A DNA stretch of 64,000 bases, taken from positions 78,358-142,357 of IMG/VR virus record IMGVR_UViG_3300012346_000561; one strand, given 5' to 3'. The notes beneath the pieces are model-generated. The model did not search any database. It was not told the origin of the DNA and worked only from the letters and a program-made list of their open reading frames with translations. How positions within the stretch are numbered: the first letter of the stretch is position 1; each line of letters opens with the position of its first letter. Below, in pieces: positions 1 to 64,000 of the stretch. This stretch comes from a virus. Its lineage: Duplodnaviria > Heunggongvirae > Uroviricota > Caudoviricetes. The translations under genes were made by a program, and so were the position numbers.

Positions 1-438
1 TCATAAAAAATCTTTTCTAAAATATCTTCCTTCTATATTATCGTTTATGTAGTTGGAATCTGGTTCTATTACTCCTTTTATAAATAGGAATTTGTTTTCA
101 TAGTATGTATGGAGTTTTTTGTTTGCAGTAAAGGTAAGAATTTCTCTTGAAAATTCCGACTGTTTACCTTCTTTTATTAACCCTTTTATTTCTGAGTGGG
201 AACCATAATAGGTTTTCCAATCAGATTCTTTCTTTACTATCTTATACGTCTTAGCTCTCTTATCTGTTAATAGAGCTAATTCCTTTTTACCTAAAGGTTT
301 TTTTGTAACAGAAATTAACTGCTTCTTTCCTAAGTACTTTCTACCGGTTGGTATATGTGTTACTTCATAAATAAACCCGAAGATGTCTTCGGGCATATCT
401 GTTAGTTCTTTGATTTCTTTATTTTGATATAACCACAT
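1..438 (-). CDS. GIY-YIG homing endonuclease (C-terminus runs off window edge)
   Basis: ATG at 436-438; N-terminal GIY-YIG module FGFIYEV..(10)..GRKYLGKK; ORF continues past coordinate 1. Confidence 0.55.
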   Translation of the reverse strand: MWLYQNKEIKELTDMPEDIFGFIYEVTHIPTGRKYLGKKQLISVTKKPLGKKELALLTDKRAKTYKIVKKESDWKTYYGSHSEIKGLIKEGKQSEFSREILTFTANKKLHTYYENKFLFIKGVIEPDSNYINDNIEGRYFRKDFL

Positions 439-449
439 TTTTTATTGTT

Positions 450-743
450 TTAGATGACTGCTTGTATGTTTGCTAGTTGCTGAGATGTTAGTGCTTGTGT
501 GAACCAAGTTTTGTTTAACATTATTTGTAAATGCTGTACATTTCTTGCAATAGCATCTTGCTGTTCCTGTGTAGGAGTTTGTTCGTTTTGCAGCCTAGTT
601 AATAGTGCTACACAATCCAACGCTCCTACAACTGCAGCAGCTATTTGCTGTTCTGTAAAATCTTCTGTAGGTTGTTGTGGCTGTTGTATTTGTGGTGATA
701 CTAACAACTGTTCGTTTACTTGTATGTCTATTGTTGGTTCCAT
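450..743 (-). CDS. hypothetical Gln-rich protein
   Basis: 97-aa ORF, tight spacing with neighbours, same strand as all genes. Confidence 0.35.
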   Translation of the reverse strand: MEPTIDIQVNEQLLVSPQIQQPQQPTEDFTEQQIAAAVVGALDCVALLTRLQNEQTPTQEQQDAIARNVQHLQIMLNKTWFTQALTSQQLANIQAVI

Positions 744-753
744 GTCTTATATA

Positions 754-2457
754 TTAATTACCTAATGGTTTCCATGCACTGTTTAAGTAGCAGTATATTT
801 GTTGATCTGCTCCCGATCCTGATACTATTATCATTCCGTTAGCTGGGGATGCAGGTGTTGTTGATCTTGGGGTTATTTGTAATATGTCATCTATAGTAAC
901 GTATCCTTCAGCAAAGTCTCCTGTTATAAGGGTTCCTGCTCCTGTTGCTATATATAGTTTATTATCCTCTTCTGTGTTTGAGCTTGGTCCTGCTCCAAAT
1001 CCTACGTATACGTTGTTTGTAGAATCTCCTGTCGCATACTTACCTGCCTCAAACCCTATAGCTGTATTTGTTGTACCTGTAGTAACGTTTACTAACGCTT
1101 CAACCCCTATTGCTGTGTTCTTAACTCCTGATATTGTTTGCTGTAAACTGCCTTGTCCTACTGCTGTGTTAAAATATCCTGTTGTGTTGGATTGCAGTGC
1201 ATAATCTCCTACTGCTGTATTGTACCCTGCTGTGTTTGCATATAGTGCCAAATATCCTACTGCTGTATTTCTGCTTCCTGATACGTTGTATCGTAATGTT
1301 TCATTTCCTACAGCTGTATTTCTTGCTCCATCCACTGTGTTGAGCATCGATAAGTATCCTACAGCAACTGTATTGCTTACACCACTTCCCGAGACTAATG
1401 TTTGTGCTCCTATAGCTACGTTAAAGTTACCTAATCCTCTAACTGCAGCATAGTTTCCTACAGCAACATTTTCATTTCCTATAATCATTGGATTGGATAC
1501 ACTTCCACTTCCTAATGTATAAAATCCTATAGATATATTTCCACTTCCCGAAGCTGCATACATGCTAAGTCCTCCTATTGCTATGTTTGTATCTCCTCCT
1601 GTATTTGCTAGAAGTGCTCCGTGTCCTATTGATGTATTATAGTTTCCTGATTGTAGTTTACTTTGCGATTCAAGTCCTACTGCTACATTGTATCCTCCTG
1701 TATTCAGTGTTGGGTTTGTTGATCCTGCTAAAGCATTGTATCCCACTGCAACACTTCCAAAGGTTGAAGTTCTTCGATACATCATACTTGCAAACCCTAC
1801 TGCTGTATTACTGTTATTGGATGTTGATAATGCTGAGCTTCCTGAACCTATTATGGAGTATAGTGAGTAGTGTCCTATTGCTAAGTTTCTGTAGCTATCT
1901 ACATTTTGTTGTAGGGCTGAGTTCCCTATTGCTAAGTTGTCGTATCCGTTTACATTACTCTGTAGAGTACTTACACCTACTGCTAAGTTTCCATATCCTA
2001 TAGTATTGGATAGCAGTGCATTAATACCTACTCCTACGTTTTGGTAACCTGTTGTAGTGCTATTTAACACAGATTGTCCAAATCCTGTATTGTAGTTGGA
2101 TGTTAAATCGTCATTGATTCCAGTACCTGTTCCAAAGTATGTACTAAATCCTAAACTTGGTTGAGATACTCGTCCTAATACCACTAGAGGATATAAACTT
2201 CCTGATAGTGTTAGTGATCCTGTAATATCAACGTTACTTGCTCTTCTAATTGCTCCTCCTGATACATCTGTCCACTTTGATCCTGATGGAAGTGGTATGT
2301 TAACTGGATTCGGTGATGGATCAAAATCTGATGCTGTATAAAATAATGCTAGGTTGTTATCTGTGTATGATGCAGAATAGAAAAGAGATGAGAAATTCTC
2401 ATCTGCTTCTTGATATGTTAATGCTGTACCTTTTACGGTTCTTAAAATAATTGCCAT
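754..2457 (-). CDS. tail fibre protein with ~17-aa NTAVG/NLAIG/NVAVG repeats (YadA-head-like beta repeats)
   Basis: 567 aa; >15 tandem copies of N-[TL]-A-[VI]-G-x-x-[AS]-L-x-x-N-T-x-G motif; repeated at DNA level (cctactgctgtatt...). Confidence 0.6.
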   Translation of the reverse strand: MAIILRTVKGTALTYQEADENFSSLFYSASYTDNNLALFYTASDFDPSPNPVNIPLPSGSKWTDVSGGAIRRASNVDITGSLTLSGSLYPLVVLGRVSQPSLGFSTYFGTGTGINDDLTSNYNTGFGQSVLNSTTTGYQNVGVGINALLSNTIGYGNLAVGVSTLQSNVNGYDNLAIGNSALQQNVDSYRNLAIGHYSLYSIIGSGSSALSTSNNSNTAVGFASMMYRRTSTFGSVAVGYNALAGSTNPTLNTGGYNVAVGLESQSKLQSGNYNTSIGHGALLANTGGDTNIAIGGLSMYAASGSGNISIGFYTLGSGSVSNPMIIGNENVAVGNYAAVRGLGNFNVAIGAQTLVSGSGVSNTVAVGYLSMLNTVDGARNTAVGNETLRYNVSGSRNTAVGYLALYANTAGYNTAVGDYALQSNTTGYFNTAVGQGSLQQTISGVKNTAIGVEALVNVTTGTTNTAIGFEAGKYATGDSTNNVYVGFGAGPSSNTEEDNKLYIATGAGTLITGDFAEGYVTIDDILQITPRSTTPASPANGMIIVSGSGADQQIYCYLNSAWKPLGN

Positions 2458-2461
2458 AGTG

Positions 2462-3361
2462 TTATATGTCTATTTTTATTACAAATGTCATTTCTGTATT
2501 TGCTGATTTTGGAATTGGTTGTCCTACTTTACCTACTGCTATTAATTCGTTTGCATCATTGTAAAGTCCAACTGTTGTTATGTATGGATTAAAATCGCTT
2601 CCTGTTATATTAGCATTTACTTGTCCATTTGTAAATTTTAGGGATGAATTATATACATCTCCTCCGTTGTAGTACCCTTCTTTGTATGAACTTGAAAGAG
2701 CACTTGGGTTGTGTGTAAAGTTAAATTCTGACTCTCTTAATTTACAGTGAACGTTATAGGTATAAATAGGATGACTTGATTCGAAGTACAAGTTTGTAAT
2801 TTGTGTATCGTTGAAGATTTGAATATACTCCTGGTCGGTTATTACTACCATTCCATGTGGGTATATTATATCTCCTACATATCGTCTAGGTGAACTTCCT
2901 GATTGGTATAAGTTACCCTCTCCATCGTCGAATAAGTTGAACTCATTTCCTAGTGATAGGATAAACGTATCATCAGTATAATCGGTAGCCCAGTACGATG
3001 TACTAACGTACAATTCCTCTTGTACACCTACTACCCTTGCATCAAGTTGTGCTCCTGGATTAATGTGGGTTCCGTAAAGATCTCTTGGAATTGATATAAT
3101 GTATGAACCTGTTGTAAGGGCTCTTGATTGTGAAAAGTTTAGTGTTGTCTGATTGTAGTAATCAAAGGAGTGTGAAACTATTTGATCTGATTGCTTGTCT
3201 GGATAGTATAGTTGTTTTAAGCTGTTGAAGTAACTTCCTGTTGCTTTAAAAGTTTCTATTCCATAGGTACTGAAATCACTCCCTGATACTGCCCATGGTT
3301 TGTGGGCAGTATAGGTAGTTAAAAATATATCTTGTTTGTTTAATTTTTTGAACGTACTCAT
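2462..3361 (-). CDS. tail fibre / receptor-binding protein, paralog A
   Basis: 299 aa; shares N-terminus (MS(T)FK-L--QDI) and C-terminal GLYNDxNELxAVGK motif with next gene. Confidence 0.5.
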   Translation of the reverse strand: MSTFKKLNKQDIFLTTYTAHKPWAVSGSDFSTYGIETFKATGSYFNSLKQLYYPDKQSDQIVSHSFDYYNQTTLNFSQSRALTTGSYIISIPRDLYGTHINPGAQLDARVVGVQEELYVSTSYWATDYTDDTFILSLGNEFNLFDDGEGNLYQSGSSPRRYVGDIIYPHGMVVITDQEYIQIFNDTQITNLYFESSHPIYTYNVHCKLRESEFNFTHNPSALSSSYKEGYYNGGDVYNSSLKFTNGQVNANITGSDFNPYITTVGLYNDANELIAVGKVGQPIPKSANTEMTFVIKIDI

Positions 3362-3364
3362 TCA

Positions 3365-4372
3365 TTAATAGTCAAGCTTGATTCTTAGTAGGATTTCTTT
3401 TGTAAAATCTTTTAGTAAAGGTCTTGATAGTTTAGCAACTCCTAAAAGTTCATTGTTATCGTTGTAAAGTCCTAATGTTGTTGGGTATGCTTGTGGAGAG
3501 TTCACCATTATATCATGACGTAATTCTCCTGATCCTGTAATGTTTGAAGGATTTGTAGAATAGTTGAATTCACTGTTTCTAACTCGAACAAATACATAGT
3601 TTGATGAAATGGTTTCTTCTGATCGTAGGGAAAGTGAACCTCCTGCTTTTAACATTTCATACATCAATCCAATGTTACTAGGTGTTGCTGTATCATCAAC
3701 TTCATTTAATATAGCTGATACTCCTCCTCCTGCTGGTGATGCTTTTAAAGCTTCTCCGTTCAATATTACGATACCTACATCTGGTAAAAATTTACCATAA
3801 CTTCCACTTGCTACTGTAAGCCCTGTTCCTCCGTTATAAGACACTCCATCAGATCCACTGATGATGTCATAAACTCTTCCTGAGTCTACATATGATACCG
3901 TTGTGCTTGCTGCACTATTATCTGTCAGTTTTATTGTATTACTTCCACTAGTTAAAGTTAAGTTGAAACTTCCTGGTTTTAGTTTTTCTTTGTATCTTGA
4001 TCTGTTAACTGCTAATACAAATATTGAATTTGGAGTTGTACTTCCAAAAGTAAAGTCAGTATCCTCATCTCCATTTATAAGAGTTCTATATTGTCCGTAT
4101 GTAATTGCAGACGCAGAACTTCCACTAATGTTGCTTATGTTTTCTGATCCTGATCCGTATCTATGTCCATATGCTACTGCAAACTGTACTGCGGCTCCTG
4201 CTGCATTTGAAGCTGTTTGGTATACGTTGTAGTAATACTTTCCTGTAGCTGTTACTTGATCTGATGAGGTAAAGAACGAAGTTAGTCGAGTAACTTGTCC
4301 TGACCAAGCAGGTGCTACTACTGACTCCGCACTTATTGTAATATCTTCTGGGTCTAATCTTTTGAATGACAT
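3365..4372 (-). CDS. tail fibre / receptor-binding protein, paralog B
   Basis: 335 aa; N- and C-terminal similarity to 2462..3361 (…TTLGLYNDNNELLGVAKL…). Confidence 0.5.
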   Translation of the reverse strand: MSFKRLDPEDITISAESVVAPAWSGQVTRLTSFFTSSDQVTATGKYYYNVYQTASNAAGAAVQFAVAYGHRYGSGSENISNISGSSASAITYGQYRTLINGDEDTDFTFGSTTPNSIFVLAVNRSRYKEKLKPGSFNLTLTSGSNTIKLTDNSAASTTVSYVDSGRVYDIISGSDGVSYNGGTGLTVASGSYGKFLPDVGIVILNGEALKASPAGGGVSAILNEVDDTATPSNIGLMYEMLKAGGSLSLRSEETISSNYVFVRVRNSEFNYSTNPSNITGSGELRHDIMVNSPQAYPTTLGLYNDNNELLGVAKLSRPLLKDFTKEILLRIKLDY

Positions 4373-4378
4373 ACGTTA

Positions 4379-5038
4379 TTATTGATTTACTTTTATAATA
4401 GTTACTGGGATTGTAAGTCTTGCTCCTGAATCTCTTCCTATTACAGTTATTGTTGTTTGTAATGTTTCTGTTGTTCCAAACAATGTATTAATTGTTGTTG
4501 CTGTCAAATTGATTGAAGTTCCAATTACAGTTTTAGAAACGTTTGTTCCTAAAGTAGTTGTTGAGTTTAATCTCTCTGCTTCTGTTGTGTTAATCCCTAC
4601 TCCATTGAAAGTATTTAGAACTCTAGCATCTGCGATAGTTGCTGTATATCCTCCTGCTTCAAATGCTTGAGAAGATCCTAAATAGTTTAATGTTTGAGGA
4701 GTAATGGCAAGAGATGCTCCTTGCTTCAATCTAATTGCTGAGAATCCTAAATCTAGAATTGGTAACTTAGCTGTACCTCTTGGTAAAGTTGTAAGTTTAT
4801 ACTTCATGATTTGAGTTTCATCAGGGAATGCTTCCAATAATGGCATAGCCTCAATAGCTTCTCCGAAAAACGCAGATCCAGATGGATGATCAGGATTGTA
4901 TAATGTATAATCAATCTCATCATCTGCTAATGCAAATTGTGTAATTTTAAAAGATCCATCCCCTCTTGCAAGAAGTTCTCTACCTTTTTTTGTTAAAATC
5001 GCATCTACTGTTACGACTGTATTATTTAAGTATCCCAT
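4379..5038 (-). CDS. tail structural protein (hypothetical)
   Basis: 219 aa ORF inside tail module; Thr/Gly-rich. Confidence 0.4.
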   Translation of the reverse strand: MGYLNNTVVTVDAILTKKGRELLARGDGSFKITQFALADDEIDYTLYNPDHPSGSAFFGEAIEAMPLLEAFPDETQIMKYKLTTLPRGTAKLPILDLGFSAIRLKQGASLAITPQTLNYLGSSQAFEAGGYTATIADARVLNTFNGVGINTTEAERLNSTTTLGTNVSKTVIGTSINLTATTINTLFGTTETLQTTITVIGRDSGARLTIPVTIIKVNQ

Positions 5039-5088
5039 TTTAAAATGCTTTTATTAATAAATATATGTTTTTTACTTTTCTAATGCAA

Positions 5089-6198
5089 CTATACTGTTGG
5101 TGGCACACTACCTGATATAATATATCCCGATCTGTCTAAGTGTACAATGTATCCTGTATCCTTTATACGGATCTTACCTCTCTTAACTGGGGATGGCTTG
5201 TTCCCTTCTAACTCGTACAATCTAACTGTTCGTACTCTTGTTAACTCTTTATTGTCAGTTAAAGTTGCAGGTGTAGTGTTATTCCATCCTCTTATTACAG
5301 TTATTATGTAATCTTCTGCTGCAGAATATCTTACCATTGACTGTACTTTTAATATCTCAGAACTATCTTGCACTAGTAATACATCTCCTGGTTTGTATAA
5401 CTTAAATGGTTTATTATTTCCTGTTATAGGCTCTGTTAGTATTGTAGTTGATAATAGGTCTGTTTGTGTTCCTTTTATTGTAAATAGTGTTGGTACATCT
5501 AACGAATATGTAGGATAGGTTGCTAGATCGGTATGAAAATACTCCAAATAAGATCTTTCTGAAATTTCTGTGTTTGTAATTTCCGAGTCCTTTATTGTAA
5601 TTGGATAATATGTTCCTTCAAAACTTGATCCTATAATTGCAGAGTCTATACTTGCGTAATTATCCCTATTTGTTACTGTTCCTGTATATCTACCATTTGT
5701 CCATCCTGTGTCTGAGTATAAACTGTCTTGTATTTGTGCGTATGTAGTAGACGTCGATATTGTTAGGTAGTCTGATTGTCTGTTTTCTTGTGCATTATTT
5801 AGTAGTACGTTGTACTCACTTGTAAAGAAACTTCCATTTCGTAGGTTTGGTAGTAGGACTACTTGTCCATTCTGCATTACCTCATTTGCATTAGGGTCTA
5901 CATAATCATCAGCATCTAATGGTTGCACAGTAAAGAAGTAGTAACTATTCGGAGAAGTTCCTAATAATACTCTGGTTATTATCGATAATTGTATGGACGC
6001 TGCTGTGTCATTATCTATTGGAATTATAAGTGTCTGTACTTGTTGCAACGTGTTTGCTACACTTATCCCATCACTATCAATTAGCGGAACAGTTACTCCC
6101 AGTACTGTCACTGGTGTGTCCTCTGTACACCATACGTTTAAGTTATATGGGTATATATCTGCTATTGCTAAAAATTCTTGCTGTGTTAAATTTGCCAT
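5089..6198 (-). CDS. tail structural protein (hypothetical)
   Basis: 369 aa ORF inside tail module. Confidence 0.4.
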   Translation of the reverse strand: MANLTQQEFLAIADIYPYNLNVWCTEDTPVTVLGVTVPLIDSDGISVANTLQQVQTLIIPIDNDTAASIQLSIITRVLLGTSPNSYYFFTVQPLDADDYVDPNANEVMQNGQVVLLPNLRNGSFFTSEYNVLLNNAQENRQSDYLTISTSTTYAQIQDSLYSDTGWTNGRYTGTVTNRDNYASIDSAIIGSSFEGTYYPITIKDSEITNTEISERSYLEYFHTDLATYPTYSLDVPTLFTIKGTQTDLLSTTILTEPITGNNKPFKLYKPGDVLLVQDSSEILKVQSMVRYSAAEDYIITVIRGWNNTTPATLTDNKELTRVRTVRLYELEGNKPSPVKRGKIRIKDTGYIVHLDRSGYIISGSVPPTV

Positions 6199-6214
6199 TT
6201 TTTATTTTGATATG

Positions 6215-9200
6215 TTATGGTGTCCCATATATACATTGCTCTTGGTAGTTTAATTCTTCTTTGTTGTGTACTAATATTCCATTTGCATAATAAGTATAAT
6301 GCTCTTTTAATTTAAAGTTGTAAACTTTTTCATAAGCTCTATTACCGTCTAACTCCATGTCTACAATTTCTACCTGTAATCCTTCTTGTGTCAACAAGAT
6401 ATCTCCTTTTTCAAGTTTAGAAACTTCTATTGCATGATCCTTCTCTGTAGCAGTTGGTGAGTATGAACTCCATCCTTTATTTACCTCCCAGAATGGATGC
6501 TCTGTTGTAGCTTCTACCACTGTTCCATCACTTAGGGTATATTTTACAATATCGTTTTTAGTAGGAGAAGTTATTGCCAGTACTTCACTAATAATCTCTT
6601 CATTTGTTTTTTCATTATAAGAAAGTACTCTATCTCCAACTTTTATTGCATCTATACGTATTGTTGTTGAGTCCGCAAGAGTGACCAAAGTATCTCCTGT
6701 AAAACAACATACACCTATATTTTCAAAGTCATCTATTATTTCAACTAGTGTAGGCTTCACTGTATATGAAGGTTCACAATCTGGTGATGATTCCAAAGCT
6801 GTTATTTTTATGAATAAGTTTTCTGCCACTATTACCGGATCACCTGTTCCTACATACGGTGTGTTAGCTTCAATTTTGAATAACGCTGTGTTTCCTGTTA
6901 AATTTGCACTTATGCCTGGCTGTGGTACATAGCTGTATGTGTACTTGTACAGATCAGGTCCTGCAAAGTATGGGTAGAATGTACCTGTTACTTGTGTGTC
7001 TCCTGGGTTTATTTCAGGGATGATTAATGGTGTAGCATCAAATTCACTTATTTCTATCCTGTAAGATAGGGTGTCTGGATCTACTCCTTCAAAGTATCTT
7101 GCTAGTCCATAGTTGTATATACTTATTGGTGAAAATAGTAGATTGTTTTCTGTTCCTAGATTCGTCTCCAATGTCCATCTTACAAGTTTTAAATTTTCGA
7201 TTGTTCGTGGTACTACATTACATATTCCTAAACTGATAGCGTAATTAAATATACATGAAATAGGGATCGCAGTGTCTTTTATCGTTATTGTAAAAGTGTC
7301 TCCTAGATTTCCAGTAAAAGTAACGGCTGTTGCACCTGAGATATTTCCATCGTAGATTGCAGGTGTAGGACTGCTGTCATTTACTATTGTTATTTGTACA
7401 TTAGCTAAATCATTCTCAGGTCCTATGGTAAACCACTGAGATATGTTGTACGACTCTCCTGCTTTTATGCTTGTTCTAAAGTTTGTTGAGTTTTGATCTA
7501 AATCACAAATTGCTACTTGTATAACGAACGATGATGTACACTCTTGCGATACTACAGAATCATTTGAAGCTGTGAAGTAGTGCATTGAGTAGTTGTCGTA
7601 GTTGTTTGTTTCAAATGGAAATAGGAAACTACTTGTGCCTTCATTACTACTTGTAATCTCATACGACATATTTGGAGATAATCCTGAGAATAAGTTAGAT
7701 GCAGTCCAGCTTCCTGAGTCTAGGTAAAATGCACCTGCTTGGTAAACTACTCCTTGTTGTTGGTTAGTTGTAATTGGTGCTAAAATACAAACTCCTGAAT
7801 TTGTTAACCATCTGTTAACTACAAATGTGTTAGTAGCAAATGTTGGTGATTTAAAAAAGTTTAAACTGTTTAGATCCTTTAGTGAAACTGTTATACTACT
7901 ATTTTGAAGTTCTCCATCAAAAGTTGCTTGTTGGTGACTGTGATTGTCTACTACTGCTAGTCCTGATGGTATCTGTACTTGCTGTTTGTATGATGCATTT
8001 AAGTCTCCTGCTATTGATTGTGGGTTAGTAGTTACAAACGCTCCTGCATTAGATGCTGATATGAATGCTGTATCTATTGATCCTGTATGTAAAAGCTCTT
8101 CTGCTTCAACTTCAACACTCTTTGCTTTATTTCTTTGTAGGATGTGAGGTTTTACTATTATACCTGTGTCTACAGTAGATCTTGCAGGTATAAAATCTTT
8201 TACCATTTTAAATATGATATTATCAAAAAATTTGATTAATCTCACATAATCCTTAACGTTATAGCTATCTGCCCCACTCATTATTGTACTTAACAATTGT
8301 TGTAGGTCTGAAGTTGTTTCTCCTTGAGAGTTTAAACTGTAGTACTCATCTAAGTATAGATTTCTAGGATCTCCTAGGTAGTCGTCAATATTAAAGGTAG
8401 CTAATGCTGGCGTTGATAGTGATTTAGATATAATGTACTTATCTACGTCGTTGGTTGGTGAAAATCCTACCTCAAGCAAATGCAAGTCATCCGTGTACTT
8501 GTATTCTCTTTTTACTATAGATGTATGCTGAGATAGCGTGTCTCCTGCAACAATGCTTCCTGTGTTATCTATACGAACTTTACTTAATGAGCTTGTATAG
8601 TATTGGTAGTCTCCATAAAAAGGAACTTCATCAATTGAACGTCCTCCATATGTCTTTATTGTTAATATATCTGCAGGGATTCCAAAGCAATTTATCAAAG
8701 CTCTTAATCCTCTTTCAGTTCCTTTTGATTTTAATAATAGAGGAAGATTGTGGTACAATCTCTTGTATACCTCCTTGTTGTATGTATCGAAACTTAACTT
8801 ATCTGCAGGTAGGTTTGTATCGGCTACTGATGCTGTTACGTATGTAGAGATTTCCTCACTGCCTGAGTCATATCCTTGTCCTATAAATGATGCAAATAAT
8901 CCTTCAATTGAATTATTTGTTGTGTACAACTTAACTCCAAAGTTCTTTAATGCTTCTGCAACCAAGTCTTTAGAGATCCCTTTTGTTAGTCTATTATCAG
9001 CATCGTACTTATCTGTTACTGCTTTTGCATATATCCATAGGTTATCAAAATGCTGCCCTACCATGTGGATGAATGTCAAATAATTATCATTATTTGCATC
9101 ATCTCTTAGATATGTTGGTATTGTATTTACTAAAATACTTCCATTCGACACATCGTAACTAGTTGCAATTGATACTTGATTTGCGTACCAATTTATCGCT

Positions 9201-10363
9201 TGAGTAGTTGTGCTACCATAGTTTGTGTATGGTTGTGTTGCATTTGATTTCGGCCATGAGTTACTTCCCGATTCGTAGTATAGGAATCTTTCGTAGTGGT
9301 CAAAATTATTTACCACTCCTAGTATTAAGTTTTCGAAATAACTAATACTTCCAGTTGTACCTGTTGATTGTGCTGTTGCTGATTGAATTGCTGTTAGATC
9401 GTCGTTATAACTTTCTATTAGTTGTAATTTGTATCTGAAATTTGCTAATCTCTCATATGCTGATGATAGGTGTACAAAGTTTGCGTAATCTGTATGATCA
9501 ATGCTTAGTTCAACTCCTTTTTCACTTACTAGTGAATGTAGTTGGCTTGTTGCATTGTTGATTGGATAGCTAAATAACTCATCGTAGTTTAAATATTGTG
9601 TTGGAACAATACTATCATCTACTACATCTATGTTAAAGTTTGCTGAGCGTAGATATCTTTTAGGTTCCTCTGTTTCTTGTATTTCTGTATCTACTTCAAA
9701 TGCTACAGAGTCTGCTACTACCTCAACAATTGATGTTGTTGATTTTAAATCGTACTTCTGTGGTAAAGGTTCATACAACTTAACAACAACAGTGCTACCT
9801 CCTGGTGTCTCTAATGTGTTTAGGTTGATACCTATCAGTAAATCGTTGTTCCCAAAATTTAACCTAAATTCACCTAGATATGGTTGGCTCGTTTGGTTTT
9901 GCAGAATACCTGCAGTAAATTCCAGTAGTTGCTCATCAGTGATTGATAAGTTCTGTAACTGTAGTTCGGTCCTATCAGGTGATATTGCTGAGATAAAGAA
10001 ACTAGTTGTTGTACCATCTTGTGTATATAGGTCATTCAGGAAGTGATATAATAATTTTACTCCTCCATTTGTATATCCATAAGTGTTGGTATCTTCTATT
10101 GGATCGATTGTTAGTACCGATGCTCCTGTCTTACCTGCAGATTGTGCGTTTCCTAGTAATTTATAGTTCTTATAATTAGGTACACTCTCTAGTATATCTC
10201 CTGTTAAATCTGTAATGTGAAGTTCACATATATGCTTGTTTGCATCAAATAGGTTATTTATTTGATACTCATTAATTAGATTCAAATCTGATTGTGAAAT
10301 ACTTTCAAAACCAGGTATGTTACTAGGATTATCTTGATTAACTATGTAAGTTATATTTGCCAT
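6215..10363 (-). CDS. large (1382 aa) tail/baseplate structural protein with C-terminal Hint (intein/BIL-like) domain
   Basis: single uninterrupted ORF; last 163 aa carry intein blocks A (CFTGDTLV), B (ATTEHPFW) and G (NGILVHN). Confidence 0.6.
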   Translation of the reverse strand: MANITYIVNQDNPSNIPGFESISQSDLNLINEYQINNLFDANKHICELHITDLTGDILESVPNYKNYKLLGNAQSAGKTGASVLTIDPIEDTNTYGYTNGGVKLLYHFLNDLYTQDGTTTSFFISAISPDRTELQLQNLSITDEQLLEFTAGILQNQTSQPYLGEFRLNFGNNDLLIGINLNTLETPGGSTVVVKLYEPLPQKYDLKSTTSIVEVVADSVAFEVDTEIQETEEPKRYLRSANFNIDVVDDSIVPTQYLNYDELFSYPINNATSQLHSLVSEKGVELSIDHTDYANFVHLSSAYERLANFRYKLQLIESYNDDLTAIQSATAQSTGTTGSISYFENLILGVVNNFDHYERFLYYESGSNSWPKSNATQPYTNYGSTTTQAINWYANQVSIATSYDVSNGSILVNTIPTYLRDDANNDNYLTFIHMVGQHFDNLWIYAKAVTDKYDADNRLTKGISKDLVAEALKNFGVKLYTTNNSIEGLFASFIGQGYDSGSEEISTYVTASVADTNLPADKLSFDTYNKEVYKRLYHNLPLLLKSKGTERGLRALINCFGIPADILTIKTYGGRSIDEVPFYGDYQYYTSSLSKVRIDNTGSIVAGDTLSQHTSIVKREYKYTDDLHLLEVGFSPTNDVDKYIISKSLSTPALATFNIDDYLGDPRNLYLDEYYSLNSQGETTSDLQQLLSTIMSGADSYNVKDYVRLIKFFDNIIFKMVKDFIPARSTVDTGIIVKPHILQRNKAKSVEVEAEELLHTGSIDTAFISASNAGAFVTTNPQSIAGDLNASYKQQVQIPSGLAVVDNHSHQQATFDGELQNSSITVSLKDLNSLNFFKSPTFATNTFVVNRWLTNSGVCILAPITTNQQQGVVYQAGAFYLDSGSWTASNLFSGLSPNMSYEITSSNEGTSSFLFPFETNNYDNYSMHYFTASNDSVVSQECTSSFVIQVAICDLDQNSTNFRTSIKAGESYNISQWFTIGPENDLANVQITIVNDSSPTPAIYDGNISGATAVTFTGNLGDTFTITIKDTAIPISCIFNYAISLGICNVVPRTIENLKLVRWTLETNLGTENNLLFSPISIYNYGLARYFEGVDPDTLSYRIEISEFDATPLIIPEINPGDTQVTGTFYPYFAGPDLYKYTYSYVPQPGISANLTGNTALFKIEANTPYVGTGDPVIVAENLFIKITALESSPDCEPSYTVKPTLVEIIDDFENIGVCCFTGDTLVTLADSTTIRIDAIKVGDRVLSYNEKTNEEIISEVLAITSPTKNDIVKYTLSDGTVVEATTEHPFWEVNKGWSSYSPTATEKDHAIEVSKLEKGDILLTQEGLQVEIVDMELDGNRAYEKVYNFKLKEHYTYYANGILVHNKEELNYQEQCIYGTP
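6263..6706 (-). other. Hint / intein-like autoprocessing domain (C-terminal 148 aa of the 1382-aa protein)
   Basis: Cys codon of CFTGD at 6704-6706, Asn of VHN at 6263-6265, followed by Lys (not Cys/Ser/Thr) and a 15-aa tail. Confidence 0.55.
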
Positions 10364-10698
10364 TATTTTATAGCTGTTTCTAAATCTAAAATTTGTTGAT
10401 TTGCTGATAGTAGTTGCTGTCTTAGTTGAGCTATCTCGTCAAGTAGAGGTTGGATCTCTTCTGTGTTTGTTTCGAAATTTAACAACTCAGAACTCTTTGT
10501 TACCAAATACTCATGTGAGTTTGTTTCCCCTTCAACATCAATTACTAGGTATAATTTTTCATATAATCGGAAAAGCTCTTCTACAGTGTCTAAATCCTCT
10601 TCTTGTATAGGCTGAGTAAACGTTGTGAAGGATCTGTCAACTACCTTGCCAAACTCCGTTGCATTGTATACTGTTTTTTGTATTTTGATATCACTCAT
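10363..10698 (-). CDS. coiled-coil protein (tail assembly?)
   Basis: 111 aa, heptad-rich, stop overlaps start of next gene. Confidence 0.4.
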   Translation of the reverse strand: MSDIKIQKTVYNATEFGKVVDRSFTTFTQPIQEEDLDTVEELFRLYEKLYLVIDVEGETNSHEYLVTKSSELLNFETNTEEIQPLLDEIAQLRQQLLSANQQILDLETAIK

Positions 10699-10700
10699 CG

Positions 10701-11816
10701 TTATCCGTTTCTAACTACTTTAAAAACATTTGCATCATCAACTACAACTGTACTTCCTTGTAAAGTACTTTTTATTAAAATACGATAATATCTTTCTGGT
10801 TGCAACCCGTCCATGTAAACATCGAAGAAAGGTCCTGTTGGATCACAACTAATCTTAGTATGTTTGCTATCAAAATCTACTACCATTTCTTCTGTGTACT
10901 CATCTTTAATTGCCCAATACGATGCTGATGGTAGTGCGTAGTTTGTTAGGTATACTGAAGATGTTGAGAATGTTCTTGTTGGGTATTTTGGTTTTGCTGC
11001 TAATCTAAATCTCTGTGTTCCTTGATCTATGTACTTTCCTTTGTTATTCAAAACTTTTACAGTACAAGTATCCTCTGCTAGTATACTCAAGCTTCCTGTT
11101 TGGTATACAGAATCATCCCACTTAAATTCTAAATGTGGTGGATATATTGTATTTGTATCTACGCCAAAGTATTTTAATCTAATTGACGATGTAGTATCAA
11201 ACTCAAGATCTGTTGGTAGTTTAAGTATAAACCCCTCATTTACTATTGTATCAGAGTTAAACAACTGCACTGCACGTGTTACATCTATGTTTAAATCTAA
11301 GTTTGATTGTTGTGAGTAGCTTTGTGAAAATGCCAAGTTAGTTGCTCCTGATGCTGTATACCAGTTTCCTCCTCCTACATTGCCTACTGGATATGATCCT
11401 GTTACGTAGGTTGGGAATGTTACAGTAGTCCAAGGGTTTGCTTCTCCTGCTTGTCTGTTTCTCCAACTTACTCCTGTTTTATTCGCAGGAAGATCTCCAT
11501 ATTTTCCAGTTCCATTATCCCAACCAGTTTGTGTGTAGATTGGATATGCTTGAATTGAAAAATCTATAGGAATCTCATAAGCATCTGCTAAGTACATCTT
11601 TAAACTTGCTGTATAAGGCAGTGCTGCAATCTTCTGTGAGATTACTTGTTTTATTTCATCAGTACTGTACTTTACAAGTACTCTACTAGTTTGACCTGTA
11701 CCTGATAAATCTGGGTATGATGCTATTTCCAGTACTTCGTCCTTACCTGCATTTGCAAGAGGTACATCACTGAAAATAAATGTGTCTTTTTGTGGAAATA
11801 GTTTATATACTGCCAT
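10701..11816 (-). CDS. baseplate/tail protein (hypothetical)
   Basis: 371 aa ORF immediately downstream of J-like gene. Confidence 0.4.
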   Translation of the reverse strand: MAVYKLFPQKDTFIFSDVPLANAGKDEVLEIASYPDLSGTGQTSRVLVKYSTDEIKQVISQKIAALPYTASLKMYLADAYEIPIDFSIQAYPIYTQTGWDNGTGKYGDLPANKTGVSWRNRQAGEANPWTTVTFPTYVTGSYPVGNVGGGNWYTASGATNLAFSQSYSQQSNLDLNIDVTRAVQLFNSDTIVNEGFILKLPTDLEFDTTSSIRLKYFGVDTNTIYPPHLEFKWDDSVYQTGSLSILAEDTCTVKVLNNKGKYIDQGTQRFRLAAKPKYPTRTFSTSSVYLTNYALPSASYWAIKDEYTEEMVVDFDSKHTKISCDPTGPFFDVYMDGLQPERYYRILIKSTLQGSTVVVDDANVFKVVRNG

Positions 11817-11817
11817 A

Positions 11818-13632
11818 TTATAGTGTTGTTATTCTTCCTTTAATATCTGTTGTTGGAAATTTTACTTCAAAGATCATAGGGTCATAAGAAGGGTATACTA
11901 TGTTGCTTCTTGTAGCTCCTTTTACATCATAACCATACTCCGAATAAGTACCTCCTTGTAGGTTTACTACTTCTACTTTTTGAACTGTTTGTACTCCTTG
12001 TACTTGATCAAGTAGAGTGTATAACACTGACAAGTCTATAGGTTGGTTTATGTTCCATTTACGTATATCAAAATGTGCTCTAAGAGCTTCTGTACACTGT
12101 AATAGTACATCTCTTCCCATGTAATTTGGTCTAACAACTATATCAAAATTGATACCCACATTAACAACAAAAGCATCTTTAATATTTACTGCATCAGTAA
12201 GCATCATATAGTGGGCTAGATAATTTTTTAAATTATTTTTAAGTCCTTGTGTTGCTGTTTTTAGGTTTCTACTGTTATCGTAAGCTAGTGTATAAAGCGA
12301 TAATGATAGTGGATTACTGTCTATAATCGAATCTGTACTAGAGTTTGGATTAGTTAACTGGTCTTGTGTTATATAAACTTTTCCTATAGATCCATATTTC
12401 GAAGGTAATGAAAGTGCTCTTACTGTATAATCTTGTAGAGTTACTGCTCTTCCTTGTTCGTTAAATGCTCTAAGTGAGTTCTGTCTGATCTCTTCAACAG
12501 TATCTCCATCTCTACCTCCAGTTGCTGCTTGTGGATTTGTAAAAGCTAATCCTGTTCCTGTACCTGAAGTTGATACTGCTAGTTTGTTTATTATTGTGTT
12601 TGCCGGTACATTTGCTGAGATTCCTCCTCCTACTAGGTACTTTATCTGTATGGTTCCTAATGGTGCTTGTCCATATGCTTGTGAATACATAAAGTTTGAT
12701 GGATCATAGGCATGATCTATTCTTGAAACTCCTTGCGATGTTCCGATCCCTACGTTGGTTGGGTCTGGTGTTAGTACGTCATCGTCCTGTCCTGTAATAC
12801 CTGCTCCAAATTGTATTTGTAGTTGTCCTGTTGAGGTAAATCGAGTAGTAAACCTTCTTGGCACTCTCTGTAGATTCAACATGTATTTTACTTGATTTGA
12901 ATCGCTAGGATCTGTATTTGTTGTGTCTACGAATATTGTATCCTGCCCTAAGAATGGAACCTCATACCAAGTGTTTCCTGCTCCACTATTGTCAATTACA
13001 GATAGTACTCCAATTATATTAGAATCCTCTATTGTAATTGTTTTGTATTTTTCTACAGTTGGAATACTTTGTGTTACTGTCTTTACTTCTCCTGAAAATG
13101 CTTTTACTCTTTTTATTAATCTAAATTGAGCTGGCTCTCCGTTGATATCTAAGCTGTCTACTACTACATCGGTTGGATCGTAGGAACTTGAAAAAGAAAA
13201 ATCAATAGGTTTGTCTATGTAGAATTTTGCTTGTCCCGTAGCATTTGCTCCTACCTGTGCTCCTGCTGTTATTTGCAGTGTTTGACTCCAGTCAGGTAAT
13301 CCTGCTAATGTAGCATCAACCAGGTGTGATACTTCAAGTTCAACCTCAGCTACGGTAGTTGTTTTAGGTCTATAACCCATCATATATGCCAAGTTGTATA
13401 GGTTTGCAGGATTCTTTGCATACTGTATATACGTTTCCTGTAGTTGCATATCTTGGTAGAAAGATAATACATCTCCCACATACGCAGCCATTTCCATAAA
13501 CATCATACCTGGTGATGTTGGAGTGAAGTCGTTGTAGGTGTTTGGGAAGTAGTTTTTAGTGTACTCTATTAACTGTGTTCTAAAATCTGTGAAGTCCCTG
13601 TTTATGTACTTTATTTCTCTATCTTGGGCCAT
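11818..13632 (-). CDS. baseplate wedge protein, gp6 / GpJ-like
   Basis: 604 aa; immediately follows gp25/W-like gene with ATGA overlap, the conserved W-J order of myovirus baseplates. Confidence 0.45.
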   Translation of the reverse strand: MAQDREIKYINRDFTDFRTQLIEYTKNYFPNTYNDFTPTSPGMMFMEMAAYVGDVLSFYQDMQLQETYIQYAKNPANLYNLAYMMGYRPKTTTVAEVELEVSHLVDATLAGLPDWSQTLQITAGAQVGANATGQAKFYIDKPIDFSFSSSYDPTDVVVDSLDINGEPAQFRLIKRVKAFSGEVKTVTQSIPTVEKYKTITIEDSNIIGVLSVIDNSGAGNTWYEVPFLGQDTIFVDTTNTDPSDSNQVKYMLNLQRVPRRFTTRFTSTGQLQIQFGAGITGQDDDVLTPDPTNVGIGTSQGVSRIDHAYDPSNFMYSQAYGQAPLGTIQIKYLVGGGISANVPANTIINKLAVSTSGTGTGLAFTNPQAATGGRDGDTVEEIRQNSLRAFNEQGRAVTLQDYTVRALSLPSKYGSIGKVYITQDQLTNPNSSTDSIIDSNPLSLSLYTLAYDNSRNLKTATQGLKNNLKNYLAHYMMLTDAVNIKDAFVVNVGINFDIVVRPNYMGRDVLLQCTEALRAHFDIRKWNINQPIDLSVLYTLLDQVQGVQTVQKVEVVNLQGGTYSEYGYDVKGATRSNIVYPSYDPMIFEVKFPTTDIKGRITTL

Positions 13633-14042
13633 TATTGTTCAAAATTTATTAGCAATTCATCTTGTATATTTGTATTAAGTATACTATATCGTAAGAAAAT
13701 TGTATAGGTGTTAGTATCTGGTGATGCTTGTGTTTTTATTTCTAGTACTTGTACATTTTGAAACCAGGTTGATAATCCTGAACGAATTACTGCTTGTACT
13801 TGCTCTGTAACATCTTGTGTCATTTGATCAAACAATAGTGCTCTCAGTCCTATTCCGAAATTTGGATTCATAAACCTTTCTGATCTACCTGTTAGCAAAA
13901 AGTTTATTAAATTTGCTTTTATTGCTTCTTGGGTTGTGTAGGTCGTATTAAATACTTGATCTGAAGAGAAGGGTAATCCTACTCCCACTCCTACACTTGG
14001 TTGTAGATCTAAAGGGTTTATTTGTTGAATGTCAAATGCCAT
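13632..14042 (-). CDS. baseplate wedge protein gp25 / GpW family
   Basis: 136 aa; motif GRSERFMNPNFGIGLRALLFDQ matches gp25 E-R-x-x-N-P-x-F-G...LLFE signature. Confidence 0.7.
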   Translation of the reverse strand: MAFDIQQINPLDLQPSVGVGVGLPFSSDQVFNTTYTTQEAIKANLINFLLTGRSERFMNPNFGIGLRALLFDQMTQDVTEQVQAVIRSGLSTWFQNVQVLEIKTQASPDTNTYTIFLRYSILNTNIQDELLINFEQ

Positions 14043-14473
14043 TATGCTCCGAATCTTGCTTTATCTTTTTCTACTGATGCTTTGTAAACTGCTCCTGCAT
14101 TTTTAACGAAGCTTAAGGTACTTAGGTCTAGTCCTGGTTGAGGTCCTGGTCGAAAGCTTTCTATAGGATTCATTCCCATACCCGGTGCTTGCACCATATC
14201 AGAAGTTGCACTCATAAGATCTCTATACGATTCCTGAGTCATTGAAGCTCTTGTTTCGTTTAAGATATCCATAATTGGATCTCCTGTTCTAGGCTTAGCT
14301 ACGTGTGGTTTAAACTCTTCGTACTTTGTAATATGGTTTACCACACCTTTTCCACCAACTCCTACGTCCACTGGTCTAGGTTTTACGTCTTCAGAAAGAA
14401 TTATCTCCAACTCTTCTCGAACTGCCTCTTTTACTGCTTCTTTTATTAATTTTTTAAAAACATCTAACTTCAT
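14042..14473 (-). CDS. hypothetical baseplate-associated protein
   Basis: 143 aa ORF, overlapping start/stop with neighbours. Confidence 0.4.
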   Translation of the reverse strand: MKLDVFKKLIKEAVKEAVREELEIILSEDVKPRPVDVGVGGKGVVNHITKYEEFKPHVAKPRTGDPIMDILNETRASMTQESYRDLMSATSDMVQAPGMGMNPIESFRPGPQPGLDLSTLSFVKNAGAVYKASVEKDKARFGA

Positions 14474-14490
14474 ATTAATAAATAGTTATG

Positions 14491-15474
14491 TTATGGTAAT
14501 TGATTATCTATTCTAAATTTGATTTCATCTAATAATACATCTGTTGATGAGCTGAAGGATGGTTGTCCTTTCAGCATTACAATACCTCTCTTATCCCTTG
14601 CTACTGCATATCTTCTCGGTGCAATTTTTGGTGAATTTGGATCTTGTATGATTTCCAACTTATACCCTTTATATCCAAATCTAGGATCTGCTTCGCCTCC
14701 TGTACTGTTAGAAGAGCTTCCTATTGGTTGTGATGTATTAAGTAAATCTTGTAGCTCTTGAGAAGAATTGTTTGCTAAACATCCTTCAATTGCTAGATCT
14801 ATTGATTGTAATTTTAATTTTAAATTAGTAAGTACTGGTGATATTCTGTTTACTGTTGATGTTATTGCTGCTGCCTCATTTGCAAACTGATCTAGTTGCT
14901 TATTTAACTTAACAAGCCTATCACTATACTTAGTTAATACATTTACAGGAATACCTAATCCTCCTGCTTGAGGAGGTATAATTGCTGTAGGAATAGGGAT
15001 TTGTTTTATAATTTGAATTGCAAGCTGCAGTGTTGTTACAATTGTATTAAGTTGGTTGGCCGTAGCTGCAAATTTTGAAACTCTGCTTTCTACTGCTGTA
15101 ATTTGCTTAAGTAGGTTGTTTCGTAACTGCATTATCCTTTGCATTTCCTTTACATTAGGACACTCGTTTACAAATTTATTTAAAGCTTCAAACGCTCTCT
15201 GTTGTACATATGCTATAAGTTTTCCCCTCATAGCACCTACCTGACTTGCTACTACTGCTGCTAATCCTCCTCTTACTCCTCCTGCTTTATAAGCATTCTT
15301 TATTTTCTCAAAATCTTTTTTTAGCTTGTCGGCTTTCTTTTTAGCATCTTCAGCCTTTTTCTTGGCTGCAGCTATCCTATCATTGAGTTTTTTAGCATCT
15401 TCTTGTGCTTTTTTAGCTGCTGCTACTGCTTTATCTGCACTTTGTTGTGCACTGCTTGCTCCTTGTGTTGCCAT
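14491..15474 (-). CDS. Ala/Lys-rich coiled-coil protein (tail assembly/scaffold?)
   Basis: 327 aa; AAKKAQEDAKKLNDRIAAAKKKAEDAKKKADKLKK N-terminal coiled coil. Confidence 0.4.
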   Translation of the reverse strand: MATQGASSAQQSADKAVAAAKKAQEDAKKLNDRIAAAKKKAEDAKKKADKLKKDFEKIKNAYKAGGVRGGLAAVVASQVGAMRGKLIAYVQQRAFEALNKFVNECPNVKEMQRIMQLRNNLLKQITAVESRVSKFAATANQLNTIVTTLQLAIQIIKQIPIPTAIIPPQAGGLGIPVNVLTKYSDRLVKLNKQLDQFANEAAAITSTVNRISPVLTNLKLKLQSIDLAIEGCLANNSSQELQDLLNTSQPIGSSSNSTGGEADPRFGYKGYKLEIIQDPNSPKIAPRRYAVARDKRGIVMLKGQPSFSSSTDVLLDEIKFRIDNQLP

Positions 15475-16610
15475 TATTCTACGTACACTTTATTTGATAA
15501 AATAGAGTTAAGATTGGATCTTAGAACTGTTATAGATGCTCTAAATGCTGCTCCCTCTTCTATTAATGATGTTACAGGTCCTCCACTTACTGCTGATGCT
15601 TGTACCATTGCATCACTTACACTTTGTAGTGCATCTAGTAATTCATGTGCCCAGTTTTGCATTACCAACCCCTTTATTACAGGTTGTTTAGCCGTTGCTG
15701 GTGATGTTCTAGCCTTCTCTCCTAACAGAATTGTTTTTCCATCGATACACACATAATCGGTAGCATCAAAGTTTAAAGTTTTTGCATTCATTCCTATTGA
15801 ATCTTTTGCAGAAACTAAAATACTATCCTCTTTTGCGTTAATAACCACTCTTCCTGCATTAAGTACTACCTGGTTTCCTACATACTTATTAGGCTCTACT
15901 GGCGGAGCATCATAACTACGTCTTTTTGTATTTGCAGGTGTTAAGTTTACAATGTGGTCTGATACAAAGTATAGTGAGTTTGCATCCTTGTCTATATCTT
16001 CATATAGTAGGTCTATTCCATTATCCGTCTCTATTTGCCCATTACTAATTAAGATATAAGGTGAAACTCCACTGCTTTGTGCAGCAGGGTTTGTTCCATA
16101 CCCTCCTAAACGAATAGTCTGACCCAATCTACCTTCTAGTACCGAGTCTCCAGGGTTGCAAGCTAACGCATTTATTGTGCTAGAACCTTCCTGTCCTCCT
16201 AATAGATTTGCTTCCCAGTCTTGCTGTTTTGTATCAGGAAGAGCAGAGTGGTGAGGGTGATTCCAAATATTTACTATACTATTCCAGTAAGTTCTTTGAG
16301 TTCCTGGCTTAGTTAAACTCTCTGCTGAAGGTGCTTTTATTAATGTTACAATTTCTCCTGGTAGAGGTATTTTACTAAACCCTGTAAGGTTTGCATAAGC
16401 AAAGTTTAGGGTATTTGCAATCGATTCATCACCTGGTAGCTTTATATCTCTATAAAATACTCCATTGATCATCAGAGGATTCTCACAGTCGGGATCGCTA
16501 AGTGATGTTATAACTTTAGCTACTCTCCCTACTCTGGTTTTACCTCCTCCACCTCCTCGGCTCGATCCTCCCTTACCTGGTTTTCCTGTATAGAAATTGT
16601 GGTTTAACAT
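15474..16610 (-). CDS. putative baseplate hub/spike protein
   Basis: 378 aa; Gly-rich N-terminus, beta-rich C-terminal half; position upstream of W/J genes. Confidence 0.35.
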   Translation of the reverse strand: MLNHNFYTGKPGKGGSSRGGGGGKTRVGRVAKVITSLSDPDCENPLMINGVFYRDIKLPGDESIANTLNFAYANLTGFSKIPLPGEIVTLIKAPSAESLTKPGTQRTYWNSIVNIWNHPHHSALPDTKQQDWEANLLGGQEGSSTINALACNPGDSVLEGRLGQTIRLGGYGTNPAAQSSGVSPYILISNGQIETDNGIDLLYEDIDKDANSLYFVSDHIVNLTPANTKRRSYDAPPVEPNKYVGNQVVLNAGRVVINAKEDSILVSAKDSIGMNAKTLNFDATDYVCIDGKTILLGEKARTSPATAKQPVIKGLVMQNWAHELLDALQSVSDAMVQASAVSGGPVTSLIEEGAAFRASITVLRSNLNSILSNKVYVE

Positions 16611-16957
16611 TACTCTTCTTCTTTTTTAATGTCTTTTCCTAATTCTGCACTTTGCTCCATTAGTTTAGCAAGTTCTTCTGGATCAAAGAAGTCGGATGCA
16701 TCTTTTGCTCCTCCTGATTCTAATCTTTGTACCAGTGCTACCATTTTAATAAGGTGCTCATCATTCTTTACTCCTACCTCTAAATACTCTTTAATCATAG
16801 GTACTACTAACGTTGCATCTCCTATGTTTTCTACAAGAGGTTTTAGTTCTCCTATAAGGGCATTGATTTGCTTCTCCTTATTTTTAGAGTTATCGTAAAT
16901 TTCCTTTAAAACATCGGAAACTGTCTTTTTTCCAAAAATTGTTGTATCTAATCCCAT
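16610..16957 (-). CDS. hypothetical protein
   Basis: 115 aa acidic ORF. Confidence 0.4.
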   Translation of the reverse strand: MGLDTTIFGKKTVSDVLKEIYDNSKNKEKQINALIGELKPLVENIGDATLVVPMIKEYLEVGVKNDEHLIKMVALVQRLESGGAKDASDFFDPEELAKLMEQSAELGKDIKKEEE

Positions 16958-16987
16958 GCTATATTTATTTTATAAATATCTAAGGTA

Positions 16988-17713
16988 TTAATATTGTACA
17001 TTGTACCCTGCTTGTTGATACTTATCGTACACTGCATAAAACTCATCCTTAAGCCTACTTACCACCTTTGTTAGTGTAGGAGTTTCACAATCTGTCATCT
17101 CTCTTATATAGATGTATAGAGCTTTCTTTTTAAAAATTCCTAGATCATGTCTAGTTTTAAACAAAGTAAGTACTGCGTCTGCTACCTCTAGCTCTTGTTG
17201 CTTAGAAAACATTGTATCAAGCTTCTCATAGCAATCTTCAACAAAATGCTCAACTACAGTTGATATTGTTGCTGTTCTGGTGCTAGTATCTGATAGTTCT
17301 GGTTCGTAACTTTCCTCTACATCGCTAAAACTTCCTACTTGTTTTAATTTTTTGTAGTTCTTATTGTTGTAGTTAATAAGCCACCTCTTTACTATTGTCT
17401 GGAAGTATGAAAAGGCTTTTGCTCCATTTGTGGGATCAAATCTGTGTAGTTTTTCCTCTACTAACATGCATACTACATCTAGTTTTAAATCTTCTACTGA
17501 TTCAGTATCCATGTAGTAAAACTTAAACGTATGTATTATGTTTTCTGAAAGTTTGTATAAAGCGTGATAGATTTTTGCTTTAAATATACGATCTCTGAAC
17601 ACAGGATCAGAGGAAGCGTTGTATAGTACAATTGCATCCTCTGTTTCTTGTGTAAAATAATAATTGTCTTTATTCTTTGGTTTTGCCATAATCTTCTGGG
17701 AGACGGTAGGCAT
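16988..17713 (-). CDS. phage-encoded RNA polymerase sigma factor (sigma-70 region 2/4-like)
   Basis: AFSYFQTIVKRWLINY resembles sigma region 2.2; C-terminal HTH-like LTKVVSRLKDEF; 241 aa. Confidence 0.5.
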   Translation of the reverse strand: MPTVSQKIMAKPKNKDNYYFTQETEDAIVLYNASSDPVFRDRIFKAKIYHALYKLSENIIHTFKFYYMDTESVEDLKLDVVCMLVEEKLHRFDPTNGAKAFSYFQTIVKRWLINYNNKNYKKLKQVGSFSDVEESYEPELSDTSTRTATISTVVEHFVEDCYEKLDTMFSKQQELEVADAVLTLFKTRHDLGIFKKKALYIYIREMTDCETPTLTKVVSRLKDEFYAVYDKYQQAGYNVQY

Positions 17714-17963
17714 TTATAGTTTCTTGTATTTCTTTCATAAAATTAAAAAACTCTCCGACTTCATCGTCAGATCGAAACGTGCCTTTCTCGTCTAATTGTT
17801 CAACATAAATTTTTGATTCATTAATAAGATACGCAACATTTCTTAAGTATGCTACTTGGGATTCAATGATGTCCTCCTGCCTAGCTACTTTCCTATGCAA
17901 GTTCCAGGTTGTATATCCTAGAAGCAATGCAAGTATTATTACTATAATTAAAATTATTTCCAT
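17670..17963 (-). CDS. small membrane protein
   Basis: 97 aa; N-terminal TM MEIILIIVIILALLLGY. Confidence 0.35.
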   Translation of the reverse strand: MEIILIIVIILALLLGYTTWNLHRKVARQEDIIESQVAYLRNVAYLINESKIYVEQLDEKGTFRSDDEVGEFFNFMKEIQETINAYRLPEDYGKTKE

Positions 17964-17964
17964 T

Positions 17965-18702
17965 TTAAATGTTTTTTACTAAACTCATTAATCCTGCTGA
18001 GGCATTAACTGTTTTACCTGTAGAAGACTTTGTTTTTTCTACTTTAGGTTCCTGAACTTGTCCTGTAGCTTTCCAGGCATCATATTCAATCTTAGATGCT
18101 AAGAAATCTGCCTGATGTAAAATGTATACTATATTAGTTCTTAATTTAGAATCTGGATTGAATGAAATGTAGTAAGGTTTATTTACGTCATCATATAATC
18201 CATCATGTAATTTAATTGCTAAGAATTCATTCTCTGAAACTGGTATTTGATTTTGCTGAAGTGTAAATAGAGAACGGTCCTGTATCAGCATAAAGGACAA
18301 ATCCCTATTATGTGTATAAACTTCTCCTAACTTATCTTGTCTCCATTTATCAGTTTGAGGAAGGTAGTAAGGTTGATCACCTGCTCCTATTTTCCCTAAG
18401 TCGTGATTAAGGGCAGCAAACACCAATTCTTCATCAGTAAAATCAATAGTAGATCCCATCTCTTCCCACAATGCTTTAGTTTTCAAAGCACAATGTACTA
18501 CACGATTAACATGGTCGACATACCCTCCAGGAAATGCATTATGGTAGGAAGGTTTACCGGAAGCAGGAGCCATAACCATAGTATCAGCAAGGCTAACATA
18601 AAGAGCTTTTAGTTTCTCTTTACGTTCTCCTGTTATAAAAGTATCTACAATTTTGAGATGCTTATCCCAATTTTTTTGTATTTGCTCTGCTGTTAAATTC
18701 AT
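17965..18702 (-). CDS. HD-domain phosphohydrolase
   Basis: H..HD motif (ALNHDLGKIGAGD) and downstream KLHDGLYDD; 245 aa. Confidence 0.6.
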   Translation of the reverse strand: MNLTAEQIQKNWDKHLKIVDTFITGERKEKLKALYVSLADTMVMAPASGKPSYHNAFPGGYVDHVNRVVHCALKTKALWEEMGSTIDFTDEELVFAALNHDLGKIGAGDQPYYLPQTDKWRQDKLGEVYTHNRDLSFMLIQDRSLFTLQQNQIPVSENEFLAIKLHDGLYDDVNKPYYISFNPDSKLRTNIVYILHQADFLASKIEYDAWKATGQVQEPKVEKTKSSTGKTVNASAGLMSLVKNI

Positions 18703-18875
18703 TAGTCTTGGCTTTCGGTATTAAGTAAGGTTCTAAGATCACCTATTTTCTCTAACAATTCTTCCACTTTAGTATACGCTTCGTCTCTTTCATTTTTATG
18801 AATATGGTACCCCATTTTCTTAACTTCGGACTCAAAACGTTCTAACTTTACTACAAATAAATCTTTGTTTCTCAT
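18702..18875 (-). CDS. small hypothetical protein (57 aa, not in ORF track)
   Basis: ATG at 18873-18875; stop TAA overlaps ATG of HD gene (TAATG). Confidence 0.3.
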   Translation of the reverse strand: MRNKDLFVVKLERFESEVKKMGYHIHKNERDEAYTKVEELLEKIGDLRTLLNTESQD

Positions 18876-18982
18876 TTTTTTATTTTTATTAATTATTATT
18901 TTTATATTTCTTTTATCTTTATTTCTTTTTTATAAAAGGTTATAGGAAGAAGTTACCACTTTTTTTTTAAAGAAACAACAGT

Positions 18983-19636
18983 CTAATTCTCGAACACTAC
19001 TTTTAACTGAATACTTACCGGATTAGGTTGATCACTGAAGTATACATTCACATAAATTGTAGCAGTTTGCCCTATAAAGTCTGGGAAGAATGTCATACTT
19101 TGTTGAGGAGTGTAGGTGTATCTCGATTTGGTACTAAAGTATGTTTGTAATACTGATTGATTTCCGTACCAATCTAGGTGAGGTTCTATCGAATATCCTG
19201 CTAAGTTAATGATAGTACTCTGATTTGATAGTTGAGGAAATGTATAACTCTGCGTTCCAACAGGTATAGGAGTGTTCATTTGATTGCTCGACCAAAGCCC
19301 TAAGTACGAGTAAACAGGGTAAGTCCACACAATATTACCTGGAAGGTAGAAAAAGTTCGAATCAAAACAAGTTACAACATCAGGTACGTGGTTGATTTCT
19401 CTTGAAGGATCTAAAGGAGTTAGTTGTCCTTTCACAGTAAAATAGTTCAATCCTGCATGTTTAATATGCCAAACCCCTTGAGCATCTTGATAAGTTCCAG
19501 GATGTCCTTGAGTATCGATCCAGAAGGTACCATTACAATCTCCAGTCGTACAGATAGGTGTTGCATCTTCAGGAGTAGAACAGCTAAAAATGAATAAAGA
19601 AAGTAGTAGTAAAAGTAAAAACTTAAAATTTTTCAT
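18983..19636 (-). CDS. lipoprotein (hypothetical)
   Basis: signal peptide MKNFKFLLLLLLSLFIFSC with lipobox-like FSC; 217 aa. Confidence 0.5.
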   Translation of the reverse strand: MKNFKFLLLLLLSLFIFSCSTPEDATPICTTGDCNGTFWIDTQGHPGTYQDAQGVWHIKHAGLNYFTVKGQLTPLDPSREINHVPDVVTCFDSNFFYLPGNIVWTYPVYSYLGLWSSNQMNTPIPVGTQSYTFPQLSNQSTIINLAGYSIEPHLDWYGNQSVLQTYFSTKSRYTYTPQQSMTFFPDFIGQTATIYVNVYFSDQPNPVSIQLKVVFEN

Positions 19637-19728
19637 AACTTATTTTTTTTGATTGTGAGGAAAGGTACGCAAAAAAATCGTGTAAGGCAACTAAATTATC
19701 AATTATTTTTACGAACCGCGCAAGTTTT

Positions 19729-20361
19729 CTAATATATAATAGGATCACCTACCGCAAATATAGCCCCTACCTCGCGAATTTTATCGAATGCAGTTAATGG
19801 ATTAACAGTGAAGAACTCCCTAGAACCTCCCTTATCCGACGATACCCTATGTTTGGCAAATGCTTTATGAACTGCTTGTTCCACTTTCAACGCATTACCC
19901 TTACTAACAGGAAGCGCAAATTTTGCCTGCCATTCATCTACCGTGGCTGTAGCATTGATCCCATCAACCCTTGCACTAACATCTCGAACAGTCATCCCTA
20001 TCTTAACTAAAGAGGGATACCCAGGATTAGTAAGTACATATACGTACTCGGTATTATCTGTATCTCTGGCTTTAATACTACTATTTGGAATACCATGTAC
20101 ATACCTCCAAGTAATTGTGTTAGTCTCAGTATCAGTAACTCCTTCACAGATTTCTATCGTGTATTTAGCATTAAGAAAAGATAGCAGATTATTAATGGGA
20201 ACATGGCGGTGTTTTTTCTGGAGTAATACAAGATTAGTTCTCCATTGCACCCCTTGGTCCCCATAAGGTGCGATAGACTCGGGTGAACAGTCGACAATAG
20301 TTATATCGCCTTTGCTTTGCATTTGCAATGCTTGGTCTAGTGTAATTGTATCGGTAAACAT
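19729..20361 (-). CDS. T5orf172 / GIY-YIG-like domain protein
   Basis: C-terminal EYVYVLTN...LVKIGMT....REFF pattern typical of T5orf172 (MUG113) GIY-YIG-like domain. Confidence 0.5.
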   Translation of the reverse strand: MFTDTITLDQALQMQSKGDITIVDCSPESIAPYGDQGVQWRTNLVLLQKKHRHVPINNLLSFLNAKYTIEICEGVTDTETNTITWRYVHGIPNSSIKARDTDNTEYVYVLTNPGYPSLVKIGMTVRDVSARVDGINATATVDEWQAKFALPVSKGNALKVEQAVHKAFAKHRVSSDKGGSREFFTVNPLTAFDKIREVGAIFAVGDPIIY

Positions 20362-20376
20362 AACTTATTTGGTTTT

Positions 20377-20577
20377 TTATTGATTAAAGTGATCCGAGAT
20401 ATAAGCATGCATGATTGTCCCCAAGATAATAGGCCAAGCAACAATTGCTCCTAAGATTTCCATAAACGTAAAGGGTTCGGTAGACTTTGTTACTCGAATA
20501 ATCAAATCAACCCCTGCTGCACAAATTAATCCTATAGATGCGTACTGTAGGATAATGTTTAAAATTAAGATTTCCAT
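20377..20577 (-). CDS. small two-TM membrane protein
   Basis: 66 aa hydrophobic; preceded by promoter cassette. Confidence 0.4.
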   Translation of the reverse strand: MEILILNIILQYASIGLICAAGVDLIIRVTKSTEPFTFMEILGAIVAWPIILGTIMHAYISDHFNQ

Positions 20578-20640
20578 AACCGTTTTGTTTTATTATTAAT
20601 ATACATAAATATAAGGCTTTATTGTTATGTATGCAACTAT
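20578..20640 (-). promoter_or_regulatory. promoter (AGTTGCATAC -33 type)
   Basis: ATAGTTGCATACATAACAATAAAGCCTTATATTTATGTATATTAATAATAAAACAAAACGGTT-ATG; near-identical to 37228 copy. Confidence 0.45.
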
Positions 20641-21125
20641 TTTGTTGAAAATATTTCAATAAATTTGTTAATTTTACTGCATTTTTCATAATGCTCGTGT
20701 ATAATAAATACCTGTAGCATTTTATCAAGTATATCTCGTACATGCGATGTACCAAACTCTGCTGCAACCATATCTGCACTATACCTGTCTATATCATCGA
20801 TTCTATCGAGCATTTTCATTGCTTGCGAAAAATACCTTAGTTGTATCTTATCGAAAACCTCATCATAATGTATACCGTATCTGTGGCGTTGAATTTTATC
20901 GAGTAGGTAGAAATTCTCTATACTCTTAATAACTGAACCTAATACGATGAAATCGTTACTATAAACATCCTGTAGGTCATCTTGCTCGTATACAACATCA
21001 TCGTAGTTGTCGAATATCGTAAAGATGTTGTCTATGTGTATTTTTTTCATTATATTACTTTTATATAAATATATACTGCATATAGTAAAAAAACTACCGA
21101 AATTTTTTATTACGGTTTTTTGCAA
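20637..21125 (-). CDS. hypothetical protein
   Basis: 162 aa ORF. Confidence 0.4.
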   Translation of the reverse strand: MQKTVIKNFGSFFTICSIYLYKSNIMKKIHIDNIFTIFDNYDDVVYEQDDLQDVYSNDFIVLGSVIKSIENFYLLDKIQRHRYGIHYDEVFDKIQLRYFSQAMKMLDRIDDIDRYSADMVAAEFGTSHVRDILDKMLQVFIIHEHYEKCSKINKFIEIFSTK

Positions 21126-21508
21126 AATGTATCGAAAACCTTAGTTGCAAAAACGTGTATATGTTTTGTATATTAATAACAGATACAGGCAGTTCAACAT
21201 ATAACGAGTTATTTGACATATTGAATTATTGACTATTGGGATATAGGTGGTGACCGTGCTAGGGTTTAGCAGCTGGGTAGGTAGGAGGACACCTTGGGGA
21301 AATTACCCTTAGAAGAATTTTTGAGGAAGGAAAGTAACCATAACTACATCTTATTTATTTAGTTATATAAATATATATCCCTTTAGTTCAATTTCTATCA
21401 GAAAAATACAAATAGATGTAGCTCGAAAAAACCGATTAAAAAACCGTTTGATGTAAATTAACTATCAACTTTATTTCAACATGCTCTCACAGTGACGTCA
21501 CCTTGACC

Positions 21509-21540
21509 TCGGTACAAAAAGAGAAGGCCTAAGCCTCCTC
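21509..21540 (-). terminator. weak terminator-like hairpin after gene 21529..21807
   Basis: GAGAAGGC-ctaa-GCCTCCTC with T-run on minus strand (A5 at 21509-21513). Confidence 0.3.
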
Positions 21541-21807
21541 GTGTTTAAATTCCACTAAGTCTGCAAACCTATGTTTGACAACTACTTTCTTACCCATTAT
21601 GAAAGTAACCCCTTCAAAACCTACTCTACCGATCTTACTTACGTTACATTCGTAATCATCCAGTATTACCTTTTGATCTATTGCAGATCTTATTTGTCTT
21701 GAGATGTGACCTGTGTTTGCACTTCCATCATAGGAGTAAGTTGAATCTCCTCTTCTAGTTGTTCCGATTGTAAATTGTACTCCAGATAAAAATTGTTCTT
21801 TAGTCAT
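21529..21807 (-). CDS. early hypothetical protein
   Basis: 92 aa; conserved promoter cassette immediately upstream. Confidence 0.45.
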   Translation of the reverse strand: MTKEQFLSGVQFTIGTTRRGDSTYSYDGSANTGHISRQIRSAIDQKVILDDYECNVSKIGRVGFEGVTFIMGKKVVVKHRFADLVEFKHEEA

Positions 21808-21872
21808 AATGTTATTTGTTTTAATTATTGATACCTAAAGATACTGAAATTAATTTACTTATGCAACTATCT
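21808..21872 (-). promoter_or_regulatory. class-1 conserved early promoter cassette
   Basis: minus-sense AGTTGCATAAG(-33)-20nt-TATCTTTAGGTATCAATAATTAAAACA-ATG. Confidence 0.5.
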
Positions 21873-22089
21873 TGAGAGATTTTTTATCTACTGATACTAA
21901 TTTACTTTCTCTTGTCTTGAGTACTGCTTCATCGTTCTCGTAGAATATTTGTACTAGCACTCCTTCTACTTCCTTACCAAAGAATTTGTCTACCCCTCGA
22001 TACACTACTCCTATTATTGGAGTGGAGGTCTTGGGAATATTCTTAGAAGCCCTCAACTTCCACTTACCTCTTAAATCTTGTTCTGCCAT
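21859..22089 (-). CDS. early hypothetical protein
   Basis: 76 aa; ATGA overlap with upstream gene. Confidence 0.4.
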   Translation of the reverse strand: MAEQDLRGKWKLRASKNIPKTSTPIIGVVYRGVDKFFGKEVEGVLVQIFYENDEAVLKTRESKLVSVDKKSLKIVA

Positions 22090-22298
22090 TACACCATCTC
22101 CTTATCAACTTGTTCTTGAAAATTCTCTAATGCCAATCTGTAACCAAAGTTCATTGCCATTTGCATTAACAATAAATCCATCGATCCGTGATTGGCTTTT
22201 GCAAATGATTCTAGATCTTCTCTAGTGTTTGGAGTTGCAACTATTCCTCTACTTAACATGTTAAACTCTCCTACTAAATACTCTTGTAAATTTTCCAT
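22089..22298 (-). CDS. early hypothetical protein
   Basis: 69 aa; promoter cassette upstream. Confidence 0.4.
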   Translation of the reverse strand: MENLQEYLVGEFNMLSRGIVATPNTREDLESFAKANHGSMDLLLMQMAMNFGYRLALENFQEQVDKEMV

Positions 22299-22375
22299 GA
22301 TGTTATTTGTTTTAATTATTAATGAGATAAAGATAAGAAATTATATAATGCGAGACAACTTTTATTCGTCGTCTC
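22299..22375 (-). promoter_or_regulatory. class-1 promoter cassette (variant)
   Basis: AAAGTTGTCTCGCATTATATAATTTCTTATCTTTATCTCATTAATAATTAAAACA. Confidence 0.45.
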
Positions 22376-22730
22376 TTTCTTCATCAACTCTTTCTAATTC
22401 AACAACATCTTGTTCAACTTCTGCTTCTCCAAAATCCATGAAGTTATTTTCTAATGCCTCTCTGATCTCTTCAAAGTTAATTTGAACACTAGTACATGCA
22501 ATTTTATTTCCCCATTCAATTTCAAACTCAGCATTCTCTAAATCCAATATGTCTCTTTCATTGTTTTCAATCCAATCAATTGTTCGATCGATCGCTCTCT
22601 GAATATCAGTAGTAGTAATTTCTCTACTTGAACCTACTTCAATTGAATTGATAATGTTGATAACATCTTCTGTACTGAAGATTGAACTTACTGAATTCTG
22701 AACTGCTTGTACTGCTTCTAATTTTGTCAT
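22362..22730 (-). CDS. early hypothetical acidic protein
   Basis: 122 aa; promoter cassette upstream. Confidence 0.45.
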   Translation of the reverse strand: MTKLEAVQAVQNSVSSIFSTEDVINIINSIEVGSSREITTTDIQRAIDRTIDWIENNERDILDLENAEFEIEWGNKIACTSVQINFEEIREALENNFMDFGEAEVEQDVVELERVDEERDDE

Positions 22731-22795
22731 AACTTTTATTGTTTTAATTATTGATACCTAAAGATACTCTTTTTCTACTTACGAAGCAACTTTTT
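22731..22795 (-). promoter_or_regulatory. class-1 promoter cassette
   Basis: AAAAAGTTGCTTCG...TATCTTTAGGTATCAATAATTAAAAC. Confidence 0.5.
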
Positions 22796-23006
22796 ATTCA
22801 ATTACTTTACTTTGTAGAAACTTAATAAACTTTTTAAGTTCTTGTTGATTAAGAAACAAATGTTCACTACCCCCAATCTTACTATCGCATTCAATTTCAA
22901 CATCTCCATCAGAATGACTTGAAATATTCCAAGTAGACCATTTTTGTTCAATAGTCATACTATTCCATTGTGGGTTATTTTCGAAGGTTGTAATTTCTAT
23001 AGACAT
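22794..23006 (-). CDS. early hypothetical protein
   Basis: 70 aa; promoter cassette upstream. Confidence 0.45.
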   Translation of the reverse strand: MSIEITTFENNPQWNSMTIEQKWSTWNISSHSDGDVEIECDSKIGGSEHLFLNQQELKKFIKFLQSKVIE

Positions 23007-23073
23007 AACTTATATTGTTTTAATTATTGATACCTAAAGATAGTAAATTATTTAATGCGAGACAACATTTTTG
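23007..23073 (-). promoter_or_regulatory. class-1 promoter cassette
   Basis: AAATGTTGTCTCGCATTA...TATCTTTAGGTATCAATAATTAAAACA. Confidence 0.5.
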
Positions 23074-23367
23074 TTAATTAATATAAATTTTTTCTCCATC
23101 CCATTCCTCTCCATTCAAATACGTTTGACCTTTCTTAACATTAACTCTAACATCATCTAAACCATTCAATCTTTCGAATGTAGTTCTAGTAGGCCATCCT
23201 GCATCTGTAATCCAAACTCCCATACGATCCATTCCTGCAATTGTATTACCATGAAGTTTTAATAATGGATACCCATCATCCTCAATCTGAACTGACATGT
23301 TTGACTTGTTGAACTTTACTCTGTTGTAGAAATTCTGAACTGACTCTTGTGTGATTTTTCTTGACAT
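23074..23367 (-). CDS. early hypothetical protein
   Basis: 97 aa; promoter cassette upstream. Confidence 0.45.
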   Translation of the reverse strand: MSRKITQESVQNFYNRVKFNKSNMSVQIEDDGYPLLKLHGNTIAGMDRMGVWITDAGWPTRTTFERLNGLDDVRVNVKKGQTYLNGEEWDGEKIYIN

Positions 23368-23436
23368 AACTTTTATTGTTTTAATTATTGATACCTAAAG
23401 ATAGTGAATAATATAATACGAGACAACAGTCTCACT
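23368..23436 (-). promoter_or_regulatory. class-1 promoter cassette
   Basis: same core, CTGTTGTCTCGTATTATATT...TATCTTTAGGTATCAATAATTAAAACA. Confidence 0.5.
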
Positions 23437-23620
23437 GATTTATTTTATAAAGGGATGTAATATGAAACATCCCCTATTCTAATGAACTGATCTTTGTTGA
23501 AGTTCTTTTTTGCATTTTTCAAATATGTAGCAGTACCATATGTTACTCCGTTCAACTTGATTGTATTCTTTGTAGTTTTGATTTTATTTGACATGATTGT
23601 AAGTTTAATGTTAGTTAATA

Positions 23621-23890
23621 TTATTTTCTGTAGAAACAAAACCTTGTACCAGGAACACTGTGATACCCGTATTTTGATTGATTGTACTTTGTGTAAGCAA
23701 GTTTGAAACCTTTGTTCGACATATCTTCGACAATCTGATCGATGATAGGCTGAGAGTACTGAGTGAAGCAAACTTTTACACCTACAGCGAGACCTTTTTT
23801 TCTAGTATCAGAGTATACTAATTGTTGGAATACGTGACCTGTAACTTTAGTAATACTTTTTTTCAATTCTGAAGTAATTGAATTTTTCAT
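23621..23890 (-). CDS. early hypothetical protein
   Basis: 89 aa; promoter cassette upstream; the overlapping ORF 23445..23771 judged mostly spurious (possible 49-aa gene 23445..23594). Confidence 0.45.
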   Translation of the reverse strand: MKNSITSELKKSITKVTGHVFQQLVYSDTRKKGLAVGVKVCFTQYSQPIIDQIVEDMSNKGFKLAYTKYNQSKYGYHSVPGTRFCFYRK

Positions 23891-23958
23891 AGTTTTATAT
23901 TGTTTTAATTATTGATACCTAAAGATAGTCTTTTAAATAATGCGAGACAACTTTTTTT
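23891..23958 (-). promoter_or_regulatory. class-1 promoter cassette
   Basis: AAAAAGTTGTCTCGCATTATTTAAAAGACTATCTTTAGGTATCAATAATTAAAACA. Confidence 0.5.
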
Positions 23959-24034
23959 ACAATTATTTTCAATTTATTTTATAACCCAAAAGAGCCACCC
24001 TAAGGTAGCTCTCTCTTCGATCAATAATTAAAAA

Positions 24035-24823
24035 CTATTCAGCTAAAGTGCGCTGAACAATACTTTCTCGTAGCCAGTAGACCTGGTCCACAATGCTCTC
24101 TACGTTGCAATTTTCTTCTCTACTTGTATGATCTCCGTGAGCGAAGTTAAATACAACAGTACCTTTCTTACCACTCTTACTTGGATCAGTCAACCTGATC
24201 GACTTGATAGTTGGAGTGTAGTTATATTTTAATTGAATACCCCTTCCTTTATCGAAAGTTATTCCTTCATCTTTCAAATCAAATTCAATCTTTTCTTTTA
24301 TCAAGAAAGTGATCATTCTCTCTACTCCATTAATCTCTATTCCCAATTCATGCAATTCTCTGTACACTACCTCAAATTCTGCCCTGAAAGGAATTACAGC
24401 ACTATTAACAGCATCCAACATTTTATCCTGATCCTTCAGAACAATCTCTGCTAAATCTCCTAACATTCTCAATCTTCTTAATTCCCAAGCATCAACTCCT
24501 TTTGTAGAGGTTGTATAGTAAGACAAGTCCACTCCTGTAAAAGACTTGCTATTCTTCCCTCCATCAAGATTATAATTCTCCCTTAAGTACAAACTAAATA
24601 ATTCTTTTTTGTAAGAGTAATCTGGATGATCTGCTTTAAAGTAAACAGACCCTCTAGTTACTTCAATATATGTATATGGACTAAATCCTGTGAAGAAAGG
24701 AAGTAAAGCATCTGAGATTGCTTGTTGCTCTCTTGTATAGATGTCATCACTCTTCTTCTGTAATTCTAATTTGCTTGCTGTAAGGACTGCCTTTTGATCC
24801 TCTAATAAACTTAATCTTGTCAT
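24035..24823 (-). CDS. early hypothetical protein
   Basis: 262 aa; promoter cassette upstream. Confidence 0.5.
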   Translation of the reverse strand: MTRLSLLEDQKAVLTASKLELQKKSDDIYTREQQAISDALLPFFTGFSPYTYIEVTRGSVYFKADHPDYSYKKELFSLYLRENYNLDGGKNSKSFTGVDLSYYTTSTKGVDAWELRRLRMLGDLAEIVLKDQDKMLDAVNSAVIPFRAEFEVVYRELHELGIEINGVERMITFLIKEKIEFDLKDEGITFDKGRGIQLKYNYTPTIKSIRLTDPSKSGKKGTVVFNFAHGDHTSREENCNVESIVDQVYWLRESIVQRTLAE

Positions 24824-24892
24824 AATGTTATATGTTTTAATTATTGATACCTAAAGATAGTCCTTTTAACAACACGAAGCAACTTTTTTTTA
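24824..24892 (-). promoter_or_regulatory. class-1 promoter cassette
   Basis: AAAAAAGTTGCTTCGTGTTGTTAAAAGGACTATCTTTAGGTATCAATAATTAAAACA. Confidence 0.5.
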
Positions 24893-25444
24893 AAGTTTTT
24901 CCAAAACTTTTTTAATAAAATTTTGATCGTAATCCGTAGTGCTGAAGTATTCTGTAAGAAATTCTTTTGCGTCTTGTCTGTTAAACTCAACTTCAAATTC
25001 ATTCTCCCAAGTATCATCACCATTAATAACCATTAGTAAAATACTATCGATCAGAAATTTATCATTATACAACCCAGTAACTTCATCTGCAGTTAAAGTT
25101 AAACGACCTAATGCTCTTGGAATTACAATAGTGTCTTGTTTAGTAGTTTCAACCACTTCAACTTTCTCAACTACTGGAGATGCAATATTATAAACAAATC
25201 GACTTTGATTTTTCTTTTTCTCAGTTCGACATACTAAACCCTTAGCGACAGCTCGTCTCAACAAGTCTGCGTATTTTTTATTTGATTCTAATTGTCTGGG
25301 AGCGTATCTGTAATAACCCCAAACACCCTCTTGGATTTCAGATTCTGTTTGATTTGGATTGTTAGTTAAGAATTCGACAATCTGCTTAACTGAATTTCTT
25401 GGCTGGTCAAAACCTTTGCCCATTAACATTGTTGAGTAACCCAT
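24890..25444 (-). CDS. early hypothetical protein
   Basis: 184 aa; promoter cassette upstream. Confidence 0.5.
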   Translation of the reverse strand: MGYSTMLMGKGFDQPRNSVKQIVEFLTNNPNQTESEIQEGVWGYYRYAPRQLESNKKYADLLRRAVAKGLVCRTEKKKNQSRFVYNIASPVVEKVEVVETTKQDTIVIPRALGRLTLTADEVTGLYNDKFLIDSILLMVINGDDTWENEFEVEFNRQDAKEFLTEYFSTTDYDQNFIKKVLEKL

Positions 25445-25512
25445 GATTTATATTGTTTTAATTATTGATACCTAAAGATAGTTAAAAATATAATACGAAG
25501 CAACTTTTTTTA
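25445..25512 (-). promoter_or_regulatory. class-1 promoter cassette
   Basis: AAAAAGTTGCTTCGTATTATATTTTTAACTATCTTTAGGTATCAATAATTAAAACA. Confidence 0.5.
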
Positions 25513-25645
25513 CAATTAATTTAAAGATAAATTTGCTTGGGCCATTTTAACAACTAATTCCTGAGGGTTGAAAGACATGTAAGAAACTCCTCCTAAATTT
25601 ACTTCGTAATAAGTAACTCCTAATAATACTACCTTTTTCATAACT

Positions 25646-26053
25646 CTATTGATTTAAAACTGAGAATTGATTCTCGTATGAATAATTCATAACAAATACT
25701 TTGTCAGCCCAAGTCTTAGCTCCTACTGCCTGGTATTGCTCCTGAGAGTATAGATTTGTGTTGTAGAACAATTGATTAACAGTACCTACTTCCAATTGCT
25801 CAGCAATCTCTTTATCCAATATACCTACTCTAGTACTCTTTCTAGCAAATACTGTTAACCAGTAGTTACATCCTTCAGGCTGGAATTGAATAGTCTGTAG
25901 AGCTCCTTTCTTCCATCTGTTTAGGGAAGGTAACTCAGATCCTATTTCATATGCCGTATAGAAACCTGCCTGTGTTTTAACAATAGCTTCATAAGTACCT
26001 TTTCTACCGTTAATGAAATCTACTACCTGTAATCCTTTAATTGTGTTGATCAT
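25646..26053 (-). CDS. early hypothetical protein
   Basis: 135 aa; promoter cassette variant upstream. Confidence 0.5.
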   Translation of the reverse strand: MINTIKGLQVVDFINGRKGTYEAIVKTQAGFYTAYEIGSELPSLNRWKKGALQTIQFQPEGCNYWLTVFARKSTRVGILDKEIAEQLEVGTVNQLFYNTNLYSQEQYQAVGAKTWADKVFVMNYSYENQFSVLNQ

Positions 26054-26118
26054 GATTTTTGTCGTTTTAATTATTGATGGGGTAAAGATACTGCTTTAGG
26101 GAATACGAGGCAACAGGT
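26054..26118 (-). promoter_or_regulatory. class-1 promoter cassette (diverged -7 flank)
   Basis: CTGTTGCCTCGTATTCCCTAAAGCAGTATCTTTACCCCATCAATAATTAAAACGACAAAAATC. Confidence 0.45.
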
Positions 26119-26294
26119 AAGGGTAATTTAGAATGAAAATAAATAACAAATTATTTTAGCCAAAGTGTTGCATATGAAGATCTTTAGGCGTATCTTTAGG
26201 TATTGAAAAAGCAAGGAGCTGTCAAGGGGCCTGGTTCGAGAGATCCGGAAGAGTAGACCGGACAGCGCTCCACACTCGTTACTTAAAGTAAAGC

Positions 26295-26360
26295 TTTAAC
26301 TGAAAGCAATACTTTCACTTCCATCAACACTTTAACTGAAAGCTTTAGTTTAACTGAAAG
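26295..26360. repeat. 3 direct copies of TTTAACTGAAAG
   Basis: copies at 26296-26307, 26330-26341, 26349-26360. Confidence 0.5.
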
Positions 26361-26379
26361 TAATGATTTAAGTAAAAAG

Positions 26380-26412
26380 AAAAAGGATCCTGTTTGGATC
26401 CTCTTTTTTTAT
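26380..26412. terminator. bidirectional rho-independent terminator
   Basis: AAAAAGGATCC-tgttt-GGATCCTCTTTTTTT: 7-bp stem flanked by A-run and T-run. Confidence 0.55.
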
Positions 26413-26510
26413 GTTTGTCTTTTCTGTCGTAAGTTTTTTTGCTCTTGTGCACCTTGTGCTGAGAAGCTGCCCACCTTTCCTGGAGGGTTACTTGAATTGT
26501 TTTCATAAGG

Positions 26511-26726
26511 CTAATAAAAATACATATTGTGAATGATTGTGTTGTCCAGGAGAATCTTCTGCCCTACGTGAGCATTGCTCCACTGAGCTCTACTATACAT
26601 AGTTGCAGTTACCTCTAAGGTGCTTTTAAATTTCCCTACTGAGATTAATTTAGCCTTTAGGGTAGGAGAGTAATTACACGAACAATCTTTCCCTATTACT
26701 GATTTTAATTCCTCGATACGTGTCAT
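26511..26726 (-). CDS. hypothetical protein (start revised to ATG at 26724-26726)
   Basis: promoter cassette at 26727-26790 lies inside the longer track ORF 26511..26825, so internal Met (MTRIEELK) is the likely start. Confidence 0.4.
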   Translation of the reverse strand: MTRIEELKSVIGKDCSCNYSPTLKAKLISVGKFKSTLEVTATMYSRAQWSNAHVGQKILLDNTIIHNMYFY

Positions 26727-26790
26727 ATGTTTGTCTTTAGTTCCTAAAGATACTGCTTTTTTTGTTACGAGACAACATTTTTTTACATTA
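26727..26790 (-). promoter_or_regulatory. class-1 promoter cassette (diverged downstream half)
   Basis: AAAAATGTTGTCTCGTAACAAAAAAAGCAGTATCTTTAGGAACTAAAGACAAACAT-ATG. Confidence 0.45.
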
Positions 26791-26853
26791 TTCGCAATAC
26801 TTTTAAGTTTTCCTATAAGGGACAATTATCACATTCTCAACAGTTCTGCAATT

Positions 26854-27025
26854 CGGTTGCGAATCCGTTAACCAAACGGTTCCTTAGACGGTTAGCCAAC
26901 TGGTTTCCAGGTCGGTTAGCCAAACGGTTCTGTAGACGGTTCACCAAACAGTTACCCAAACGGTTTCTTAGGCGGTTTCGTAGACGGTTTGCCAATCGGT
27001 TACCCAATCAGTTTTTTAATCGGTT
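26854..27025. repeat. 15 tandem 12-bp-phased CGGTT (CAGTT) iteron-like repeats
   Basis: CGGTT/CAGTT/TGGTT start at 26854, 26865, 26877, 26889, 26901, 26913, 26925, 26937, 26949, 26961, 26973, 26985, 26997, 27009, 27021; unit consensus nnCnAAnCGGTT. Confidence 0.7.
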
Positions 27026-27029
27026 AGGT

Positions 27030-27295
27030 AGGATAAAAACCACCTATATACAAATTTGTTAAGAGGAGGAGACACACGTGACATTTTTTACCTATATCTC
27101 CTACCCTTTACTTTACCATTTTCTACACATTATATAGCCAACCTAGTACTTTGTATAACCTATTACCTTGTATTTGATACATTTGGTTATATTTTTATAT
27201 ACTTTACAATCTATACATTACCATATGATTTACCTAGTGTTTCTAACGTATTTTCCCTTGTTATACCACGGGATCTTGTAAGGTACGATCGCTTT
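27030..27295. other. AT-rich tract between the two CGGTT arrays (candidate DNA-unwinding element)
   Basis: ~265 bp with no credible ORF, A+T visibly higher than flanks; plus-strand ORF 27056..27397 judged spurious. Confidence 0.4.
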
Positions 27296-27301
27296 GCTAA
27301 T

Positions 27302-27366
27302 CGGTTATGCAAACGGGTGCACAAACGGTTATCCAATCGGTTTTGTGATCGGTTTACTTATCAGTT
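27302..27366. repeat. second array, 6 copies of 12-bp-phased CGGTT repeat, same orientation
   Basis: CGGTT/CGGGT/CAGTT at 27302, 27314, 27326, 27338, 27350, 27362. Confidence 0.65.
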
Positions 27367-27704
27367 AATATGGTCATTGTGTTCTTATCAAACATAGATT
27401 TGTGTACGACCTTTTGTGTACCATCACTCATTAATAAGCTATAGTGTGAAGGTCTCTTTTGAATTATCCTTACCACAGTTACATTTGCATTACTATTAGT
27501 AGTATTATCTTTTTTATCTACAATAGTATTTGCTTTTACTATAGGGGTACTAGTAGTAGTGTCTGGAGTATTATCTATTGTACTCTCTACTATGTTATCT
27601 TTCTGATCTGTACTTTGATTTGAGATTTGATTAGTAATGTTTTGATCAACTGTTGTTGGTTCATTAGTTGTTTGTGTCTGTGTGCTTGCTGTTTGCTTTG
27701 CCAT
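27354..27704 (-). CDS. low-complexity Thr/Asn/Gln-rich protein with basic C-terminal domain
   Basis: 116 aa; 3' end overlaps second CGGTT repeat array. Confidence 0.4.
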   Translation of the reverse strand: MAKQTASTQTQTTNEPTTVDQNITNQISNQSTDQKDNIVESTIDNTPDTTTSTPIVKANTIVDKKDNTTNSNANVTVVRIIQKRPSHYSLLMSDGTQKVVHKSMFDKNTMTILTDK

Positions 27705-27845
27705 TTGTATTTGATTTTAATTTATAATTTTTGTTTTTAGATTGTTTTGTTTTAGGTCTTGGAGGCATTGGTATTCTTCTTCCTCCTCCTTTCAATCCAA
27801 CACTACCTGTCATTGCTAATACAAGTAGTAGCCAAATGAAGAACA

Positions 27846-28043
27846 TCATATCTCTTCCAATGTTAATATTGATATACAATGTGGAAAGTTATCATAGTCT
27901 CTGAGTATTACCAATCCTCCTTGTTCGTTTACTACCTGGACAGCTATTCCTTCTATAACCTTTCCTGCTCCTTTTCTAGAGTTAAAGGTTACTTTATTAC
28001 CTCTGTACTTCTTAAAGTATAATACTACGTCTTCAATCTTCAT
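27846..28043 (-). CDS. small hypothetical protein
   Basis: 65 aa ORF. Confidence 0.35.
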   Translation of the reverse strand: MKIEDVVLYFKKYRGNKVTFNSRKGAGKVIEGIAVQVVNEQGGLVILRDYDNFPHCISILTLEEI

Positions 28044-28174
28044 GTTGTATAACTAAATAAGGTTTATCTTTGTCTGTCTTTTTTATTGTACCGCTTTGTA
28101 TTAGTTCCTGAGTACCTTGAGGATCTTTCTGAGACATTATTAGGATTGTCTGCTCCATATAGATTACTTTCATA

Positions 28175-28681
28175 TTATCTATTTTTTGTTTGATTTAACC
28201 ACACTCCGTAATCATCTTCATTTACTTGATATCCCCAATGAAGAAGGCTTTGTTGAATTCTAGGACTTACATCCCAATCACCTGTACTATCAATCATTCC
28301 ATATATCCTTTGTCTCCATCTTCCATTAGGTCCGCAAAAGTCCAACCATCTCTGTATCTGTCTTTGATCATCTGAGTGTCTTCTGCCCATGTAGTATTTG
28401 CAATACCATTCAAACCATCCGTATGGATCATCTTCATGCATCCAATTACTATCTTTCCAAAATTGGTAGTCCTTACCACTTCTTACTCTAAACTTATTGT
28501 CCTTTGGCTGATACTTGTTAGATAAATATAAACTTGGATCTATATCTCCAAATGATTCGAACAATTCACTGTAATACATATCACCTTGTAGTTTCTGTAC
28601 TCCGAAGTAAGATCCCCCAAAGATGCCTTGTTTTAGCATTTGACTTGGAGTTAGGTTAGGTTTAAAGTTTGAATTGTCCAT
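28175..28681 (-). CDS. Trp/Tyr-rich hypothetical protein
   Basis: 168 aa; conserved 18-mer TTGTTAAAATTTGCGCGT lies 17-34 nt upstream of its ATG. Confidence 0.45.
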   Translation of the reverse strand: MDNSNFKPNLTPSQMLKQGIFGGSYFGVQKLQGDMYYSELFESFGDIDPSLYLSNKYQPKDNKFRVRSGKDYQFWKDSNWMHEDDPYGWFEWYCKYYMGRRHSDDQRQIQRWLDFCGPNGRWRQRIYGMIDSTGDWDVSPRIQQSLLHWGYQVNEDDYGVWLNQTKNR

Positions 28682-28696
28682 GTAATGTTTGTGTAC

Positions 28697-28714
28697 TTGT
28701 TAAAATTTGCGCGT
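28697..28714 (-). promoter_or_regulatory. conserved 18-mer TTGTTAAAATTTGCGCGT (copy 1)
   Basis: exact 18/18 match to 53260-53277; lies 17-34 nt upstream of ATG of 28175..28681. Confidence 0.4.
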
Positions 28715-28725
28715 CACGGCTTGAG

Positions 28726-28836
28726 TTAGCGCCCTCGTCGTTTCTTTGCTGCAGGCTCCAACAATAAGACTATTCCTATTACAAATCCTGCAACAACACA
28801 TCCCATTGCTATTGCTCCTACTATTGCATGTATCAT
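28726..28836 (-). CDS. 36-aa hydrophobic membrane peptide (not in ORF track)
   Basis: ATG..MIHAIVGAIAMGCVVAGFVIGIVLLLEPAAKKRRGR..TAA. Confidence 0.25.
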   Translation of the reverse strand: MIHAIVGAIAMGCVVAGFVIGIVLLLEPAAKKRRGR

Positions 28837-28932
28837 ATTGAATCTATTTGTTCTTGTGTTAAACTACTTCTCCACTCCTGAATGTACTTCTCCTCTTCGT
28901 CAAGTAATGCTTGTAACTCTTCTTCTGTCATA

Positions 28933-28968
28933 ACCTTTATCTTTTTAATTATACTTAAATATACAAAA
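28933..28968 (-). promoter_or_regulatory. class-2 promoter-like element
   Basis: TATATTTAAGTATAATTAAAAAGATAAAGGTT-ATG; precedes 33-aa ORF 28833..28932. Confidence 0.35.
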
Positions 28969-29577
28969 TTAATCCTTAGGCTCCAAACTTTTTGGGAAAT
29001 AAAGTAGTGTTGGATTTTTCTTTTGTATATCAATCTCTGGAAATCTATCGCTAAATGATTTAATATCAAACCTTTCTGTTATTAAGTGATATCCATTTTT
29101 AGTTGGAATTGTAGTTATAGTCTTATTTCCAACAGGCCTAAGGTTATCAATAAAATCTCCTACTTCAACTAAAGTCTTAAAGTCCTTAGTATCAATATCA
29201 ACAATCCATCTCTTCTCTTGAGTCTTTATTTGTCCTACAACTGAATCAAATAAACCTTTTTGATTGTTACTTCCATTCTGTATACGTTGTGCTAGTGCAG
29301 ACATCATACTCAGAGATACATCAAAGTGATTTTGTTTCTGTACATGAATATAAGCTCTTGCTTTAAACATCTCACATAGCTGGATAATCTCGTCATAACG
29401 TCTCTCTAAATGATCGATACTTTCTATACAGTAAGTCTTAATTGTTCTTACTGATTGATGATTATCTCTCTCTCCTTCCGGTTGATCTTTCTTACGCTTG
29501 AATACATACAGCATATAGAAGTCTCCTTTGTTCTCGTAATTAAGCAATGGCTTAATCAATTCTATATTATTTATCAT
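28969..29577 (-). CDS. hypothetical protein
   Basis: 202 aa ORF. Confidence 0.45.
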   Translation of the reverse strand: MINNIELIKPLLNYENKGDFYMLYVFKRKKDQPEGERDNHQSVRTIKTYCIESIDHLERRYDEIIQLCEMFKARAYIHVQKQNHFDVSLSMMSALAQRIQNGSNNQKGLFDSVVGQIKTQEKRWIVDIDTKDFKTLVEVGDFIDNLRPVGNKTITTIPTKNGYHLITERFDIKSFSDRFPEIDIQKKNPTLLYFPKSLEPKD

Positions 29578-29598
29578 TTTGATTTGTATCTTAATTAA

Positions 29599-29856
29599 TT
29601 ACTTTTCTCTACTATCTAACATTGCCTTAACTGATTCTAAGATAGCTTTAGCAGAGAAATCACCATCCTCGTATAGGGTTATTTCATTTCTAATACTATT
29701 TAACAGTTCATAAGCCTCTAAGTCACCAAATTGTTTACTTAATCCCTCAGCATGTGACTGTGCTTCTAATAGTGAACTAAAGGAAGAAATAAGCGTACCA
29801 TTTCTATAAACAGAAGTATCCTTGGTATAATATTGTTTCTTTGTATATGCTCTCAT
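29599..29856 (-). CDS. hypothetical protein
   Basis: 85 aa; promoter cassette (class 2) upstream. Confidence 0.45.
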   Translation of the reverse strand: MRAYTKKQYYTKDTSVYRNGTLISSFSSLLEAQSHAEGLSKQFGDLEAYELLNSIRNEITLYEDGDFSAKAILESVKAMLDSREK

Positions 29857-29915
29857 AACCTCTATTGTTTTTAATTATACCTAAATATAAGGAATTGCCT
29901 CCGAAGAGGCAACTT
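29857..29915 (-). promoter_or_regulatory. class-2 promoter cassette with hairpin over -33
   Basis: AAAAAAGTTGCCTCTTCGGAGGCAA..TATATTTAGGTATAATTAAAAACAATAGAGGTT-ATG. Confidence 0.5.
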
Positions 29916-29924
29916 TTTTACTAG

Positions 29925-30659
29925 TTATTTTTCAAATGTTGGCTTTAACCACATATCTTTTCCGAATACAACCTCCATAAATCTAGGCTCTATTTTATCT
30001 ATTTCATTGAATAGTCTTAGAGTCTTTACAGTGTCAGCTTGCATCATCTTAATAACTTCTTCTCTTATTCTCTCTCCACTTACCACTTCCTCTAGTTTAT
30101 TAATTAGAGTTGGAAAAAATATAGCTGACCATACTTTTGGTGCTATTACAAATCCTTTAGTAATAGAGAATCTAAGTGCTCTTAACATTCTCAATGGATC
30201 ATCTAGAAACGTCTGAGCTGGATCTAATGGTGTTAATAACATTCTATTCTCCAAAGCCCACATACCGTCAAACAAATCGATAAGATTTCCATCCTCATCC
30301 TCAGCCATAGCATTGACTGTAAAGTCTCTACGAACCAAATCATCCTCTAATGTTCCTAATTCTAGTATCGGACGTCTTGTTCCTTCTACATATCCTACTT
30401 CTTTTCTTGCCATTACAAAGTCAGCATCTAATTTAGCAAACTTATGATCACTTGGAAATTTAGCTCTGATTGTAAACATCTCTGGAACTGAAAGGAATAT
30501 TGTGAATCCTTGATCAATCATCCATTGTTCCATCTCTTTGAATCCTTCTTCAACTGTTTTGTTTAGATCATCTAATACAAATGTGAAGTCGATATCTTTT
30601 GTTTTTACTCCTAGGAGTCCATCTCTGACGCATCCTCCTACTTTAAATATTTTTGGCAT
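29925..30659 (-). CDS. nucleotidyltransferase of the CCA-adding / poly(A) polymerase head-domain family
   Basis: N-terminal GGCVRDGLLG...DIDFTF matches class II tRNA nucleotidyltransferase GGxVRDxLLG...DxD motif; 244 aa. Confidence 0.55.
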   Translation of the reverse strand: MPKIFKVGGCVRDGLLGVKTKDIDFTFVLDDLNKTVEEGFKEMEQWMIDQGFTIFLSVPEMFTIRAKFPSDHKFAKLDADFVMARKEVGYVEGTRRPILELGTLEDDLVRRDFTVNAMAEDEDGNLIDLFDGMWALENRMLLTPLDPAQTFLDDPLRMLRALRFSITKGFVIAPKVWSAIFFPTLINKLEEVVSGERIREEVIKMMQADTVKTLRLFNEIDKIEPRFMEVVFGKDMWLKPTFEK

Positions 30660-30669
30660 AACCTTTCTT

Positions 30670-31086
30670 TTAAATTAATTTAAGTGCTTCTTGTAATCCT
30701 ACTTCTAATGCTTCTTCGTAAGTATTAAAAAACTTACTCTTAAATTTAGACTTATGATGCATTCCAAACTTTATAACATTGGAATAGTACATTATTGGAC
30801 AATTATGAGGTAAACCAACATTAATTGTAATATGCAACCTATACTGCTCTCTTAACCATTTTTGAAGTAGTGATTGTGTTGGCGCTTCTATATTACCATA
30901 CTTAGCATCAACCTCTCTATTTTCTTTTTTACTTAAAATAAATTCCTTTATTTGCTCTAAACAGTCTCCATCTAATTCACCTTTATAGTTGTAATAATGG
31001 TTACCCCATAATTTAGTTATAGGTTTACTAAAATCTTTTTCTTTAGCTAATTTAGCTGTTTCAAATGTTACTACCTGTTCTTGCAT
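30670..31086 (-). CDS. hypothetical protein
   Basis: 138 aa. Confidence 0.4.
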   Translation of the reverse strand: MQEQVVTFETAKLAKEKDFSKPITKLWGNHYYNYKGELDGDCLEQIKEFILSKKENREVDAKYGNIEAPTQSLLQKWLREQYRLHITINVGLPHNCPIMYYSNVIKFGMHHKSKFKSKFFNTYEEALEVGLQEALKLI

Positions 31087-31091
31087 AACCT

Positions 31092-31475
31092 TTATTTTAA
31101 TGTTTCTCTTAATTTAACTAATACTTTCTTCAAGTGTCTTGTATTGTCGTAGTTGTTTATAAAGCTACCTGAGATTTCACTTGCTGTAAATAATGTCTTT
31201 GTAATATACCCTTCAAAGAATCTAGAACGACATTGCTCTAATATCTCAGGACATTTACTCTCACTTGTCATCAACCCACATACCCAAAAGCCATCTCTCT
31301 TCTCCAATAGAATGTATGGATGATTAAATATTGTATGCATGAAAACATCTCCTACCTTATGAAATTTAGGCTTTCTAGTAGCTGATGATCCTGGTAAGCA
31401 ACCTATCCATGACATTAATTGCTGATGGTTGTACTTACCTTCCTTTACTTTCTCTATTAATTGAAACTTATCCAT
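31092..31475 (-). CDS. hypothetical protein
   Basis: 127 aa; promoter cassette upstream. Confidence 0.4.
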   Translation of the reverse strand: MDKFQLIEKVKEGKYNHQQLMSWIGCLPGSSATRKPKFHKVGDVFMHTIFNHPYILLEKRDGFWVCGLMTSESKCPEILEQCRSRFFEGYITKTLFTASEISGSFINNYDNTRHLKKVLVKLRETLK

Positions 31476-31545
31476 AACCTTTATTTTTAATTTCTATACC
31501 TAAATATACGAAAAAAGGCCTACCGAAGCAAGCCTTTTGTCAATT
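31476..31545 (-). promoter_or_regulatory. class-2 promoter cassette
   Basis: AAAAGGCTTGCTTCGGTAGGCCTTTTTTCGTATATTTAGGTATAGAAATTAAAAATAAAGGTT-ATG. Confidence 0.5.
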
Positions 31546-31562
31546 ATTTTTAAAATATTTTA

Positions 31563-32399
31563 CTATTTTATATTCATCATAAAATTACCTCCACCACTTG
31601 TGATGTATTGTGGTACTTGTGATCCACCTCTTCTCCATGCTTCAATCCATTGTTGTTGCAATAACATTGGTGTTAATGTTCTTTGTTTTAAAGTATTTGC
31701 TTCAGCTTCAGCTCTTGCTCTTGTAAGTGTTGATTGAGCATCTCCTTCTGCTTCTGCTACTTTAATCTTAGCTTCTGCCTCAGCCTGCTTAACTCTATTC
31801 TCAGCCATTAAAGCTTTCTGTACTGCATTGTTTTTGGCATTAATAGCATTCTTGAATGATTTTGGATATTCTAAATTAGTTGTAAATTGATCCAATACAA
31901 ACCCTTCTGGCTCTAATTGCTTTCTTAATGTTAATTTTACTTTATTATCAAATGCCTCTCTACTTGAGATTAATTGATCAGCAGTATAACTATTTGTAAC
32001 AATTCTAAATGCTTCTGTTACAGCTGTCTTTAAGAATCCATTCTCAATACCATCTAAGTCTTTTCTGTATTTTGCAAAGATCTGTGTGGCCTTATCTGGA
32101 TTAATTCTATAGTTTACAATTGGACTAACATGGAACTCTGATCCATCTTTACTATTCACTACGAATGATCCTTCTTCTGTATATTCTTTATGACGAATAT
32201 TGATTGGAAATTCATAGATGTTTGTTGTGATTGGATTATAAAAGACTGTACCTGTACATTCTGTTACTCCACTTACCCCTCTTCCTGTACCAAACTTGTT
32301 TACTTTGATACCAATGTTACCTGAGTCAATGTTCTCACATGACATGGTTACTGCAAAAACTACTAGGATTAATCCTACTGCTACTAAAATTCTGTTCAT
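31563..32399 (-). CDS. SPFH / band-7 (prohibitin-stomatin-HflK/C) family membrane protein
   Basis: N-terminal TM/signal; C-terminal Ala/Glu coiled coil KQAEAEAKIKVAEAEGDAQSTLTRARAEAEA typical of SPFH domain. Confidence 0.6.
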   Translation of the reverse strand: MNRILVAVGLILVVFAVTMSCENIDSGNIGIKVNKFGTGRGVSGVTECTGTVFYNPITTNIYEFPINIRHKEYTEEGSFVVNSKDGSEFHVSPIVNYRINPDKATQIFAKYRKDLDGIENGFLKTAVTEAFRIVTNSYTADQLISSREAFDNKVKLTLRKQLEPEGFVLDQFTTNLEYPKSFKNAINAKNNAVQKALMAENRVKQAEAEAKIKVAEAEGDAQSTLTRARAEAEANTLKQRTLTPMLLQQQWIEAWRRGGSQVPQYITSGGGNFMMNIK

Positions 32400-32482
32400 A
32401 ACTTCTTTGTTTAAATTTGATTTATAATTAATTGTTTATTATTATACCTAAATATACGAAATATATTCTTAGGAGGCAACTA
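32400..32482 (-). promoter_or_regulatory. class-2 promoter cassette
   Basis: AGTTGCCTCCTAAG..TCGTATATTTAGGTATAATAATAAACAATTAATT. Confidence 0.45.
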
Positions 32483-32854
32483 ATCCAGCCCTAATTTTTT
32501 TCTTTTATTTGTCTTAAAGGTAGAATTTTCAATATCATCTTTAAATAACTTCTTAACTCTGCTATAAGATTTACTCCATATTGGAATTACTCCTACTTCT
32601 GGGATGTGATATGGAAATAGAATAGAGTACTGTGTTTCGTAGATTGAAGGATTGGGCCACCCTATTATATCTAATACAAACTTATCATTCCACCTTTTTG
32701 ATACCCCATTTATAAGATTTTTACTTTCGATCTTATCTAAATAATCTGAGATGTCTTTGTCTGAGATTGGTGAGCCTAATTCAAATAAAGCTATACTTTC
32801 AAGTACTCCTAAAACTACTAAACCTACAATTAATATTACTAATAATACTACCAT
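32480..32854 (-). CDS. membrane-anchored hypothetical protein
   Basis: 124 aa; N-terminal TM. Confidence 0.4.
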   Translation of the reverse strand: MVVLLVILIVGLVVLGVLESIALFELGSPISDKDISDYLDKIESKNLINGVSKRWNDKFVLDIIGWPNPSIYETQYSILFPYHIPEVGVIPIWSKSYSRVKKLFKDDIENSTFKTNKRKKLGLD

Positions 32855-32856
32855 AA

Positions 32857-33090
32857 CTATTGTTCTTTTTCTTGTTTAACTTCTTCTTTTACTTCTTCCT
32901 CAGGCTTGAGTACTTTCATTACATACAATCCTAGGAATCCAAATGCTACAAATACTATTAGAAGTATCAATACTCCTAAGTTGAATAGGTAACTGTCTGG
33001 TCTATTCATTAGATATAAACCTAAGTCTGTTAACTGGACTAACCCTAATCCTAAGAATAGTCCTGCTAGAAATTTAATAACTGCTTTCAT
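32857..33090 (-). CDS. small two-TM membrane protein
   Basis: 77 aa. Confidence 0.4.
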   Translation of the reverse strand: MKAVIKFLAGLFLGLGLVQLTDLGLYLMNRPDSYLFNLGVLILLIVFVAFGFLGLYVMKVLKPEEEVKEEVKQEKEQ

Positions 33091-33302
33091 TATTTACTTG
33101 AATTTGAATTTTTAAATAATATTCCGAATAAAAAACTAATTCCTAATGCTTGCCAGAATGTGATTGGATTGATTCCATCCACTGCTCCTACAAGAGAATA
33201 GTTCCACAATAACTGTACTGGCCATGCCAACACTACACATGCTACAAATAGTAGAGCCAATGCTCCCAATAATGCTCCTATCTTTTCCATACTATAGTTC
33301 AT
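33090..33302 (-). CDS. small two-TM membrane protein
   Basis: 70 aa, ATGA overlap. Confidence 0.35.
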   Translation of the reverse strand: MNYSMEKIGALLGALALLFVACVVLAWPVQLLWNYSLVGAVDGINPITFWQALGISFLFGILFKNSNSSK

Positions 33303-33528
33303 TTTCTGGTGTTCCTGTTAGTGAATCTACATCTACGTATTTAGCATTTACCTGCTCCTTCAATACTTCTCGTAGGTATTTTATGTTCTCAACTCCTACT
33401 GCTCTTACAGCTCTTTGTGGATCCTTAAATAACTTTTCATAAGTCTTGCCATTCTTTTTTATAACTTGAATATAATTTCCATCCAAGTCTGCCATCAATT
33501 CCTTTGGTGTTTTTACTTTGCCTTCCAT
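33292..33528 (-). CDS. hypothetical protein
   Basis: 78 aa. Confidence 0.4.
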   Translation of the reverse strand: MEGKVKTPKELMADLDGNYIQVIKKNGKTYEKLFKDPQRAVRAVGVENIKYLREVLKEQVNAKYVDVDSLTGTPENEL

Positions 33529-33530
33529 TT

Positions 33531-33767
33531 TTAATTTATGTATAATAAGTTTCCTTGTTCATCCTCTATCTTTGTTACTTCCATCTTCTTGTCTACACGC
33601 TCAAGTACCTGCTTTCCGTTAAACTGGAAGTACATGTTAAATGCCTGTGCAAATGTCTGAAAGTCATATGTTATGTAATCTCCCTTCTCTTGCAGATAGA
33701 ATTTATAAAACCAAGCCAGATCGTACTGGCCTGATTTTCTCATTTGTATGTACTGCTCTCTACTCAT
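33531..33767 (-). CDS. hypothetical protein
   Basis: 78 aa. Confidence 0.4.
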   Translation of the reverse strand: MSREQYIQMRKSGQYDLAWFYKFYLQEKGDYITYDFQTFAQAFNMYFQFNGKQVLERVDKKMEVTKIEDEQGNLLYIN

Positions 33768-34597
33768 TAGTTAACAAATGCTGTTGCAAGTTTGAAGAGC
33801 TTCTGATTAACTTCTAGATCTTTCTCGAATGATTTGATCTTCTTAACCTTTCTTACTTTAGCTCCTCTCAATGCTGCTGAGTATCCTCCGTTGATGACAG
33901 CCTCCTGTACTCTGTTGAATACTAGCCATAAACTGTCTCCTTCATCTTCTTTTCTTGTAGCCTTCAACACTTCTTCGATACTTGCATCAGTGTACTCAGC
34001 ATCAGGATTTGTAGTTCTCAAAGCCATAGCATCGATTGCTAACTGTCTTTGCTCTTGTGGAGTAAGCATTCTAACTTGCATTTTGTTTAGAACCTCAACC
34101 TTATTTGGAAGATCCGCAACTGCAGAAGCTACTACTGTTTGTAATTCTTCAAACGTATATCCTTTGTGTTTGATACTGAATGCTGAGAATTCTTCGTCAG
34201 CAACTACCAATCCATTAGAGCAAACCAATCTGTAGATCCCAACTCTGAACTGGAATGAACTTAATCCATCGTGAGAGTTTGTTACAATAATTCTTGGGAA
34301 AGCATCATCACCATTCTTACCTTTAATCATAAGATCAGGATTCTGAAATGATACTATGTGTTTAGATCTGATAGTAGGTGATCCATCCTTTCTTGGTTTA
34401 GTTCTTCTTTGTGCTGCACTTACTGGAAGCCATCCTAACTTTGCTAAGTCGTCGATAACTGTCTCAGTGTTAACATGTAGGTACTTATCGCTTACTCCTT
34501 TGTTGGTAGGTTCTGTAGCAAATACTACTGGTGCGATCTCTTTGATTTGATCTTTTGAAAGGTAAGAATCTAAACCTGTGTTGAATTTTGATAACAT
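33767..34597 (-). CDS. DUF932-like phage/plasmid protein
   Basis: 276 aa; IVTNSHDGLSSF resembles conserved NSHDGS motif of DUF932. Confidence 0.45.
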   Translation of the reverse strand: MLSKFNTGLDSYLSKDQIKEIAPVVFATEPTNKGVSDKYLHVNTETVIDDLAKLGWLPVSAAQRRTKPRKDGSPTIRSKHIVSFQNPDLMIKGKNGDDAFPRIIVTNSHDGLSSFQFRVGIYRLVCSNGLVVADEEFSAFSIKHKGYTFEELQTVVASAVADLPNKVEVLNKMQVRMLTPQEQRQLAIDAMALRTTNPDAEYTDASIEEVLKATRKEDEGDSLWLVFNRVQEAVINGGYSAALRGAKVRKVKKIKSFEKDLEVNQKLFKLATAFVN

Positions 34598-34665
34598 AAC
34601 TGATTGTTTAATTATTAATACTTTGTAAATATAGTAATTAATATAACGCGAGGCAACAGTCTAGT
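34598..34665 (-). promoter_or_regulatory. class-2 promoter cassette
   Basis: CTGTTGCCTCGCGTTATATTAATTACTATATTTACAAAGTATTAATAATTAAACAATCAGTT-ATG. Confidence 0.45.
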
Positions 34666-34680
34666 AAAATATTTTTAATA

Positions 34681-34932
34681 TTATTTTAGCAATCCCAAAG
34701 CTCTTGCTCTTGCATATGAAACTTCTTTACCTGTTGCAGGGTTCAAGTACAACCTCTTAGTCTTTGGCAAGTTGTCCATTCTCTTTTGCTCTTTTGCAAA
34801 CTGCTCCAAGTATCCTTTAGGATATTCGAACTCTGCTGTCTCTATACCACTAGTGATACTATGTGTGCGGTAAGTATACGTTGTAACTATTCCAGTATGC
34901 TCACACTTAAATACAGATACTAATTTTTTCAT
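34681..34932 (-). CDS. hypothetical protein
   Basis: 83 aa. Confidence 0.4.
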   Translation of the reverse strand: MKKLVSVFKCEHTGIVTTYTYRTHSITSGIETAEFEYPKGYLEQFAKEQKRMDNLPKTKRLYLNPATGKEVSYARARALGLLK

Positions 34933-35231
34933 AGCAACTTCTCTTTTATGTTCTTGATTAGTAAATATGTATCGATTGCTTCATCAGCCATCTCCCACTC
35001 CTGATAATGATTCAAACAATTGTCCAAGGCAGTAGTCCATTCTTTAATCGGAAGAGATATTTCAAAAGAATTCTCTAAACCTTCTATGTGTATTTCAAAT
35101 AGCATGGCTGTCTTTTTCTTATTATCGAAAGCTTCTTGAATACCTTCTCTGATATTATTTGTCATATCAACTGACTTCTCTCTGAAGATGGCTTCTAATT
35201 CCTGTAGGTCTTCTATTTGTAATTTTCTCAT
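34929..35231 (-). CDS. hypothetical protein
   Basis: 100 aa. Confidence 0.4.
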   Translation of the reverse strand: MRKLQIEDLQELEAIFREKSVDMTNNIREGIQEAFDNKKKTAMLFEIHIEGLENSFEISLPIKEWTTALDNCLNHYQEWEMADEAIDTYLLIKNIKEKLL

Positions 35232-35557
35232 ATACGATTGCTATTTACTAATGATTTTTGATTGACTGGCATCTCTGGATTGGTAACGATTGTTTCTGTA
35301 TCCATTCTGATTACTTCTACATTTGATTGTACAATGTACACTGGACCGTTATATTCGTATGTATGCATAGGAACATTGAACATACTATCTCCTAAGCCTG
35401 GTTGTTTAATAGGCTCAGTTATTCTTCTCTTTCCATCAAATGATCTGAATTCTCTAGCTGTAGTACGGTACCAATTACCTTTTATACAAACCTCACATAC
35501 TCCTGAAGTATTAAAATCATATACGAGCTTTGCGGTATTACCTGTCTTTTCTGCCAT
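35228..35557 (-). CDS. hypothetical protein
   Basis: 109 aa; promoter cassette upstream. Confidence 0.4.
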   Translation of the reverse strand: MAEKTGNTAKLVYDFNTSGVCEVCIKGNWYRTTAREFRSFDGKRRITEPIKQPGLGDSMFNVPMHTYEYNGPVYIVQSNVEVIRMDTETIVTNPEMPVNQKSLVNSNRI

Positions 35558-35625
35558 AACCTTTATCTTTTTATTTATACCTAAATATATGAATAAAATC
35601 CCTACTAGGCAACTTTTTATTGAAG
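35558..35625 (-). promoter_or_regulatory. class-2 promoter cassette
   Basis: AAAAAGTTGCCTAGTAGGG..TTCATATATTTAGGTATAAATAAAAAGATAAAGGTT-ATG. Confidence 0.5.
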
Positions 35626-35991
35626 AAGTTTAATTCTCGTATACCCGTCAATGTGTATCTGATTTTCACCTTTACCAGATGCTCCTTTAATGGGAATAAA
35701 TAAATGGTTATGCTCTATTCTTAGTCTACGTACAATATTCTCAAACAAATACTTTTGTACATGTCTGTTATCTACAGGAAAATCGTATGCAAAAATGTCG
35801 TCATTATAGTACCCTCTCATACTCTCTACTGTAGGTACTTTAAAGATCAGTACCTTATTTTTAAAGAGCTTCTGAATATAATAGTCAATTGCTCTTGTAG
35901 TATTTCCATACCTTCTAATATTTTCATACCCTATCTCCTTAGCTCTTCTCTTAATGAAGTCTTCTACGTCTGCATTTATTAAATATTCCAT
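35617..35991 (-). CDS. hypothetical protein
   Basis: 124 aa; promoter cassette upstream. Confidence 0.4.
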   Translation of the reverse strand: MEYLINADVEDFIKRRAKEIGYENIRRYGNTTRAIDYYIQKLFKNKVLIFKVPTVESMRGYYNDDIFAYDFPVDNRHVQKYLFENIVRRLRIEHNHLFIPIKGASGKGENQIHIDGYTRIKLLQ

Positions 35992-36055
35992 AACCTTTAT
36001 CTTTTTATTTACCTAAATATATGAATAAATAACTAATCTAGCAACTATTTTTCGA
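35992..36055 (-). promoter_or_regulatory. class-2 promoter cassette
   Basis: AAATAGTTGCTAGATTAG..TTCATATATTTAGGTAAATAAAAAGATAAAGGTT-ATG. Confidence 0.5.
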
Positions 36056-36159
36056 ATAATTTAAAAAAATTTGGGTTTATTGTTTTTTCTCTAAGTTTTT
36101 CATTCTTCTCGTGTTGCTTAACAAGTTGATTAGCAACAGCTTGCTGTCGAGTTGGCTTA

Positions 36160-36822
36160 CTACGTTTTTTTTGCATTACCTATATAATTTTGTGAGATGT
36201 AAATAGATCCATCCGTAGGGTCTGGAGTATCGTCCTTCCACAATCCTAGGGACTGTAAATGTTCCTTCATACTATCATCCACCTCCCAGTCAGGCTCTCC
36301 TCCTTGCTTATCGACATAGTCTTCCATTGCAAGGACTTGCTTATCTGTTATTGGTGATACTGAGTATAGGAAAGAACAATTGTAGCACATCAGCTCAATG
36401 TTATCTAATTCGTAGTTCTTTTTGTTCTTATCTTTGAAGTGTAGAATTAGAGGTACCTTTTGATCTACCAATCTGTGTTCACTGAATCCACAGCAGTTGC
36501 ATTGCTCTTTTAAATATCCCTCAAAGATTAATCTCTGTTTGATTTTAGCTGGTTCAAAACTCTCGATGGCAAGTCTTCCCTCTATAAGATCTTTAAGTGG
36601 AGCTTGCTTACCTTTGTTTGAAATAAATTTAGGGATACCTTTTCCTGAAGAATTCATATGGGCTTCCCATAGAGTGGCTCCTTGCTCGTTGGTATAGGTC
36701 TTAGCAAACTTCTTGTAATGGTTGAAGCTGCATCTTAAAAATCGTGCAGCTCCTCTATTACTTTTTGAATTTTGCATTGCCAATAAGCAATCATCTTTCG
36801 ATATGAATTTAGCTTTCGGCAT
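36160..36822 (-). CDS. HNH homing endonuclease
   Basis: CNCCGFSEH...N..LMCYNCSF = C-x2-C...H...N...C-x2-C HNH zinc-finger core; 220 aa. Confidence 0.6.
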   Translation of the reverse strand: MPKAKFISKDDCLLAMQNSKSNRGAARFLRCSFNHYKKFAKTYTNEQGATLWEAHMNSSGKGIPKFISNKGKQAPLKDLIEGRLAIESFEPAKIKQRLIFEGYLKEQCNCCGFSEHRLVDQKVPLILHFKDKNKKNYELDNIELMCYNCSFLYSVSPITDKQVLAMEDYVDKQGGEPDWEVDDSMKEHLQSLGLWKDDTPDPTDGSIYISQNYIGNAKKT

Positions 36823-37227
36823 CTATTCGTCGTCGTCTTCTAATTCTAAATCTTCAACATCTTCTAGATCTTCCACCTCATCTTCAACGATCTCCTCTTC
36901 CAACTCATCATCCAGAGCTTTGTCTACAACTGCTACAAGTGCCTTAGCATCATCTGCCAATTCATCTTCATCATAGTTTAAGATTTCTAATGGAACGTTT
37001 CTTACTCCTCTGGCAGTGTTCTCTAACTCCTGAAGTTTTCTAGCTGTATCCTGATCCAAGATGTCAAGTTCTGTTACTGTGTAATCTCCTTCTCCAATTA
37101 CTCTGATACGTCCTACTTTTGGTTTAACATCTGAGCAGTTAACACAGAAATCGTATCCGTAGTTATCTAATCGGAGTTTTGGCATATCGTTACCACATCT
37201 TGTACAAGCAATCATTTGTAAATTCAT
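36823..37227 (-). CDS. C4 zinc-ribbon protein with poly-acidic C-terminal tail
   Basis: CTRCG...CVNCS; last 45 aa >60% Asp/Glu. Confidence 0.45.
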   Translation of the reverse strand: MNLQMIACTRCGNDMPKLRLDNYGYDFCVNCSDVKPKVGRIRVIGEGDYTVTELDILDQDTARKLQELENTARGVRNVPLEILNYDEDELADDAKALVAVVDKALDDELEEEIVEDEVEDLEDVEDLELEDDDE

Positions 37228-37292
37228 AACCGTTTTGTTTAATAATTATACGTAAACATACTTATAAAAATATTAGTATGCAACTATTATTT
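37228..37292 (-). promoter_or_regulatory. promoter (AGTTGCATAC -33 type)
   Basis: TAGTTGCATACTAATATTTTTATAAGTATGTTTACGTATAATTATTAAACAAAACGGTT-ATG. Confidence 0.45.
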
Positions 37293-37694
37293 AATATTTT
37301 TTAAACTACTTATTACATTCCAAACTTGCTCTGGAGTTTCAAAGTCAACTGTGACCATATCCTTTCCGTCTGAAAGATCTATCTTACCATCCCAATTGTC
37401 TAGTGTAGGTACTTGGTAGATGTAATATTGTATTAAAGCAAATTGCTCTTTGTTGAAATGTACTTTAAATAAATTTTCTATTATTTGTAGGAACTTTTCT
37501 TCATAGATAGACATATCCATTCCAATCTCCTCCTCCATAAAGTCTCTTCGATCCTCTATCTCTCTCAAAAGAATAATGCTTTCAATGAATAGTTTCTTTT
37601 CAATCACATCTCTAGCCATATCCCTTTCTTTTATCCTAACATTACCCTTTAAGTAATTGTTTAGCGTTTTCCTTAATTCCTTCTTGAGCACCAT
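37287..37694 (-). CDS. hypothetical protein
   Basis: 135 aa. Confidence 0.4.
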   Translation of the reverse strand: MVLKKELRKTLNNYLKGNVRIKERDMARDVIEKKLFIESIILLREIEDRRDFMEEEIGMDMSIYEEKFLQIIENLFKVHFNKEQFALIQYYIYQVPTLDNWDGKIDLSDGKDMVTVDFETPEQVWNVISSLKNIK

Positions 37695-37854
37695 ATGTGT
37701 AGCTTTTTACTTCGAAAATTGTTAGAAAATCATTCATTGGCAACATCTTAGTCAGTGAGAAGAATTTGATTGCTTCCTCCTTGCTTAGTGCCTCTACCAC
37801 TCCTACTGGTTCTTGTGCAGGGTTACTTTTTAAATAAAAACAAAACTTTGCCAT
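37642..37854 (-). CDS. hypothetical protein
   Basis: 70 aa, overlaps downstream gene by 53 nt. Confidence 0.3.
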   Translation of the reverse strand: MAKFCFYLKSNPAQEPVGVVEALSKEEAIKFFSLTKMLPMNDFLTIFEVKSYTYGAQEGIKENAKQLLKG

Positions 37855-37861
37855 AATACTA

Positions 37862-38206
37862 CTATTGCTGTTTAGATGCTTGATTCAAAGCATTTATTAT
37901 AATTTTATTAAGATACTCAATATAAATGAAAAATCCTAATACTGTCTTATCTTTTAACTCTCTATCTCTCTCAACAGACAATCCTAGTGGAGTCAGTCCT
38001 TGATTAAGTTTTTGTTGCAACTCCATAGCAATTTCATCTTGTTGCTGTTTTGACATGCCTGTGAATGTGGTTGGAAGGAATTGTACCTTTACTCCTTTTT
38101 TGTTAGGATCTTCATTCACATCAATCTTAAGTACAAATTTATGTCCTTTAAAATTTACTTTAGTTACTTCTGAAAGTATTTGTTTTATTTCGTTTATTAA
38201 ACTCAT
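37862..38206 (-). CDS. hypothetical protein
   Basis: 114 aa. Confidence 0.4.
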   Translation of the reverse strand: MSLINEIKQILSEVTKVNFKGHKFVLKIDVNEDPNKKGVKVQFLPTTFTGMSKQQQDEIAMELQQKLNQGLTPLGLSVERDRELKDKTVLGFFIYIEYLNKIIINALNQASKQQ

Positions 38207-38227
38207 ATCTGTTTTTACTATAAATAG

Positions 38228-39382
38228 TTAATTTTTACATACTACCAAGTCATTCTGATACTCCTCAAGTGAGTTGATAGTTATTTTGAATATGTCTAGT
38301 TCAAATTCCCCTACCTCTCCACTCTGCTTTATTATTTCTGGCAACTGCTGTAAGATGCTGTATGACTGCTGTGTAAACTGCTTTGCATTAAACTCTACAA
38401 CAATATCATTCTCTCCTTTAGGATAATTGTACTCTAACGTATGCACTCGCTTTGACAAATCGTAGGAGGTCTTCTTCTGCTCAGTTTCGTAGTATGCTGC
38501 TTGCAGTACTCCCATTTCATCTTGAATGTAAATTCTATCACACCAAGGTTCGAGTGCAGAGAGTAGTTCAAGGTTACAGGCTTGTATCACAAATGCTATG
38601 TTATACTTTGGAATAATTATAGGGTACTGGTACTCATCGTTCTTAATCCAGCTTCCCCATTTACGTAAATAGTTTCTGGCTGCTTTCTGTGATACTTCTT
38701 TGTAGTAGTCGTCATCCTTACCTACTTGTTCATTCCATCTATGACCTCTACATGTTAAGTGGTACACAAAGGCATCTCTAGATTGTATCAATTCATATCC
38801 TGCCATTATCCATCTCTGAAAGATATCTGAGTCTTCGTATGGGAATGGAGCGAATAGTGGGTCATGTCCTCCTATTGCTTGGAAGTCTTCTTTATAGAGT
38901 ATCCAAGGTGCAAACATTCCTCTTGTAGTTTCTCCTTCAACTGCTTGTAAGTCTCTAACAAACTCTTCGAAGGAAGCTACATCTAAAGTATCGAAGTCCA
39001 TTCCAAAATCTCTAATGATCTTTTCTTTTCCTTCTGGATGAAGAGGTGGTTCAATTCTAGTTGCACATACAACTGTCTGTGGCTTTAGATGCTTAACTAA
39101 ATTTTTAATATAGTTAGGACCCAGTATCATATCTGCATGAAGAATTCCTACTATATCATTTGTAGCTAATTCAATTCCTTTATCATATAGAATTGTATGT
39201 CCTACTCTTTCCTCACTTCTAAATTTAATACAATCCTGTTGTTGTATCCACTCCCAGGTACCATCTGTCGATCCATCGTCAAGTAGTACAACCTCTGCAA
39301 GTGGTTCATGCTTCTGTATTGAAGCGTACACATTCTTTAAATGTTGTAAGTTATTATAACTTGGAATTACTATTGAAATCAT
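38228..39382 (-). CDS. family 2 glycosyltransferase (GT-A)
   Basis: ISIVIPSYNN...VVLLDDGSTDGT N-terminal GT2 signature. Confidence 0.6.
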   Translation of the reverse strand: MISIVIPSYNNLQHLKNVYASIQKHEPLAEVVLLDDGSTDGTWEWIQQQDCIKFRSEERVGHTILYDKGIELATNDIVGILHADMILGPNYIKNLVKHLKPQTVVCATRIEPPLHPEGKEKIIRDFGMDFDTLDVASFEEFVRDLQAVEGETTRGMFAPWILYKEDFQAIGGHDPLFAPFPYEDSDIFQRWIMAGYELIQSRDAFVYHLTCRGHRWNEQVGKDDDYYKEVSQKAARNYLRKWGSWIKNDEYQYPIIIPKYNIAFVIQACNLELLSALEPWCDRIYIQDEMGVLQAAYYETEQKKTSYDLSKRVHTLEYNYPKGENDIVVEFNAKQFTQQSYSILQQLPEIIKQSGEVGEFELDIFKITINSLEEYQNDLVVCKN

Positions 39383-40106
39383 ATTGTTCTGCTTTTTGTC
39401 GTTGTTCTACATATCTACCCCACAATCCTCTTTCCTGGAAGTATCCTATCATCTCCTGCTCTGCTAGAACATTGTACTTTGATATTATAGGGTCTTGTGA
39501 ATTATCTTTTACTGTTCCATTTCCAAAATGTATTACAGGTACCCAATCACATACTCCTATTTTCCATCCATTGTCCTCACAAACAATACCTGTCATGATA
39601 TCCTGTACCCATCCAAACTTAGAACCAAATCCTCCTACTTTCTCAACAAACTTTCTCTTAAGTAATGCGCATTGGTAATCTACCCATGGCACATATCGGA
39701 GACTAGTACTTCCCCAGTTATGGATTGCCTTCCAATGACATTGATTACGTTCAGGCTGTATCACACATCCCGATACTAATACTAAGTCCTCTTCCTTGAA
39801 TAGTTGTTCACGTAGTGCTTTTACAAAGTTGTAACCATGTACTATTAAATCTGAGTTGAGTAGTAGCATGGAATCGTACTGAGTATTCTCCAGGAAGTAG
39901 TTCATGGTAATGTCCAATCCTCCTCCGTAGTATGTATTCTCATCAACCCTCAGGGAAGTGTACTTAGATGTCTTCCCTTCATCAGATCCATTATCGATGA
40001 CCACTAAATCATAGTCATCTCTTTCGTAGGGCTTTAACATTTCGTATAAAGTATCTGTGTACTGTACGCTGTTGTAGTGTAATATTGCAACTAAACTTTT
40101 ACTCAT
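39354..40106 (-). CDS. family 2 glycosyltransferase
   Basis: VAILHYNS...LVVIDNGSDEG GT2 signature. Confidence 0.55.
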   Translation of the reverse strand: MSKSLVAILHYNSVQYTDTLYEMLKPYERDDYDLVVIDNGSDEGKTSKYTSLRVDENTYYGGGLDITMNYFLENTQYDSMLLLNSDLIVHGYNFVKALREQLFKEEDLVLVSGCVIQPERNQCHWKAIHNWGSTSLRYVPWVDYQCALLKRKFVEKVGGFGSKFGWVQDIMTGIVCEDNGWKIGVCDWVPVIHFGNGTVKDNSQDPIISKYNVLAEQEMIGYFQERGLWGRYVEQRQKAEQYDFNSNSKL

Positions 40107-41334
40107 ATATTTTTAATTCTGGTAGTAGTGTTATGAATTTTCCTTTGTATCCGTCTTGTCTCAAAGATTTAATTATATAATCAGTAAAGTTGTGTGCTAA
40201 GATTAGTACATAGTCTACTGGGTGTGATTGTAACTTGGTTCTATCTACAACCTCCACTCCTATTCCTGGTACGAATTTACCCTGCTTTAGTTGTGTGTCA
40301 TCCACTATGTAGTCGACATGATTGTGATCTATTCCTGCTGCATTCAAGTATACACATCCTTTTGCTGCTGCTCCAAAACCTGCGATACTTGCTCCTTGTT
40401 CTTTTAAAGATACAATAAATTCTTTACTTTTCAAAATGCGACTCTTTACTTCTTGACCCCATGCAACGTAATCATGTTGAGTTGATTGCTCTTCGTTGTA
40501 TACTTTTTGCAAACTGTAGTCATCCTGCTGCCAAGCCTTTCCTAATTCTCCTTTGTATGATATAAGAAGTCTCATTGTTCCTCCATGTATAGGATAGTTC
40601 ACCGCTTTTATAATATGCAGGTTATACTTGTCCAGTAGTTTAATTAGTGGTAACACCTCGTAGTAGTATATGTGCTCATGGTATACCTGATCAAACTGTC
40701 CAGTCTCCAAGCTAGTCTTCCAGTACGGAAACTCTAAACACCAGATGCCTCGACTTTCTAAACTTAAAGCAATTCCTTCTACAAAACTATCCAAGGGCTC
40801 TGTGTGTTGGAAGCAGTTGGTTGTTGTAATAAGTTTAAATTTCTGATTCAACTTCTTTGCCAAAGCACTCCCCCAGAAAGCATTTATTGAAGGTATTCCA
40901 GATTCAATAGCCTCCTTTGTAAGGTTTTCGGATGCATCAATATTAAGTACGTCTAGGTAAGGTTTCTTATCTAAAAAAGTCTTTAGCAATGTACCATCAT
41001 TTCCTCCTATATCCAATACCTTATCTCCTTCCTGCAGGTACAAGTACATATCTACAAACCAAAACATTTGTGCACAATGATCGATGTATGGTTGTGACAC
41101 TCCTGATTTGTATACATAATGTGAGTACAGTTCAGTAGGATCTATTTCCACAGTCAATGCAGACAGTCCACTTTCTTTGAACAATTGGACAGCTAACGGA
41201 TACTTGTCACAAGCTAAAGACTGTTCTTTAGTATCATTTAAGTTATTTACCAACGGCATCATTCCTAGGTCAAAGTATATCTCCCCGTCAGCCTTTCCTG
41301 TAATAGGACATTTGTTTATTGTTTTGTAACTCAT
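40099..41334 (-). CDS. SAM-dependent (sugar C-)methyltransferase with N-terminal Zn-ribbon
   Basis: N-term CPITG..; class I MTase motif I VLDIGGNDGTLL; ~410 aa architecture of TylCIII/TcaB9-like C-methyltransferases. Confidence 0.55.
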   Translation of the reverse strand: MSYKTINKCPITGKADGEIYFDLGMMPLVNNLNDTKEQSLACDKYPLAVQLFKESGLSALTVEIDPTELYSHYVYKSGVSQPYIDHCAQMFWFVDMYLYLQEGDKVLDIGGNDGTLLKTFLDKKPYLDVLNIDASENLTKEAIESGIPSINAFWGSALAKKLNQKFKLITTTNCFQHTEPLDSFVEGIALSLESRGIWCLEFPYWKTSLETGQFDQVYHEHIYYYEVLPLIKLLDKYNLHIIKAVNYPIHGGTMRLLISYKGELGKAWQQDDYSLQKVYNEEQSTQHDYVAWGQEVKSRILKSKEFIVSLKEQGASIAGFGAAAKGCVYLNAAGIDHNHVDYIVDDTQLKQGKFVPGIGVEVVDRTKLQSHPVDYVLILAHNFTDYIIKSLRQDGYKGKFITLLPELKIYE

Positions 41335-42047
41335 AGTAGTTGTTTTATATCTATGTTTGTTGGATTAACTGCAAAGTTAATATACTTCTCAGGTAAGTGT
41401 CTACATTCCGCTTTCTCTAAGTCGTAGGGATATACTTTGGTGTAAAACATATATGGGACTGATGCTACACTTTCTAATTGATCACAGTTGCCATATTGGA
41501 ATCCATACTGTCTGAAGGTGGTCTCCCATACATTTGCTTTGATCATATTTTCAATGTCTTGCTTGCTGAATAGCCAGTTTCCACTGTGTAGGTTCCATGG
41601 CTCCCATACTTGATGCTCTTCCCACTTCTGCTTAACTGTTCCATAACCTCCTCTATGTACAGCATGTACGGGATTCATATCAAAGTACCTCTTAGTGTCA
41701 TCTCTTTTATCATATTCGTATCTAACAAATCCTGGTATGAATGTGTCAGGTAATGATTGGTACAGGTCTACTACATTGTTGAAAACTTCTTGTGTGATTA
41801 GAATATCATCCTCATTGTATAAAATATAGTCCCAATCTTGTGAAAGATTATCCACTACCCACTGTTTAGGTTTATACACTAACTCCCTTTCTACTGATTT
41901 AGGAAAGTGTATGGTTTGGCTTACTGGTAGTGTGTGTTCCTCTGTTGTGAATAGTACCACTGAGGAGAACTTGTTAAGCTCTTCAACAACCTGTGGTACG
42001 TATTCATTATTAGGATTGTAACTTGGAACTAGTGATACTACTTTCAT
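41331..42047 (-). CDS. hypothetical protein (possible GT-A-like)
   Basis: 238 aa; YNEDDILI acidic motif. Confidence 0.35.
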   Translation of the reverse strand: MKVVSLVPSYNPNNEYVPQVVEELNKFSSVVLFTTEEHTLPVSQTIHFPKSVERELVYKPKQWVVDNLSQDWDYILYNEDDILITQEVFNNVVDLYQSLPDTFIPGFVRYEYDKRDDTKRYFDMNPVHAVHRGGYGTVKQKWEEHQVWEPWNLHSGNWLFSKQDIENMIKANVWETTFRQYGFQYGNCDQLESVASVPYMFYTKVYPYDLEKAECRHLPEKYINFAVNPTNIDIKQLL

Positions 42048-42679
42048 TTTATGTATTTAATTCCTATTCCCATTTCATTAGTAAAAGCAATCTCCTCATC
42101 TAGTTGTATTCCTGAATCTGTTATTGCTCTATACACTCCACAGTTACCAGAATCTTCAATAGGTCTGATGTCGTGAAAAAGTAGTAAGTCTTTAGCCAAA
42201 GGAGCAAACTTATCAATGTCATTTTTAATTTCATGATACTTATGTCCTGCATCTATGAACACTATGTCATACATGGATCCATGCTCAAGTACTGCTGGTA
42301 GTGCCTCTGGGCTTAGTGTGTTTATGTCGATCAGCTCTGCTTCAAATCCTTGATCTTTTATGTACGTGATTACGTTAGGTAAGAACTTATTAGCTTCGTG
42401 GTCATGATTGATCAGAGTAATTGTTACGTACTTACCTTTTATGTTATGTAGTTTACAAAACTCAGCAAATGCTAATCCCCACAATCCTTTCCAAGCTCCT
42501 ACTTCTAGGAAGGTAAGTTCTTTTACTTTATTTTTTTTATAATATTCACTAATTGAATCCCATGCTGTAAAGAATTCGATACCTCTTTGAGAACCTTCAA
42601 AAGAGATACTCTCATCTCTGCTTGCATGTACTGGTACGTGTACTTTTGAGTACGCTTCTACGATTTTGCTATCTAACAT
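42044..42679 (-). CDS. class I SAM-dependent methyltransferase
   Basis: LEVGAWKGLWG glycine-rich motif I, acidic motif II FIDAGH. Confidence 0.5.
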   Translation of the reverse strand: MLDSKIVEAYSKVHVPVHASRDESISFEGSQRGIEFFTAWDSISEYYKKNKVKELTFLEVGAWKGLWGLAFAEFCKLHNIKGKYVTITLINHDHEANKFLPNVITYIKDQGFEAELIDINTLSPEALPAVLEHGSMYDIVFIDAGHKYHEIKNDIDKFAPLAKDLLLFHDIRPIEDSGNCGVYRAITDSGIQLDEEIAFTNEMGIGIKYIK

Positions 42680-42708
42680 ATTATTGGTTTGTTTAAAATT
42701 GATTTAGT

Positions 42709-43326
42709 TTATATACCGCATAGTGTGCGATACTTGTCTAACAGTGTCTCGAGTATCGTATCGTCTATACCATTACGAGAAAGCCCCACTGCATTTTGCT
42801 TAAGGTACTTTGCAGGAGAGCCTACATACACTCCTCCTGGTTCAATATTAGAAGTCTTTGTTACCACACTTCCCATACCTACCATACTGTAAGCTCCTAT
42901 CTTACTAAACTGATGGCATATGCTTCCTAGTCCGAAGTTTACTCCCTTCATTATATAAGAGTGTCCTCCTATTAATACGTTGCACGATAATGTAACTCTA
43001 TCCTCTACAACACTGTCATGTCCTACGTGACTTGCTCTTAACATTGTAATGTCACTACCAAGTACGGTGGTATGTTCTGTTCCTGCATTTACTGTCACGA
43101 ACTCTCTAAAGGTGTTGTTATTTTGTATCACTGTCTTGCCTACTTCTGATAAGAAGTAGTCTCGGTGTTCTGCTGGAGTTCCTATGGAGCAGTATGCTTC
43201 AAATCTATTATTGTTTCCTATCTTAGTATCTCCTGTTATGTAACAAAAAGGTCCTATATAGTTGCCTTCTCCTAATTCTACTGTGCTCTCTACAAGAGCT
43301 GTTGGATGAATGTAATTTGCCTTCAT
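42709..43326 (-). CDS. hexapeptide-repeat (left-handed beta-helix) acyl/acetyltransferase, LpxA/PglD-like
   Basis: tandem [LIV]-G-x-x-x-x hexapeptides (IHPTALV..VELGEGNYIGPFCYITGDTKIGNNN). Confidence 0.6.
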   Translation of the reverse strand: MKANYIHPTALVESTVELGEGNYIGPFCYITGDTKIGNNNRFEAYCSIGTPAEHRDYFLSEVGKTVIQNNNTFREFVTVNAGTEHTTVLGSDITMLRASHVGHDSVVEDRVTLSCNVLIGGHSYIMKGVNFGLGSICHQFSKIGAYSMVGMGSVVTKTSNIEPGGVYVGSPAKYLKQNAVGLSRNGIDDTILETLLDKYRTLCGI

Positions 43327-43329
43327 AAG

Positions 43330-44133
43330 TTAAAATCTTAGTGGAGCATTCCAATTGGACTGCATTGTAATTCCTAAGTAATTTTGTGATAATATTTGTT
43401 CTGTTATTCCTAAATCTTTAGCATGGGAATACTGCCAAGGATAGTGAAATGTTTTAAATAGAGGTCCGCAAGGGTAGTACTGCTTTCCCGAAAACAGCAT
43501 ATACTCTCCGTACCAATTGTTCTCCGAAGCACTAAAGTTTAGCAAGTCTAAGAACGTTAGTTCGTTTGGTACACAGTAATTGTCATACAGCTCTTGAAAT
43601 ACTGAGGAGATGTATAATATTGCAGAGCCTGAATAGTCGTAGTGTCTTCCTTCTCTTCCAAATACTTGCATGATCTTATCCCTCTCTCCTGCAAACCATT
43701 CTCTCAATCTACCATCTCCAGTTATAACCTCTGAGTACTCTAGTAAGTCTTTGCATTCGTGTATTGTAAAGTACGGAACTCCTTCTTTGGTAATGAAGTC
43801 TGTTGCATGAAAGTCTCTAATGAAGTACATGTCTGAATCCATTGTGAAGTAGTTGCTGGCTATTCCTGTCTTGTAAAACTCCATCTTGAATAGCTGCTGG
43901 GTGAAGTGAGACTGTGTGTTTGTATCTGTTGTAAGATCTTCATCAAACACTATCTGGTAGGTACCTTCGCCTAGCACCTCTTGGAAGATACTCAAATCTT
44001 TTTTAGGTATACAGAGGTAGAACGGTATACCATCCTTATTATACTGAGTGATGCTTTCTAGAAGTACTTTTACTCGATGTACATCTTTGTAATATGACTT
44101 GCAAAATAGTATTAGATCGTGTGTGTATTCCAT
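43330..44133 (-). CDS. hypothetical protein in glycosylation island
   Basis: 267 aa. Confidence 0.4.
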   Translation of the reverse strand: MEYTHDLILFCKSYYKDVHRVKVLLESITQYNKDGIPFYLCIPKKDLSIFQEVLGEGTYQIVFDEDLTTDTNTQSHFTQQLFKMEFYKTGIASNYFTMDSDMYFIRDFHATDFITKEGVPYFTIHECKDLLEYSEVITGDGRLREWFAGERDKIMQVFGREGRHYDYSGSAILYISSVFQELYDNYCVPNELTFLDLLNFSASENNWYGEYMLFSGKQYYPCGPLFKTFHYPWQYSHAKDLGITEQILSQNYLGITMQSNWNAPLRF

Positions 44134-44136
44134 ATT

Positions 44137-44988
44137 CTAAAATTGTTTTATCATTCCGTATTGATCAAAGATAGGCATTTTTCCCCACTTCTCCAACCAC
44201 TTGTTCATATTTTTTTGCTCTGCTTGTCTCTGTCTTTGTGATGACTGTCCATTGTTTTCTTCCAACCTATGTGAGCCTCTTGCTCCGAAATGCCAAACAA
44301 TAGAACTAAAAGGTAGTACAAATCTCACTCCGTGTTGTAACATTCTAAGAAACAAATCCATATCATCCCAAGAAGTTGGTGCAAATCTAGGATCGTTACC
44401 TCCCACTTCATCCCATACTTCTTTCTTGACTAATCCCGATACTCCTTCTCCTTTTGGAATTTCAAAGTATTCGTTAAGCTCTTTAAATTCTTGTACAAAT
44501 TGTTCAAAGCTTTTTGGATGGAATGTATCGTAATACGCTCCAAAGGACTCAGGATCTACCAATAGTGTTCCATGTCTTTGTGGTGAGTTAAACATATTTG
44601 GTTCAATTCTAAAAGAGTTGACCCACAACTTATCATTGGGATATTTTTGATGAATTCTTAATAAATCCAAATCCCAATCCTCAGTAACATAGAAGTCTGA
44701 GTGTAGAAAGTTAATGTATTGTGTTTGTACTTTTTCAGCACAGAAGTTCATTCCACCTCCTATACCTTTTGGTGAATTGCTATGCACATCAATATAGTGT
44801 GTAAGGTTGTACCTCTCAGCATTTTCCACCAACCATTCATTTGTACCATCCGTACAATTCTCAGCATGTATAATAAAAGGAGCATCCTTGTAATAGGAAT
44901 TACTTCTTACCGACTGTACTGCCAATTTAAGGTAAGGCAGATTATTGTATGTGGATATACAATGTGTTAGCGGACTAGAGTGTATCAT
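44137..44988 (-). CDS. family 2 glycosyltransferase
   Basis: CISTYNNLPYL...HAENCTDGT GT2-like N-terminus. Confidence 0.5.
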   Translation of the reverse strand: MIHSSPLTHCISTYNNLPYLKLAVQSVRSNSYYKDAPFIIHAENCTDGTNEWLVENAERYNLTHYIDVHSNSPKGIGGGMNFCAEKVQTQYINFLHSDFYVTEDWDLDLLRIHQKYPNDKLWVNSFRIEPNMFNSPQRHGTLLVDPESFGAYYDTFHPKSFEQFVQEFKELNEYFEIPKGEGVSGLVKKEVWDEVGGNDPRFAPTSWDDMDLFLRMLQHGVRFVLPFSSIVWHFGARGSHRLEENNGQSSQRQRQAEQKNMNKWLEKWGKMPIFDQYGMIKQF

Positions 44989-45592
44989 AGAAGTTATTCT
45001 GTCTTTCTTGTCTGTCGATTGTCTTTGGATGGTATAAGGCCCATTCCTCTTCTACTGGAAGCATGCCATGGATCTTGAATCCTTCTAGTACTTCATGTAC
45101 TTTGTTAACCCATTTGATGTGAGGAACATTCTTGTATATTCTCATTTGCCAATCAGCCCAATTCACCCATCCTTTTTCATTTACATTCCATCCCCACTTC
45201 TGAATATGTTCTTGAGTTAAACCCTCTACAGTATTTACTCTAGGGACTCTAATCATATCAACATCGTTAGTCTCTAACATTGCAGGTAAGTTTTCAATTA
45301 AATTGATATGAGGAATCTCATCAGCATCTATTTGAAAGATATAATCTCCTGAGCATATTTTAAAGAATTTATTCTTCCAGTCGGCAAAGTGTCCTTGGAA
45401 TTTATCCTTTAATACAAATACATTTACTATTTCATCTACGGTAGCTACGTAATCGTAGACTTCTACACTACCGTTAGTGTCGTATAGGATTACTATCTCA
45501 TCTTCTGTACGTTTGTTAGAAAGGAGGAAGTTGACTAGTCTTTTCACTTCCTCCAATTCGTTACAAACTGTTATTGCATAACTTATTTTCAT
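44975..45592 (-). CDS. putative GT-A fold glycosyltransferase
   Basis: ISYAITVCNE...IVILYDTNGS. Confidence 0.4.
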   Translation of the reverse strand: MKISYAITVCNELEEVKRLVNFLLSNKRTEDEIVILYDTNGSVEVYDYVATVDEIVNVFVLKDKFQGHFADWKNKFFKICSGDYIFQIDADEIPHINLIENLPAMLETNDVDMIRVPRVNTVEGLTQEHIQKWGWNVNEKGWVNWADWQMRIYKNVPHIKWVNKVHEVLEGFKIHGMLPVEEEWALYHPKTIDRQERQNNFYDTL

Positions 45593-45610
45593 ACTAGTAA
45601 TATAGGACTT

Positions 45611-46072
45611 TTACTGCTCGTCTGCAACTTCTAGTTCAAAAAATCCTATCACTTCTAAAGCATCCATGAAGTCTCTTTGTTCAAACATTTGTGCACTTCT
45701 CATGTCCATCTTATGTGTTTGTCCTTCAGGGAATGTACCCTTCTCTTCTTCGGAAATTTCTACAGCTTTTACTGCTGCCCACTTCCAATTGTCTGCATTT
45801 GTACCGTCAACAAATACCATTCCTTTACCTGGAAGAGTTATTGTTGATGGGAACCATACGTGACCTTCACTGTCAGTATACGTAATGTCTTTGTATAGTT
45901 CTGGAGCAGATTCAATTGCTTGTAGTACTGGACTGCTTCCTTCTTTCATTGTTGTTGAAGAACTTTTTCCACATCCAAAGCAAAGCCATGTTGTGATGTC
46001 TTCATTTAGTTTTTGTTCGTAGCATGCATTGCTACCTCCACAAGGACAATCTTTTAATTGATCTTTTTCCAT
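45611..46072 (-). CDS. Cys-rich (zinc-ribbon) hypothetical protein
   Basis: CPCGG...CFGCGK. Confidence 0.4.
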   Translation of the reverse strand: MEKDQLKDCPCGGSNACYEQKLNEDITTWLCFGCGKSSSTTMKEGSSPVLQAIESAPELYKDITYTDSEGHVWFPSTITLPGKGMVFVDGTNADNWKWAAVKAVEISEEEKGTFPEGQTHKMDMRSAQMFEQRDFMDALEVIGFFELEVADEQ

Positions 46073-47367
46073 TATTCAATCTTTTTTAATTTTGGTAATT
46101 CTACTTTCTTTAGTTGTGGCAGCTTCAACTGTACTTGCTTAGGAAACTCAGGAATGTACTGTGACATAAGTGAATCTAGCGTTTCTACCATCTTTTCGTA
46201 AGAGAACTGTGTTCTGCTTCGGTGACCTTGTCTCTTGGCTAAGTCCTTGTACTTGTTGTAGTTTGCATAAACATCTTTCAATGCTTGACCTACTTGAATT
46301 GGATCTGCAGAGAACCATTGACTTTCTGTTAGTAACATATTCTTTATTGCAGCTGAAGGGTGTACATTTGTTAGATTTCCTCCTATGTACTTTACAAATT
46401 CATTATCCAAGAAATCAACATGACCTGACCAGAACGATGCTATGATTGGTTTGTTTACTAAACTGAACTCTAGTAATGGTCTTCCAAATCCTTCTCCTTT
46501 TGTTAGAGAGATCATTGCTTTTACTTTACCGTGATTGTATAATTCGTTTACCTCAGCATCAGTCATGTCACCATGAAGTAGGTAAATGTTTGGTAAGTCT
46601 CCTTTTACAGTGTTTCTTATTGCATCGATCTTATCCAACACAGCTTCTCTGTCCATGATAGATGTTCCTGATCCTGCTTGCACTTTTAGTATAAGTGCTG
46701 GTCTTTTTCCTTTAGGTTTATTTTTAAATGTTTCTAAGAAAGATTTAATAGTATATCCTATATTCTTTCTATCCTCTCCTAGATCTCCTGGCAGCCAGTG
46801 TCCTACTACTAAATAACAAAACATCTCATCTATTTCATCCAGTTGTAATTTTGTAGGCCAAGCTAATGGACCATACTTATTTACATCCACTCCTTCAAAT
46901 AAAACCTCTACTTTTGTCTGTAATTCAACTACACCTGTAACTTGTCCTGTTCTACTATCTTGCATGTTGAATTTAGAATCTTCAAACACTTTCTTAGCAT
47001 GTTGTGAAGATACTAACACCAAGTCCATATTGTTACATCCTTGAATCCAAGAAGGATCACAGATTGTAGTTTCAATTCCTGCCGTTACTCCAATGTTGTA
47101 CTTACCTACTTTTTGAAACTCATTAGGTACTGTAATCTGAATCCAGATGTCTGGTTGTTGAGTTATTTGTGTTGTAATTTTAGATGCCAATACTTCGTTA
47201 TTGTGATCTGCTAAGTATCCAAATCTAGTCCCTCCCCATCTTTGTGAAAGTATTTGGACATCATACTTATCTGTATCAATAATTGATTGCACAAAGTCTC
47301 TTGATCTTGCTCCGTATCCTGAGTAAGTGTCTATTGGACAGCTTACTACTACTGTTGGTTTGCTCAT
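46072..47367 (-). CDS. GT-B fold glycosyltransferase (GT4-like)
   Basis: EGFGRPLLEFSLVNKPIIAS = E-x7-E GT4 motif. Confidence 0.55.
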   Translation of the reverse strand: MSKPTVVVSCPIDTYSGYGARSRDFVQSIIDTDKYDVQILSQRWGGTRFGYLADHNNEVLASKITTQITQQPDIWIQITVPNEFQKVGKYNIGVTAGIETTICDPSWIQGCNNMDLVLVSSQHAKKVFEDSKFNMQDSRTGQVTGVVELQTKVEVLFEGVDVNKYGPLAWPTKLQLDEIDEMFCYLVVGHWLPGDLGEDRKNIGYTIKSFLETFKNKPKGKRPALILKVQAGSGTSIMDREAVLDKIDAIRNTVKGDLPNIYLLHGDMTDAEVNELYNHGKVKAMISLTKGEGFGRPLLEFSLVNKPIIASFWSGHVDFLDNEFVKYIGGNLTNVHPSAAIKNMLLTESQWFSADPIQVGQALKDVYANYNKYKDLAKRQGHRSRTQFSYEKMVETLDSLMSQYIPEFPKQVQLKLPQLKKVELPKLKKIE

Positions 47368-47369
47368 AA

Positions 47370-48818
47370 CTAATATGATAATTTATGTGTAATATATTTT
47401 CTAGGTCTGTCTGTAATTTTGTGTACTTCAAATCTTGCTCTAGGTTTGAATTTCTCAAATGTTAAGTCTATTGAACTAATAACATTTTCACACATCATTC
47501 TTGCTGACATTCCTGACTCATTAGACGTTACCCACTCTCTTGCTTTCATTCCTTTAGCATCTCTCTCTTCTTTACTCATGTAGTATGCTTTAGATAAAGC
47601 GTACGCTGCATCCTCTGGTCTACATCTGTCGTCAAAGATGTAAGGAGTTGGAACTGATCCTACTAATGAAATGTTTGATGGATAGATTGGAATAGCCCAC
47701 TCTCCATGGTTTGAGTATGTCCTTCTGTGGTTTGATGGGAAGTCTGAGGTGAAGTCGATCCACTTATCCTCTGTATCGTATGTAAATCTCATCTGATCTT
47801 GCATACCTCCTGTTACATTTGCAATGATCATTCTACCTGCCATCATAGCTTCTGTTAGAGATAATCCCCATCCTTCGTTCGATGATAGTAACATGTTAAC
47901 ATCTGAGATGTTGTAAAGAAGATTCATTTGAGGAGTATCCAATCTTTCTTGTGAGAAAAATACATTTACATACTCAGGGTCACATAGGGCTTCTCTTACA
48001 GCATATAGATCTGTACCATTCTCATCCACTGCTTGAGTATGCATCACAAGAGCACATCTCTTTGCCTTCTCAGGACCAATAACATCACAGAAGTATCTGT
48101 ACGCTAATACAACGTCTCCTGGAGACTTTCTTCTAATGTTTCTTGAATTGAATAGTACTACGAAGTCGATCTCTTTGTCTTTGAACATTGCTTTTTTGAA
48201 ATCTTGTAGTAGTGCAAAGTTCTCATGTCCCTCTCTAATTGGGAAGAAGTGTTCTTCATTTATTCCATGAGGAACATATGTAAGTACTTTGTCCTTTGCA
48301 GCTTCTCCTAATACAATCTCATTAATGTTCTTAGTCTGTTTTGAAATAGACATTAACAAGTCACAAGATTCGTAGTATGCTTTATTGTAAAGTGGAGTAG
48401 GATAGTCATCCCAAATGTTTAGGTATAGTAGAGGAATCTTATTTCTAACCTCTCTTTCAATTTCAAACAACCAAGTCCAATATCTTGGATCTGTAAAGAT
48501 AAAGATTGCATCTGGCTTTTCTTGAGCGATTAGTCCTCTGATCTGCATGGCATCTCCATAACCGTTGTTAGGTAAAACTCTTACCCAAGCATCTTCAATA
48601 CCTGCAAATTTGTTTACCTCTTGCGAGATATCAAATCCTTTTCCTGCTTCAGGGTGATTGATTGCTGCTCCTACATTGAGCCAATTGAAGTGGTGTGCTG
48701 TTCCTGTGACAATCTCTCTTGCCATAGTAGCGATACCGGAATGCATCCTAATATCATCGCATAACAGTAAGATCTTCTTACGATCTTCCTTTTTTACATA
48801 ACGAAATTTTTCTTTCAT
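47370..48818 (-). CDS. GT-B fold glycosyltransferase (GT4-like)
   Basis: NEGWGLSLTEAMMAGRMIIAN = EX7E motif. Confidence 0.6.
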   Translation of the reverse strand: MKEKFRYVKKEDRKKILLLCDDIRMHSGIATMAREIVTGTAHHFNWLNVGAAINHPEAGKGFDISQEVNKFAGIEDAWVRVLPNNGYGDAMQIRGLIAQEKPDAIFIFTDPRYWTWLFEIEREVRNKIPLLYLNIWDDYPTPLYNKAYYESCDLLMSISKQTKNINEIVLGEAAKDKVLTYVPHGINEEHFFPIREGHENFALLQDFKKAMFKDKEIDFVVLFNSRNIRRKSPGDVVLAYRYFCDVIGPEKAKRCALVMHTQAVDENGTDLYAVREALCDPEYVNVFFSQERLDTPQMNLLYNISDVNMLLSSNEGWGLSLTEAMMAGRMIIANVTGGMQDQMRFTYDTEDKWIDFTSDFPSNHRRTYSNHGEWAIPIYPSNISLVGSVPTPYIFDDRCRPEDAAYALSKAYYMSKEERDAKGMKAREWVTSNESGMSARMMCENVISSIDLTFEKFKPRARFEVHKITDRPRKYITHKLSY

Positions 48819-48822
48819 GTAA

Positions 48823-49005
48823 CTATTTTAATTTAATGTTTGTTTGTGTATGCAGCTTTTGCTTGAAGCTCTCTTCTGTAAGATACAAATAAATTGCTCT
48901 GTCTACAAGTTTTTGTAGAGAAAATTTATGTCGTACGCATTGTTCTTTAAATTCCTGTAGAAGATCCTCTTCTACTTTAACCGATGTTAGTTTTTTTGTA
49001 TTCAT
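48823..49005 (-). CDS. small hypothetical protein
   Basis: 60 aa. Confidence 0.3.
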   Translation of the reverse strand: MNTKKLTSVKVEEDLLQEFKEQCVRHKFSLQKLVDRAIYLYLTEESFKQKLHTQTNIKLK

Positions 49006-49045
49006 TGTTTATATAATTATATGTATATATAAATATACCTATATA

Positions 49046-49981
49046 TTAAAAAGTTGCAGTACAATGCTCTGTATCTTTGTATTCACAGAACATACAGTTT
49101 GACTTTGAAGGTTTCTTTTCATACTCCTTATCAATGTACTGTCCTTGCTTATCAAAGGCATCATCAATGAATTTAGAAAGTGCTGTTGTTGCTTGTCCTC
49201 TTTTAATCTTTCCTGAAGGAGGTACGAACTCTTGAACTCTCCTACCCATTGCTGGATACTCTGGATCAGCAGGAACCTTTCTCTTAACGATGAAGTACTT
49301 TACGTCTACCTTTTCTACATCGATGCTAAATTGTCTTGCCAGGAATTCTTTATAAAGAAGTAGCTGTGCTAGCTTTTTATCATCTTTCTTTGCATAAGCA
49401 CTCCATCCTGAGGTTGATGTTTTAATGTCAAAGATGATGTACTTATCATCCTGCTCATCATATAGTACGATGTCAATGTATCCTTTGAAGAAAACATTCT
49501 CAGCTATCTTATGAACTAATGGAATTTCTACTCCAACTAGCTTGTAATACTTGGTACCGAAGTAAATAGAACGTTTCTTACGAACGTACTCTAGAATTTC
49601 AATACCATCATTATGAAACTCAGAAAGCTCTTGAGATGTGGAGAAATGTTTTACGTATTTTTCTTTCTCTTGAGCATAGATTGTTTGAATCTTGTCGAAT
49701 AGGAGTGCATTTGAATCTATTTCATTTGAGTTCTTTACTGTTCCTTCATACAATTCTGTTAACCATTCCTGCATCACTTCGTGTACGGCTGTACCAAACA
49801 CTGTGTGAATAGAAGGTTTGTATTCTTGCAATCCTTTAACATACTTCAATGCCCATTGATGTGGACAGGTATTGTATGCCAAGGTTTGACTGTACGATAT
49901 TGATTTGCTGATGTTGTAGTCTATAACTGGATTGCAGAAGTCTCTTATCAGGCTTACCTGTTTAAGAACTTTTTTTGCCAT
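49046..49981 (-). CDS. PD-(D/E)XK nuclease, Cas4/RecB-like exonuclease
   Basis: GYIDIVLYDEQDDKYIIFDIKTS (D..E.K core); C-terminal Cys cluster CMFCEYKDTEHC suggesting Fe-S. Confidence 0.55.
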   Translation of the reverse strand: MAKKVLKQVSLIRDFCNPVIDYNISKSISYSQTLAYNTCPHQWALKYVKGLQEYKPSIHTVFGTAVHEVMQEWLTELYEGTVKNSNEIDSNALLFDKIQTIYAQEKEKYVKHFSTSQELSEFHNDGIEILEYVRKKRSIYFGTKYYKLVGVEIPLVHKIAENVFFKGYIDIVLYDEQDDKYIIFDIKTSTSGWSAYAKKDDKKLAQLLLYKEFLARQFSIDVEKVDVKYFIVKRKVPADPEYPAMGRRVQEFVPPSGKIKRGQATTALSKFIDDAFDKQGQYIDKEYEKKPSKSNCMFCEYKDTEHCTATF

Positions 49982-50231
49982 CTTTTAAGTTTTTGATTTC
50001 TCTTTCTAAGTACCACAAAGCTTTTTCAAGCTCCTGTACTGTAGCATCTTTCTTTCCAGCTCTAGCGATATACTTAATAGTATTGCCTAAACAGAATCCT
50101 AAGTTCCAGGCTTCAATAACTTTTATGGCTTCGTATGGATTATTCTTTCCTCCGTAGTGTTGAGGATGATTGACTAGTTCTTTCTTTGAACTTGGCTCGT
50201 CAATAGTAAAGATTGCTTCTCTATCATTCAT
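49962..50231 (-). CDS. hypothetical protein
   Basis: 89 aa. Confidence 0.35.
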   Translation of the reverse strand: MNDREAIFTIDEPSSKKELVNHPQHYGGKNNPYEAIKVIEAWNLGFCLGNTIKYIARAGKKDATVQELEKALWYLEREIKNLKDGKKSS

Positions 50232-50285
50232 AATAACATTTTTATATAACTATAATATAAGAAAAAAGACTTGAAAAAACAAGCC

Positions 50286-50687
50286 TTATTTTATAAGTAA
50301 TACTAATGAAGTTGCTATTCCTAGCATGGTACCTGCCTTCCAGCCAAAGTTGGACAGCCTGTAACTCTTTATTTCTTTTTGCAATTTACCAGATAACTCT
50401 TTTGATAACTCTAATTGATCTTTTTGAGTACCTATGATGAATTGATTGTTCTTATCTTTATCCTCTAAAAGTTTAATGATGGTATCTTTTTGAGTTTCTC
50501 TTGCTTCCAGTTTAATAACTTTTTCTTGAGTAAGTTTCAACTCTTCAGCACATCCATCCCCTTTAAGGATATCTTTTATAACAAGCTTTGCTACAGGTAC
50601 TTTAATTTGAACTTTTGTCGTATCTGTTTGCGAAAAACTGCTCAAGCTCGTTAGCAGTAAAACTGTCAACACTATTAACTTTTTCAT
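50286..50687 (-). CDS. secreted/lipoprotein, outer-spanin-like candidate
   Basis: signal MKKLIVLTVLLLTSLSSFSQ; overlaps upstream ORF in alternative frame. Confidence 0.4.
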   Translation of the reverse strand: MKKLIVLTVLLLTSLSSFSQTDTTKVQIKVPVAKLVIKDILKGDGCAEELKLTQEKVIKLEARETQKDTIIKLLEDKDKNNQFIIGTQKDQLELSKELSGKLQKEIKSYRLSNFGWKAGTMLGIATSLVLLIK

Positions 50688-50949
50688 TTGTTTGTTGTTT
50701 AATTATAGATATGTTATTATCTATGTGGTGAATTTCTTTTGTGATATTTACTACGTTCTCTTTTACAGAGTCAATTTTAGTATCAATATGGTTATTAACT
50801 ATTTGAGCTGAGTCTACTTTAGTCTGTAGAGAGTCAATTTTAGTTTCATAACTTTTTATATCAGTCTTAAGTCCGTTTGTAGTGAAGATATTATAACCTA
50901 CTAATACAAGAACAATTAATATAAGAATATTTTGTTTATTCTGCAACAT
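50602..50949 (-). CDS. N-terminal TM + coiled-coil protein, inner-spanin-like candidate
   Basis: TM ILILIVLVLVGYNIF then coiled coil; adjacent to holin/endolysin. Confidence 0.4.
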   Translation of the reverse strand: MLQNKQNILILIVLVLVGYNIFTTNGLKTDIKSYETKIDSLQTKVDSAQIVNNHIDTKIDSVKENVVNITKEIHHIDNNISIIKQQTNEKVNSVDSFTANELEQFFANRYDKSSN

Positions 50950-51361
50950 CTCTTTCTCCTTTATGTTTATCTAATCTATCTAAGATTTGAGTAAGTAATT
51001 CGTTTTTTACTATACCTACCATTGAGGCATTTTTTAAAATAGAGATTAACTGGAACACTAGGAAGGGAGCCATGATAGTCTCACTTAACCAACTTGTTCC
51101 AGTAAATCCTTTTTCTATTGTTAGGATTGCTGATAGCATTACTATCCAAAATCCAAACGTCTTTAGTACTTTAATAGCTTTGTTTGTGATAAATCCTTCT
51201 CTCTTAATTCCAGCCCATACGCCAAAGAACCCGTCAGCAAATATTACAAATGCTACTGAGAGGTACTGTTCGATGTTTTCTGCTGTTAGATTCATAAAGT
51301 ATGAACCTATAAATGCGCATGCTGTTGTCAATGATAATGTAATTAAAAGTGAAGTCTTCAT
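50936..51361 (-). CDS. holin-like membrane protein
   Basis: 141 aa, 3-4 predicted TM helices, immediately downstream of endolysin. Confidence 0.45.
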   Translation of the reverse strand: MKTSLLITLSLTTACAFIGSYFMNLTAENIEQYLSVAFVIFADGFFGVWAGIKREGFITNKAIKVLKTFGFWIVMLSAILTIEKGFTGTSWLSETIMAPFLVFQLISILKNASMVGIVKNELLTQILDRLDKHKGERDVAE

Positions 51362-51372
51362 CTTATAGTTTA

Positions 51373-51984
51373 CTATTTAACGTATTCGTAGTACTTTTTA
51401 GTTTTTTGGTTTCTATCCTCTAATCCGTGAGTACCACCGTTAATTCTTTTCGTAAGAGCTAAGATAGCTGCATCATTAATTCCTTGATCACAAATTGACC
51501 ACAATTTGTTTTTGTCAAAGAAGAACATTGCTGATTCAAAAGAATAAGTTGTTGCTACTAGGTCAGGGTTTGTCATGATTTCTGGTTTGTTTAAGTACTT
51601 AGCAAATGCTGCGTAGTTTTCTTTACCAGTTAATTGAAGAGCTCCTCTTCCTCTAAATTTGAAACCATCTCCTGATTTTTCGTCTCCGTTACCCATTCTT
51701 GATGCGTAAACTCTATTAGCAATTTTTTCAGGGTTTCTAGCGTAAGACTCTTCTAAGTTACCTGGGAAGTATTTTCCAAAGATCCCTTGAAGTCCTTGTG
51801 CTGAATAGTTTAAGTTTTCTGAGAATGCTTTAAATCCTCCTGTTTCGTGTGACGTTTGTGCAAAGAAGTGAGCCGCTCTAACTGGTGTTAGTTTGTAAAA
51901 CTCCATTGCTTTTTTCATTGTTCCAGGACCAAAAGCACCATCTGCTGCTACTCCGATCTTTTCTTGTAAACTTTTTAAGCTCAT
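51373..51984 (-). CDS. endolysin, GH19 (chitinase-like) lysozyme with N-terminal peptidoglycan-binding domain
   Basis: AHFFAQTSHETGGF is the GH19 catalytic signature; N-terminal LQEKIGVAADGAFGPGT PG-binding-like. Confidence 0.65.
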   Translation of the reverse strand: MSLKSLQEKIGVAADGAFGPGTMKKAMEFYKLTPVRAAHFFAQTSHETGGFKAFSENLNYSAQGLQGIFGKYFPGNLEESYARNPEKIANRVYASRMGNGDEKSGDGFKFRGRGALQLTGKENYAAFAKYLNKPEIMTNPDLVATTYSFESAMFFFDKNKLWSICDQGINDAAILALTKRINGGTHGLEDRNQKTKKYYEYVK

Positions 51985-51994
51985 AATCTAATTT

Positions 51995-52246
51995 TTATTC
52001 TTCGTTGTTTGATTTGTTTCCGCTCTTCATTGCTGCAAACTTCTCTAATACGTCTGGAAGGAATGAACCTAATGTGATGTACATGAATGCATCAAAGATG
52101 TACTCGTTTAATTCTAATGCTTTACCCATGTACCCTGTGATAAGGTCTACTGCAATTGCAATAACCATTACCATGAACGACATGAATCCAATTACAACTT
52201 TTTCGTTATAATCATTTGATTTTTTAAAAATGCTGAAAAATCCCAT
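51995..52246 (-). CDS. small membrane protein (start revised to internal ATG)
   Basis: track ORF to 52336 starts at TTG inside terminator A-run; ATG at 52244-52246 (MGFFSIFKK) preceded by AGTTGCACAT -33-like element. Confidence 0.4.
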   Translation of the reverse strand: MGFFSIFKKSNDYNEKVVIGFMSFMVMVIAIAVDLITGYMGKALELNEYIFDAFMYITLGSFLPDVLEKFAAMKSGNKSNNEE

Positions 52247-52333
52247 AAAATATTTTTTTAAGTTAATTAATGTGCAACTAATTGACAATAACATCTTTTT
52301 ATAATAACTTATTTGATTTATAATAAATAGGCA

Positions 52334-52360
52334 CAAAAAAAGAGGCCGAATGGCCTCTTA
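52334..52360 (-). terminator. rho-independent terminator (minus strand)
   Basis: 7-bp stem AGAGGCC-gaat-GGCCTCT (52342-52359) followed on the minus strand by a 7-U run (A-run 52335-52341). Confidence 0.6.
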
Positions 52361-52385
52361 CAATTTTTAATCAAAGTCTAGCAGA

Positions 52386-52616
52386 TTACTCCTTATTAAG
52401 GGTTTTCAACTCCTTAGGCAAGAACTCAGTGTTAACATGGCCGCAGGCCTTGCACGCAAATACTGGTATTGGCATGTATGTTGTTTGTCCTGTTCCTGTC
52501 AAAAGGCCCGATGCCTTTCTAATGTGTACTGCTTCTTCGAAGAACGTGTGGTTGCACTTCTCACATTCCACCGGAAGTGTTTGATCAATCGATAGATTCA
52601 TTCTTGGTTGTTCCAT
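52386..52616 (-). CDS. zinc-ribbon hypothetical protein
   Basis: 76 aa; CEKC...CKAC. Confidence 0.4.
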   Translation of the reverse strand: MEQPRMNLSIDQTLPVECEKCNHTFFEEAVHIRKASGLLTGTGQTTYMPIPVFACKACGHVNTEFLPKELKTLNKE

Positions 52617-52618
52617 GT

Positions 52619-52885
52619 TTATTTAATTTTATTACAAAGTTCGTCTACCTTAACAACATCTGCTGCTATTTGAAATACGGCGCTTGGAGTTAAGTTTGGT
52701 CCTTGTTTTGAAATCTCAAGCACCTTGTTGAGTAATTCTTGCACCAAGTCTGCTGTAGTAGCGGCTTGCATTATCTCGCAAATAACTTGTGTACTTGCTT
52801 GATTTGCATAAATGGTGTTAAGTCGGTCATTACTTATACGCCCTTGCTCTACTAAGTCATGGTATTTTGCTACTGAATCTGACAT
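52619..52885 (-). CDS. hypothetical protein
   Basis: 88 aa. Confidence 0.4.
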   Translation of the reverse strand: MSDSVAKYHDLVEQGRISNDRLNTIYANQASTQVICEIMQAATTADLVQELLNKVLEISKQGPNLTPSAVFQIAADVVKVDELCNKIK

Positions 52886-52888
52886 GTG

Positions 52889-53218
52889 TTATTTTTTCTT
52901 AGGGTAGTACTTTCTTTTTTTCTTTGGCTTGTCAATAGGAAACTCTGACTTTGTTTCTTTTTTAACTTCCTCTACTGCTTTAGTAGGTTCCGACACTACT
53001 TGCTTTGGTTGTTTAGGTGCTTTCTTTGCTACAACTGGACGTAGGTCTTTGTTGTACAATTCTTGTGCTAGTTCTACTACTTCTTGTGCTTGTTCGTTGT
53101 CGTAGTAGTCTTTGGTCATCTCCTCTAACGTAGGATGATTTTTTGTCATGTAGTACCCAATTGCTGCTGCTCCTGCTACTATAACGACAATTAGGATGAT
53201 AACTTCAATTCCTGTCAT
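52889..53218 (-). CDS. membrane-anchored Lys/Pro-rich protein
   Basis: N-terminal TM VIILIVVIVAGAAAIGYY; conserved 18-mer ~45 nt upstream. Confidence 0.4.
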   Translation of the reverse strand: MTGIEVIILIVVIVAGAAAIGYYMTKNHPTLEEMTKDYYDNEQAQEVVELAQELYNKDLRPVVAKKAPKQPKQVVSEPTKAVEEVKKETKSEFPIDKPKKKRKYYPKKK

Positions 53219-53259
53219 GATAATTTGTTGTTAGGCCCACTCCGCAGGGGGTGGGATGG

Positions 53260-53277
53260 TTGTTAAAATTTGCGCGT
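53260..53277 (-). promoter_or_regulatory. conserved 18-mer TTGTTAAAATTTGCGCGT (copy 2)
   Basis: exact copy; upstream of 52889..53218, between two GC-rich hairpins (53236-53255 CCCACTCC-gcag-GGGGTGGG; 53291-53328 GAGGGAGGAG..CTCCTCCTCTC). Confidence 0.4.
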
Positions 53278-53332
53278 GCCAACTTCGTTGAGGGAGGAGA
53301 CGCCACGCCACGCTCCTCCTCTCGACCAAGTC

Positions 53333-53506
53333 TTACTTCTGCTTTGATTCGTCTGTCGAAGCTTTTCTATACTCTGTGATTAATTTCTTAACCTCTCCAA
53401 TTGCCTTACGGGCATTGGCTTGTGACTTTTTAGTCGTACCGTTGTGCTGTGCTACAAATTCTTGATACAACCCGTCAATCTTTTCGAATAACTCTTGTTT
53501 GTTCAT
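53333..53506 (-). CDS. histone H1-like (Hc1-type) small basic DNA-binding protein, 57 aa (not in ORF track)
   Basis: MNKQELFEKIDGLYQEFVAQHNGTTKKSQANARKAIGEVKKLITEYRKASTDESKQK; KSxANARKA...KKL..EYRKAS pattern typical of Bacteroidetes histone-H1-like proteins. Confidence 0.45.
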   Translation of the reverse strand: MNKQELFEKIDGLYQEFVAQHNGTTKKSQANARKAIGEVKKLITEYRKASTDESKQK

Positions 53507-53528
53507 TTCGTTTGATTTTAAATTAATA

Positions 53529-55471
<1,943 letters not shown>

Positions 55472-55545
55472 AAAACTAATTTACTTTTTTGATTATTATT
55501 TAATATAGTAAGAAAAAATTAAAGATGCAACTCTAGGGCAGAGTA

Positions 55546-55947
55546 TTATTTTATCTTAATTGTTTTAGGTTTAGCTTCTTCCGATATTGGTATAAAGATT
55601 TCTAATAATCCATTCTCCAATTTAGCTTCTACTTTACGTAGATTAAATTTAGATGAAATTTTGTAACCTAGATTGAAAGATCTCTTTGCTAATCCTCTGT
55701 GAATTGTTCCTGGGTGAATTTCTTCTGGTTCTTTTTCGTAACTAATTTTTAAAACATCTTCTTCGATGTTTACATTTACATCTTCCTTTGTAAGACCTGT
55801 ACAAGCTACTTCGAAGAATAGTCCTGTCTCGTCATGAAAAATGTTTAAAGGGTGTGGTTGTTTTGCCTGAACAGCTGATAAGAATCCGCTGGTTGGTTGA
55901 AAGAAATTGTGGAATAGAATATCCCATTCGTTGAATTGTGTACTCAT
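55546..55947 (-). CDS. small heat-shock protein, Hsp20/alpha-crystallin family
   Basis: 133 aa; alpha-crystallin domain (…FEVACTGLTKEDVNVNIEEDVLKISYEKE…GLLEIFIP). Confidence 0.75.
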   Translation of the reverse strand: MSTQFNEWDILFHNFFQPTSGFLSAVQAKQPHPLNIFHDETGLFFEVACTGLTKEDVNVNIEEDVLKISYEKEPEEIHPGTIHRGLAKRSFNLGYKISSKFNLRKVEAKLENGLLEIFIPISEEAKPKTIKIK

Positions 55948-56045
55948 TTGATTTACGTTTTGTGAGTGCCTAAGCTACTCAATTAATAAATAATTTTAAA
56001 TATAACTAACTCGCCCTAGAGTCGATCTTTATGTTGTAATTGTTA

Positions 56046-56279
56046 TTACTGGTATGCTACAAACGATCCAGTTGCTTTAATTGCTGAGAATTTTACTGGG
56101 ATGTTTGTTCCTGCTGCTATTGTCATTTTAGGACTTAGTGTTGTCATTCCACTACCACTTACTCCCCACGCAATTGCATCTACTGTTGTAGTTTGTGTTG
56201 CTATAAGACCTCTATAGTCTGTTCCTAATACTGTTGTGCTTCCTGAGTAAAATACTGCAGTGTTATTTGATGGTACCAT
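56046..56279 (-). CDS. hypothetical protein
   Basis: 77 aa. Confidence 0.35.
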   Translation of the reverse strand: MVPSNNTAVFYSGSTTVLGTDYRGLIATQTTTVDAIAWGVSGSGMTTLSPKMTIAAGTNIPVKFSAIKATGSFVAYQ

Positions 56280-56322
56280 ATTGTTATTATTGTGCTTTTA
56301 TATAAATAGGGCAGATGGACAA

Positions 56323-58656
56323 TTAATGTCCATCTCTCCAGTTTAATGATATTTCTGGTGGTGCTTTTAGTGTTACTCCTTCCAGTTGTGTTGTTACTTC
56401 CATTATGTGCTGAATGATCGGAGCTAGTTCTTGTGCTCTGTCCTCAGGTACATTTATGATTAACTGGTCATGTACTTGTGCCTGCACTCTTCCGTCTACT
56501 CCTAACTCTCTTAACTTTCTATTAATTTGAACAGCAGCTCTGTTCACAACCGCTGCAGCTAGTGATTGCAGTTGGTAATTTAGACAGTTGTTTAATCCAT
56601 TTCGATAATCTCTATACATTTGAGTCACTGCCTCTTTTCCATATCTAGATTCTAAATCTTTTCTGAATCTCCAATCCATCAGCTGATCTCCATACTTTGA
56701 GAATACTTGTTTAACTTTTGGTAAGTGACGAATACGTCCTACTTTATTCTTAATGTATCCATTCTGCTTTACTTGATCTCTGGATTTTATTCTCCACTCT
56801 TTTAGTTGTGGGAATCCGTTAAGATATCCATCCACAAGTACTTCAGCTTCTTTCTGTGTAATGTTTAGAGTCTTTGCTAATGCGTAGGCTTCCATTCCGT
56901 ATGCAATTCCTAACGAGTAAGGCTTTGCTCTGTTACGTGCAGGTGCATCTAATTTCTTTAAATAATTAGGTGCTTTCTTATCTGATGATACTCCATCAGG
57001 GAATCTCACTTTGTCTTGTTCTAGCTTTTCTGTTTTGATTGCAACTGTAGAATAAAAATCCCAACCCTTGTTAAAGATCTCTTGTAGTGCAACGTCTCCT
57101 GTTACAGATGCGAAGCAGTGAGGTTCTAGTGATTCGTAATCGGCATCGATAATCTTTCTTCCAGGACCTGATGTAAGAAATGCTCGTACTAAGTTATTGT
57201 AGTGTACTACGATAGGTGCATCCTCTCCATCCTCTTTAGGTTTTGGTAATTGTTGAGCATCTGATCCGTATCGTCCTGATACTGTTCCATTCTGTTTGAA
57301 GTAGAAGTAGTACTTACCATCTTCCTCCCCATCAATGAACCTATCAACGTATGTTGATTTGATCTTAACAAGTTTATTGTAAATACGAAGATTCTCAGCC
57401 CACTCATATGTTTTTGAAAGCTCTTCCAACATGTCCATATCAAATTGATCTTGACCTTTGCTTGTTTGTGTTAGAGCTTTTATTCCCATATACTTGAATG
57501 CGATTTCTCCTAAGTGCTTCTTTGATTGAATGTTGAGATACTCTCCGTCATTCTCTTCTTTCCACATTGTCATAGAAATCTTAACAACTTCCATTTCGTC
57601 TAATAGAGAAAGTTCATTCGTTAATAGAAATTGCTTAACGTTGCTCTCTTCCAATGCTTCTACATCTTTTTTAGTCAGAGAATACTTACCTGTCTTTTCA
57701 CTTCGTGGTAATGGTAGTGAATGTAACATTACTAAGTTCTGAGCCCAGTTACCTTTGTTTGATGGTGGATAGTTGTACAATGCTGTATCGACTGCCCACT
57801 CTCTTGCTTCTGGAATTGCTAGGATACTTTTTACTACAATCTGTTTGTTTTTCTCTAGGTCATTTATAATATCCTCTCTGGTCTTGTTTAGTAAGTCCAT
57901 GTCAAGATCTACTCCTAGTTCTTCCATAGGAACAGTTACTTCTTTATAAAGAGGCATTACTTCTTCTTCAAAGAAGAATTGCTCCAACTCCTCCTCTTTA
58001 AGTTTCTGTAAGAAGTGGTAACATACTCTCAATGTTAAGTCGGTATCGGCAGATGCATACTTGGATAGAATGTCCATGTCTGCTTTGTAAATCTCAAAGT
58101 TATCCTTTGTAATTGATCCTCCATTTCTCTTTATGGATTCTTTCAGCTCAACCTGCTCTTTGTTGGCTGCTTCTTCTACATTCAATCCTATGTGTTGTTG
58201 AATTGAGATTGCCAAAGGCTTCAATCCAAACACTCCCATGCCAGCTCCTTCTTCTTGCACTGTATGAACAAGGAGAGCTGTATCTACCCAAAGATCTTCT
58301 AATAAAGATACTCCGTAATAGTTCTTGGTAAAACGGCAGTCGAAAGAAGCATTGTGCATTACTAGTTTCTTACCCTTAAGCAGCGGGAGTAACTTTTTAG
58401 TAATGTCATGTGCTCCTTTGCCGCCAATGATGCATTCTTCTAGTTGATTAGTCTGTGCGTTCCATTTCTGAGTTGGAAGATAAAATCCCATTCCTGTGTC
58501 TCCTGACACTGACCATCCTACTATTGTTCCTTTTCTTGGATTAAGACTGTCTGTCTCAGTATCGTATGCAATGACCTGTGACTGGTTGATATGTTCAATT
58601 AATAGATTTACAGTCTCTATATTGTCAACGTGGTAGTACTTTTTTTCTATTTGCAT
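56323..58656 (-). CDS. family A DNA polymerase (Pol I-like) with 3'-5' exonuclease domain
   Basis: Exo I VIAYDTETDSL; motif A DADYESLEPHCF; motif B RNRAKPYSLGIAYGM; motif C QVHDQLII. Confidence 0.85.
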   Translation of the reverse strand: MQIEKKYYHVDNIETVNLLIEHINQSQVIAYDTETDSLNPRKGTIVGWSVSGDTGMGFYLPTQKWNAQTNQLEECIIGGKGAHDITKKLLPLLKGKKLVMHNASFDCRFTKNYYGVSLLEDLWVDTALLVHTVQEEGAGMGVFGLKPLAISIQQHIGLNVEEAANKEQVELKESIKRNGGSITKDNFEIYKADMDILSKYASADTDLTLRVCYHFLQKLKEEELEQFFFEEEVMPLYKEVTVPMEELGVDLDMDLLNKTREDIINDLEKNKQIVVKSILAIPEAREWAVDTALYNYPPSNKGNWAQNLVMLHSLPLPRSEKTGKYSLTKKDVEALEESNVKQFLLTNELSLLDEMEVVKISMTMWKEENDGEYLNIQSKKHLGEIAFKYMGIKALTQTSKGQDQFDMDMLEELSKTYEWAENLRIYNKLVKIKSTYVDRFIDGEEDGKYYFYFKQNGTVSGRYGSDAQQLPKPKEDGEDAPIVVHYNNLVRAFLTSGPGRKIIDADYESLEPHCFASVTGDVALQEIFNKGWDFYSTVAIKTEKLEQDKVRFPDGVSSDKKAPNYLKKLDAPARNRAKPYSLGIAYGMEAYALAKTLNITQKEAEVLVDGYLNGFPQLKEWRIKSRDQVKQNGYIKNKVGRIRHLPKVKQVFSKYGDQLMDWRFRKDLESRYGKEAVTQMYRDYRNGLNNCLNYQLQSLAAAVVNRAAVQINRKLRELGVDGRVQAQVHDQLIINVPEDRAQELAPIIQHIMEVTTQLEGVTLKAPPEISLNWRDGH

Positions 58657-59156
58657 GAAATGTATTTTTTACTAAATTTATACTGAGCTAATTCTTCAAA
58701 GGAGTTTAGCTCTACTCCCCATTCTCCGTTTGTAAATTTACTCCTTTTGAAAGTAGGGTCTGCTGAAAACTCTACTACTTGGTTACCATTCCTGTACCAT
58801 TCCCAGAACACAAAGTATCTAACTGTGTCTCTTTGTGGATCGTAAGTTATAACTCTAAGAGTATGTTTGTTCTTTATTCCTCTCACTACAATTCTCCCTT
58901 TAGGTCCTTGGGATACTCTGTAGTTTACTGTTGTACTCTTTGCATCACTGAAGTCTGTGAAGTCCCAATTGTCCTGACTATCCATTTCATATAATCCATT
59001 AGAGTTTCTAGCCATTGCTAGTTCTACTAAACGATCTCTTTGGTACATTCCATCTTCAATCATTTCATCACAGAAAGTGTAGGTGGTAGGAAGATAGGGA
59101 CTAATGTGGTGTAAAATTTTCTTATCAAACTTTACCGTGTGATCTGTTGTTGCCAT
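58647..59156 (-). CDS. hypothetical protein
   Basis: 169 aa; promoter cassette upstream. Confidence 0.4.
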   Translation of the reverse strand: MATTDHTVKFDKKILHHISPYLPTTYTFCDEMIEDGMYQRDRLVELAMARNSNGLYEMDSQDNWDFTDFSDAKSTTVNYRVSQGPKGRIVVRGIKNKHTLRVITYDPQRDTVRYFVFWEWYRNGNQVVEFSADPTFKRSKFTNGEWGVELNSFEELAQYKFSKKYISCK

Positions 59157-59215
59157 AACCTTTATTTGTTTTTATGAAGATACAAAAAGAGTCACAGCTA
59201 TGCAACTCTTTTCAT
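59157..59215 (-). promoter_or_regulatory. promoter (AGTTGCATAG -33 type)
   Basis: GAGTTGCATAGCTGTGACTCTTTTTGTATCTTCATAAAAACAAATAAAGGTT-ATG. Confidence 0.4.
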
Positions 59216-59233
59216 ACTTTTATTTTATTTTTT

Positions 59234-59407
59234 TTAATCTTGCTGGTCAAGTGCATCGAAGAGATTTCTCTGTAAACCTTCTACCGTGTCAAGTATGTTG
59301 ATCGTTGCAACCTCTTGTACAGCTGTTAATGCTAAGTGTAGTGGTACCATTTGTACCCCATCAATGTCCTGTGCAGCTGATTGTAATTCTTTTACTATTT
59401 CTTCCAT
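59234..59407 (-). CDS. small hypothetical acidic protein, 57 aa (not in ORF track)
   Basis: ATG 59405-59407 ... TAA 59234-59236; MEEIVKELQSAAQDIDGVQMVPLHLALTAVQEVATINILDTVEGLQRNLFDALDQQD. Confidence 0.3.
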   Translation of the reverse strand: MEEIVKELQSAAQDIDGVQMVPLHLALTAVQEVATINILDTVEGLQRNLFDALDQQD

Positions 59408-59415
59408 GCTGTTGT

Positions 59416-60192
59416 TTAGTGTGCTTGGTTAGTTAAGAACTTTACATTACTTTCTACAAGATTCATATTGACATTTGACATATCGAACGTCTCTAAGAAG
59501 TTATGTGGAGTTGGAGTACGTGTTGTATGGTCTACTGCAAAATCCTGTCCTAGAGATGCTGCAAATACTGGATACACTGAATCTGTACTTCTCATCATTG
59601 GATGGTCGTAATATGCAAACTCTGTTGGATCTCCTTGCCCTAAACAGTGAATAGGTTTAACCAAAAATCCTTGCTCTTTCAAGTAGTCGTAAGCCATGTG
59701 ACGTGCTTCTTTAATTCCCTGATCGTCTTTGAAGTCTTCTAGGAATGCATTTGGTACTGCTATCTTAGAAAATCCTATAACGTCAATCCAAGATTGATTT
59801 ATTGCCCAGTTGTATGCATTTAGCCATGCTTCTTTGGTTTCTCCTTGTGGACAGAAAAAGATATCAATCGTTCCCAATAATCCTTCTTCTTCCATACGAT
59901 CTCTAAACATTCTTGCATTGTAGATTGTTTCCTCTTTGTTGAATAAAACATCTGGTGCAATTACTTCGTCAGGCATTAACTCTCTACAGATCTCAATTAA
60001 GATATCCTCTGTTACTAATGCTCTTTCAGCTGCTGAGTTGTCGAGTGTTATGAATTTACCTTGCTCTTTTTGATCTAAGATAAACGCTCTGTACTCAGGA
60101 AACTGAACCCATAAGTGAGCCAATGCGAAGATACGATCTCCCAACTTCATTGGCTCTAAGTTACTTACTGGTGATATTACGTAGATGTCCAT
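59416..60192 (-). CDS. candidate DpdA-like (tRNA-guanine-transglycosylase-fold) DNA 7-deazaguanine transglycosylase - uncertain
   Basis: 258 aa; placed directly downstream of folE in a deazapurine-type module; no zinc motif recognised; assignment by context only. Confidence 0.3.
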   Translation of the reverse strand: MDIYVISPVSNLEPMKLGDRIFALAHLWVQFPEYRAFILDQKEQGKFITLDNSAAERALVTEDILIEICRELMPDEVIAPDVLFNKEETIYNARMFRDRMEEEGLLGTIDIFFCPQGETKEAWLNAYNWAINQSWIDVIGFSKIAVPNAFLEDFKDDQGIKEARHMAYDYLKEQGFLVKPIHCLGQGDPTEFAYYDHPMMRSTDSVYPVFAASLGQDFAVDHTTRTPTPHNFLETFDMSNVNMNLVESNVKFLTNQAH

Positions 60193-60193
60193 C

Positions 60194-60835
60194 TTAGTAA
60201 CGGCTTTGATCGATTAAGTTAAAGAACTCAGCTCTTGTACCAATTTCATTTGTATGGAAGTATCCTGACATTTGTGATGTCTTCATAACTGAGTCATGTT
60301 TAACTCCTCTACATTTTACACAATTGTGTTGAGATTCAATTACAACTGCTACTCCTCTATTTCCTATACAAAGTCTGTCGATGTGATCATGAATCTGTTT
60401 AGTCAAACTTTCTTGAATGTTTGGTCTACGAGAATAGAAATCTACAATACGATTCAACTTACTTAAACCAACAACCAAGTCAGTCTTCTCTTTACCTGCA
60501 ATGTATGCTACGTGAGCTACTCCTGAGAAGGTTAAGTTGTGATGTGCACACATACTCATTACTGGTATACGTGTTTGGCAGATTAATCCTGTGTATCCTT
60601 CATCATTTGGAAATGCTGTTACTTCTGGCTCTGGACTGATTGATCCTGCGATCAAGTCATTAACCCATGCTTTCGCTACACGATGTGGTGTACGATCACT
60701 ATGTGGATCTGCTTTCCAATCAAATCCTAATGCTGTTAAGAACTCACCGTAATACTTTGCAGCTTGTTCGATCATTTGTTGTTTCTCCTCAGACGTACGA
60801 GGTAAATTGCCATTGGCTTTTTTAAGTAATTCCAT
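60194..60835 (-). CDS. folE: GTP cyclohydrolase I (FolE)
   Basis: TPHRVAKAW..., catalytic C-x-H-H block (SMCAHHNLTF), ~213 aa. Confidence 0.75.
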   Translation of the reverse strand: MELLKKANGNLPRTSEEKQQMIEQAAKYYGEFLTALGFDWKADPHSDRTPHRVAKAWVNDLIAGSISPEPEVTAFPNDEGYTGLICQTRIPVMSMCAHHNLTFSGVAHVAYIAGKEKTDLVVGLSKLNRIVDFYSRRPNIQESLTKQIHDHIDRLCIGNRGVAVVIESQHNCVKCRGVKHDSVMKTSQMSGYFHTNEIGTRAEFFNLIDQSRY

Positions 60836-60839
60836 ATAA

Positions 60840-61310
60840 TTATATTTTCTTTTGTTCTTTTAATATACTAAATAATTCTGATAATCCCAACATATTATCT
60901 CTTTTTTCTGCCTCTTCGAATGTTAAAGTATCTTTAGGATCTTTACGAGCTTCAAATCTTCTTTTACGTTCATCTCTGTCAACCTCTAGCCACAGGTACT
61001 CTACTTGAATGTTTGGGTTTGTTGTAGCTATCCACTGCTCTATTTGAGCAAGTATTGAGTGTTGTCTTATTCCATCAACAACAACGTATTGTGGAAGTAT
61101 GTCTAAGAAGTTCTGCATGTTGTCGATCTCCTCAATAATTTCATCTGCAATTACTTTGTCTAAGTGCTTTGAATTCTGAAGCACCTCTCTGTCTTCTGAT
61201 TGCATTAATCTCTTTACCACATTTGATACTGTGATCTTAATTGTCTGCTGTCCTAGATCAAGTGTACTCTTGCCTGAACATATCTCTCCAAATAAAAATA
61301 GTACTTTCAT
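60840..61310 (-). CDS. P-loop nucleotide/deoxynucleotide kinase
   Basis: Walker A GEICSGKST; 156 aa, T4 gp1-like size. Confidence 0.5.
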   Translation of the reverse strand: MKVLFLFGEICSGKSTLDLGQQTIKITVSNVVKRLMQSEDREVLQNSKHLDKVIADEIIEEIDNMQNFLDILPQYVVVDGIRQHSILAQIEQWIATTNPNIQVEYLWLEVDRDERKRRFEARKDPKDTLTFEEAEKRDNMLGLSELFSILKEQKKI

Positions 61311-61666
61311 TATAACCTCTCTACTCTAGCTCCGTTTTCCATATCTTCCCAAACTTCAACCCATTCAGCATCGAATCTCTCTAATACCTCTCTTCCAAGC
61401 ATTTCACATGATCTTGAACCAAATTCACAAGTTCTTGTAGATTCTGCGTAGTAATTGTCTTGTAAGTATGCAAGTACATCTCTCTTCAGCATGATGAATT
61501 CTTTATCCCTATCATCATGGTGAACCTCACATGCTACTGTGAAGTGGAACATATGTCTGTGTCTGTCAGCTAGAAAGTCTACTTCTGGAAATAAGTCTGC
61601 TGCTTTAGGAAAGTTGTGACAACCATCCACTGCTAATTTTACTATAACCGTTGTTTTTGTTTTCAT
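61310..61666 (-). CDS. QueD-like 6-carboxytetrahydropterin synthase (tentative)
   Basis: 118 aa; C-x4..R-H-R-H-x-F-H-F resembles QueD C...H-G-H-x-F zinc motif; context next to folE. Confidence 0.35.
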   Translation of the reverse strand: MKTKTTVIVKLAVDGCHNFPKAADLFPEVDFLADRHRHMFHFTVACEVHHDDRDKEFIMLKRDVLAYLQDNYYAESTRTCEFGSRSCEMLGREVLERFDAEWVEVWEDMENGARVERL

Positions 61667-61667
61667 A

Positions 61668-62147
61668 TTACTTTACGTCTTTAGTTCCTTGCCACTGACC
61701 ATCATACAACTCTGCTTCATTATTATCGAAGATAATAATCTGAGCCACTCTTGCTCCCTTCTCAATAGTGATTGGTTGTGTTGCAATTAATACTCCACCC
61801 ATCTCATCTACTTCAAATCCTGGATCATATACTCCTGATGTGATAATTGCTCCACATCTTAATATGCTTGATCTGTGTCTAATGAAAGCTGTTTTGTTAC
61901 TTGGAAGTTTTACTCCTTGCTCAAATGTTAAGCTGTAGCTTCCTGGTTCTAATCTGAAACGTGTCTTGCCTTCGAGTTCATAGGAAGGTACTTCGTTGTA
62001 CGAGTCCACTATAGTTTTATCACATAAAACTGATCCTCCATTGATTGTTTTAACTTCTTTAAGAGTTAAATCATAACCCACTTGAGCCTTTGCTCCTTTG
62101 TCATTTGTTGTAAGTAATTGTAGTACTTGATCTGCGTTGTTTAACAT
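61668..62147 (-). CDS. dCTP deaminase / dUTPase-superfamily enzyme
   Basis: GYDL motif (QVGYDLTL) and IRHRSSILRCG matching dCTP deaminase R-S-S-x-x-R-x-G motif. Confidence 0.6.
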   Translation of the reverse strand: MLNNADQVLQLLTTNDKGAKAQVGYDLTLKEVKTINGGSVLCDKTIVDSYNEVPSYELEGKTRFRLEPGSYSLTFEQGVKLPSNKTAFIRHRSSILRCGAIITSGVYDPGFEVDEMGGVLIATQPITIEKGARVAQIIIFDNNEAELYDGQWQGTKDVK

Positions 62148-62202
62148 ATAACTTTATTTTTTATTAATATACAAAGAAGCCTCCGAAGAGGCAACTTTTT
62201 AT
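62148..62202 (-). promoter_or_regulatory. class-2 promoter cassette with GCCTCCGAAGAGGC hairpin
   Basis: AAAAAGTTGCCTCTTCGGAGGCTTCTTTGTATATTAATAAAAAATAAAGTT-ATATG. Confidence 0.45.
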
Positions 62203-62399
62203 TCAATTATTTTTATAATCTTTGTTTGAGCTACTCTGATTACCTCAAAGTTAGACTCTCCTTCAAACTCTTTATAGATTTTTGCTTCTGCTTCTGTTGC
62301 TGAAACTGCATCTACTATGTACTGCTCGTTTACTCGTTGTACTTTACCTTTGTCCGTTTCATGTTGTAACTGTACTGTTACTTGCCAATAGTTGTTCAT
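62199..62399 (-). CDS. hypothetical protein
   Basis: 66 aa. Confidence 0.4.
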   Translation of the reverse strand: MNNYWQVTVQLQHETDKGKVQRVNEQYIVDAVSATEAEAKIYKEFEGESNFEVIRVAQTKIIKIIE

Positions 62400-62419
62400 A
62401 TTAATTCTGTTTTTGTGTT

Positions 62420-62815
62420 TTACTTTTTTAAATAATCTTGAATACTTTCTGAGTCATTTCTTTCCCAAGGATATACAAGCCACTCTGTTCCTACCTCTTT
62501 TGAGTAGAAGTCAGGAGTAAATACTGCTGTTGGCTTGTAGTGAAGCGTTGCAGTATACATTCCTATAGTATTTTTTAATGTCTCTCCTGTATCACAAATG
62601 TCATCTACAACAAGAGTGTCTTTGTTTATTCTGCTTACATATGGGATGTGCAGCTTGTGAGAGATCATTACTGCTGGGATTAGCCCTCCTCTTTGGATAC
62701 CTGTTATCGATTTGATTTGCACTCCTGATGAAACTATTGTGTGACATAAATCCTCTACTAAGATGTTAATGTCATCCCAACTTAAATAAACTTTATTTCC
62801 TATTTTTAGTGCCAT
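62420..62815 (-). CDS. purine phosphoribosyltransferase, xanthine-guanine PRT (Gpt)-like
   Basis: PRPP-binding VVDDICDTGET; IQRGGLIPAVMIS and WLVYPWE match Gpt blocks. Confidence 0.65.
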   Translation of the reverse strand: MALKIGNKVYLSWDDINILVEDLCHTIVSSGVQIKSITGIQRGGLIPAVMISHKLHIPYVSRINKDTLVVDDICDTGETLKNTIGMYTATLHYKPTAVFTPDFYSKEVGTEWLVYPWERNDSESIQDYLKK

Positions 62816-62817
62816 AA

Positions 62818-63402
62818 TTAGTTAAGTTTTACTTGATAATCTACAAACGTTGCTTTCTTTGGTGCTTCGTTTAGGAAATAGAAAGCAAGTGTTTTATTTT
62901 TAGTTTTGATAATTTTATAGAAAGCTGTAGGGATAGCTGCACCTCCAGGTACTCTTTTAGGAGTCTTATCAAATACTATTCTTATTTCTACATTAACTGG
63001 TCCTTCTGAAAAGGCTAAAAGTCTTTCATAGTCTTCTAATAGTCTCCAATGAACTCTATTTAGTCTTTCATGTTGAAGAGTGCAGTTTAAATACGAGAAT
63101 GTTTTAAGTAACATTTCTCTAGTACAGTTAAAGTCTGCTGCTGGTGCGCAGTGACCTTTGTCGTATACATTACTTACATAATCCTTTGCGTCTGAGGTGT
63201 GGATTGTTTTATCTACGTAAAAGTCCATTCCTGTTCTAGATGCTCCTGCTCCTGTGCATGCTACTTGGTACTTTACCCATAGTGGCTGCTCCAGTGTCTC
63301 TGAATACATTACCTCGTATATGTCTGTCTTTACGTATACACTATCTCTTAATTGTCCGAAAGATAGTAATGGTAATAAAAGTAGTAATAAAAACTTTTTC
63401 AT
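62818..63402 (-). CDS. secreted DNA/RNA non-specific endonuclease (Serratia NucA family)
   Basis: signal peptide MKKFLLLLLLPLLSFGQ; active-site block DKGHCAPAADF (D-R/K-G-H motif). Confidence 0.65.
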   Translation of the reverse strand: MKKFLLLLLLPLLSFGQLRDSVYVKTDIYEVMYSETLEQPLWVKYQVACTGAGASRTGMDFYVDKTIHTSDAKDYVSNVYDKGHCAPAADFNCTREMLLKTFSYLNCTLQHERLNRVHWRLLEDYERLLAFSEGPVNVEIRIVFDKTPKRVPGGAAIPTAFYKIIKTKNKTLAFYFLNEAPKKATFVDYQVKLN

Positions 63403-63403
63403 A

Positions 63404-63697
63404 TTAGATTCTTGCGATTGTGATTCCTTCCACGTCTACAATTTCTAACTCTGCAAAAATTTGACCTGCCGGTGCTTCTGGATCTGTTGACTCCAGTACG
63501 TAGTTTACTAATTCTTCGACAGATACTTTATCTTTGAATCCTGTCTTACCTGAGTCACTTGGTATTAGTACTAGCTCCAAATTAAGGTCTTGATTGAATT
63601 GTAACTTGTAATCCCAAATGTAAAGTCCATCTGCTTTTGGATATGATTTCGATAACTCTCTGTCTCCTGCTAAATCGATTAGATCTTTCAATGTCAT
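63404..63697 (-). CDS. hypothetical protein
   Basis: 97 aa. Confidence 0.4.
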   Translation of the reverse strand: MTLKDLIDLAGDRELSKSYPKADGLYIWDYKLQFNQDLNLELVLIPSDSGKTGFKDKVSVEELVNYVLESTDPEAPAGQIFAELEIVDVEGITIARI

Positions 63698-63708
63698 AAC
63701 TTTGTTTT

Positions 63709-63897
63709 TTATTTAATTGTATATTTAATTTTTCCGTCTGGTGTTTGTGCTGTGATTTCTCCATTTGTTAGTACTGTTAGTGCTAAGTCGTAGTTCTCGT
63801 TTAGCATATTTATAACCTGTACTGTATCAATATCTTTACTTTTCCACAGTGTGTGAAGAACTCTCAGTGTCTCAAATTCTGTTGCTTTACCTACCAT
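63709..63897 (-). CDS. hypothetical protein
   Basis: 62 aa. Confidence 0.4.
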   Translation of the reverse strand: MVGKATEFETLRVLHTLWKSKDIDTVQVINMLNENYDLALTVLTNGEITAQTPDGKIKYTIK

Positions 63898-64000
63898 TAG
63901 ACCTCTCTTTGATCTTCAAATGCAATGATGTGAGGTCTCCAAGTTAATCTATAACCATTATCTCTAACCCAATCAAACATTTTAGGATATGATTTGAACA
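63897..64000 (-). CDS. 3' end of a gene whose start lies beyond the window
   Basis: open frame ...MFDWVRDNGYRLTWRPHIIAFEDQREV-stop, TAATG overlap with next gene. Confidence 0.3.
   Translation of the reverse strand, partial: FKSYPKMFDWVRDNGYRLTWRPHIIAFEDQREV

Follow-up and report, generated by a model that had tools for sequence, protein, structure and literature searches.

A type-A BIL-like Hint domain, probably self-excising, inserted close to the 3' end of a gene in a phage baseplate module

Introduction

To our knowledge, work on bacterial-intein-like (BIL) domains has dealt almost exclusively with bacterial secreted or toxin proteins and with one ciliate locus. Type-A BIL domains were reportedly treated by Amitai et al. 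in 2003 and by Dassa et al. in 2004. Among the available structures, 2lwy is that of Clostridium thermocellum BIL4, a type-A BIL. Type-A BILs start with a nucleophilic Cys or Ser and cut themselves at both ends, with splicing as a minor outcome, in vitro or in E. coli. The definition of the type-A class includes a terminal His-Asn (block G) like that of inteins, and a mechanism that does not depend on a +1 nucleophile has been proposed for it (PMC4031507). The ciliate domain, BIL2 of BUBL1, has been shown to form a link through the epsilon-amine of lysine, that is, an isopeptide (PMC8616854), while the PT-HINT domains of polymorphic toxins lie just upstream of toxin domains (PMC3482391). Our full-text literature searches turned up no account of a Hint or BIL domain within the tail or baseplate proteins of phages; in the phage papers that were found, "Hint" referred to terminase or helicase inteins or was the ordinary English word.

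Here, we describe a Hint domain encoded in a window of 64,000 nucleotides (the whole stretch of phage DNA that was analysed). We consider it probable that this domain is a type-A BIL, mini-intein-like element that excises itself, is mostly selfish, and was inserted near the 3' end of a gene of the phage baseplate module.

Results

The host gene occupies positions 6215..10363 on the minus strand, on which all features given below lie as well, and encodes a 1382-aa protein of the virion module, with its stop codon at 6215..6217. Mapping of residues to coordinates placed the Hint domain at exactly Cys1220 to Asn1367 (6263..6706), a type-A BIL-like unit of 148 aa without an endonuclease domain; the extent given in a preliminary description of this DNA was thus correct, and all of the motifs quoted there were found, together with the second Cys that precedes block A. 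In the block A context, V-C1219-C1220-FTGDTLV, Cys1220 (6704..6706) is predicted to act as nucleophile in the N-to-S acyl shift and Cys1219 (6707..6709) is the -1 residue. Block B reads A-T1286-T-E-H1289-PFW, and the His of its TxxH motif (6497..6508) and the Pro that follows are invariant in our alignment A1. Block G, NGILV-H1366-N1367, ends in the His-Asn pair (6263..6268), whose Asn would be expected to cyclise and sever its bond with Lys. As had been noted earlier, the next residue is a Lys and the protein then ends within 15 residues: Lys1368 (6260..6262), the +1 residue, is non-nucleophilic in the canonical sense and belongs to the tail KEELNYQEQCIYGTP (6218..6262), which reaches the stop codon, represents both C-extein and native C-terminus, and includes Cys1377 (6233..6235).

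The search against Hint and intein profiles that the preliminary description had proposed placed PT-HINT of Pfam (1.4e-10, 42 bits, cut-off 27.7), the Pfam Hint profile (8.9e-8, 32.4 bits, cut-off 29.7) and NCBIfam intein_Nterm above their own cut-offs on this region, well beyond a chance resemblance. The Pfam Vint family matched as well, and Intein_splicing of Pfam stayed under its cut-off (21.7 vs 35.8 bits). A phmmer search of the PDB matched two solved BIL domains with E values of about 3e-9. In the AF2 model, the Hint had a pLDDT of 84-98 and the 15-aa tail a pLDDT of 36, and Foldseek superimposed the domain on BIL structures with TM scores of 0.87-0.92 and an rmsd of 2.0-2.2 Å. Foldseek gave 58 PDB matches at E<=1e-3, and the matches listed were BILs, inteins, and Hedgehog domains. 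The entries 6y75 and 6tmm (TM 0.87-0.92) and 2lwy (TM 0.88) ranked ahead of the mini-inteins and well ahead of Hedgehog 1at0 (E 5e-6, TM 0.72, rank 44).

With Cys1, TxxH, His-Asn, a non-nucleophilic +1 Lys, no endonuclease, and BIL structures as its best matches, the domain is of the BIL kind that had been suggested. The Hedgehog type, which had been offered beside it, does not fit, as the His-Asn is present, a sterol-recognition region is absent, and Hedgehog structures match much less well. Type-B BILs are marked by the absence of a terminal His-Asn, which here is present and conserved. A domain-profile search of the six-frame translation of the window detected no second Hint copy. The GC content of the Hint (0.336 vs 0.345-0.363 for the gene) is not different from that of the gene and gave no compositional sign of foreign origin.

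The same motifs bear on whether the domain could be a canonical class 1 mini-intein that undergoes standard four-step splicing. Such an intein would likewise carry Cys1, TxxH, and His-Asn, it would account for the weak intein-profile matches, and it would agree with the in-frame insertion, the empty-site alleles, and the homing-like horizontal spread set out below. It is nevertheless highly improbable, being already contradicted by the +1 residue, which is Lys here and Glu in P0001-3, rather than Cys, Ser, or Thr. In addition, the Intein_splicing score falls short, BIL structures fit better than inteins do, and the site lies in a hypervariable region of a structural protein and not in a conserved enzyme motif.

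Comparison of orthologues showed that the host protein is conserved over residues 1 to ~800 and hypervariable in its C-terminal part. Baseplate wedge genes of the gp25-like and gp6/J-like kinds are found upstream of the gene and a fibre/spike-like gene downstream of it, and the gene order around it is identical in the Hint-less phage immuto. The earlier designation as a tail/baseplate protein can be kept by gene order only, since searches of Pfam, PHROGs, NCBIfam, and PDB sequences returned no match for residues 1-1053; the product is probably a host-recognition protein. An AF2 model of residues 1-780, built from 26 sequences, was poor (pLDDT 48), and its Foldseek search returned only noise. 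Between residue 1053 and the Hint lies the N-extein's C-terminal domain (residues 1054-1219; 6707..7204), which is supported by BLAST matches (E 1e-20 to 1e-32) and by alignment and was modeled as beta-rich with a pLDDT of about 55-77. Across the whole protein, a Pfam scan at E<=1 returned Hint-related families only. No tRNA genes were found in the window.

Four Hint-less alleles (L029, L030, P0219, and P0246) proved to be colinear across the insertion site with "spliced" Hint-bearing alleles, and the three cysteines of the motif, designated Cys(a), Cys(b), and Cys(c), line up; in the window protein, Cys1219 is Cys(b) and Cys1377 is Cys(c). BLAST HSPs cross the junction, for example between residues 1-183 of P0002 and residues 1134-1317 of the 1318 of L029 (E 2e-28). 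When the tails alone were aligned to Hint-less C-termini, shuffling mostly gave p values of 0.1-0.6, with only the P0002 and L006 tails reaching 0.001-0.017; the case for colinearity is made by the junction-crossing HSPs and the register of the three Cys, not by the tail-only alignments. This empty-site evidence is valid for the family of the window protein only. As judged from these alignments, the Hint is an in-frame insertion directly after the middle Cys (C1219) of a native three-Cys motif, 15 codons before the natural stop, and a loop in the native motif is presumably closed between Cys(b) and Cys(c). The preliminary description had the domain fused to the C-terminus of the protein, which is right in that it sits near the C-terminal end; it is inserted after Cys1219, and the native 15-residue end, with which the tail is colinear, follows without interruption in Hint-less orthologues.

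An insertion inside a pre-existing Cys loop was also considered for the P0009 family but found no support there, given that its Hint-less alleles are truncated (L088) or contain a decayed cassette (L086), with no tail.

Because PT-HINT is the best Pfam family, the domain might be thought to be the pretoxin-HINT of a polymorphic toxin, which would release a C-terminal toxin or bioactive peptide. This is extremely improbable and already contradicted by the lack of a toxin domain behind the Hint: the 15 residues that are all that follows share homology with the native C-terminal end of structural orthologues that have no Hint. Neither a toxin gene nor an immunity gene is present, and the next gene is syntenic with that of the Hint-less immuto.

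Pairwise comparisons of the window protein (WIN) revealed opposite relationships for the Hint and its host gene. Against L006, the Hints are of equal length and align without gaps at 85% aa and 83% nt identity, whereas the adjacent N-extein reaches 37-40% aa and 48-53% nt identity and the tail 57% nt identity, with sharp boundaries. Against L089, the body is 82-90% and the Hint 59-61% identical at the aa level, and P0029, an 81% identical orthologue, has a Hint that is only 59% identical. Hint dN was 0.077 for L006 vs 0.317 for L089, and body dN was 0.305 vs 0.062. With dN/dS ratios of 0.27 (WIN vs L089) and 0.08 (WIN vs L006), the Hint is under purifying selection. The dS values of 0.9-2.1 are near saturation, so dS was rejected as a clock and is of supporting use only; the argument for a more recent ancestry of the Hint rests mainly on the rank reversal in dN and identity and on third-position identity. 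Since the histories of Hint and host gene are incongruent, the sequence comparison indicates horizontal exchange at one fixed site and without an endonuclease; we found no endonuclease domain in the Hint and no extra endonuclease gene adjoining the host gene, which counts against a mobile element.

In the WIN-L089 comparison, the non-synonymous rate of the Hint is about five times that of the protein body, as might be seen in an inactive relic, a non-processing Hint kept as an extra C-terminal domain of a virion protein, and decaying copies do exist elsewhere. We regard a relic as very unlikely, given that no catalytic residue has been lost here or in >90% of 325 domains, that dN/dS stays at 0.08-0.27, and that the AF2 model is well folded with high confidence.

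No Hint was present in any of 120 database orthologues, this Hint type occurred in 1 of 43 unique IMG/VR C-termini, and >99% of the sampled orthologues are without a Hint. A second, divergent Hint type occurs at the extreme C-terminus of other orthologues. In the P0009 family of related proteins, L088 is cleanly without the cassette, whereas L086 retains a decaying copy, in which ~30 codons from the start of the Hint and a tail remnant persist along with a frameshift and a stop codon. In P0029, which is 81% identical to the window protein over its whole length, the stretch of the tail that holds the Cys is gone. Being sporadic, decaying, and discordant with its host gene, the Hint behaves like a mobile and largely selfish element.

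The same distribution argues against the autoproteolytic maturation of a tail component that the preliminary description had envisaged, since >99% of orthologues manage without the Hint, it decays in a related family, and its phylogeny is discordant with that of the host gene. In the strongest form of that idea, the Hint is a domesticated maturation module, a removable C-terminal aid to folding or assembly, or a timer, that the phage needs; cleavage at Cys1219/Cys1220 would then be obligatory, in a role analogous to that of S74, the intramolecular chaperone of tailspikes. The conserved catalytic residues and the purifying selection on the Hint would be expected of such a module, and so would two different Hint lineages at the C-terminal end of one protein family; moreover, 54 of 168 family members end 0-5 residues after His-Asn, where the domain is a pure C-terminal appendage. 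However, Hint-less orthologues with a homologous C-terminal domain are the large majority, the P0009-family cassette decays while the gene stays, the Hint evolves independently of the host gene, and no S74- or chaperone-like signature was found by Pfam in the whole protein. Domestication is, in our view, unlikely.

The Hint family is very large, with 9765 cluster representatives (50% identity) at E<=1e-3. Of the 325 full domains, 99% (321/325) have Cys1 and 91% (297/325) have His-Asn, and the +1 residue is Lys in 66%, Arg in 8%, and Cys, Ser, or Thr in 8%. The spacing of the tail Cys ranges from +9 to +35. Across the family, the -1 Cys and the tail Cys co-occur (20/5/7/23, Fisher p=3.7e-5, not corrected for phylogeny), and the association may partly be a lineage effect, because both Cys belong to the host motif. 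A catalytic role read from this association was dropped, as Hint-less orthologues show both Cys.

Discussion

If the Hint works like the homologous BILs and inteins that have been characterised, Cys1220, aided by T1286 and H1289, would convert the C1219-C1220 peptide bond to a thioester, and Asn1367, aided by H1366, would cyclise and cut the Asn1367-Lys1368 bond. The Hint would thus remove itself and leave a structural protein that ends at Cys1219; less often, or alternatively, the freed amine of Lys1368 could attack the thioester and re-join the 15-residue native tail, by the route without a +1 nucleophile that has been proposed for type-A BILs. It is by analogy with these relatives that we infer the catalytic activity of the Hint and its products, and we likewise infer an element that is in essence selfish or neutral. 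Self-excision, together with a position close to a C-terminus that can in part do without its last residues, would explain why the element is tolerated.

For a domain of this kind, canonical splicing is not expected and self-cleavage would be the default outcome. Type-A BILs can, however, ligate without a +1 nucleophile, and since the native tail is conserved, with a Cys-Ile/Val-Tyr motif, its re-attachment may matter. A purely selfish, cleavage-only element leaves this conservation and the co-occurrence of the -1 and tail Cys unaccounted for, and the second Hint type at the C-termini of orthologues could mean that the position benefits the phage.

The Hint might alternatively be a device for covalent ligation, in which the Cys1219 thioester passes to a particular amine or thiol to give an isopeptide, thioester, or branched link; the candidates are the side chain of Lys1368, Cys1377 at its remote position, another virion protein nearby, or a molecule on the host surface. 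The best structural match, BIL2, forms just such a lysine isopeptide (PMC8616854), Lys is the predominant +1 residue of the family and stands at +2 in E-K and SHN-type variants, and the two co-occurring Cys would correspond to the presumed Cys(b)-Cys(c) loop. Since Arg takes the place of Lys in 8% of the domains and many proteins end at HNK, the Lys may be merely structural; furthermore, the variable spacing of the tail Cys, the lack of a tail Cys in P0029, and the low-confidence AF2 tail speak against a dedicated device, which we consider decidedly unlikely.

A more far-reaching reading is unlikely. It takes the HN-K Hints to be a mobile element without an endonuclease, which would have as its target the terminal Cys loop in receptor-binding-type phage proteins and would re-close the loop by a non-canonical ligation. 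The alpha- or epsilon-amine of Lys1368 (as in BUBL BIL2) and Cys1377 as a displaced "+1" nucleophile are possible routes to this, and a third possible route is a Cys1219-Cys1377 disulfide that keeps the cut tail in place. In the same reading, the Hint DNA, ~83% identical between alleles whose flanks are ~50% identical and situated at the 3' edge of a hypervariable domain, may also serve as a portable block of homology, which, if true, would promote the exchange of receptor-binding domains between phages.

On our preferred reading of a mostly selfish, self-excising insertion, the Hint is a new example of a known element and not a dedicated maturation device. What is novel is a BIL in a phage virion gene, where empty-site alleles, a decaying relative copy, and Hint/host-gene incongruence, not previously available together, can be studied at once. 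The locus therefore offers a natural system for asking how an intein-like element without an endonuclease spreads, and why BILs can do without a +1 nucleophile; they may, as one answer has it, occupy sites that need removal only and not exact re-ligation. It also means that the mature length and the C-terminal chemistry of the host protein cannot be read from the gene, and, because the family is so large, annotations probably give a wrong size for many structural proteins of metagenomic phages.

Among known systems, the peptidase S74 intramolecular chaperone of phage tailspikes and fibres resembles the Hint in its place at the C-terminus of an adhesin-like phage protein, from which self-cleavage would remove it, but its fold and chemistry (a Ser-Lys dyad) are unrelated, and S74 is needed for trimer folding whereas the Hint here is optional. 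Hedgehog (Hog) domains share the location at the protein's C-terminal end and the expected N-terminal thioester chemistry; they have a sterol-recognition region and no terminal His-Asn, while here His-Asn is present and 15 residues follow. PT-HINT (PF07591) is the best-scoring profile and exceeds its gathering threshold, yet this protein has no toxin domain and lies in no secretion or toxin locus. The mini-inteins of phage replication genes (such as gp41-1 and the DnaB/helicase inteins of Vibrio phages) have the same fold, are in-frame insertions, and are mobile between alleles, and such inteins, at about 30% identity, were the only matches to the Hint region in isolated phages. They splice, with a +1 nucleophile and within conserved enzyme motifs, whereas the present domain has a +1 Lys and stands near the end of a variable structural protein.

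The best structural match, BIL2 of Tetrahymena thermophila BUBL1 (6y75, 6tmm; 23-24% identity), likewise has no canonical +1 nucleophile. In its eukaryotic setting it has ubiquitin-like domains on either side, of which it joins the upstream one to the side chains of Lys, whereas here the Hint is flanked by a structural domain of a phage protein and by a 15-aa tail, for which ligation is only a candidate outcome. With 2lwy, the domain shares its fold and the "VYN" motif of block F. In common with type-A BILs in general, it is a Hint of about 140-150 aa without an endonuclease, has Cys1, TxxH, and a terminal His-Asn but no +1 Cys, Ser, or Thr, and resides in a hypervariable part of a non-conserved protein. 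It differs from them in that its host is a phage virion-module protein and not a secreted bacterial protein, in having a defined site with empty-site alleles and horizontal exchange, in its strongly conserved +1 Lys, and in the cysteines that flank the domain, one at -1 and the other 9-35 residues downstream.

Identification and class of the Hint domain

The Hint/intein-like domain put forward in the preliminary description was borne out; residue-to-coordinate mapping places it exactly at Cys1220..Asn1367 (6263..6706, minus strand) of the 1382-aa protein encoded by ORF 6215..10363 (minus strand). All of the quoted motifs are present, namely block A (G-V-C1219-C1220-FTGDTLV), block B (A-T1286-T-E-H1289-PFW), and block G (NGILV-H1366-N1367), and the domain is followed by a tail of 15 residues from Lys1368 to the stop codon (KEELNYQEQCIYGTP). 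The HMM search, which had been proposed as a check, gave matches above threshold for the Pfam profiles PT-HINT (1.4e-10, 42 bits; cut-off 27.7) and Hint (32.4 bits; curated threshold 29.7) and for NCBIfam intein_Nterm; the Pfam profiles Vint and Intein_splicing both remained under their own thresholds on this protein. On residues 1224-1325 (window 6215-6760, minus strand), which make up the first half of this Hint, the Pfam profile AXH (Ataxin-1/HBP1 module) also exceeded its gathering threshold, and the AXH structures 1v06 and 4j2j were matched by sequence in the PDB. This match would reflect either real homology of AXH with the first subdomain of the Hint or a Hint-contaminated profile, and not a second domain.

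Structural comparison of an AF2 model of residues 1054-1382 (pLDDT 84-98 over the whole Hint) with the PDB by Foldseek gave the top ranks to two solved bacterial-intein-like (BIL) domains, namely BIL2 of Tetrahymena BUBL1 (6y75/6tmm; E 7e-13, TM 0.87-0.92, rmsd 2.0-2.2 A) and the Clostridium thermocellum BIL (2lwy; TM 0.88). Mini-inteins came next, with Hedgehog 1at0 down at rank 44, and a PDB sequence search again retrieved both BILs (E ~3e-9). Type-A BILs keep the His-Asn, have no +1 nucleophile, and mainly cleave, but are also capable of ligation through the amine that is freed on the C-flank (PMC4031507; PMC7765530). Compared with the published definitions, the window Hint displays all of their sequence-level features and is, on this basis, a member of the type-A BIL/PT-HINT kind. 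It lacks a defining feature of the type-B BIL, the canonical intein, the pretoxin-HINT, and the Hedgehog domain; from the earlier designation as a BIL/Hedgehog-type Hint, the BIL part is thus retained and the Hedgehog part is dropped.

Insertion into a native terminal Cys motif

Comparison of the C-termini of 80 IMG/VR loci and 120 database orthologues revealed extreme variability. A Cys lies within the last 20 residues in 22/37 unique C-termini from IMG/VR (4.7 expected) and in 55/119 from the database orthologues (15.4 expected). Among these C-termini (L006-L085; P0191-P0310), 47/119 carry at least two Cys in the last 30 residues, and a terminal Pro is unusually frequent (29/119); the paired near-terminal Cys suggest disulfide-closed terminal loops on a distal domain.

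Four Hint-less orthologues (IMG/VR loci L029 and L030; database proteins P0219 and P0246) possess a C-terminal domain homologous to residues 1054-1219 of the window protein (35-47% identity; BLAST E 1e-20 to 1e-32). When the Hint was deleted in silico from the window protein, from its closest relative P0029 (locus L089, 81% identity overall), from L006, and from P0001-5, the 'spliced' sequences were colinear with these four, with HSPs spanning the junction (e.g. 'spliced' P0002 1-183 against L029 1134-1317 of 1318; 'spliced' L006 13-190 against L030 1149-1317). Three Cys are in register between the two sets: Cys(a), C1196, in the conserved 'E-x-P-D-C-T-P' motif; Cys(b), C1219, the -1 residue; and Cys(c), C1377, the tail Cys, in the shared 'E-C-I-[YTS]' motif. 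Together, the colinear alignments and the Cys register indicate that the insertion point of the Hint directly follows Cys(b) in a native motif and that the 15 residues of the tail form a true C-extein. The domain had been described as fused to the C-terminus; by colinearity with the Hint-less proteins, this is corrected to an in-frame insertion whose tail is the native C-terminus.

Selection and separate history of the Hint

The catalytic residues of the window Hint are intact, and its dN/dS values (0.27 for the pair with L089, 0.08 for that with L006) show it to be under purifying selection. Against L006, the Hint is of the same length and ungapped, with 85% aa and 83% nt identity, as compared with 37-40% aa and 48-53% nt in the adjacent N-extein, 57% nt in the tail, and 56-71% aa in the gene body, and the similarity ends within about four codons beyond the His-Asn. 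Third-position identity for this pair is 0.63-0.71 in the Hint, 0.43-0.45 in the adjacent N-extein, and 0.45-0.57 in the body. Against L089, the Hint shows 59-61% aa identity and the body 82-90%. The ranks are thus reversed, with dN of 0.077 (L006) and 0.317 (L089) in the Hint versus 0.305 and 0.062 in the body, and the relationships of the Hint contradict those of its host gene. Since dS is near saturation, the timing argument from dS is only supportive, whereas the reversal of ranks is robust. The simplest reading is that a 444-nt element has been exchanged horizontally between alleles at one fixed site.

Within the Hint, identity between the window protein and P0029 (L089) is 68-71% in the N-terminal half and 40-56% in the C-terminal half, where third-position identity is 0.38-0.52, suggesting a recombination breakpoint inside the element.

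Distribution, decay, and a possible second colonization

The Hint was present in 0/120 best database orthologues, and the window type in 1/43 unique complete IMG/VR C-termini (L006). A second, divergent Hint-like domain ends 5/43 unique IMG/VR C-termini (ten loci). Orthologues with such an end (L054, L055, L067, L068-L074, L078) have 1476-1925 aa. The domain is shorter, with Cys1, C-V/L..., a block B His (...H-R-x-Y...), and ...TYISNGILSHN followed by 2-5 residues (TK, GK, VKGIE), and has sub-threshold Pfam matches only. It looks like an independent colonization of the same protein's C-terminus.

The P0009 family, unrelated phage proteins of ~470 aa, ends in the same Hint, with the terminal His-Asn followed by Lys (HN-K). 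Its locus L088 (3780-3910) is a clean Hint-less allele ending '...DYTAVCPI', and L086 (3780-4060) holds a decaying cassette whose junction is broken by a stop codon and a frameshift and in which the first ~30 Hint codons remain (STCCFVKGTKITMFDYTTKNIEDIKIGDLVI), followed by an internal deletion and a recognizable out-of-frame tail remnant (TTAWLNWSTQYAQIACIATIP). P0029 has kept its Hint and lost the Cys-containing segment of its tail (KLYIP). These alleles indicate that the cassette and the tail are each dispensable in some lineages.

At large, a phmmer search of 1.84 billion cluster representatives with the C-terminal 181 aa retrieved 9765 proteins at E<=1e-3, of which 1608 reached E<=1e-10. 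Across 325 full-length domains from 171 analysed proteins, Cys1 is found in 99%, the terminal His-Asn in 91%, +1 Lys in 66%, +1 Arg in 8%, +1 Cys/Ser/Thr in 8%, and -1 Cys in 24%. About one third of the family proteins (54/168) end 0-5 residues after the His-Asn. Tandem arrays of HN-K Hints are common, with 2-8 copies and spacers of 1-6 residues (e.g. ...VHNK-CF..., ...VHNRS-CF...), in proteins reaching ~4200 aa (P0025, P0026, P0028, P0061, P0008, P0012, and others). PHROG phrog_21587, with no function assigned, has a Hint at the end of its 706-position profile, so C-terminal Hints do occur, unannotated, in phage proteins. Among INPHARED isolated phages, no structural gene had a homologous Hint at E<=1e-5, and the Hint-region matches were helicase or polymerase inteins only.

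Small phage proteins of the P0023 type (L004/L005:8001-9002; also P0017 and P0020) bear the same Hint between an N-terminal transmembrane helix with a Cys-containing segment and a ~45-50-aa tail. Three small ORFs, spanning ~800 nt, separate their genes from a weak GH19 (endolysin-like) match upstream, and these proteins may represent a lysis-module use of the Hint.

Host gene and neighbourhood

The window phage is a relative of the 160-kb myovirus Flavobacterium phage vB_FspM_immuto, whose immuto26A_162 (1265 aa, 'hypothetical protein') is orthologous to the host protein, with 50% identity over residues 1-1054 followed by complete divergence and no Hint. Both phages share the order gp25-like gene, gp6/Baseplate_J-like wedge gene, 371-aa gene, 111-aa gene, and host gene, followed by four genes and a fibre/spike-like gene. 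Outside the Hint, Pfam, PHROG, and PDB searches gave no match, and a poor AF2 model of residues 1-780 gave no structural match; we therefore infer a baseplate/tail protein from gene position and the hypervariable C-terminus, a feature typical of host-recognition proteins.

The adjoining downstream gene (5089-6198, minus strand; 369 aa), without a Pfam or PHROG match, is syntenic with immuto26A_163 ('putative nucleic acid binding protein'); Hint-less phages carry it too, so it was ruled out as a Hint-associated nuclease. No endonuclease domain was found in the Hint, nor any extra gene adjoining the host gene. The large ORFs examined in window 1-22000 are on the minus strand; over 1-64000, no tRNA genes were found, cumulative GC skew declines almost monotonically, and AT skew keeps strongly negative values over the full length.

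Proposed mechanism and products

By analogy with characterized relatives, Cys1220 with T1286/H1289 would form a thioester at the C1219-C1220 bond, and cyclization of Asn1367 with H1366 would cut before Lys1368, whereupon the Hint would leave. Cleavage alone would yield a protein ending '...C1196-x22-C1219', which resembles the many Hint-less orthologues ending 'C-x20-25-C-x1-2'; ligation would restore 'C-x22-C-x9-C-x5', resembling another class of orthologue C-termini. We would rank cleavage-dominant self-removal first, with ligation as a possibility. The flanks may instead be re-attached by a peptide, isopeptide, thioester, or disulfide bond, a possibility consistent with the conserved tail motif and +1 Lys, with the family-wide co-occurrence of the -1 Cys and tail Cys (Fisher p=3.7e-5, phylogeny not corrected for), and with BIL2, the best structural match, which forms a Lys isopeptide (PMC8616854); however, the tail Cys has been lost in P0029, and P0009-family alleles are truncated.

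Comparison with known systems

A dedicated maturation of the tail component, as initially proposed, is probably not the role of the Hint, which is absent from most orthologues, can decay, and has its own history. We found no description of a BIL/Hint of such setting and history in the searchable literature. The novelty lies in the setting and in the evolutionary evidence: a phage virion-module protein carries the BIL, its point of insertion within a terminal Cys motif is defined and has empty-site alleles, a copy in the P0009 family is decaying, and the exchange is homing-like without an endonuclease. The window Hint is a tractable natural system, which is like intein homing in its apparent exchange at a fixed site and differs from it in doing so without an endonuclease domain.

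Follow-up and report, generated by a model that had tools for sequence, protein, structure and literature searches.

On the minus strand of the 64,000-nt stretch of DNA that was analysed (the window), a cluster of 14 small ORFs occupies positions 21529..26726: g1 (21529-21807), g2 (21859-22089), g3 (22089-22298), g4 (22362-22730), g5 (22794-23006), g6 (23074-23367), g7 (23445-23594), g8 (23621-23890), g9 (24035-24823), g10 (24890-25444), g11 (25516-25641), g12 (25646-26053), the doubtful ORF g13 (26345-26506) and g14 (26511-26726). An intrinsic-terminator-like hairpin on the same strand (21521..21540) lies 3' of g1 and closes the cluster, and a bidirectional terminator-like hairpin (26380..26410), which has a GGATCC stem and T-runs on both strands, sets the g14 unit apart from the rest. 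The phage, a Flavobacterium myovirus, is Immutovirus-like and distantly resembles T4; its nearest cultured relative is Flavobacterium phage immuto, which infects Flavobacterium sp. LMO8, in agreement with the host phylum that an earlier sequence-only reading of this DNA had assigned.

Ten cassettes on the minus strand precede genes of this cluster, and the lower coordinate of each is the base directly 5' of an ATG. Seven of the ten are canonical and contain the exact 27-mer TATCTTTAGGTATCAATAATTAAAACA: cassette 1 (21808..21867, 27-mer at 21817-21843) in front of g1, with its -33 GTTG falling within the last codons of g2; cassette 3 (22731..22790, 22740-22766) in front of g4; cassette 4 (23007..23066, 23016-23042) in front of g5; cassette 5 (23368..23435, 27-mer starting at 23377) in front of g6; cassette 6 (23891..23951, 23901-23927) in front of g8, behind which g7 follows; cassette 7 (24824..24883, 24833-24859) in front of g9; and cassette 8 (25445..25504, 25454-25480) in front of g10. 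The other three copies are degenerate. Cassette 2 (22299..22359, TATCTTTATC-TC-ATTAATAATTAAAACA), 5' of the g3-g2 pair, and cassette 9 (26054..26114, TATCTTTACC-CC-ATCAATAATTAAAAC), 5' of g12, retain AT(C/T)AATAATTAAAAC with a 4-nt linker in place of 'GGT', while cassette 10 (26727..26776, GTTG-N20-TATCTTTAGG), 5' of g14, keeps the promoter boxes and has a shorter, different leader. The ten near-identical cassettes described previously thus share one architecture, GTTG-N20-TATCTTTA with a spacer of exactly 20 nt at ten of ten sites, but near-identity applies to seven of them only; the notion of one cassette per small gene does not hold, as g2, g7, g11 and g13 have none.

The seven exact matches to TATCTTTAGGTATCAATAATTAAAACA are all on the minus strand, with 0 expected in the window and none found in 100 dinucleotide-preserving shuffles of it, and the repeat described earlier is thus confirmed. 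GTTG-N20-TAnnTTTA occurs 20 times in the window (0.54 +/- 0.69 expected), 18 times on the coding (minus) strand; E. coli-type sigma-70 sites are not in excess there (33 found, 26.7 +/- 5.9 expected). From 5' to 3', each cassette can be read as beginning with an A/T-rich tract, which is followed by GTTG at -33, a 20-bp spacer that evolves freely, and TAT(C/A)TTTA as the -7 box with GG behind it; a transcribed leader of about 25 nt would then start near TATCAATAATTAAAACA, with the ATG 3' of it. The upstream motif AAAAAGTTG(C/T)(C/T)TCG that had been proposed is semi-conserved, GTTG being present in all ten window copies, YYTCG in nine and the A-tract in about seven. The last base of the -7 box is A in every window copy, and the shared sequence stops 1-11 nt 5' of the ATG at each site.

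Copies defined by the leader TATCAATAATTAAAACA, which is located 3' of the -7 box, were assigned to class A, and a looser set with the same boxes but other leaders to class B. When sites were anchored by GTTG-N19-21-TAnnTTTR alone and the next 17 nt compared with the leader consensus, the Hamming distances were bimodal, with 0-3 mismatches at 235 sites and mostly 7-12 at the remainder; the spacer is exactly 20 nt at 235 of 235 class-A sites. All differences between the two classes lie 3' of the common TAnnTTTAGGTAT. The part of the cassette which defines the class and is most conserved is the predicted transcribed leader and not the promoter boxes. Among 228 cassettes, the distance from leader to ATG is 7-10 nt in 213 and exactly 9 nt in 130, and an ORF of at least 30 aa follows in 225.

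Immuto carries 16 copies in a single cluster of about 6 kb (67.6-73.8 kb of its 160-kb genome), and immuto isolates are the only matches among 50,697 cultured phage records. Class-A copies number 226-233 across 28 genomes or contigs and are confined to one cluster per genome; the exact 27-mer occurs in 34 stretches of IMG/VR viral-contig DNA. The relatives share only about 70-80% DNA identity with the window. Across 64 orthologous pairs of cassettes from the window and its relatives, GTTG is 100%, the -7 box 93% and the leader 86% (median 94%) identical, compared with 44.5% for the spacer, 54% for third codon positions and 59% for protein identity. These comparisons show purifying selection on the putative boxes and leader and a lack of conservation in the spacer and at third codon positions, and the exceptional conservation claimed previously is thereby upheld (86-100% versus 44-54%). 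Near-identity might instead be a by-product of recent duplication or gene conversion, without any need for the exact sequence. Such concerted evolution would account for the greater resemblance of spacers inside one genome (0.50) than across genomes (0.39; none of 2000 permutations gave as large a difference) and for the preference of each genome for a box variant of its own (TATCTTTAGG in the window, TATATTTAGG in immuto). However, conversion within a genome cannot keep a sequence constant between genomes, and both the recurrence of the exact 27-mer in IMG/VR and the spread of class A over 28 genomes or contigs with 70-80% identity in coding DNA, and with spacers and third positions near saturation, have already largely refuted this explanation, which we regard as very improbable.

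The -33/-7 architecture and its spacing fit the Bacteroidota sigma-A promoter as published, TTTG/TAnnTTTG with the -7 box at -12 to -5; in F. johnsoniae and F. psychrophilum the -33 element is TTTG/TTG and the median 5' UTR is 24 nt (PMC6847099, PMC9723704). As judged from these sources (Baez et al. 2019 and Guerin et al. 2021, respectively) together with Chen et al. 2007 as cited in PMC2483708, the cassettes share with Flavobacterium host promoters and initiation regions the TA and TTT of the -7 box, with TTG some 20 bp 5' of it, and a leader whose length is about 25 nt, as well as TAAAA, A at -3, -6, -12 and -13, low secondary structure and the lack of a Shine-Dalgarno sequence. The sigma-A match claimed earlier consequently stands for the -33 TTG, the -7 TAnnTTT and the spacing, but not for the position that closes the -7 box: in host promoters the G at -5 is nearly invariant and, in F. 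johnsoniae, the -33 motif is weak (PMC6847099), whereas the cassettes have A, followed by GG, and an invariant GTTG. At all TTG-N19-21-TAnnTTT sites, A outnumbers G after TTT by 22:2 in the window and 47:2 in immuto. Since the host G is near-invariant, recognition by the plain host sigma-A is an assumption. It might be speculated that the cassettes are read by phage-altered or phage-encoded machinery, such as a phage sigma factor, a -33 appropriation factor like T4 MotA/AsiA, or a virion-delivered polymerase or modifier, in which case the cassette genes would be middle rather than immediate-early. Besides the A-GG ending and the invariant GTTG, this would suit the presence of the same box type 5' of genes across the non-structural half of the genome and of some structural genes (5058-5089, 20606-20637), because of which the box type alone does not mark an 'early' class. 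On the other hand, the cassettes agree with the host promoter at the TA and TTT positions, in the 20-bp spacing and in the -33 TTG, and the immuto annotation contains no sigma factor or RNA polymerase, its lone 'RpoN/RPB10' label belonging to a 100-aa protein. Moreover, two unrelated Flavobacteriia phages, phiST and 11b, have boxes of the TATCTTTA type as well, which suggests that the box is an acceptable host-type variant. Altered machinery is accordingly considered unlikely.

With regard to translation, the Flavobacterium ribosome-binding motif is given as TAAAA, 2-12 nt 5' of the start codon (Chen et al. 2007, as cited in PMC2483708), and initiation is promoted by A at -3, -6, -12 and -13 (Baez et al. 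2019, PMC6847099). The cassette leaders carry TAAAA and A at -3, -6 and -12 to -15 and have no Shine-Dalgarno sequence, whose absence had been noted before. Of 228 cassettes, 79% have A and 95% have a purine at position -3, AAAA occupies -12 to -15 when the ATG lies 9 nt past the leader, the commonest spacing (130/228), and the leaders are predicted to be nearly unstructured (minimum free energies of 0 to -3.1 kcal/mol). A search of 185,579 species genomes did not show a 20-mer of the -7/leader junction to be a host leader, the sole hit with the cassette architecture being a mis-binned phage fragment.

The invariance of TATCAATAATT goes beyond what known translation or promoter signals explain, and the leader might, as an added layer rather than a replacement, be an address label for a dedicated trans-acting factor. 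It could be a putative DNA operator at about +1 to +16 that switches the whole cluster off or on, or a putative 5'-UTR site for a translational repressor or RNase, like T4 RegA or RegB; in either form all class-A genes would be co-regulated. The two classes differing only 3' of the common boxes, a leader 86-100% identical beside randomised spacers, an invariance greater than generic A-rich translation signals demand (PMC6847099), the single cluster per genome and a conserved, antisense-oriented non-coding element within that cluster are all in line with such a label. A candidate factor is g10, a conserved protein of the cluster with a predicted helix-helix-helix-wing arrangement in its N-terminal domain; PadR, MarR and MecI are the best structural neighbours of the model. 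However, the leader shows no dyad symmetry, the model of g10 reaches only moderate confidence (pLDDT of 72-82 within the domain and of 56 overall) and gave no Foldseek match at E <= 0.001, many relatives that keep the cassettes lack g10, and strong selection for maximal promoter escape and translation could suffice. We therefore put the address label forward tentatively, as an idea with somewhat more against it than for it.

The modular shuffling proposed earlier is borne out by the relatives. Gene order is permuted in L018, L027, L028, L035 and L043, and the modules of g6, g8 and g10 occur in L043 at 84-86% identity in a different order, with alignment blocks that both start and end in cassettes. 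L006 and L015 are 99.3% identical across 7.5 kb, after which L015 has two additional cassette-plus-ORF modules; the crossover sits between the spacer and the -7 box. Ends of homology blocks fall within 50 nt of a cassette centre in 70% of cases, compared with 21% for random positions, which is supportive but not decisive, because unequal divergence of neighbouring genes also places block ends at intergenic spacers. Taken together, these sequence comparisons show rearrangements among relatives that are bounded by cassettes. Junctions within repeats would also be expected if the repeats were sites of a site-specific recombinase, a homing element or a miniature mobile element rather than expression signals. 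Yet they are oriented strictly as the genes are, keep the near-constant distance to an ATG and the following ORF described above, and have neither terminal inverted repeats nor target-site duplications, and none of ten tested cluster proteins matched a recombinase or integrase family; this explanation borders on the negligible.

We consider it likely that the cassettes drive strong and probably early expression through host-type signals and double as recombination joints, which would make them a variant of the promoter-early stem-loops (PeSLs) of T4-type phages. Each cassette would contain, in compact form, the whole expression signal of one small accessory gene or short gene pair. Host RNA polymerase with a Bacteroidota-type primary sigma factor would start about 4-5 nt past the -7 box, and the A-rich, unstructured leader would recruit Flavobacterium ribosomes through TAAAA and the conserved A positions. 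As for the genes behind T4 early promoters, expression is probably early and strong; transcript data on this phage or immuto were not found in the literature searched. Since identical cores of 27-44 bp recur every 0.3-0.9 kb, they may in a second role provide homology patches for recombination, by which related phages could gain, lose and reorder whole cassette-plus-ORF modules, as they do at the PeSLs of the T4 type. The genes concerned are unrelated small ORFans that are not paralogues of one another; nine of ten tested cluster proteins matched no Pfam family above the curated cut-off and no PHROG family, and the anti-defence or host-takeover role and the single regulator suggested earlier for this gene set are conjectural.

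Integron gene-cassette arrays similarly consist of unrelated small ORFs that are bounded by a repeated element and are gained, lost and reordered, but here both an integrase and an attC-like folded recombination site are lacking, every module has its own putative promoter, and exchange presumably proceeds by general homologous recombination. The early, or 'uber', promoters of T4 contain all the elements that the host machinery recognises and are believed to win the competition with host promoters as soon as infection has begun (Hinton 2010, PMC2988021). Like the cassettes, they have conserved positions beyond the host consensus and an A/T-rich upstream element; they differ in sigma type, conservation here reaches about 16 nt into the predicted transcript, no Alt-like ADP-ribosyltransferase was identified here, and early timing is suggested here by analogy. 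The closest parallel are the PeSLs of RB49/phi1, T4/PST and KVP40/nt-1 (Arbiol et al. 2010, PMC2839356; Comeau et al. 2014, PMC4122927), which are likewise cassettes of about 60-100 bp, repeated between the genes of a hyperplastic region in a large myovirus, and in which an AT-rich tract, a host-type promoter, a ribosome-binding region and the ATG follow one another. In both systems a small ORFan stands behind each cassette, each phage lineage has its own consensus, and indel, replacement and displacement junctions between relatives fall inside cassettes. In contrast, PeSLs have sigma-70 -35/-10 promoters rather than the Bacteroidota -33/-7 type, the cassettes described here lack a Shine-Dalgarno sequence, and their most conserved block is an invariant 17-nt leader, predicted to be transcribed, which is not described for PeSLs. 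The defining stem-loop is absent from six of the seven canonical window cassettes and present only in cassette 5 (GAGAC-TGTT-GTCTC, 23418-23435, overlapping the -33 element), the sole window copy with a hairpin; among the relatives, a terminator-like hairpin around the -33/spacer region, the commonest PeSL stem-loop position, is found in 61 of 228 cassettes. PeSL phages have several hyperplastic regions rather than a single cluster per genome, and PeSLs have been described only in phages of Proteobacteria. Thus, the single promoter-plus-leader of about 60 bases that precedes ten unrelated small genes would represent the Bacteroidota counterpart of the PeSL early-gene cassettes.

The cassettes lie on the minus strand between 21808 and 26776, ahead of a run of small genes (g1-g14, 21529-26726), and the ten positions listed by the sequence-only reading (21808, 22299, 22731, 23007, 23368, 23891, 24824, 25445, 26054 and 26727) are in every case the base preceding an ATG. 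The pattern search proposed there for the 27-mer TATCTTTAGGTATCAATAATTAAAACA was run on the window and returned seven mismatch-free copies (21817, 22740, 23016, 23377, 23901, 24833 and 25454), all on the minus strand, which without exception also carries the ORFs of annotated size; the 27-mer did not occur in 100 dinucleotide-preserving shuffles. Anchored on the -7 box, all ten sites consist of GTTG, 20 nt and TATCTTTA. The pattern GTTG-N20-TAnnTTTA is found at 20 sites in the window, of which 18 reside on the coding strand, compared to 0.54 +/- 0.69 expected. Given the seven exact 27-mers, their absence from the shuffles and the common GTTG-N20 architecture, the repeated cassettes are real. 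Their description as ten near-identical copies is correct for the boxes and the spacing, which all ten share, but only seven are canonical (before g1, g4, g5, g6, g8, g9 and g10) while three are degenerate. The copies before g3 and g12 keep AT(C/T)AATAATTAAAAC, with GGT replaced by a 4-nt linker, and the copy before g14 retains the promoter boxes and has a shorter and different leader. Nor is there one cassette in front of each gene, as ten cassettes serve 14 ORFs and g2, g7, g11 and g13 have none of their own. Gene paralogy, by which the repeats would have arisen together with the genes behind them, was rejected as their origin, since an all-against-all BLASTP of the 14 downstream ORFs yielded no significant pair.

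To define the anatomy of the cassette, copies were collected from the window, from the complete genome of the nearest cultured relative, Flavobacterium phage vB_FspM_immuto (immuto), and from 34 IMG/VR stretches containing the exact 27-mer. This gave 226-233 distinct cassettes from 28 genomes or contigs, the count shifting slightly with the filter. An A-rich tract is followed by GTTG (2.0 bits) and a 20-nt spacer with an information content near zero, and further peaks reside at TAT(C/A)TTTAGG and then at TATCAATAATTAAAACA. As a safeguard against circularity, we re-anchored the sites on GTTG-N19-21-TAnnTTTR alone and compared the next 17 nt with the leader consensus. The sites fell into two groups with either 0-3 leader mismatches (235 sites) or mostly 7-12, and the spacer of the former measured exactly 20 nt in 235 of 235 sites. 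Thus, the cassettes sharing this leader (class A) form a discrete class, whose defining sequence follows the -7 box. Most immuto boxes read TATATTTAGG, with a leader identical to that of the window type. Class B, which has the same boxes followed by other leaders, reads GTTGC-N20-TATATTTAGG-TATAa..., is looser and is scattered elsewhere in the genome, in the window for example at 29882-29913, 32449-32480, 34626-34657, 35582-35613, 36014-36045 and 37253-37284 and, near structural genes, at 5058-5089 and 20606-20637. The start context AAAGGTTATG is conserved at many class-B 3' ends, and in some copies the two boxes enclose a hairpin. In the class-B promoters at 29882-29913 and 31499-31559 this hairpin between the -33 and -7 boxes is perfect (e.g. 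GCCTC-TTCG-GAGGC), and both are predicted to be composite terminator/promoter elements in the classic layout of promoter-early stem-loop cassettes (PeSLs). A repeat resembling these hairpins, comprising the hairpin only, is located at 62166-62216.

Conservation was assessed in 64 orthologous pairs, in which a cassette precedes both the window gene and the homologue from a relative. Identity amounted to 100% for GTTG, 93% for the -7 box and 86% (median 94%) for the leader, compared to 44.5% for the spacer, 54% at third codon positions and 59% for the protein. Boxes and leader have been kept while spacer and third positions diverged, strongly indicating purifying selection on the former; the conservation of the cassettes thus exceeds recent copying. 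Spacers are 50% identical within and 39% identical between genomes, a difference reached in none of 2000 permutations, suggesting that cassettes of a single genome have been copied from, or converted by, one another. The cassette is specific to the immuto-like lineage: matches among 50,697 cultured phage records were limited to the immuto isolates, and in immuto all 16 copies reside in one 6.2-kb cluster (67.6-73.8 kb) that is syntenic with the window cluster. A scan of 185,579 species genomes for the 20-mer AGGTATCAATAATTAAAACA identified four stretches, of which one, a mis-binned 3.3-kb phage fragment in a freshwater bin, has the cassette architecture. As this architecture was restricted to the phage fragment, mimicry of a host leader was rejected. 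A single exact AGGTATCAATAATTAAAACA occurs 8 nt before an ATG in Pseudarcicella hirudinis (Cytophagales; NZ_FOXH01000004.1, ~3627-3646), where the GTTG and TAnnTTTA boxes are absent; this copy could be due to chance or be the relic of a phage leader.

The nearest and only cultured relatives are the immuto phages of Flavobacterium sp. LMO8 (Immutovirus, 160 kb, Baltic Sea). Immuto is ~80% identical to the region over one quarter of it and 73% identical over 26 kb of alignable DNA. Based on its annotated T4-like gp20, gp23, prohead protease and baseplate genes, the window phage is a distant T4-like myovirus of a Bacteroidota host, and the host phylum named by the sequence-only reading is supported by the cultured relative, which infects Flavobacterium. 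The window further harbors a GroEL-type chaperonin (53529-55163; a GroES is also present in immuto) and a family-A DNA polymerase with a 3'-5' exonuclease domain (56323-58656). A 51-nt periodic repeat (17 aa; CCTACTGCTGTRTT... units) at 1105-2091 lies in a 567-aa ORF (754-2457) whose syntenic gene in immuto is annotated as a tail fibre, and is probably a fibre domain of repetitive beta-structure.

Flavobacterium sigma-A promoters possess a -7 box TAnnTTTG at -12 to -5 and TTTG or TTG near -33, the median 5' UTR is 24 nt, and Shine-Dalgarno sequences are absent (PMC6847099, PMC9723704, PMC7366714); for Bacteroidota, the -7 element is also given as TAHHTTTG (PMC6847099, PMC9723704). In the cassettes, GTTG provides the TTTG/TTG expected 19-21 bp before the -7 box, and with the box taken at -12 to -5 its last G is located at -33. 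The -7 box shows no variation at T, A and TTT, and G is absent from both n positions. Its last base is A in all ten window copies, followed by GG, at a position (-5) where the host has a near-invariant G; similarly, A outnumbers G at TTG-N19-21-TAnnTTT sites by 22:2 in the window and 47:2 in immuto. Hence, the proposed match to the Bacteroidota sigma-A consensus holds for the -33 TTG, the spacing and TA/TTT, but not for position -5, where A takes the place of the host G. If transcription starts within GGTATCA, as would be predicted, the leader would measure about 25 nt.

That the genes lack a Shine-Dalgarno sequence was likewise correctly noted, as the leaders of the window copies are without GGAGG. 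In F. johnsoniae, TAAAA has been reported as a ribosome-binding motif 2-12 nt ahead of the start (PMC2483708), and A at positions -3, -6, -12 and -13 was shown to promote initiation (PMC6847099). The cassette leader carries TAAAA, which at the commonest spacing ends 11 nt before the ATG. The gap between leader and ATG has a mode of 9 nt (130 of 228 cassettes; 7-10 nt in 213 of 228), at which AAAA falls at -12 to -15. At position -3, 79% of the cassettes have A and 95% have a purine; A is enriched at -6, and the leader with the first 30 nt of coding sequence is essentially unstructured (predicted free energy 0 to -3.1 kcal/mol). With regard to TAAAA, A positions and low structure, the region therefore corresponds to a Flavobacterium-type initiation region free of Shine-Dalgarno sequences. 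Within the end of g3, AAGGAG at 22098-22103 is located 8 nt before the start of g2 (g3/g2 overlap TAATG) and has the appearance of a canonical Shine-Dalgarno sequence from which g2 would be translated internally, in a phage whose host phylum generally lacks them.

Promoters of the E. coli sigma-70 type were rejected as an explanation, as such sites are not enriched. The reading of GTTGCTT as a MotA box was rejected as well: conservation across relatives is limited to GTTG, the next three bases reaching 0.4-0.8 bits, and a MotA box would have its centre at -30, whereas GTTG occupies -36 to -33. The reading of the repeats as putative promoter cassettes is supported by both sequence and comparative evidence; transcriptomes of immuto-like phages are absent from the literature searched. 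Known determinants of promoters or translation do not account for the exact invariance of TATCAATAATT, and a hypothetical factor dedicated to binding TATCAATAATT in DNA or RNA is plausible.

In immuto DNA, every guanine (100%) is replaced by 7-(formylamino)methyl-7-deazaguanine (fdPreQ1) (PMC10516641). The window encodes FolE (60194-60835) and the end of QueE (a fragment, 63900-63998) of the 7-deazaguanine DNA-modification pathway, as well as a DpdA-like protein (59416-60192) 26% identical to immuto DpdA; homologues of QueF and DpdN were not found in the window. Together with the full substitution in immuto, these genes make it probable that the putative early promoters of the window phage are transcribed from modified DNA. 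With regard to a possible link between guanine modification and the A at -5, two further phages were compared. In phiST, whose guanines are all deazaguanine-substituted and which possesses an RNA polymerase of its own, the ratio of A to G on the coding strand is 12:4, and in phage 11b it is 5:2, both being small numbers. The presence of an A/GG-type -7 box in a guanine-substituted lineage provides a handle on how Bacteroidota RNA polymerase reads modified DNA.

Relatives share the backbone g14-g13-g12 ... g9 ... g4-g3-g2-g1, while other modules are present, absent or moved. Among the stretches compared, L018 has the order g9-g5-g2-g7-g6-g3-g1, g8 precedes g9 and both g6 and g4 come after g2 in L028, and L035 and L043 have the order g12-(g11)-g6-g8-g10-g9; the contig with the best match differs from window gene to window gene. 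Two stretches, L006 and L015 (IMG/VR contigs 3300046003_006038 and 3300024549_000375), are 99.3% identical over 7.5 kb ending at the cassette before g3, past which L015 has two additional cassette-plus-ORF modules (1180-1880). Their spacers differ and the sequences match again beginning with the -7 box and leader, strongly suggesting a crossover inside the cassette, between spacer and -7 box. This natural, near-identical uncultured pair, analogous to RB49/phi1, would lend itself to experiments or population-level studies on cassette-mediated exchange. Similarly, the window modules of g6, g8 and g10 are 84-86% identical to those of L043 in a changed order, and both ends of the alignment blocks are located in cassettes. 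Among homology blocks of at least 300 bp and at least 80% identity, 70% of the ends lie within 50 nt of a cassette centre compared to 21% for random positions, a figure that is supportive only, since unequal divergence of neighbouring genes would also raise it. The modular shuffling suggested earlier is thus upheld by the permuted order among relatives and by the junctions inside cassettes (L006/L015 and window/L043), and sequence and comparative evidence together support the reading of the cassettes as putative sites of exchange.

Little can be said on the proteins from their families: nine of the ten tested have no PHROG family and no Pfam family above the curated cut-off, and g6 is a member of Kyano_Gp96, a family of unknown function from T4-like cyanophages. 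The results speak neither for nor against the anti-defence role suggested by the sequence-only reading, which, like the early timing and the single regulator, is hypothetical. Homologues of g10 (24890-25444) occur in metagenomes only, and its N-terminal 100 residues are found as a stand-alone 102-aa protein in many relatives. This domain is modeled with moderate confidence (pLDDT 72-82) as helix-helix-helix-wing; the nearest structures are PadR, MarR and MecI regulators, none at E <= 0.001, and neither g9 nor g10 has a significant sequence match in the PDB. Based on the model, g10 is possibly a DNA-binding protein encoded within the cassette cluster.

A single convincing promoter, GTTG-N20-TATCTTTAGG at 26167-26200 (+), opposes all genes and is followed by ~205 nt of non-coding sequence. 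In this element (26167-26410, +), a G+C-rich hairpin is accompanied by four 18-nt repeats (26294-26364) and by a bidirectional terminator (26384-26410); g13, the doubtful ORF, overlaps with it, as do tiny ORFs of the immuto annotation. In 14 relatives its promoter boxes, GGGGCCTG and CGGAAGAGTAGAC are invariant, and a 7-bp hairpin has three covarying pairs. No Rfam or tRNA match was obtained for the element, nor by Rfam (E <= 1) over 20500-28000 or by a tRNA/tmRNA scan of the whole window. The element may represent either a conserved small RNA of the phage or an origin of the R-loop type. An array (26867-27025) of ~13 units with a 12-nt period (CGGTTnnCnAAA) and higher-order periods of 24 and 48 nt is located directly upstream of the first cassette, and its position and sequence type are kept in at least 7 relatives; iteron-like in appearance, the array may function as an origin or in the binding of proteins.

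It might be speculated that the class-A leader serves as a dedicated 'address label', read as DNA or RNA by a phage-specific factor that jointly switches exchangeable accessory ORFans, for which the winged-helix-like g10 and the antisense-oriented non-coding element at 26167-26410 would be candidates. We consider this rather improbable. If true, the cassettes would resemble an integron that operates without an integrase and is confined to one lineage of Bacteroidota phages, and both the A at -5 with GG and the invariance of GTTG would stem from the recognition of promoters on hypermodified DNA. The invariant leader, which exceeds known requirements, marks a candidate regulatory site, and it deserves attention together with the two conserved non-coding neighbours. 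The cassette may also be of use as a compact and probably very strong natural promoter-plus-leader part for Flavobacterium genetics, and the 27-mer as a tag to recruit immuto-like contigs from metagenomes, 34 stretches having been obtained in one scan.

Among described systems, the cassettes come closest to the PeSL of T4-type phages, in which an AT-rich tract and a strong sigma-70 promoter are combined with a stem-loop, a Shine-Dalgarno sequence and a start codon; PeSLs are found ahead of ORFans in hyperplastic regions, where they mediate both indels and the formation of mini-circles (PMC2839356, PMC4122927). Judged by sequence, the present cassettes similarly combine a consensus-strength promoter of the host type with an AT-rich upstream tract and an ORF immediately after. 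They also stand before ORFans in a hyperplastic region, in one cluster per genome with variable gene content and order, and the indel and replacement junctions of close relatives lie inside them. Unlike in PeSLs, the promoter is of the Bacteroidota type rather than sigma-70 -35/-10, a Shine-Dalgarno sequence is absent, and the stem-loop is not constant, with a hairpin in one of the seven canonical window copies (23418-23435). Hairpins of <= -8 kcal/mol are present in 61 of 228 cassettes lineage-wide compared to 8 of 228 shuffled controls; the hairpin occurs in the lineage and is not a constant part of the cassette. PeSL descriptions do not include an invariant transcribed leader such as the 17 nt found here. 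T4 early promoters have consensus positions additional to the host elements (PMC2988021), as do the cassettes. The cassettes do not correspond to an integron cassette array with its tyrosine-recombinase integrase and attC sites, as the ten cluster proteins tested match no recombinase family and the repeats are without an attC-like imperfect palindrome. The literature searched contains no earlier description of the cassettes or of promoters of immuto-like phages. Mobile regulatory cassettes such as PeSLs have there been described only for T4-like phages of Proteobacteria, and the principle would now extend to a phage of Bacteroidota, which have a different promoter grammar and no Shine-Dalgarno mechanism. 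The recurrence of the architecture suggests a general solution by which large lytic phages trial and exchange accessory genes, and the cassettes are a clean Bacteroidota-phage example of this known principle that is new for such phages.

What the first reader, a model, noticed from the sequence alone, without database searches (positions are those of the whole stretch)
26845..27370. Two arrays of strictly 12-bp-phased CGGTT repeats flanking an AT-rich tract: candidate replication origin or centromere-like site
Seen in sequence: fifteen CGGTT-type motifs start every 12 bp (one 11-bp step) from 26854 to 27021, and six more at 27302-27362 in the same orientation. The two arrays bracket a ~265-bp AT-rich segment with no ORF. 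The whole ~1.2-kb region (26.05-27.35 kb) is non-coding in an otherwise >90% coding genome. Direct, regularly phased short repeats flanking an AT-rich unwinding element is the classic architecture of iteron origins (lambda ori, P1 oriR, plasmid iterons) and of ParR/ParG-type centromeres (R1 parC: two sets of 11-bp iterons). The adjacent Thr/Asn-rich protein 27354..27704 overlaps the second array and could be the binding protein.
Basis: partly seen in the sequence, partly recalled or inferred. Interest (0 to 1): 0.8.

Follow-up and report, generated by a model that had tools for sequence, protein, structure and literature searches.

The report
Phased protein-binding repeat arrays in phage
A Flavobacterium phage carries one site per genome where 21 copies of a short DNA word sit every 12 bases in two blocks around a conserved core; this is almost certainly a docking platform for a still unidentified phage protein, most likely a replication origin.

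Summary
The repeats are real. Fifteen units lie at 26854-27033 and six at 27302-27373, all starting CGGTT at a 12-bp period; shuffles give zero such triplets. The same two-array layout occurs in about 12 related phage contigs, including Flavobacterium phage immuto, where it is the only such site in 160 kb.

The core word comes in two versions: AAACGGTT (as here) or AAACGGGT. A second, two-repeat site 5.4 kb away carries the matching version in each of the five loci where it was found (only one of its two repeats in L032). That points to a diffusible sequence-specific protein whose specificity has switched.

- The spacer is hardly AT-rich (31% against 35% GC) and holds conserved sequence islands.
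- The "1.2-kb non-coding" stretch contains two small genes, one of them ArfA-like.
- The adjacent Thr/Asn-rich protein is absent from half of the array-bearing relatives.

No Rep, Par, Tub or HTH protein was found. In 23 unrelated phages, 12-bp-phased AACCGTT repeats lie inside a replication-initiator gene, as in lambda ori/O. In five others they lie just upstream of the terminase genes.

Best reading: an iteron-type origin (about 0.4). Rivals are a StbA/TubR/ParR-like regulatory or segregation complex and a packaging site. The binding protein is unidentified; a DUF932 protein co-segregates with the repeat version.

The parts
26854..27033 (+). Array 1. Fifteen 12-bp units (one 11-bp step), each starting CGGTT on the + strand (AACCG on the gene-sense minus strand). 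Unit consensus is nnC(C/T)AA(A/T)CGGTT, with alternating CCAAA/TAGA sub-types giving a 24-bp super-period.
   Evidence: homologous and in register in immuto and in 10 further loci
27034..27301 (.). Core or spacer between the arrays. It has 31% GC and is G-poor on the + strand. It has no conserved ORF and no promoter box. Sequence islands are conserved in 8 loci: an AGTACTAGGTA...GTACT inverted repeat, GATGTGTA, AAAAATGTG..GTGTGTC, and CTATA(A/T)(T/A).
   Evidence: RNAalifold finds no convincing structure; no promoter box
27302..27373 (+). Array 2. Six 12-bp units in the same orientation. One has the alternative core CGGGT (27314). The last one or two units overlap the 3' end of ORF 27354..27704.
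21430..21453 (-). Remote two-repeat site: CATCAAACGGTT + TTTTAATCGGTT, 12 bp apart, inverted relative to the arrays, in the non-coding stretch 21220-21528. The core version matches the arrays in every locus where the site was found: CGGTT x2 in the window and L029/L030; CGGGT x2 in immuto and L034; CGGGT x1 in L032.
21492..21510 (-). Conserved element GAGGTCAAGGTGACGTCAC, containing the 10-bp palindrome GTGACGTCAC. It lies just after an intrinsic terminator and about 45 bp upstream of the two-repeat site. It is also present in more distant relatives that lack arrays (L014/L015).
27354..27704 (-). 116-aa protein with a low-complexity N-terminus and a conserved C-terminal approximately 40 aa. 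It is not conserved next to the arrays.
26511..26726 (-). 71-aa gene (KDCSCN motif) directly downstream of array 1, with its own promoter box at 26740-26753. It is present in most array-bearing loci but absent in immuto.
33767..34597 (-). DUF932 protein (276 aa). It is the only gene not adjacent to the arrays whose phylogeny separates exactly by repeat version (4 AACCG-type and 6 ACCCG-type loci). It is a weak candidate partner. Its predicted fold is not a classical DNA-binding fold.

Best explanation
The two arrays are a single-copy assembly platform for a phage-encoded, sequence-specific DNA-binding protein. That protein recognises about 8 bp (AAACGGTT here, AAACGGGT in the sister lineage) and binds head-to-tail every 12 bp.

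Because 12 bp exceeds the helical repeat, successive protomers spiral around the DNA, or the DNA wraps around a protein oligomer. About 180 bp (array 1) and 72 bp (array 2) would be wound in this way on either side of a conserved 265-330-bp core.

I think the most likely function is an iteron-type origin of phage DNA replication. The wrapped complex (O-some-like) would strain or open the core and recruit the phage DnaB-type helicase. The remote two-repeat site would act as an operator through which the same protein regulates transcription.

Shown: the anatomy, the conservation, the uniqueness in the genome, and the co-variation of the core word at two separate sites.

Inferred: that a protein binds, that it wraps DNA, and that replication starts here. 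The protein is not identified.
For: Reality and phasing:
- 0 triplets expected by chance, 16 found.

Conservation:
- Immuto shows the same architecture with an ACGGGT core.
- L007, L009, L029-L034 and L238-L241 also carry it.
- Repeat number varies: 15+6, about 12+7, 13+9 and 7+9.

Uniqueness:
- In the complete 160-kb immuto genome, 13 of 18 ACCCGT lie in this 750-bp stretch, and no other array exists.

Trans-factor signature:
- All repeats carry one of two core versions.
- The two-repeat site 5.4 kb away carries the matching version in 5 independent loci.

Isolation from transcription:
- In immuto and L007 an intrinsic terminator precedes array 2. The next promoter box lies beyond array 1.

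Origin reading:
- An exact scan for AACCGTT-N5 x3 in viral contigs gave 85 loci.
- 24 of them carry an ORF of one initiator family. It matches PHROG 1701, 'DnaD-like helicase loader / replisome organizer'. In L096 it is flanked by a cII-like gene, DnaB and NinB.
- In 23 of those 24 the 12-bp array lies inside that ORF.
- The array is read in three different frames (NGS, ETV, PFRERF linkers), so the DNA word rather than the peptide is what is conserved.
- This is the lambda ori-inside-O arrangement.
- Immuto encodes DnaB, DnaG, PolA and SSB, but no annotated initiator.
Against: - No homologue of that initiator family exists in the window or in the whole immuto genome: hmmsearch E > 0.2, hhalign probability at most 7%.
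- No Rep/HTH/RHH Pfam domain was found in window 17-38 kb.
- The spacer is not a marked stability minimum. It carries conserved sequence islands rather than plain AT-richness.
- The arrays are not next to any replication gene. In immuto, DnaB lies at 5-7 kb and the arrays at 66 kb.
- Relatives at 64% protein identity or less, and L035/L036, lack arrays within the fetched flanks. The element is therefore lineage-specific.
- GC skew is monotonic and uninformative.
- The same motif and period also occur directly upstream of a putative terS-terL module in five contigs of one other phage group. The guilt-by-association evidence is therefore split.
- A two-direct-repeat operator elsewhere is more typical of StbA/ParR-type regulators than of lambda-O-type initiators.
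Confidence: 0.4

Rival explanations
1. A centromere-like and/or global-regulator complex of the StbA/stbS, TubR/tubC or ParR/parC kind. A small phage DNA-binding protein coats the two arrays into a filament or ring. This complex positions or organises the phage genome (or silences the neighbourhood). The same protein represses promoters at short operator copies of the repeat.
For: - Two sets of same-orientation direct repeats around a core, plus a 2-repeat site in another intergenic region. This is the layout described for R388 stbS: 2x5 repeats on an 11-bp cycle, with operators of 2, 3 or 5 repeats at other promoters (bioRxiv 10.1101/2022.04.29.490116).
- tubC is described as seven 12-bp direct repeats in two sets (same paper). 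Split tubC sites form double rings (PMC6009700).
- Co-variation of the arrays and the remote site.
- The spacer is not AT-rich.
Against: - No ParM/ParA/TubZ-type NTPase and no HTH/RHH protein was detected by Pfam in window 17-38 kb. None is annotated anywhere in immuto.
- The genes flanking the arrays are variable. In par, stb and tub systems the binder gene sits immediately downstream of the site.
- No promoter box lies in the core.
- A T4-like-structured phage with no recognisable lysogeny or plasmid-maintenance genes in the annotation has no obvious need for partition. This last point is inference.
Confidence: 0.25
2. A packaging recognition site (pac or cosB-like). The small terminase ring binds the phased repeats, wraps the DNA and directs the first cut in or near the core.
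For: - In five contigs of one other phage group (L057, L144, L169, L184, L187), 6-10 AACCGTT(T/A) repeats at 12 bp lie in the intergenic region directly upstream of a 253-281-aa gene followed by the large terminase (Terminase_6C) and portal.
- A 12-bp register fits DNA wrapped around a 9-10-mer ring. This is my own estimate, not a tool result.
- Two binding blocks flanking a cut site resemble SPP1 pacL/pacR (from memory).
Against: - In immuto the large terminase is at 119 kb, 52 kb from the arrays.
- The head, portal and terminase genes are T4-like (gp20, gp23). By established knowledge, that group packages by headful without a unique pac site.
- The arrays sit in the middle of the small early-gene cluster, which has its own promoters.
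- The 264-aa neighbours in the other phages have no homologue here.
Confidence: 0.12
3. Another cis function of a coated DNA segment. Possibilities are a titration sink for a regulator or a host protein, a stop or pause signal for DNA entry or transcription, or an incA-like copy-control array acting on an origin located elsewhere, for example in the 21.2-21.5 kb non-coding region.
For: - The second non-coding region is more widely conserved than the arrays. It is present in L014/L015, which lack arrays. It combines a palindrome, the two repeats and a TATATATTTATATA tract.
- Repeat number is very plastic.
- The arrays are dispensable in related lineages.
Against: - No positive evidence exists for any of these roles.
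- The conserved core between the arrays is not explained by a pure sink.
Confidence: 0.15
4. The repeats are a translated low-complexity protein, or an assembly artefact.
For: A 56-aa ORF (26837..27007, minus strand, TTG start) reads NRL repeats through array 1.
Against: - The period contains an 11-bp step here and 11-13-bp jitter in relatives. This breaks any reading frame.
- No ORF is conserved.
- The arrays occur in independently assembled isolate genomes and metagenomes.
Confidence: 0.01

Closest known systems
Lambda-type origin inside the initiator gene (ori/O). Here this means the phage initiator family PHROG 1701 ('DnaD-like helicase loader / replisome organizer') with internal AACCGTT repeats.
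   Same: Same core word (AACCGTT) and same 12-bp period. Same head-to-tail direct repeats with variable 5-nt spacers. One site per genome.
   Different: There, 4-11 repeats lie inside the initiator ORF next to DnaB. Here, 21 repeats lie in non-coding DNA, split into two arrays around a conserved 265-bp core and far from replication genes. No homologue of that initiator is detectable. None of these origins has been tested experimentally as far as I could find.
R388 StbA / stbS
   Same: Two sets of short direct repeats in one orientation, plus short operators (2-5 repeats) of the same word at other promoters, all bound by one small protein.
   Different: StbA/stbS uses an 11-bp cycle, 2x5 repeats and a short gap containing the stbA promoter, with the binder encoded immediately downstream on a plasmid. 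Here the period is 12 bp, the arrays are 15+6, the core is 265 bp without a promoter box, the neighbours are variable, and the genome is a lytic-type phage.
TubR / tubC (type III partition; pBtoxis, phage c-st)
   Same: [quoted passage not shown] The protein coats and bends the DNA into rings or filaments.
   Different: tubC lies upstream of tubR-tubZ. No tubulin-like or TubR-like gene was found here (annotation).
R1 ParR / parC
   Different: R1 has an 11-bp period, 5+5 repeats, a 39-bp core holding the parMR promoter, an RHH binder and an actin-like ParM. None of these were found here.
T4 oriE '12-nt iterons'
   Same: A 12-nt period in a T4-like context. [quoted passage not shown]
   Different: The T4 repeats lie inside gene 5 (T4 79426-79557, TRF period 24). 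They probably reflect the repeated peptide of the gp5 C-terminal beta-helix, which is my inference. They are not a non-coding array.
P1 oriR incC / incA
   Same: Two iteron arrays in the same genome region, used for initiation and for control (from memory).
   Different: P1 has 19-bp iterons that flank the repA gene. Here no gene lies between the arrays.

Membership tests
Iteron-type replication origin (lambda ori, plasmid Rep/iteron origins) | Three or more phased direct repeats that bind the initiator | tested here: met
   21 repeats at 12 bp. Protein binding itself is inferred from co-variation, not shown.
Iteron-type replication origin (lambda ori, plasmid Rep/iteron origins) | Adjacent AT-rich DNA unwinding element | tested here: inconclusive
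   Spacer GC is 31% against 35% for the window. The minimum 100-bp stability is -109 kcal/mol (about 2.4 sd above the mean) but is not among the 15 least stable stretches of the window.
Iteron-type replication origin (lambda ori, plasmid Rep/iteron origins) | Cognate initiator gene containing or adjoining the iterons | tested here: not met
   Neighbours have no Pfam or PHROG function and are variable between relatives.
Iteron-type replication origin (lambda ori, plasmid Rep/iteron origins) | Replication initiates at the site | not testable with these tools
   GC skew is monotonic because all genes are on one strand. No read-depth data were available.
PHROG 1701-type initiator with internal 12-bp AACCGTT iterons | 12-bp-phased AACCGTT direct repeats | tested here: met
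   Sense-strand units read AACCG(T/A)(T/C)T. The same word and period occur in 23 initiator genes.
PHROG 1701-type initiator with internal 12-bp AACCGTT iterons | Initiator homologue encoded by the phage, with the array inside its ORF | tested here: not met
   hmmsearch of a 12-sequence N-domain profile against all ORFs of the window and of immuto: best E 0.28. hhalign: best probability 7%. The array is non-coding.
Type II partition (ParR/parC/ParM) | Iteron sets flanking the par promoter, with parM-parR immediately downstream | tested here: not met
   No promoter box in the core. The downstream genes are a 71-aa ORF and an ArfA-like ORF. No actin-like Pfam hit above threshold in 17-38 kb.
Type III partition (TubR/tubC/TubZ) | 12-bp direct repeats in two blocks | tested here: met
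   tubC description
Type III partition (TubR/tubC/TubZ) | tubR (wHTH) and tubZ (tubulin-like GTPase) next to the site | tested here: not met
   No such Pfam families among 48 proteins of window 17-38 kb. None is annotated in immuto. The rest of the window was not scanned by Pfam.
StbA/stbS-type centromere and regulator | Main site of two repeat sets plus short operators of the same repeat elsewhere | tested here: met
   Two-repeat site at 21430-21453, co-varying with the arrays.
StbA/stbS-type centromere and regulator | StbA-like HTH protein encoded next to the site; the site required for stable inheritance | tested here: not met
   No HTH protein was found. Inheritance cannot be tested here.
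pac / cosB packaging site | Located in or next to the terminase small-subunit gene; genome termini generated there | tested here: not met
   TerL lies 52 kb away in immuto. Termini cannot be tested without reads.

The most novel reading that the evidence does not exclude
The arrays, the remote operator and the DUF932 protein could form a previously undescribed phage system. In it, a DUF932-family protein (a large family of unknown function on plasmids, ICEs and phages) would be the sequence-specific factor that coats 12-bp-phased repeats to start or control replication of a genome whose relatives' DNA is fully 7-deazaguanine-modified. Specificity would be switchable by a single base (T or G) across lineages. 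This would give DUF932 its first function and define a new origin or segrosome type.
Probability: 0.1. Interest if true: 0.8.

Novelty: new variant of a known kind. Interest (0 to 1): 0.55.

Why it matters
Replication origins and other genome-handling sites are essentially unmapped in Bacteroidota phages and in T4-like phages outside the enterobacterial models.

This locus is unusually favourable for experiment:
- It is a single site with 21 near-identical binding words.
- There are two natural specificity variants that differ by one base.
- A built-in control exists in the co-varying remote operator.
- Cultured relatives exist (the immuto phages on Flavobacterium sp. LMO8).

In immuto, every guanine in the virion DNA is replaced by 7-(formylamino)methyl-7-deazaguanine (PMC10516641). 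There, the GG(G/T) core would be read through a heavily modified major groove, or only on newly made unmodified DNA.

The side finding may be a useful general predictor of phage origins: 12-bp AACCGTT repeats recur inside one family of phage initiator genes, in three reading frames.

Tried and rejected
(1) Adjacent 116-aa protein as binder. Rejected because it is absent next to the arrays in L009, L029, L032, L033 and L034. It has no Pfam or PHROG hit.

(2) 53-aa basic protein (26345..26506) as an RHH-like binder. Rejected because it is ArfA-like. With 8 sequences it has no residues that segregate by repeat type.

(3) 65-aa protein (27846..28043). It is 95% identical between phages with different repeat words, with no segregating residue.

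(4) Structured RNA in the spacer. RNAalifold gives -10.9 kcal/mol with a covariation term of -0.17. Rfam finds nothing, even at E up to 1.

(5) tRNA or tmRNA: none.

(6) GC-skew origin mapping: monotonic, uninformative.

(7) A sigma-70-type promoter scan adds nothing. The phage's own promoter box, GTATCTTTAGGTAT, is absent from the arrays and the core.

(8) Loose pattern scan AMCCG-N7 x4. This wasted one scan: most of the 120 or more hits are coding repeats or perfect tandem repeats.

(9) Homologues of the initiator (L096) and of the terS-like neighbours (L144, L057) in the window or immuto: none.

(11) T4 oriE iterons as a precedent. They lie inside gene 5 coding sequence.

(12) DnaA boxes and Bacteroidetes -33/-7 promoter motifs in the core. 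I looked by eye only and saw nothing convincing. This was not formally tested.
Full report
**What is in the sequence**

On the + strand, fifteen 12-bp units start at 26854, 26865 (the single 11-bp step), 26877 and then every 12 bp to 27021. Six further units start at 27302-27362, in the same orientation. The unit is nnC(C/T)AA(A/T)CGGTT. The information sits in the last 8 bases, AA(A/T)CGGTT.

Fifteen of the 21 CGGTT in the 64-kb window are here. Three CGGTT at 12-bp spacing (at most 1 mismatch) occur 16 times, all within 26865-27366. None occur in 100 dinucleotide-preserving shuffles.

TRF also reports 24- and 48-bp periods. Units alternate between a ..CCAAACGGTT and a ..TAGACGGTT flavour.

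All 107 plausible genes of the window lie on the minus strand. On the gene-sense strand the word therefore reads AACCG(T/A)(T/C)T.

- The spacer (27034-27295) has 31% GC against 35% for the window. Its least stable 100 bp is not among the 15 least stable stretches of the window. 'AT-rich unwinding element' is therefore not supported by composition.
- The '1.2-kb non-coding region' contains two real small genes on the minus strand. One is a 71-aa gene (26511..26726, true start at the ATG). The other is a 53-aa gene (26345..26506). Both are conserved at the protein level with synonymous changes.
- The region also has a perfect copy of the phage promoter box on the opposite strand (26190-26203). 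This box heads a conserved candidate antisense RNA.

**Source and relatives**

The window is about 80% identical to Flavobacterium phage vB_FspM_immuto (Immutovirus, 160 kb). Immuto has T4-like head genes, PolA, DnaB, DnaG and SSB. Every gene lies on one strand.

Immuto has the same element at 66.3-66.9 kb: about 13 repeats, a spacer, then 9 repeats, homologous and in register with the window. The core there is ACGGGT instead of ACGGTT. In the complete immuto genome, 13 of 18 ACCCGT lie in this 750-bp stretch, and no other phased array exists. The element is thus a single-copy site.

Searches with neighbouring proteins recovered more array-bearing contigs:
- AACCG type: window, L009, L029/30/31, L238, L241.
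- ACCCG type: immuto, L007, L032, L033, L034, L239, L240.

Repeat numbers differ between loci, for example 15+6, 12+7, 13+9 and 7+9. The AACCG arrays keep a strict 12-bp step. The ACCCG arrays jitter between 11 and 13 bp. The distance between arrays (281-383 bp) has no conserved phase.

Relatives at 64% protein identity or less (L011-L028), and L035/L036, have no array in the fetched flanks. The element is therefore lineage-specific.

**Evidence for a trans-acting protein**

A position-weight scan of the window found two further high-scoring units exactly 12 bp apart at 21430-21453. They are inverted relative to the arrays and lie in a second non-coding stretch.

The homologous site carries the same word as the arrays in each locus:
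- Immuto has CGGGT twice at the same spacing.
- L029/L030 (AACCG type) has CGGTT twice.
- L034 has CGGGT twice.
- L032 has CGGGT once.

A single-base switch is thus shared by about 20 repeats and by an operator-like site 5-7 kb away, in five independent loci. This is what one expects if one diffusible protein reads all of them and its specificity changed. It is hard to explain otherwise. Protein binding is inferred, not shown.

**The core between the arrays**

Across eight loci the core keeps sequence islands: an AGTACTAGGTA...GTACT inverted repeat, GATGTGTA, AAAAATGTG..GTGTGTC, and CTATA(A/T)(T/A).
- It has no conserved ORF.
- It has no copy of the phage promoter box.
- It shows no convincing RNA structure and no Rfam match.

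In immuto and L007 an intrinsic terminator separates the upstream gene from array 2. The next promoter box lies beyond array 1. The element therefore sits between transcription units.

**Who binds?**

Other genes occupy that position in L009, L029 and L032-L034.
- Ten neighbours have no Pfam or PHROG function.
- A Pfam scan of 48 proteins from 17-38 kb shows no HTH, RHH, ParA, ParM, ParB, TubZ or Rep family.
- The very basic 53-aa protein is ArfA-like and is not a candidate.

I compared 21 gene families across 4 AACCG-type and 6-7 ACCCG-type loci. Only two families separate cleanly by repeat type. One is the 71-aa gene that physically abuts array 1. The other is the DUF932 protein at 33767..34597, which lies 6.5 kb away with discordant (recombinant) genes in between.

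This co-segregation is suggestive of coupling, but several points argue against it:
- DUF932 also occurs in relatives without arrays.
- Its AlphaFold model (pLDDT 71.6) has no significant PDB match by Foldseek.

The binder remains unidentified.

**Function by association**

An exact scan of viral contigs for AACCGTT-N5 three times gave 85 loci. Two recurrent contexts stand out.

(a) Initiator genes. In 24 loci, mostly GC-rich phages, there is an ORF of one family with the N-terminal motif LYLLTGPH. It matches PHROG 1701, 'DnaD-like helicase loader', with weaker matches to 'replisome organizer' and 'replication initiation protein' families. In L096 it is flanked by a cII-like gene, a DnaB helicase and NinB.
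- In 23 of the 24 the array lies inside this ORF.
- The array is read in three different frames, giving NGS, ETV or PFRERF linkers. The DNA word, not the peptide, is therefore what is kept.
- This is the lambda arrangement of ori inside gene O.
- Note that 12 of the 24 sequences trained the profile; the other 12 are independent.

(b) Terminase module. In five contigs of one AT-rich phage group (L057, L144, L169, L184, L187), 6-10 such repeats lie in the intergenic region directly upstream of a 253-281-aa gene followed by the large terminase. They sit next to a very AT-rich TATATA tract. That position suits either a packaging site or an origin.

Neither the initiator nor the terS-like protein has a detectable homologue in the window or in immuto.

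**Comparison with known systems**

- The layout resembles R388 stbS/StbA: two sets of direct repeats plus short operators of 2-5 repeats at other promoters.
- It resembles tubC/TubR: seven 12-bp direct repeats in two sets, forming double rings.
- It resembles R1 parC/ParR.
- In all three, however, the binder and an NTPase are encoded next to the site and the core holds their promoter. None of that is seen here.
- The T4 oriE '12-nt iterons' are cited as an unexplained parallel (PMC3016281). They lie inside gene 5 (TRF period 24). They are probably the coding repeats of the gp5 beta-helix, so they are not a real precedent.

**Verdict**

Essentially certain: the element is a conserved, single-copy, phased array of binding sites with lineage-specific specificity.

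What the element does is open. My estimates are:
- Iteron-type replication origin, about 0.4. In favour: the same word and period as in initiator-embedded arrays, a phage with its own helicase and primase but no known initiator, and a single site per genome.
- StbA/TubR/ParR-like regulatory or organising complex, about 0.25.
- Packaging site, about 0.12.
- Other cis roles, about 0.15.

It is a new variant of a known kind, and it is well suited to experiment.

**Caveat on DNA modification**

Immuto DNA has all G replaced by fdPreQ1 (PMC10516641). The window phage has FolE and the end of QueE. Homologues of DpdA, DpdN and QueF were not detected in the window. Its modification state is therefore unknown.

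Noticed in passing
window 26345-26506 (minus strand); terminator 26380-26406: A 53-aa basic protein is conserved in all array-bearing phages. One metagenome homologue is named 'stalled ribosome alternative rescue factor ArfA' by JGI. The motif KSKKTYDRKDKHKK resembles the ArfA KGKGSYxRKxKH motif (from memory). The ORF runs into a bidirectional intrinsic terminator, so the mRNA may lack a stop codon, as bacterial arfA mRNA does. This looks like a phage-encoded ribosome-rescue factor.
   Followed up: partly
window 26190-26410 (+ strand): This is a candidate antisense non-coding RNA and the only + strand transcription unit seen. A perfect promoter box, GTATCTTTAGGTAT, sits at 26190-26203. A conserved 5' domain (GGGGCCTGG...GGAAGAGTAGAC.GG) shows apparent compensatory changes. 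It is followed by 3-4 copies of an 18-nt CTTTAACTGAAAGC repeat (absent in L007) and by the shared terminator. It is convergent with the ArfA-like gene. No Rfam match.
   Followed up: partly
window 21220-21528: This is a second conserved non-coding region. In order it holds a terminator, GAGGTCAAGGTGACGTCAC (with the 10-bp palindrome GTGACGTCAC), TTGATAGTTAA, the two 12-bp repeats, TATTTCTGATAGAAATTGA, a TATATATTTATATA tract, and a GC-rich stretch (21240-21330). Parts of it are also present in more distant relatives without arrays (L014/L015). It could be a regulatory hub, an RNA gene or the actual origin.
   Followed up: partly
window 21831-36022 (minus strand), for example 21831, 22754, 23030, 23391, 23915, 24847, 25468, 26740, 31496, 32444: A phage promoter box, (G/C)TAT(C/A)TTTAGGTAT, recurs upstream of most small genes: 26 matches against 13 expected. 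It resembles the Bacteroidetes -7 element TAnnTTTG. It marks 20-36 kb as a cluster of individually promoted, presumably early, genes.
   Followed up: partly
L096 8658-8712, and L157, L159, L160, L165-L168, L170, L171, L176, L185, L189, L201, L206, L208, L211, L213, L216, L220, L224, L226, L232: A widespread phage replication-initiator family (N-terminal LYLLTGPH motif, PHROG 1701) carries 4-11 AACCGTT repeats at 12 bp inside its own gene. The repeats are read in three different frames in different phages. This is probably a lambda-O-like internal origin and a possible general origin predictor.
   Followed up: partly
L144 7709-7811, L184, L057 3428-3494, L169 878-968, L187 4006-4071: In one AT-rich phage group, the same AACCGTT(T/A) 12-bp arrays lie next to a TATATA-rich tract. 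They sit directly upstream of a 253-281-aa gene (terS-like by position) and the large terminase.
   Followed up: partly
L008 9427-9558 (T4 79426-79557): The classic T4 oriE '12-nt iterons' lie inside gene 5 coding sequence, with a 24-nt period. They probably reflect the repeated peptide of the gp5 needle rather than protein-binding iterons.
   Followed up: partly
[not shown]
   Followed up: partly
window 56326-64000: The nucleotide-modification module differs from immuto. PolA, GTP cyclohydrolase I (60194-60835), a dCTP deaminase-like protein (61668-62147) and a non-specific endonuclease (62818-63402) are present. DpdA, DpdN and QueF homologues were not detected in the window.
   Followed up: partly
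window 29925-30659 and 31563-32399 (minus strand): The early region also encodes a CCA-adding / poly(A) polymerase-family enzyme (PolyA_pol head domain) and an SPFH/Band 7 protein. The Band 7 gene is 99% identical to that of L033 but only 28-64% identical to those of other relatives, an example of strong mosaicism.
   Followed up: no
L177 about 580-900; L240 about 13170-13215: Some relatives carry extra blocks of the repeat. L177 has a third array downstream of the 'ttgcgaataatgtaa' element. L240 has two repeats inside the core and an insertion in array 2. The arrays therefore expand, contract and move.
   Followed up: no
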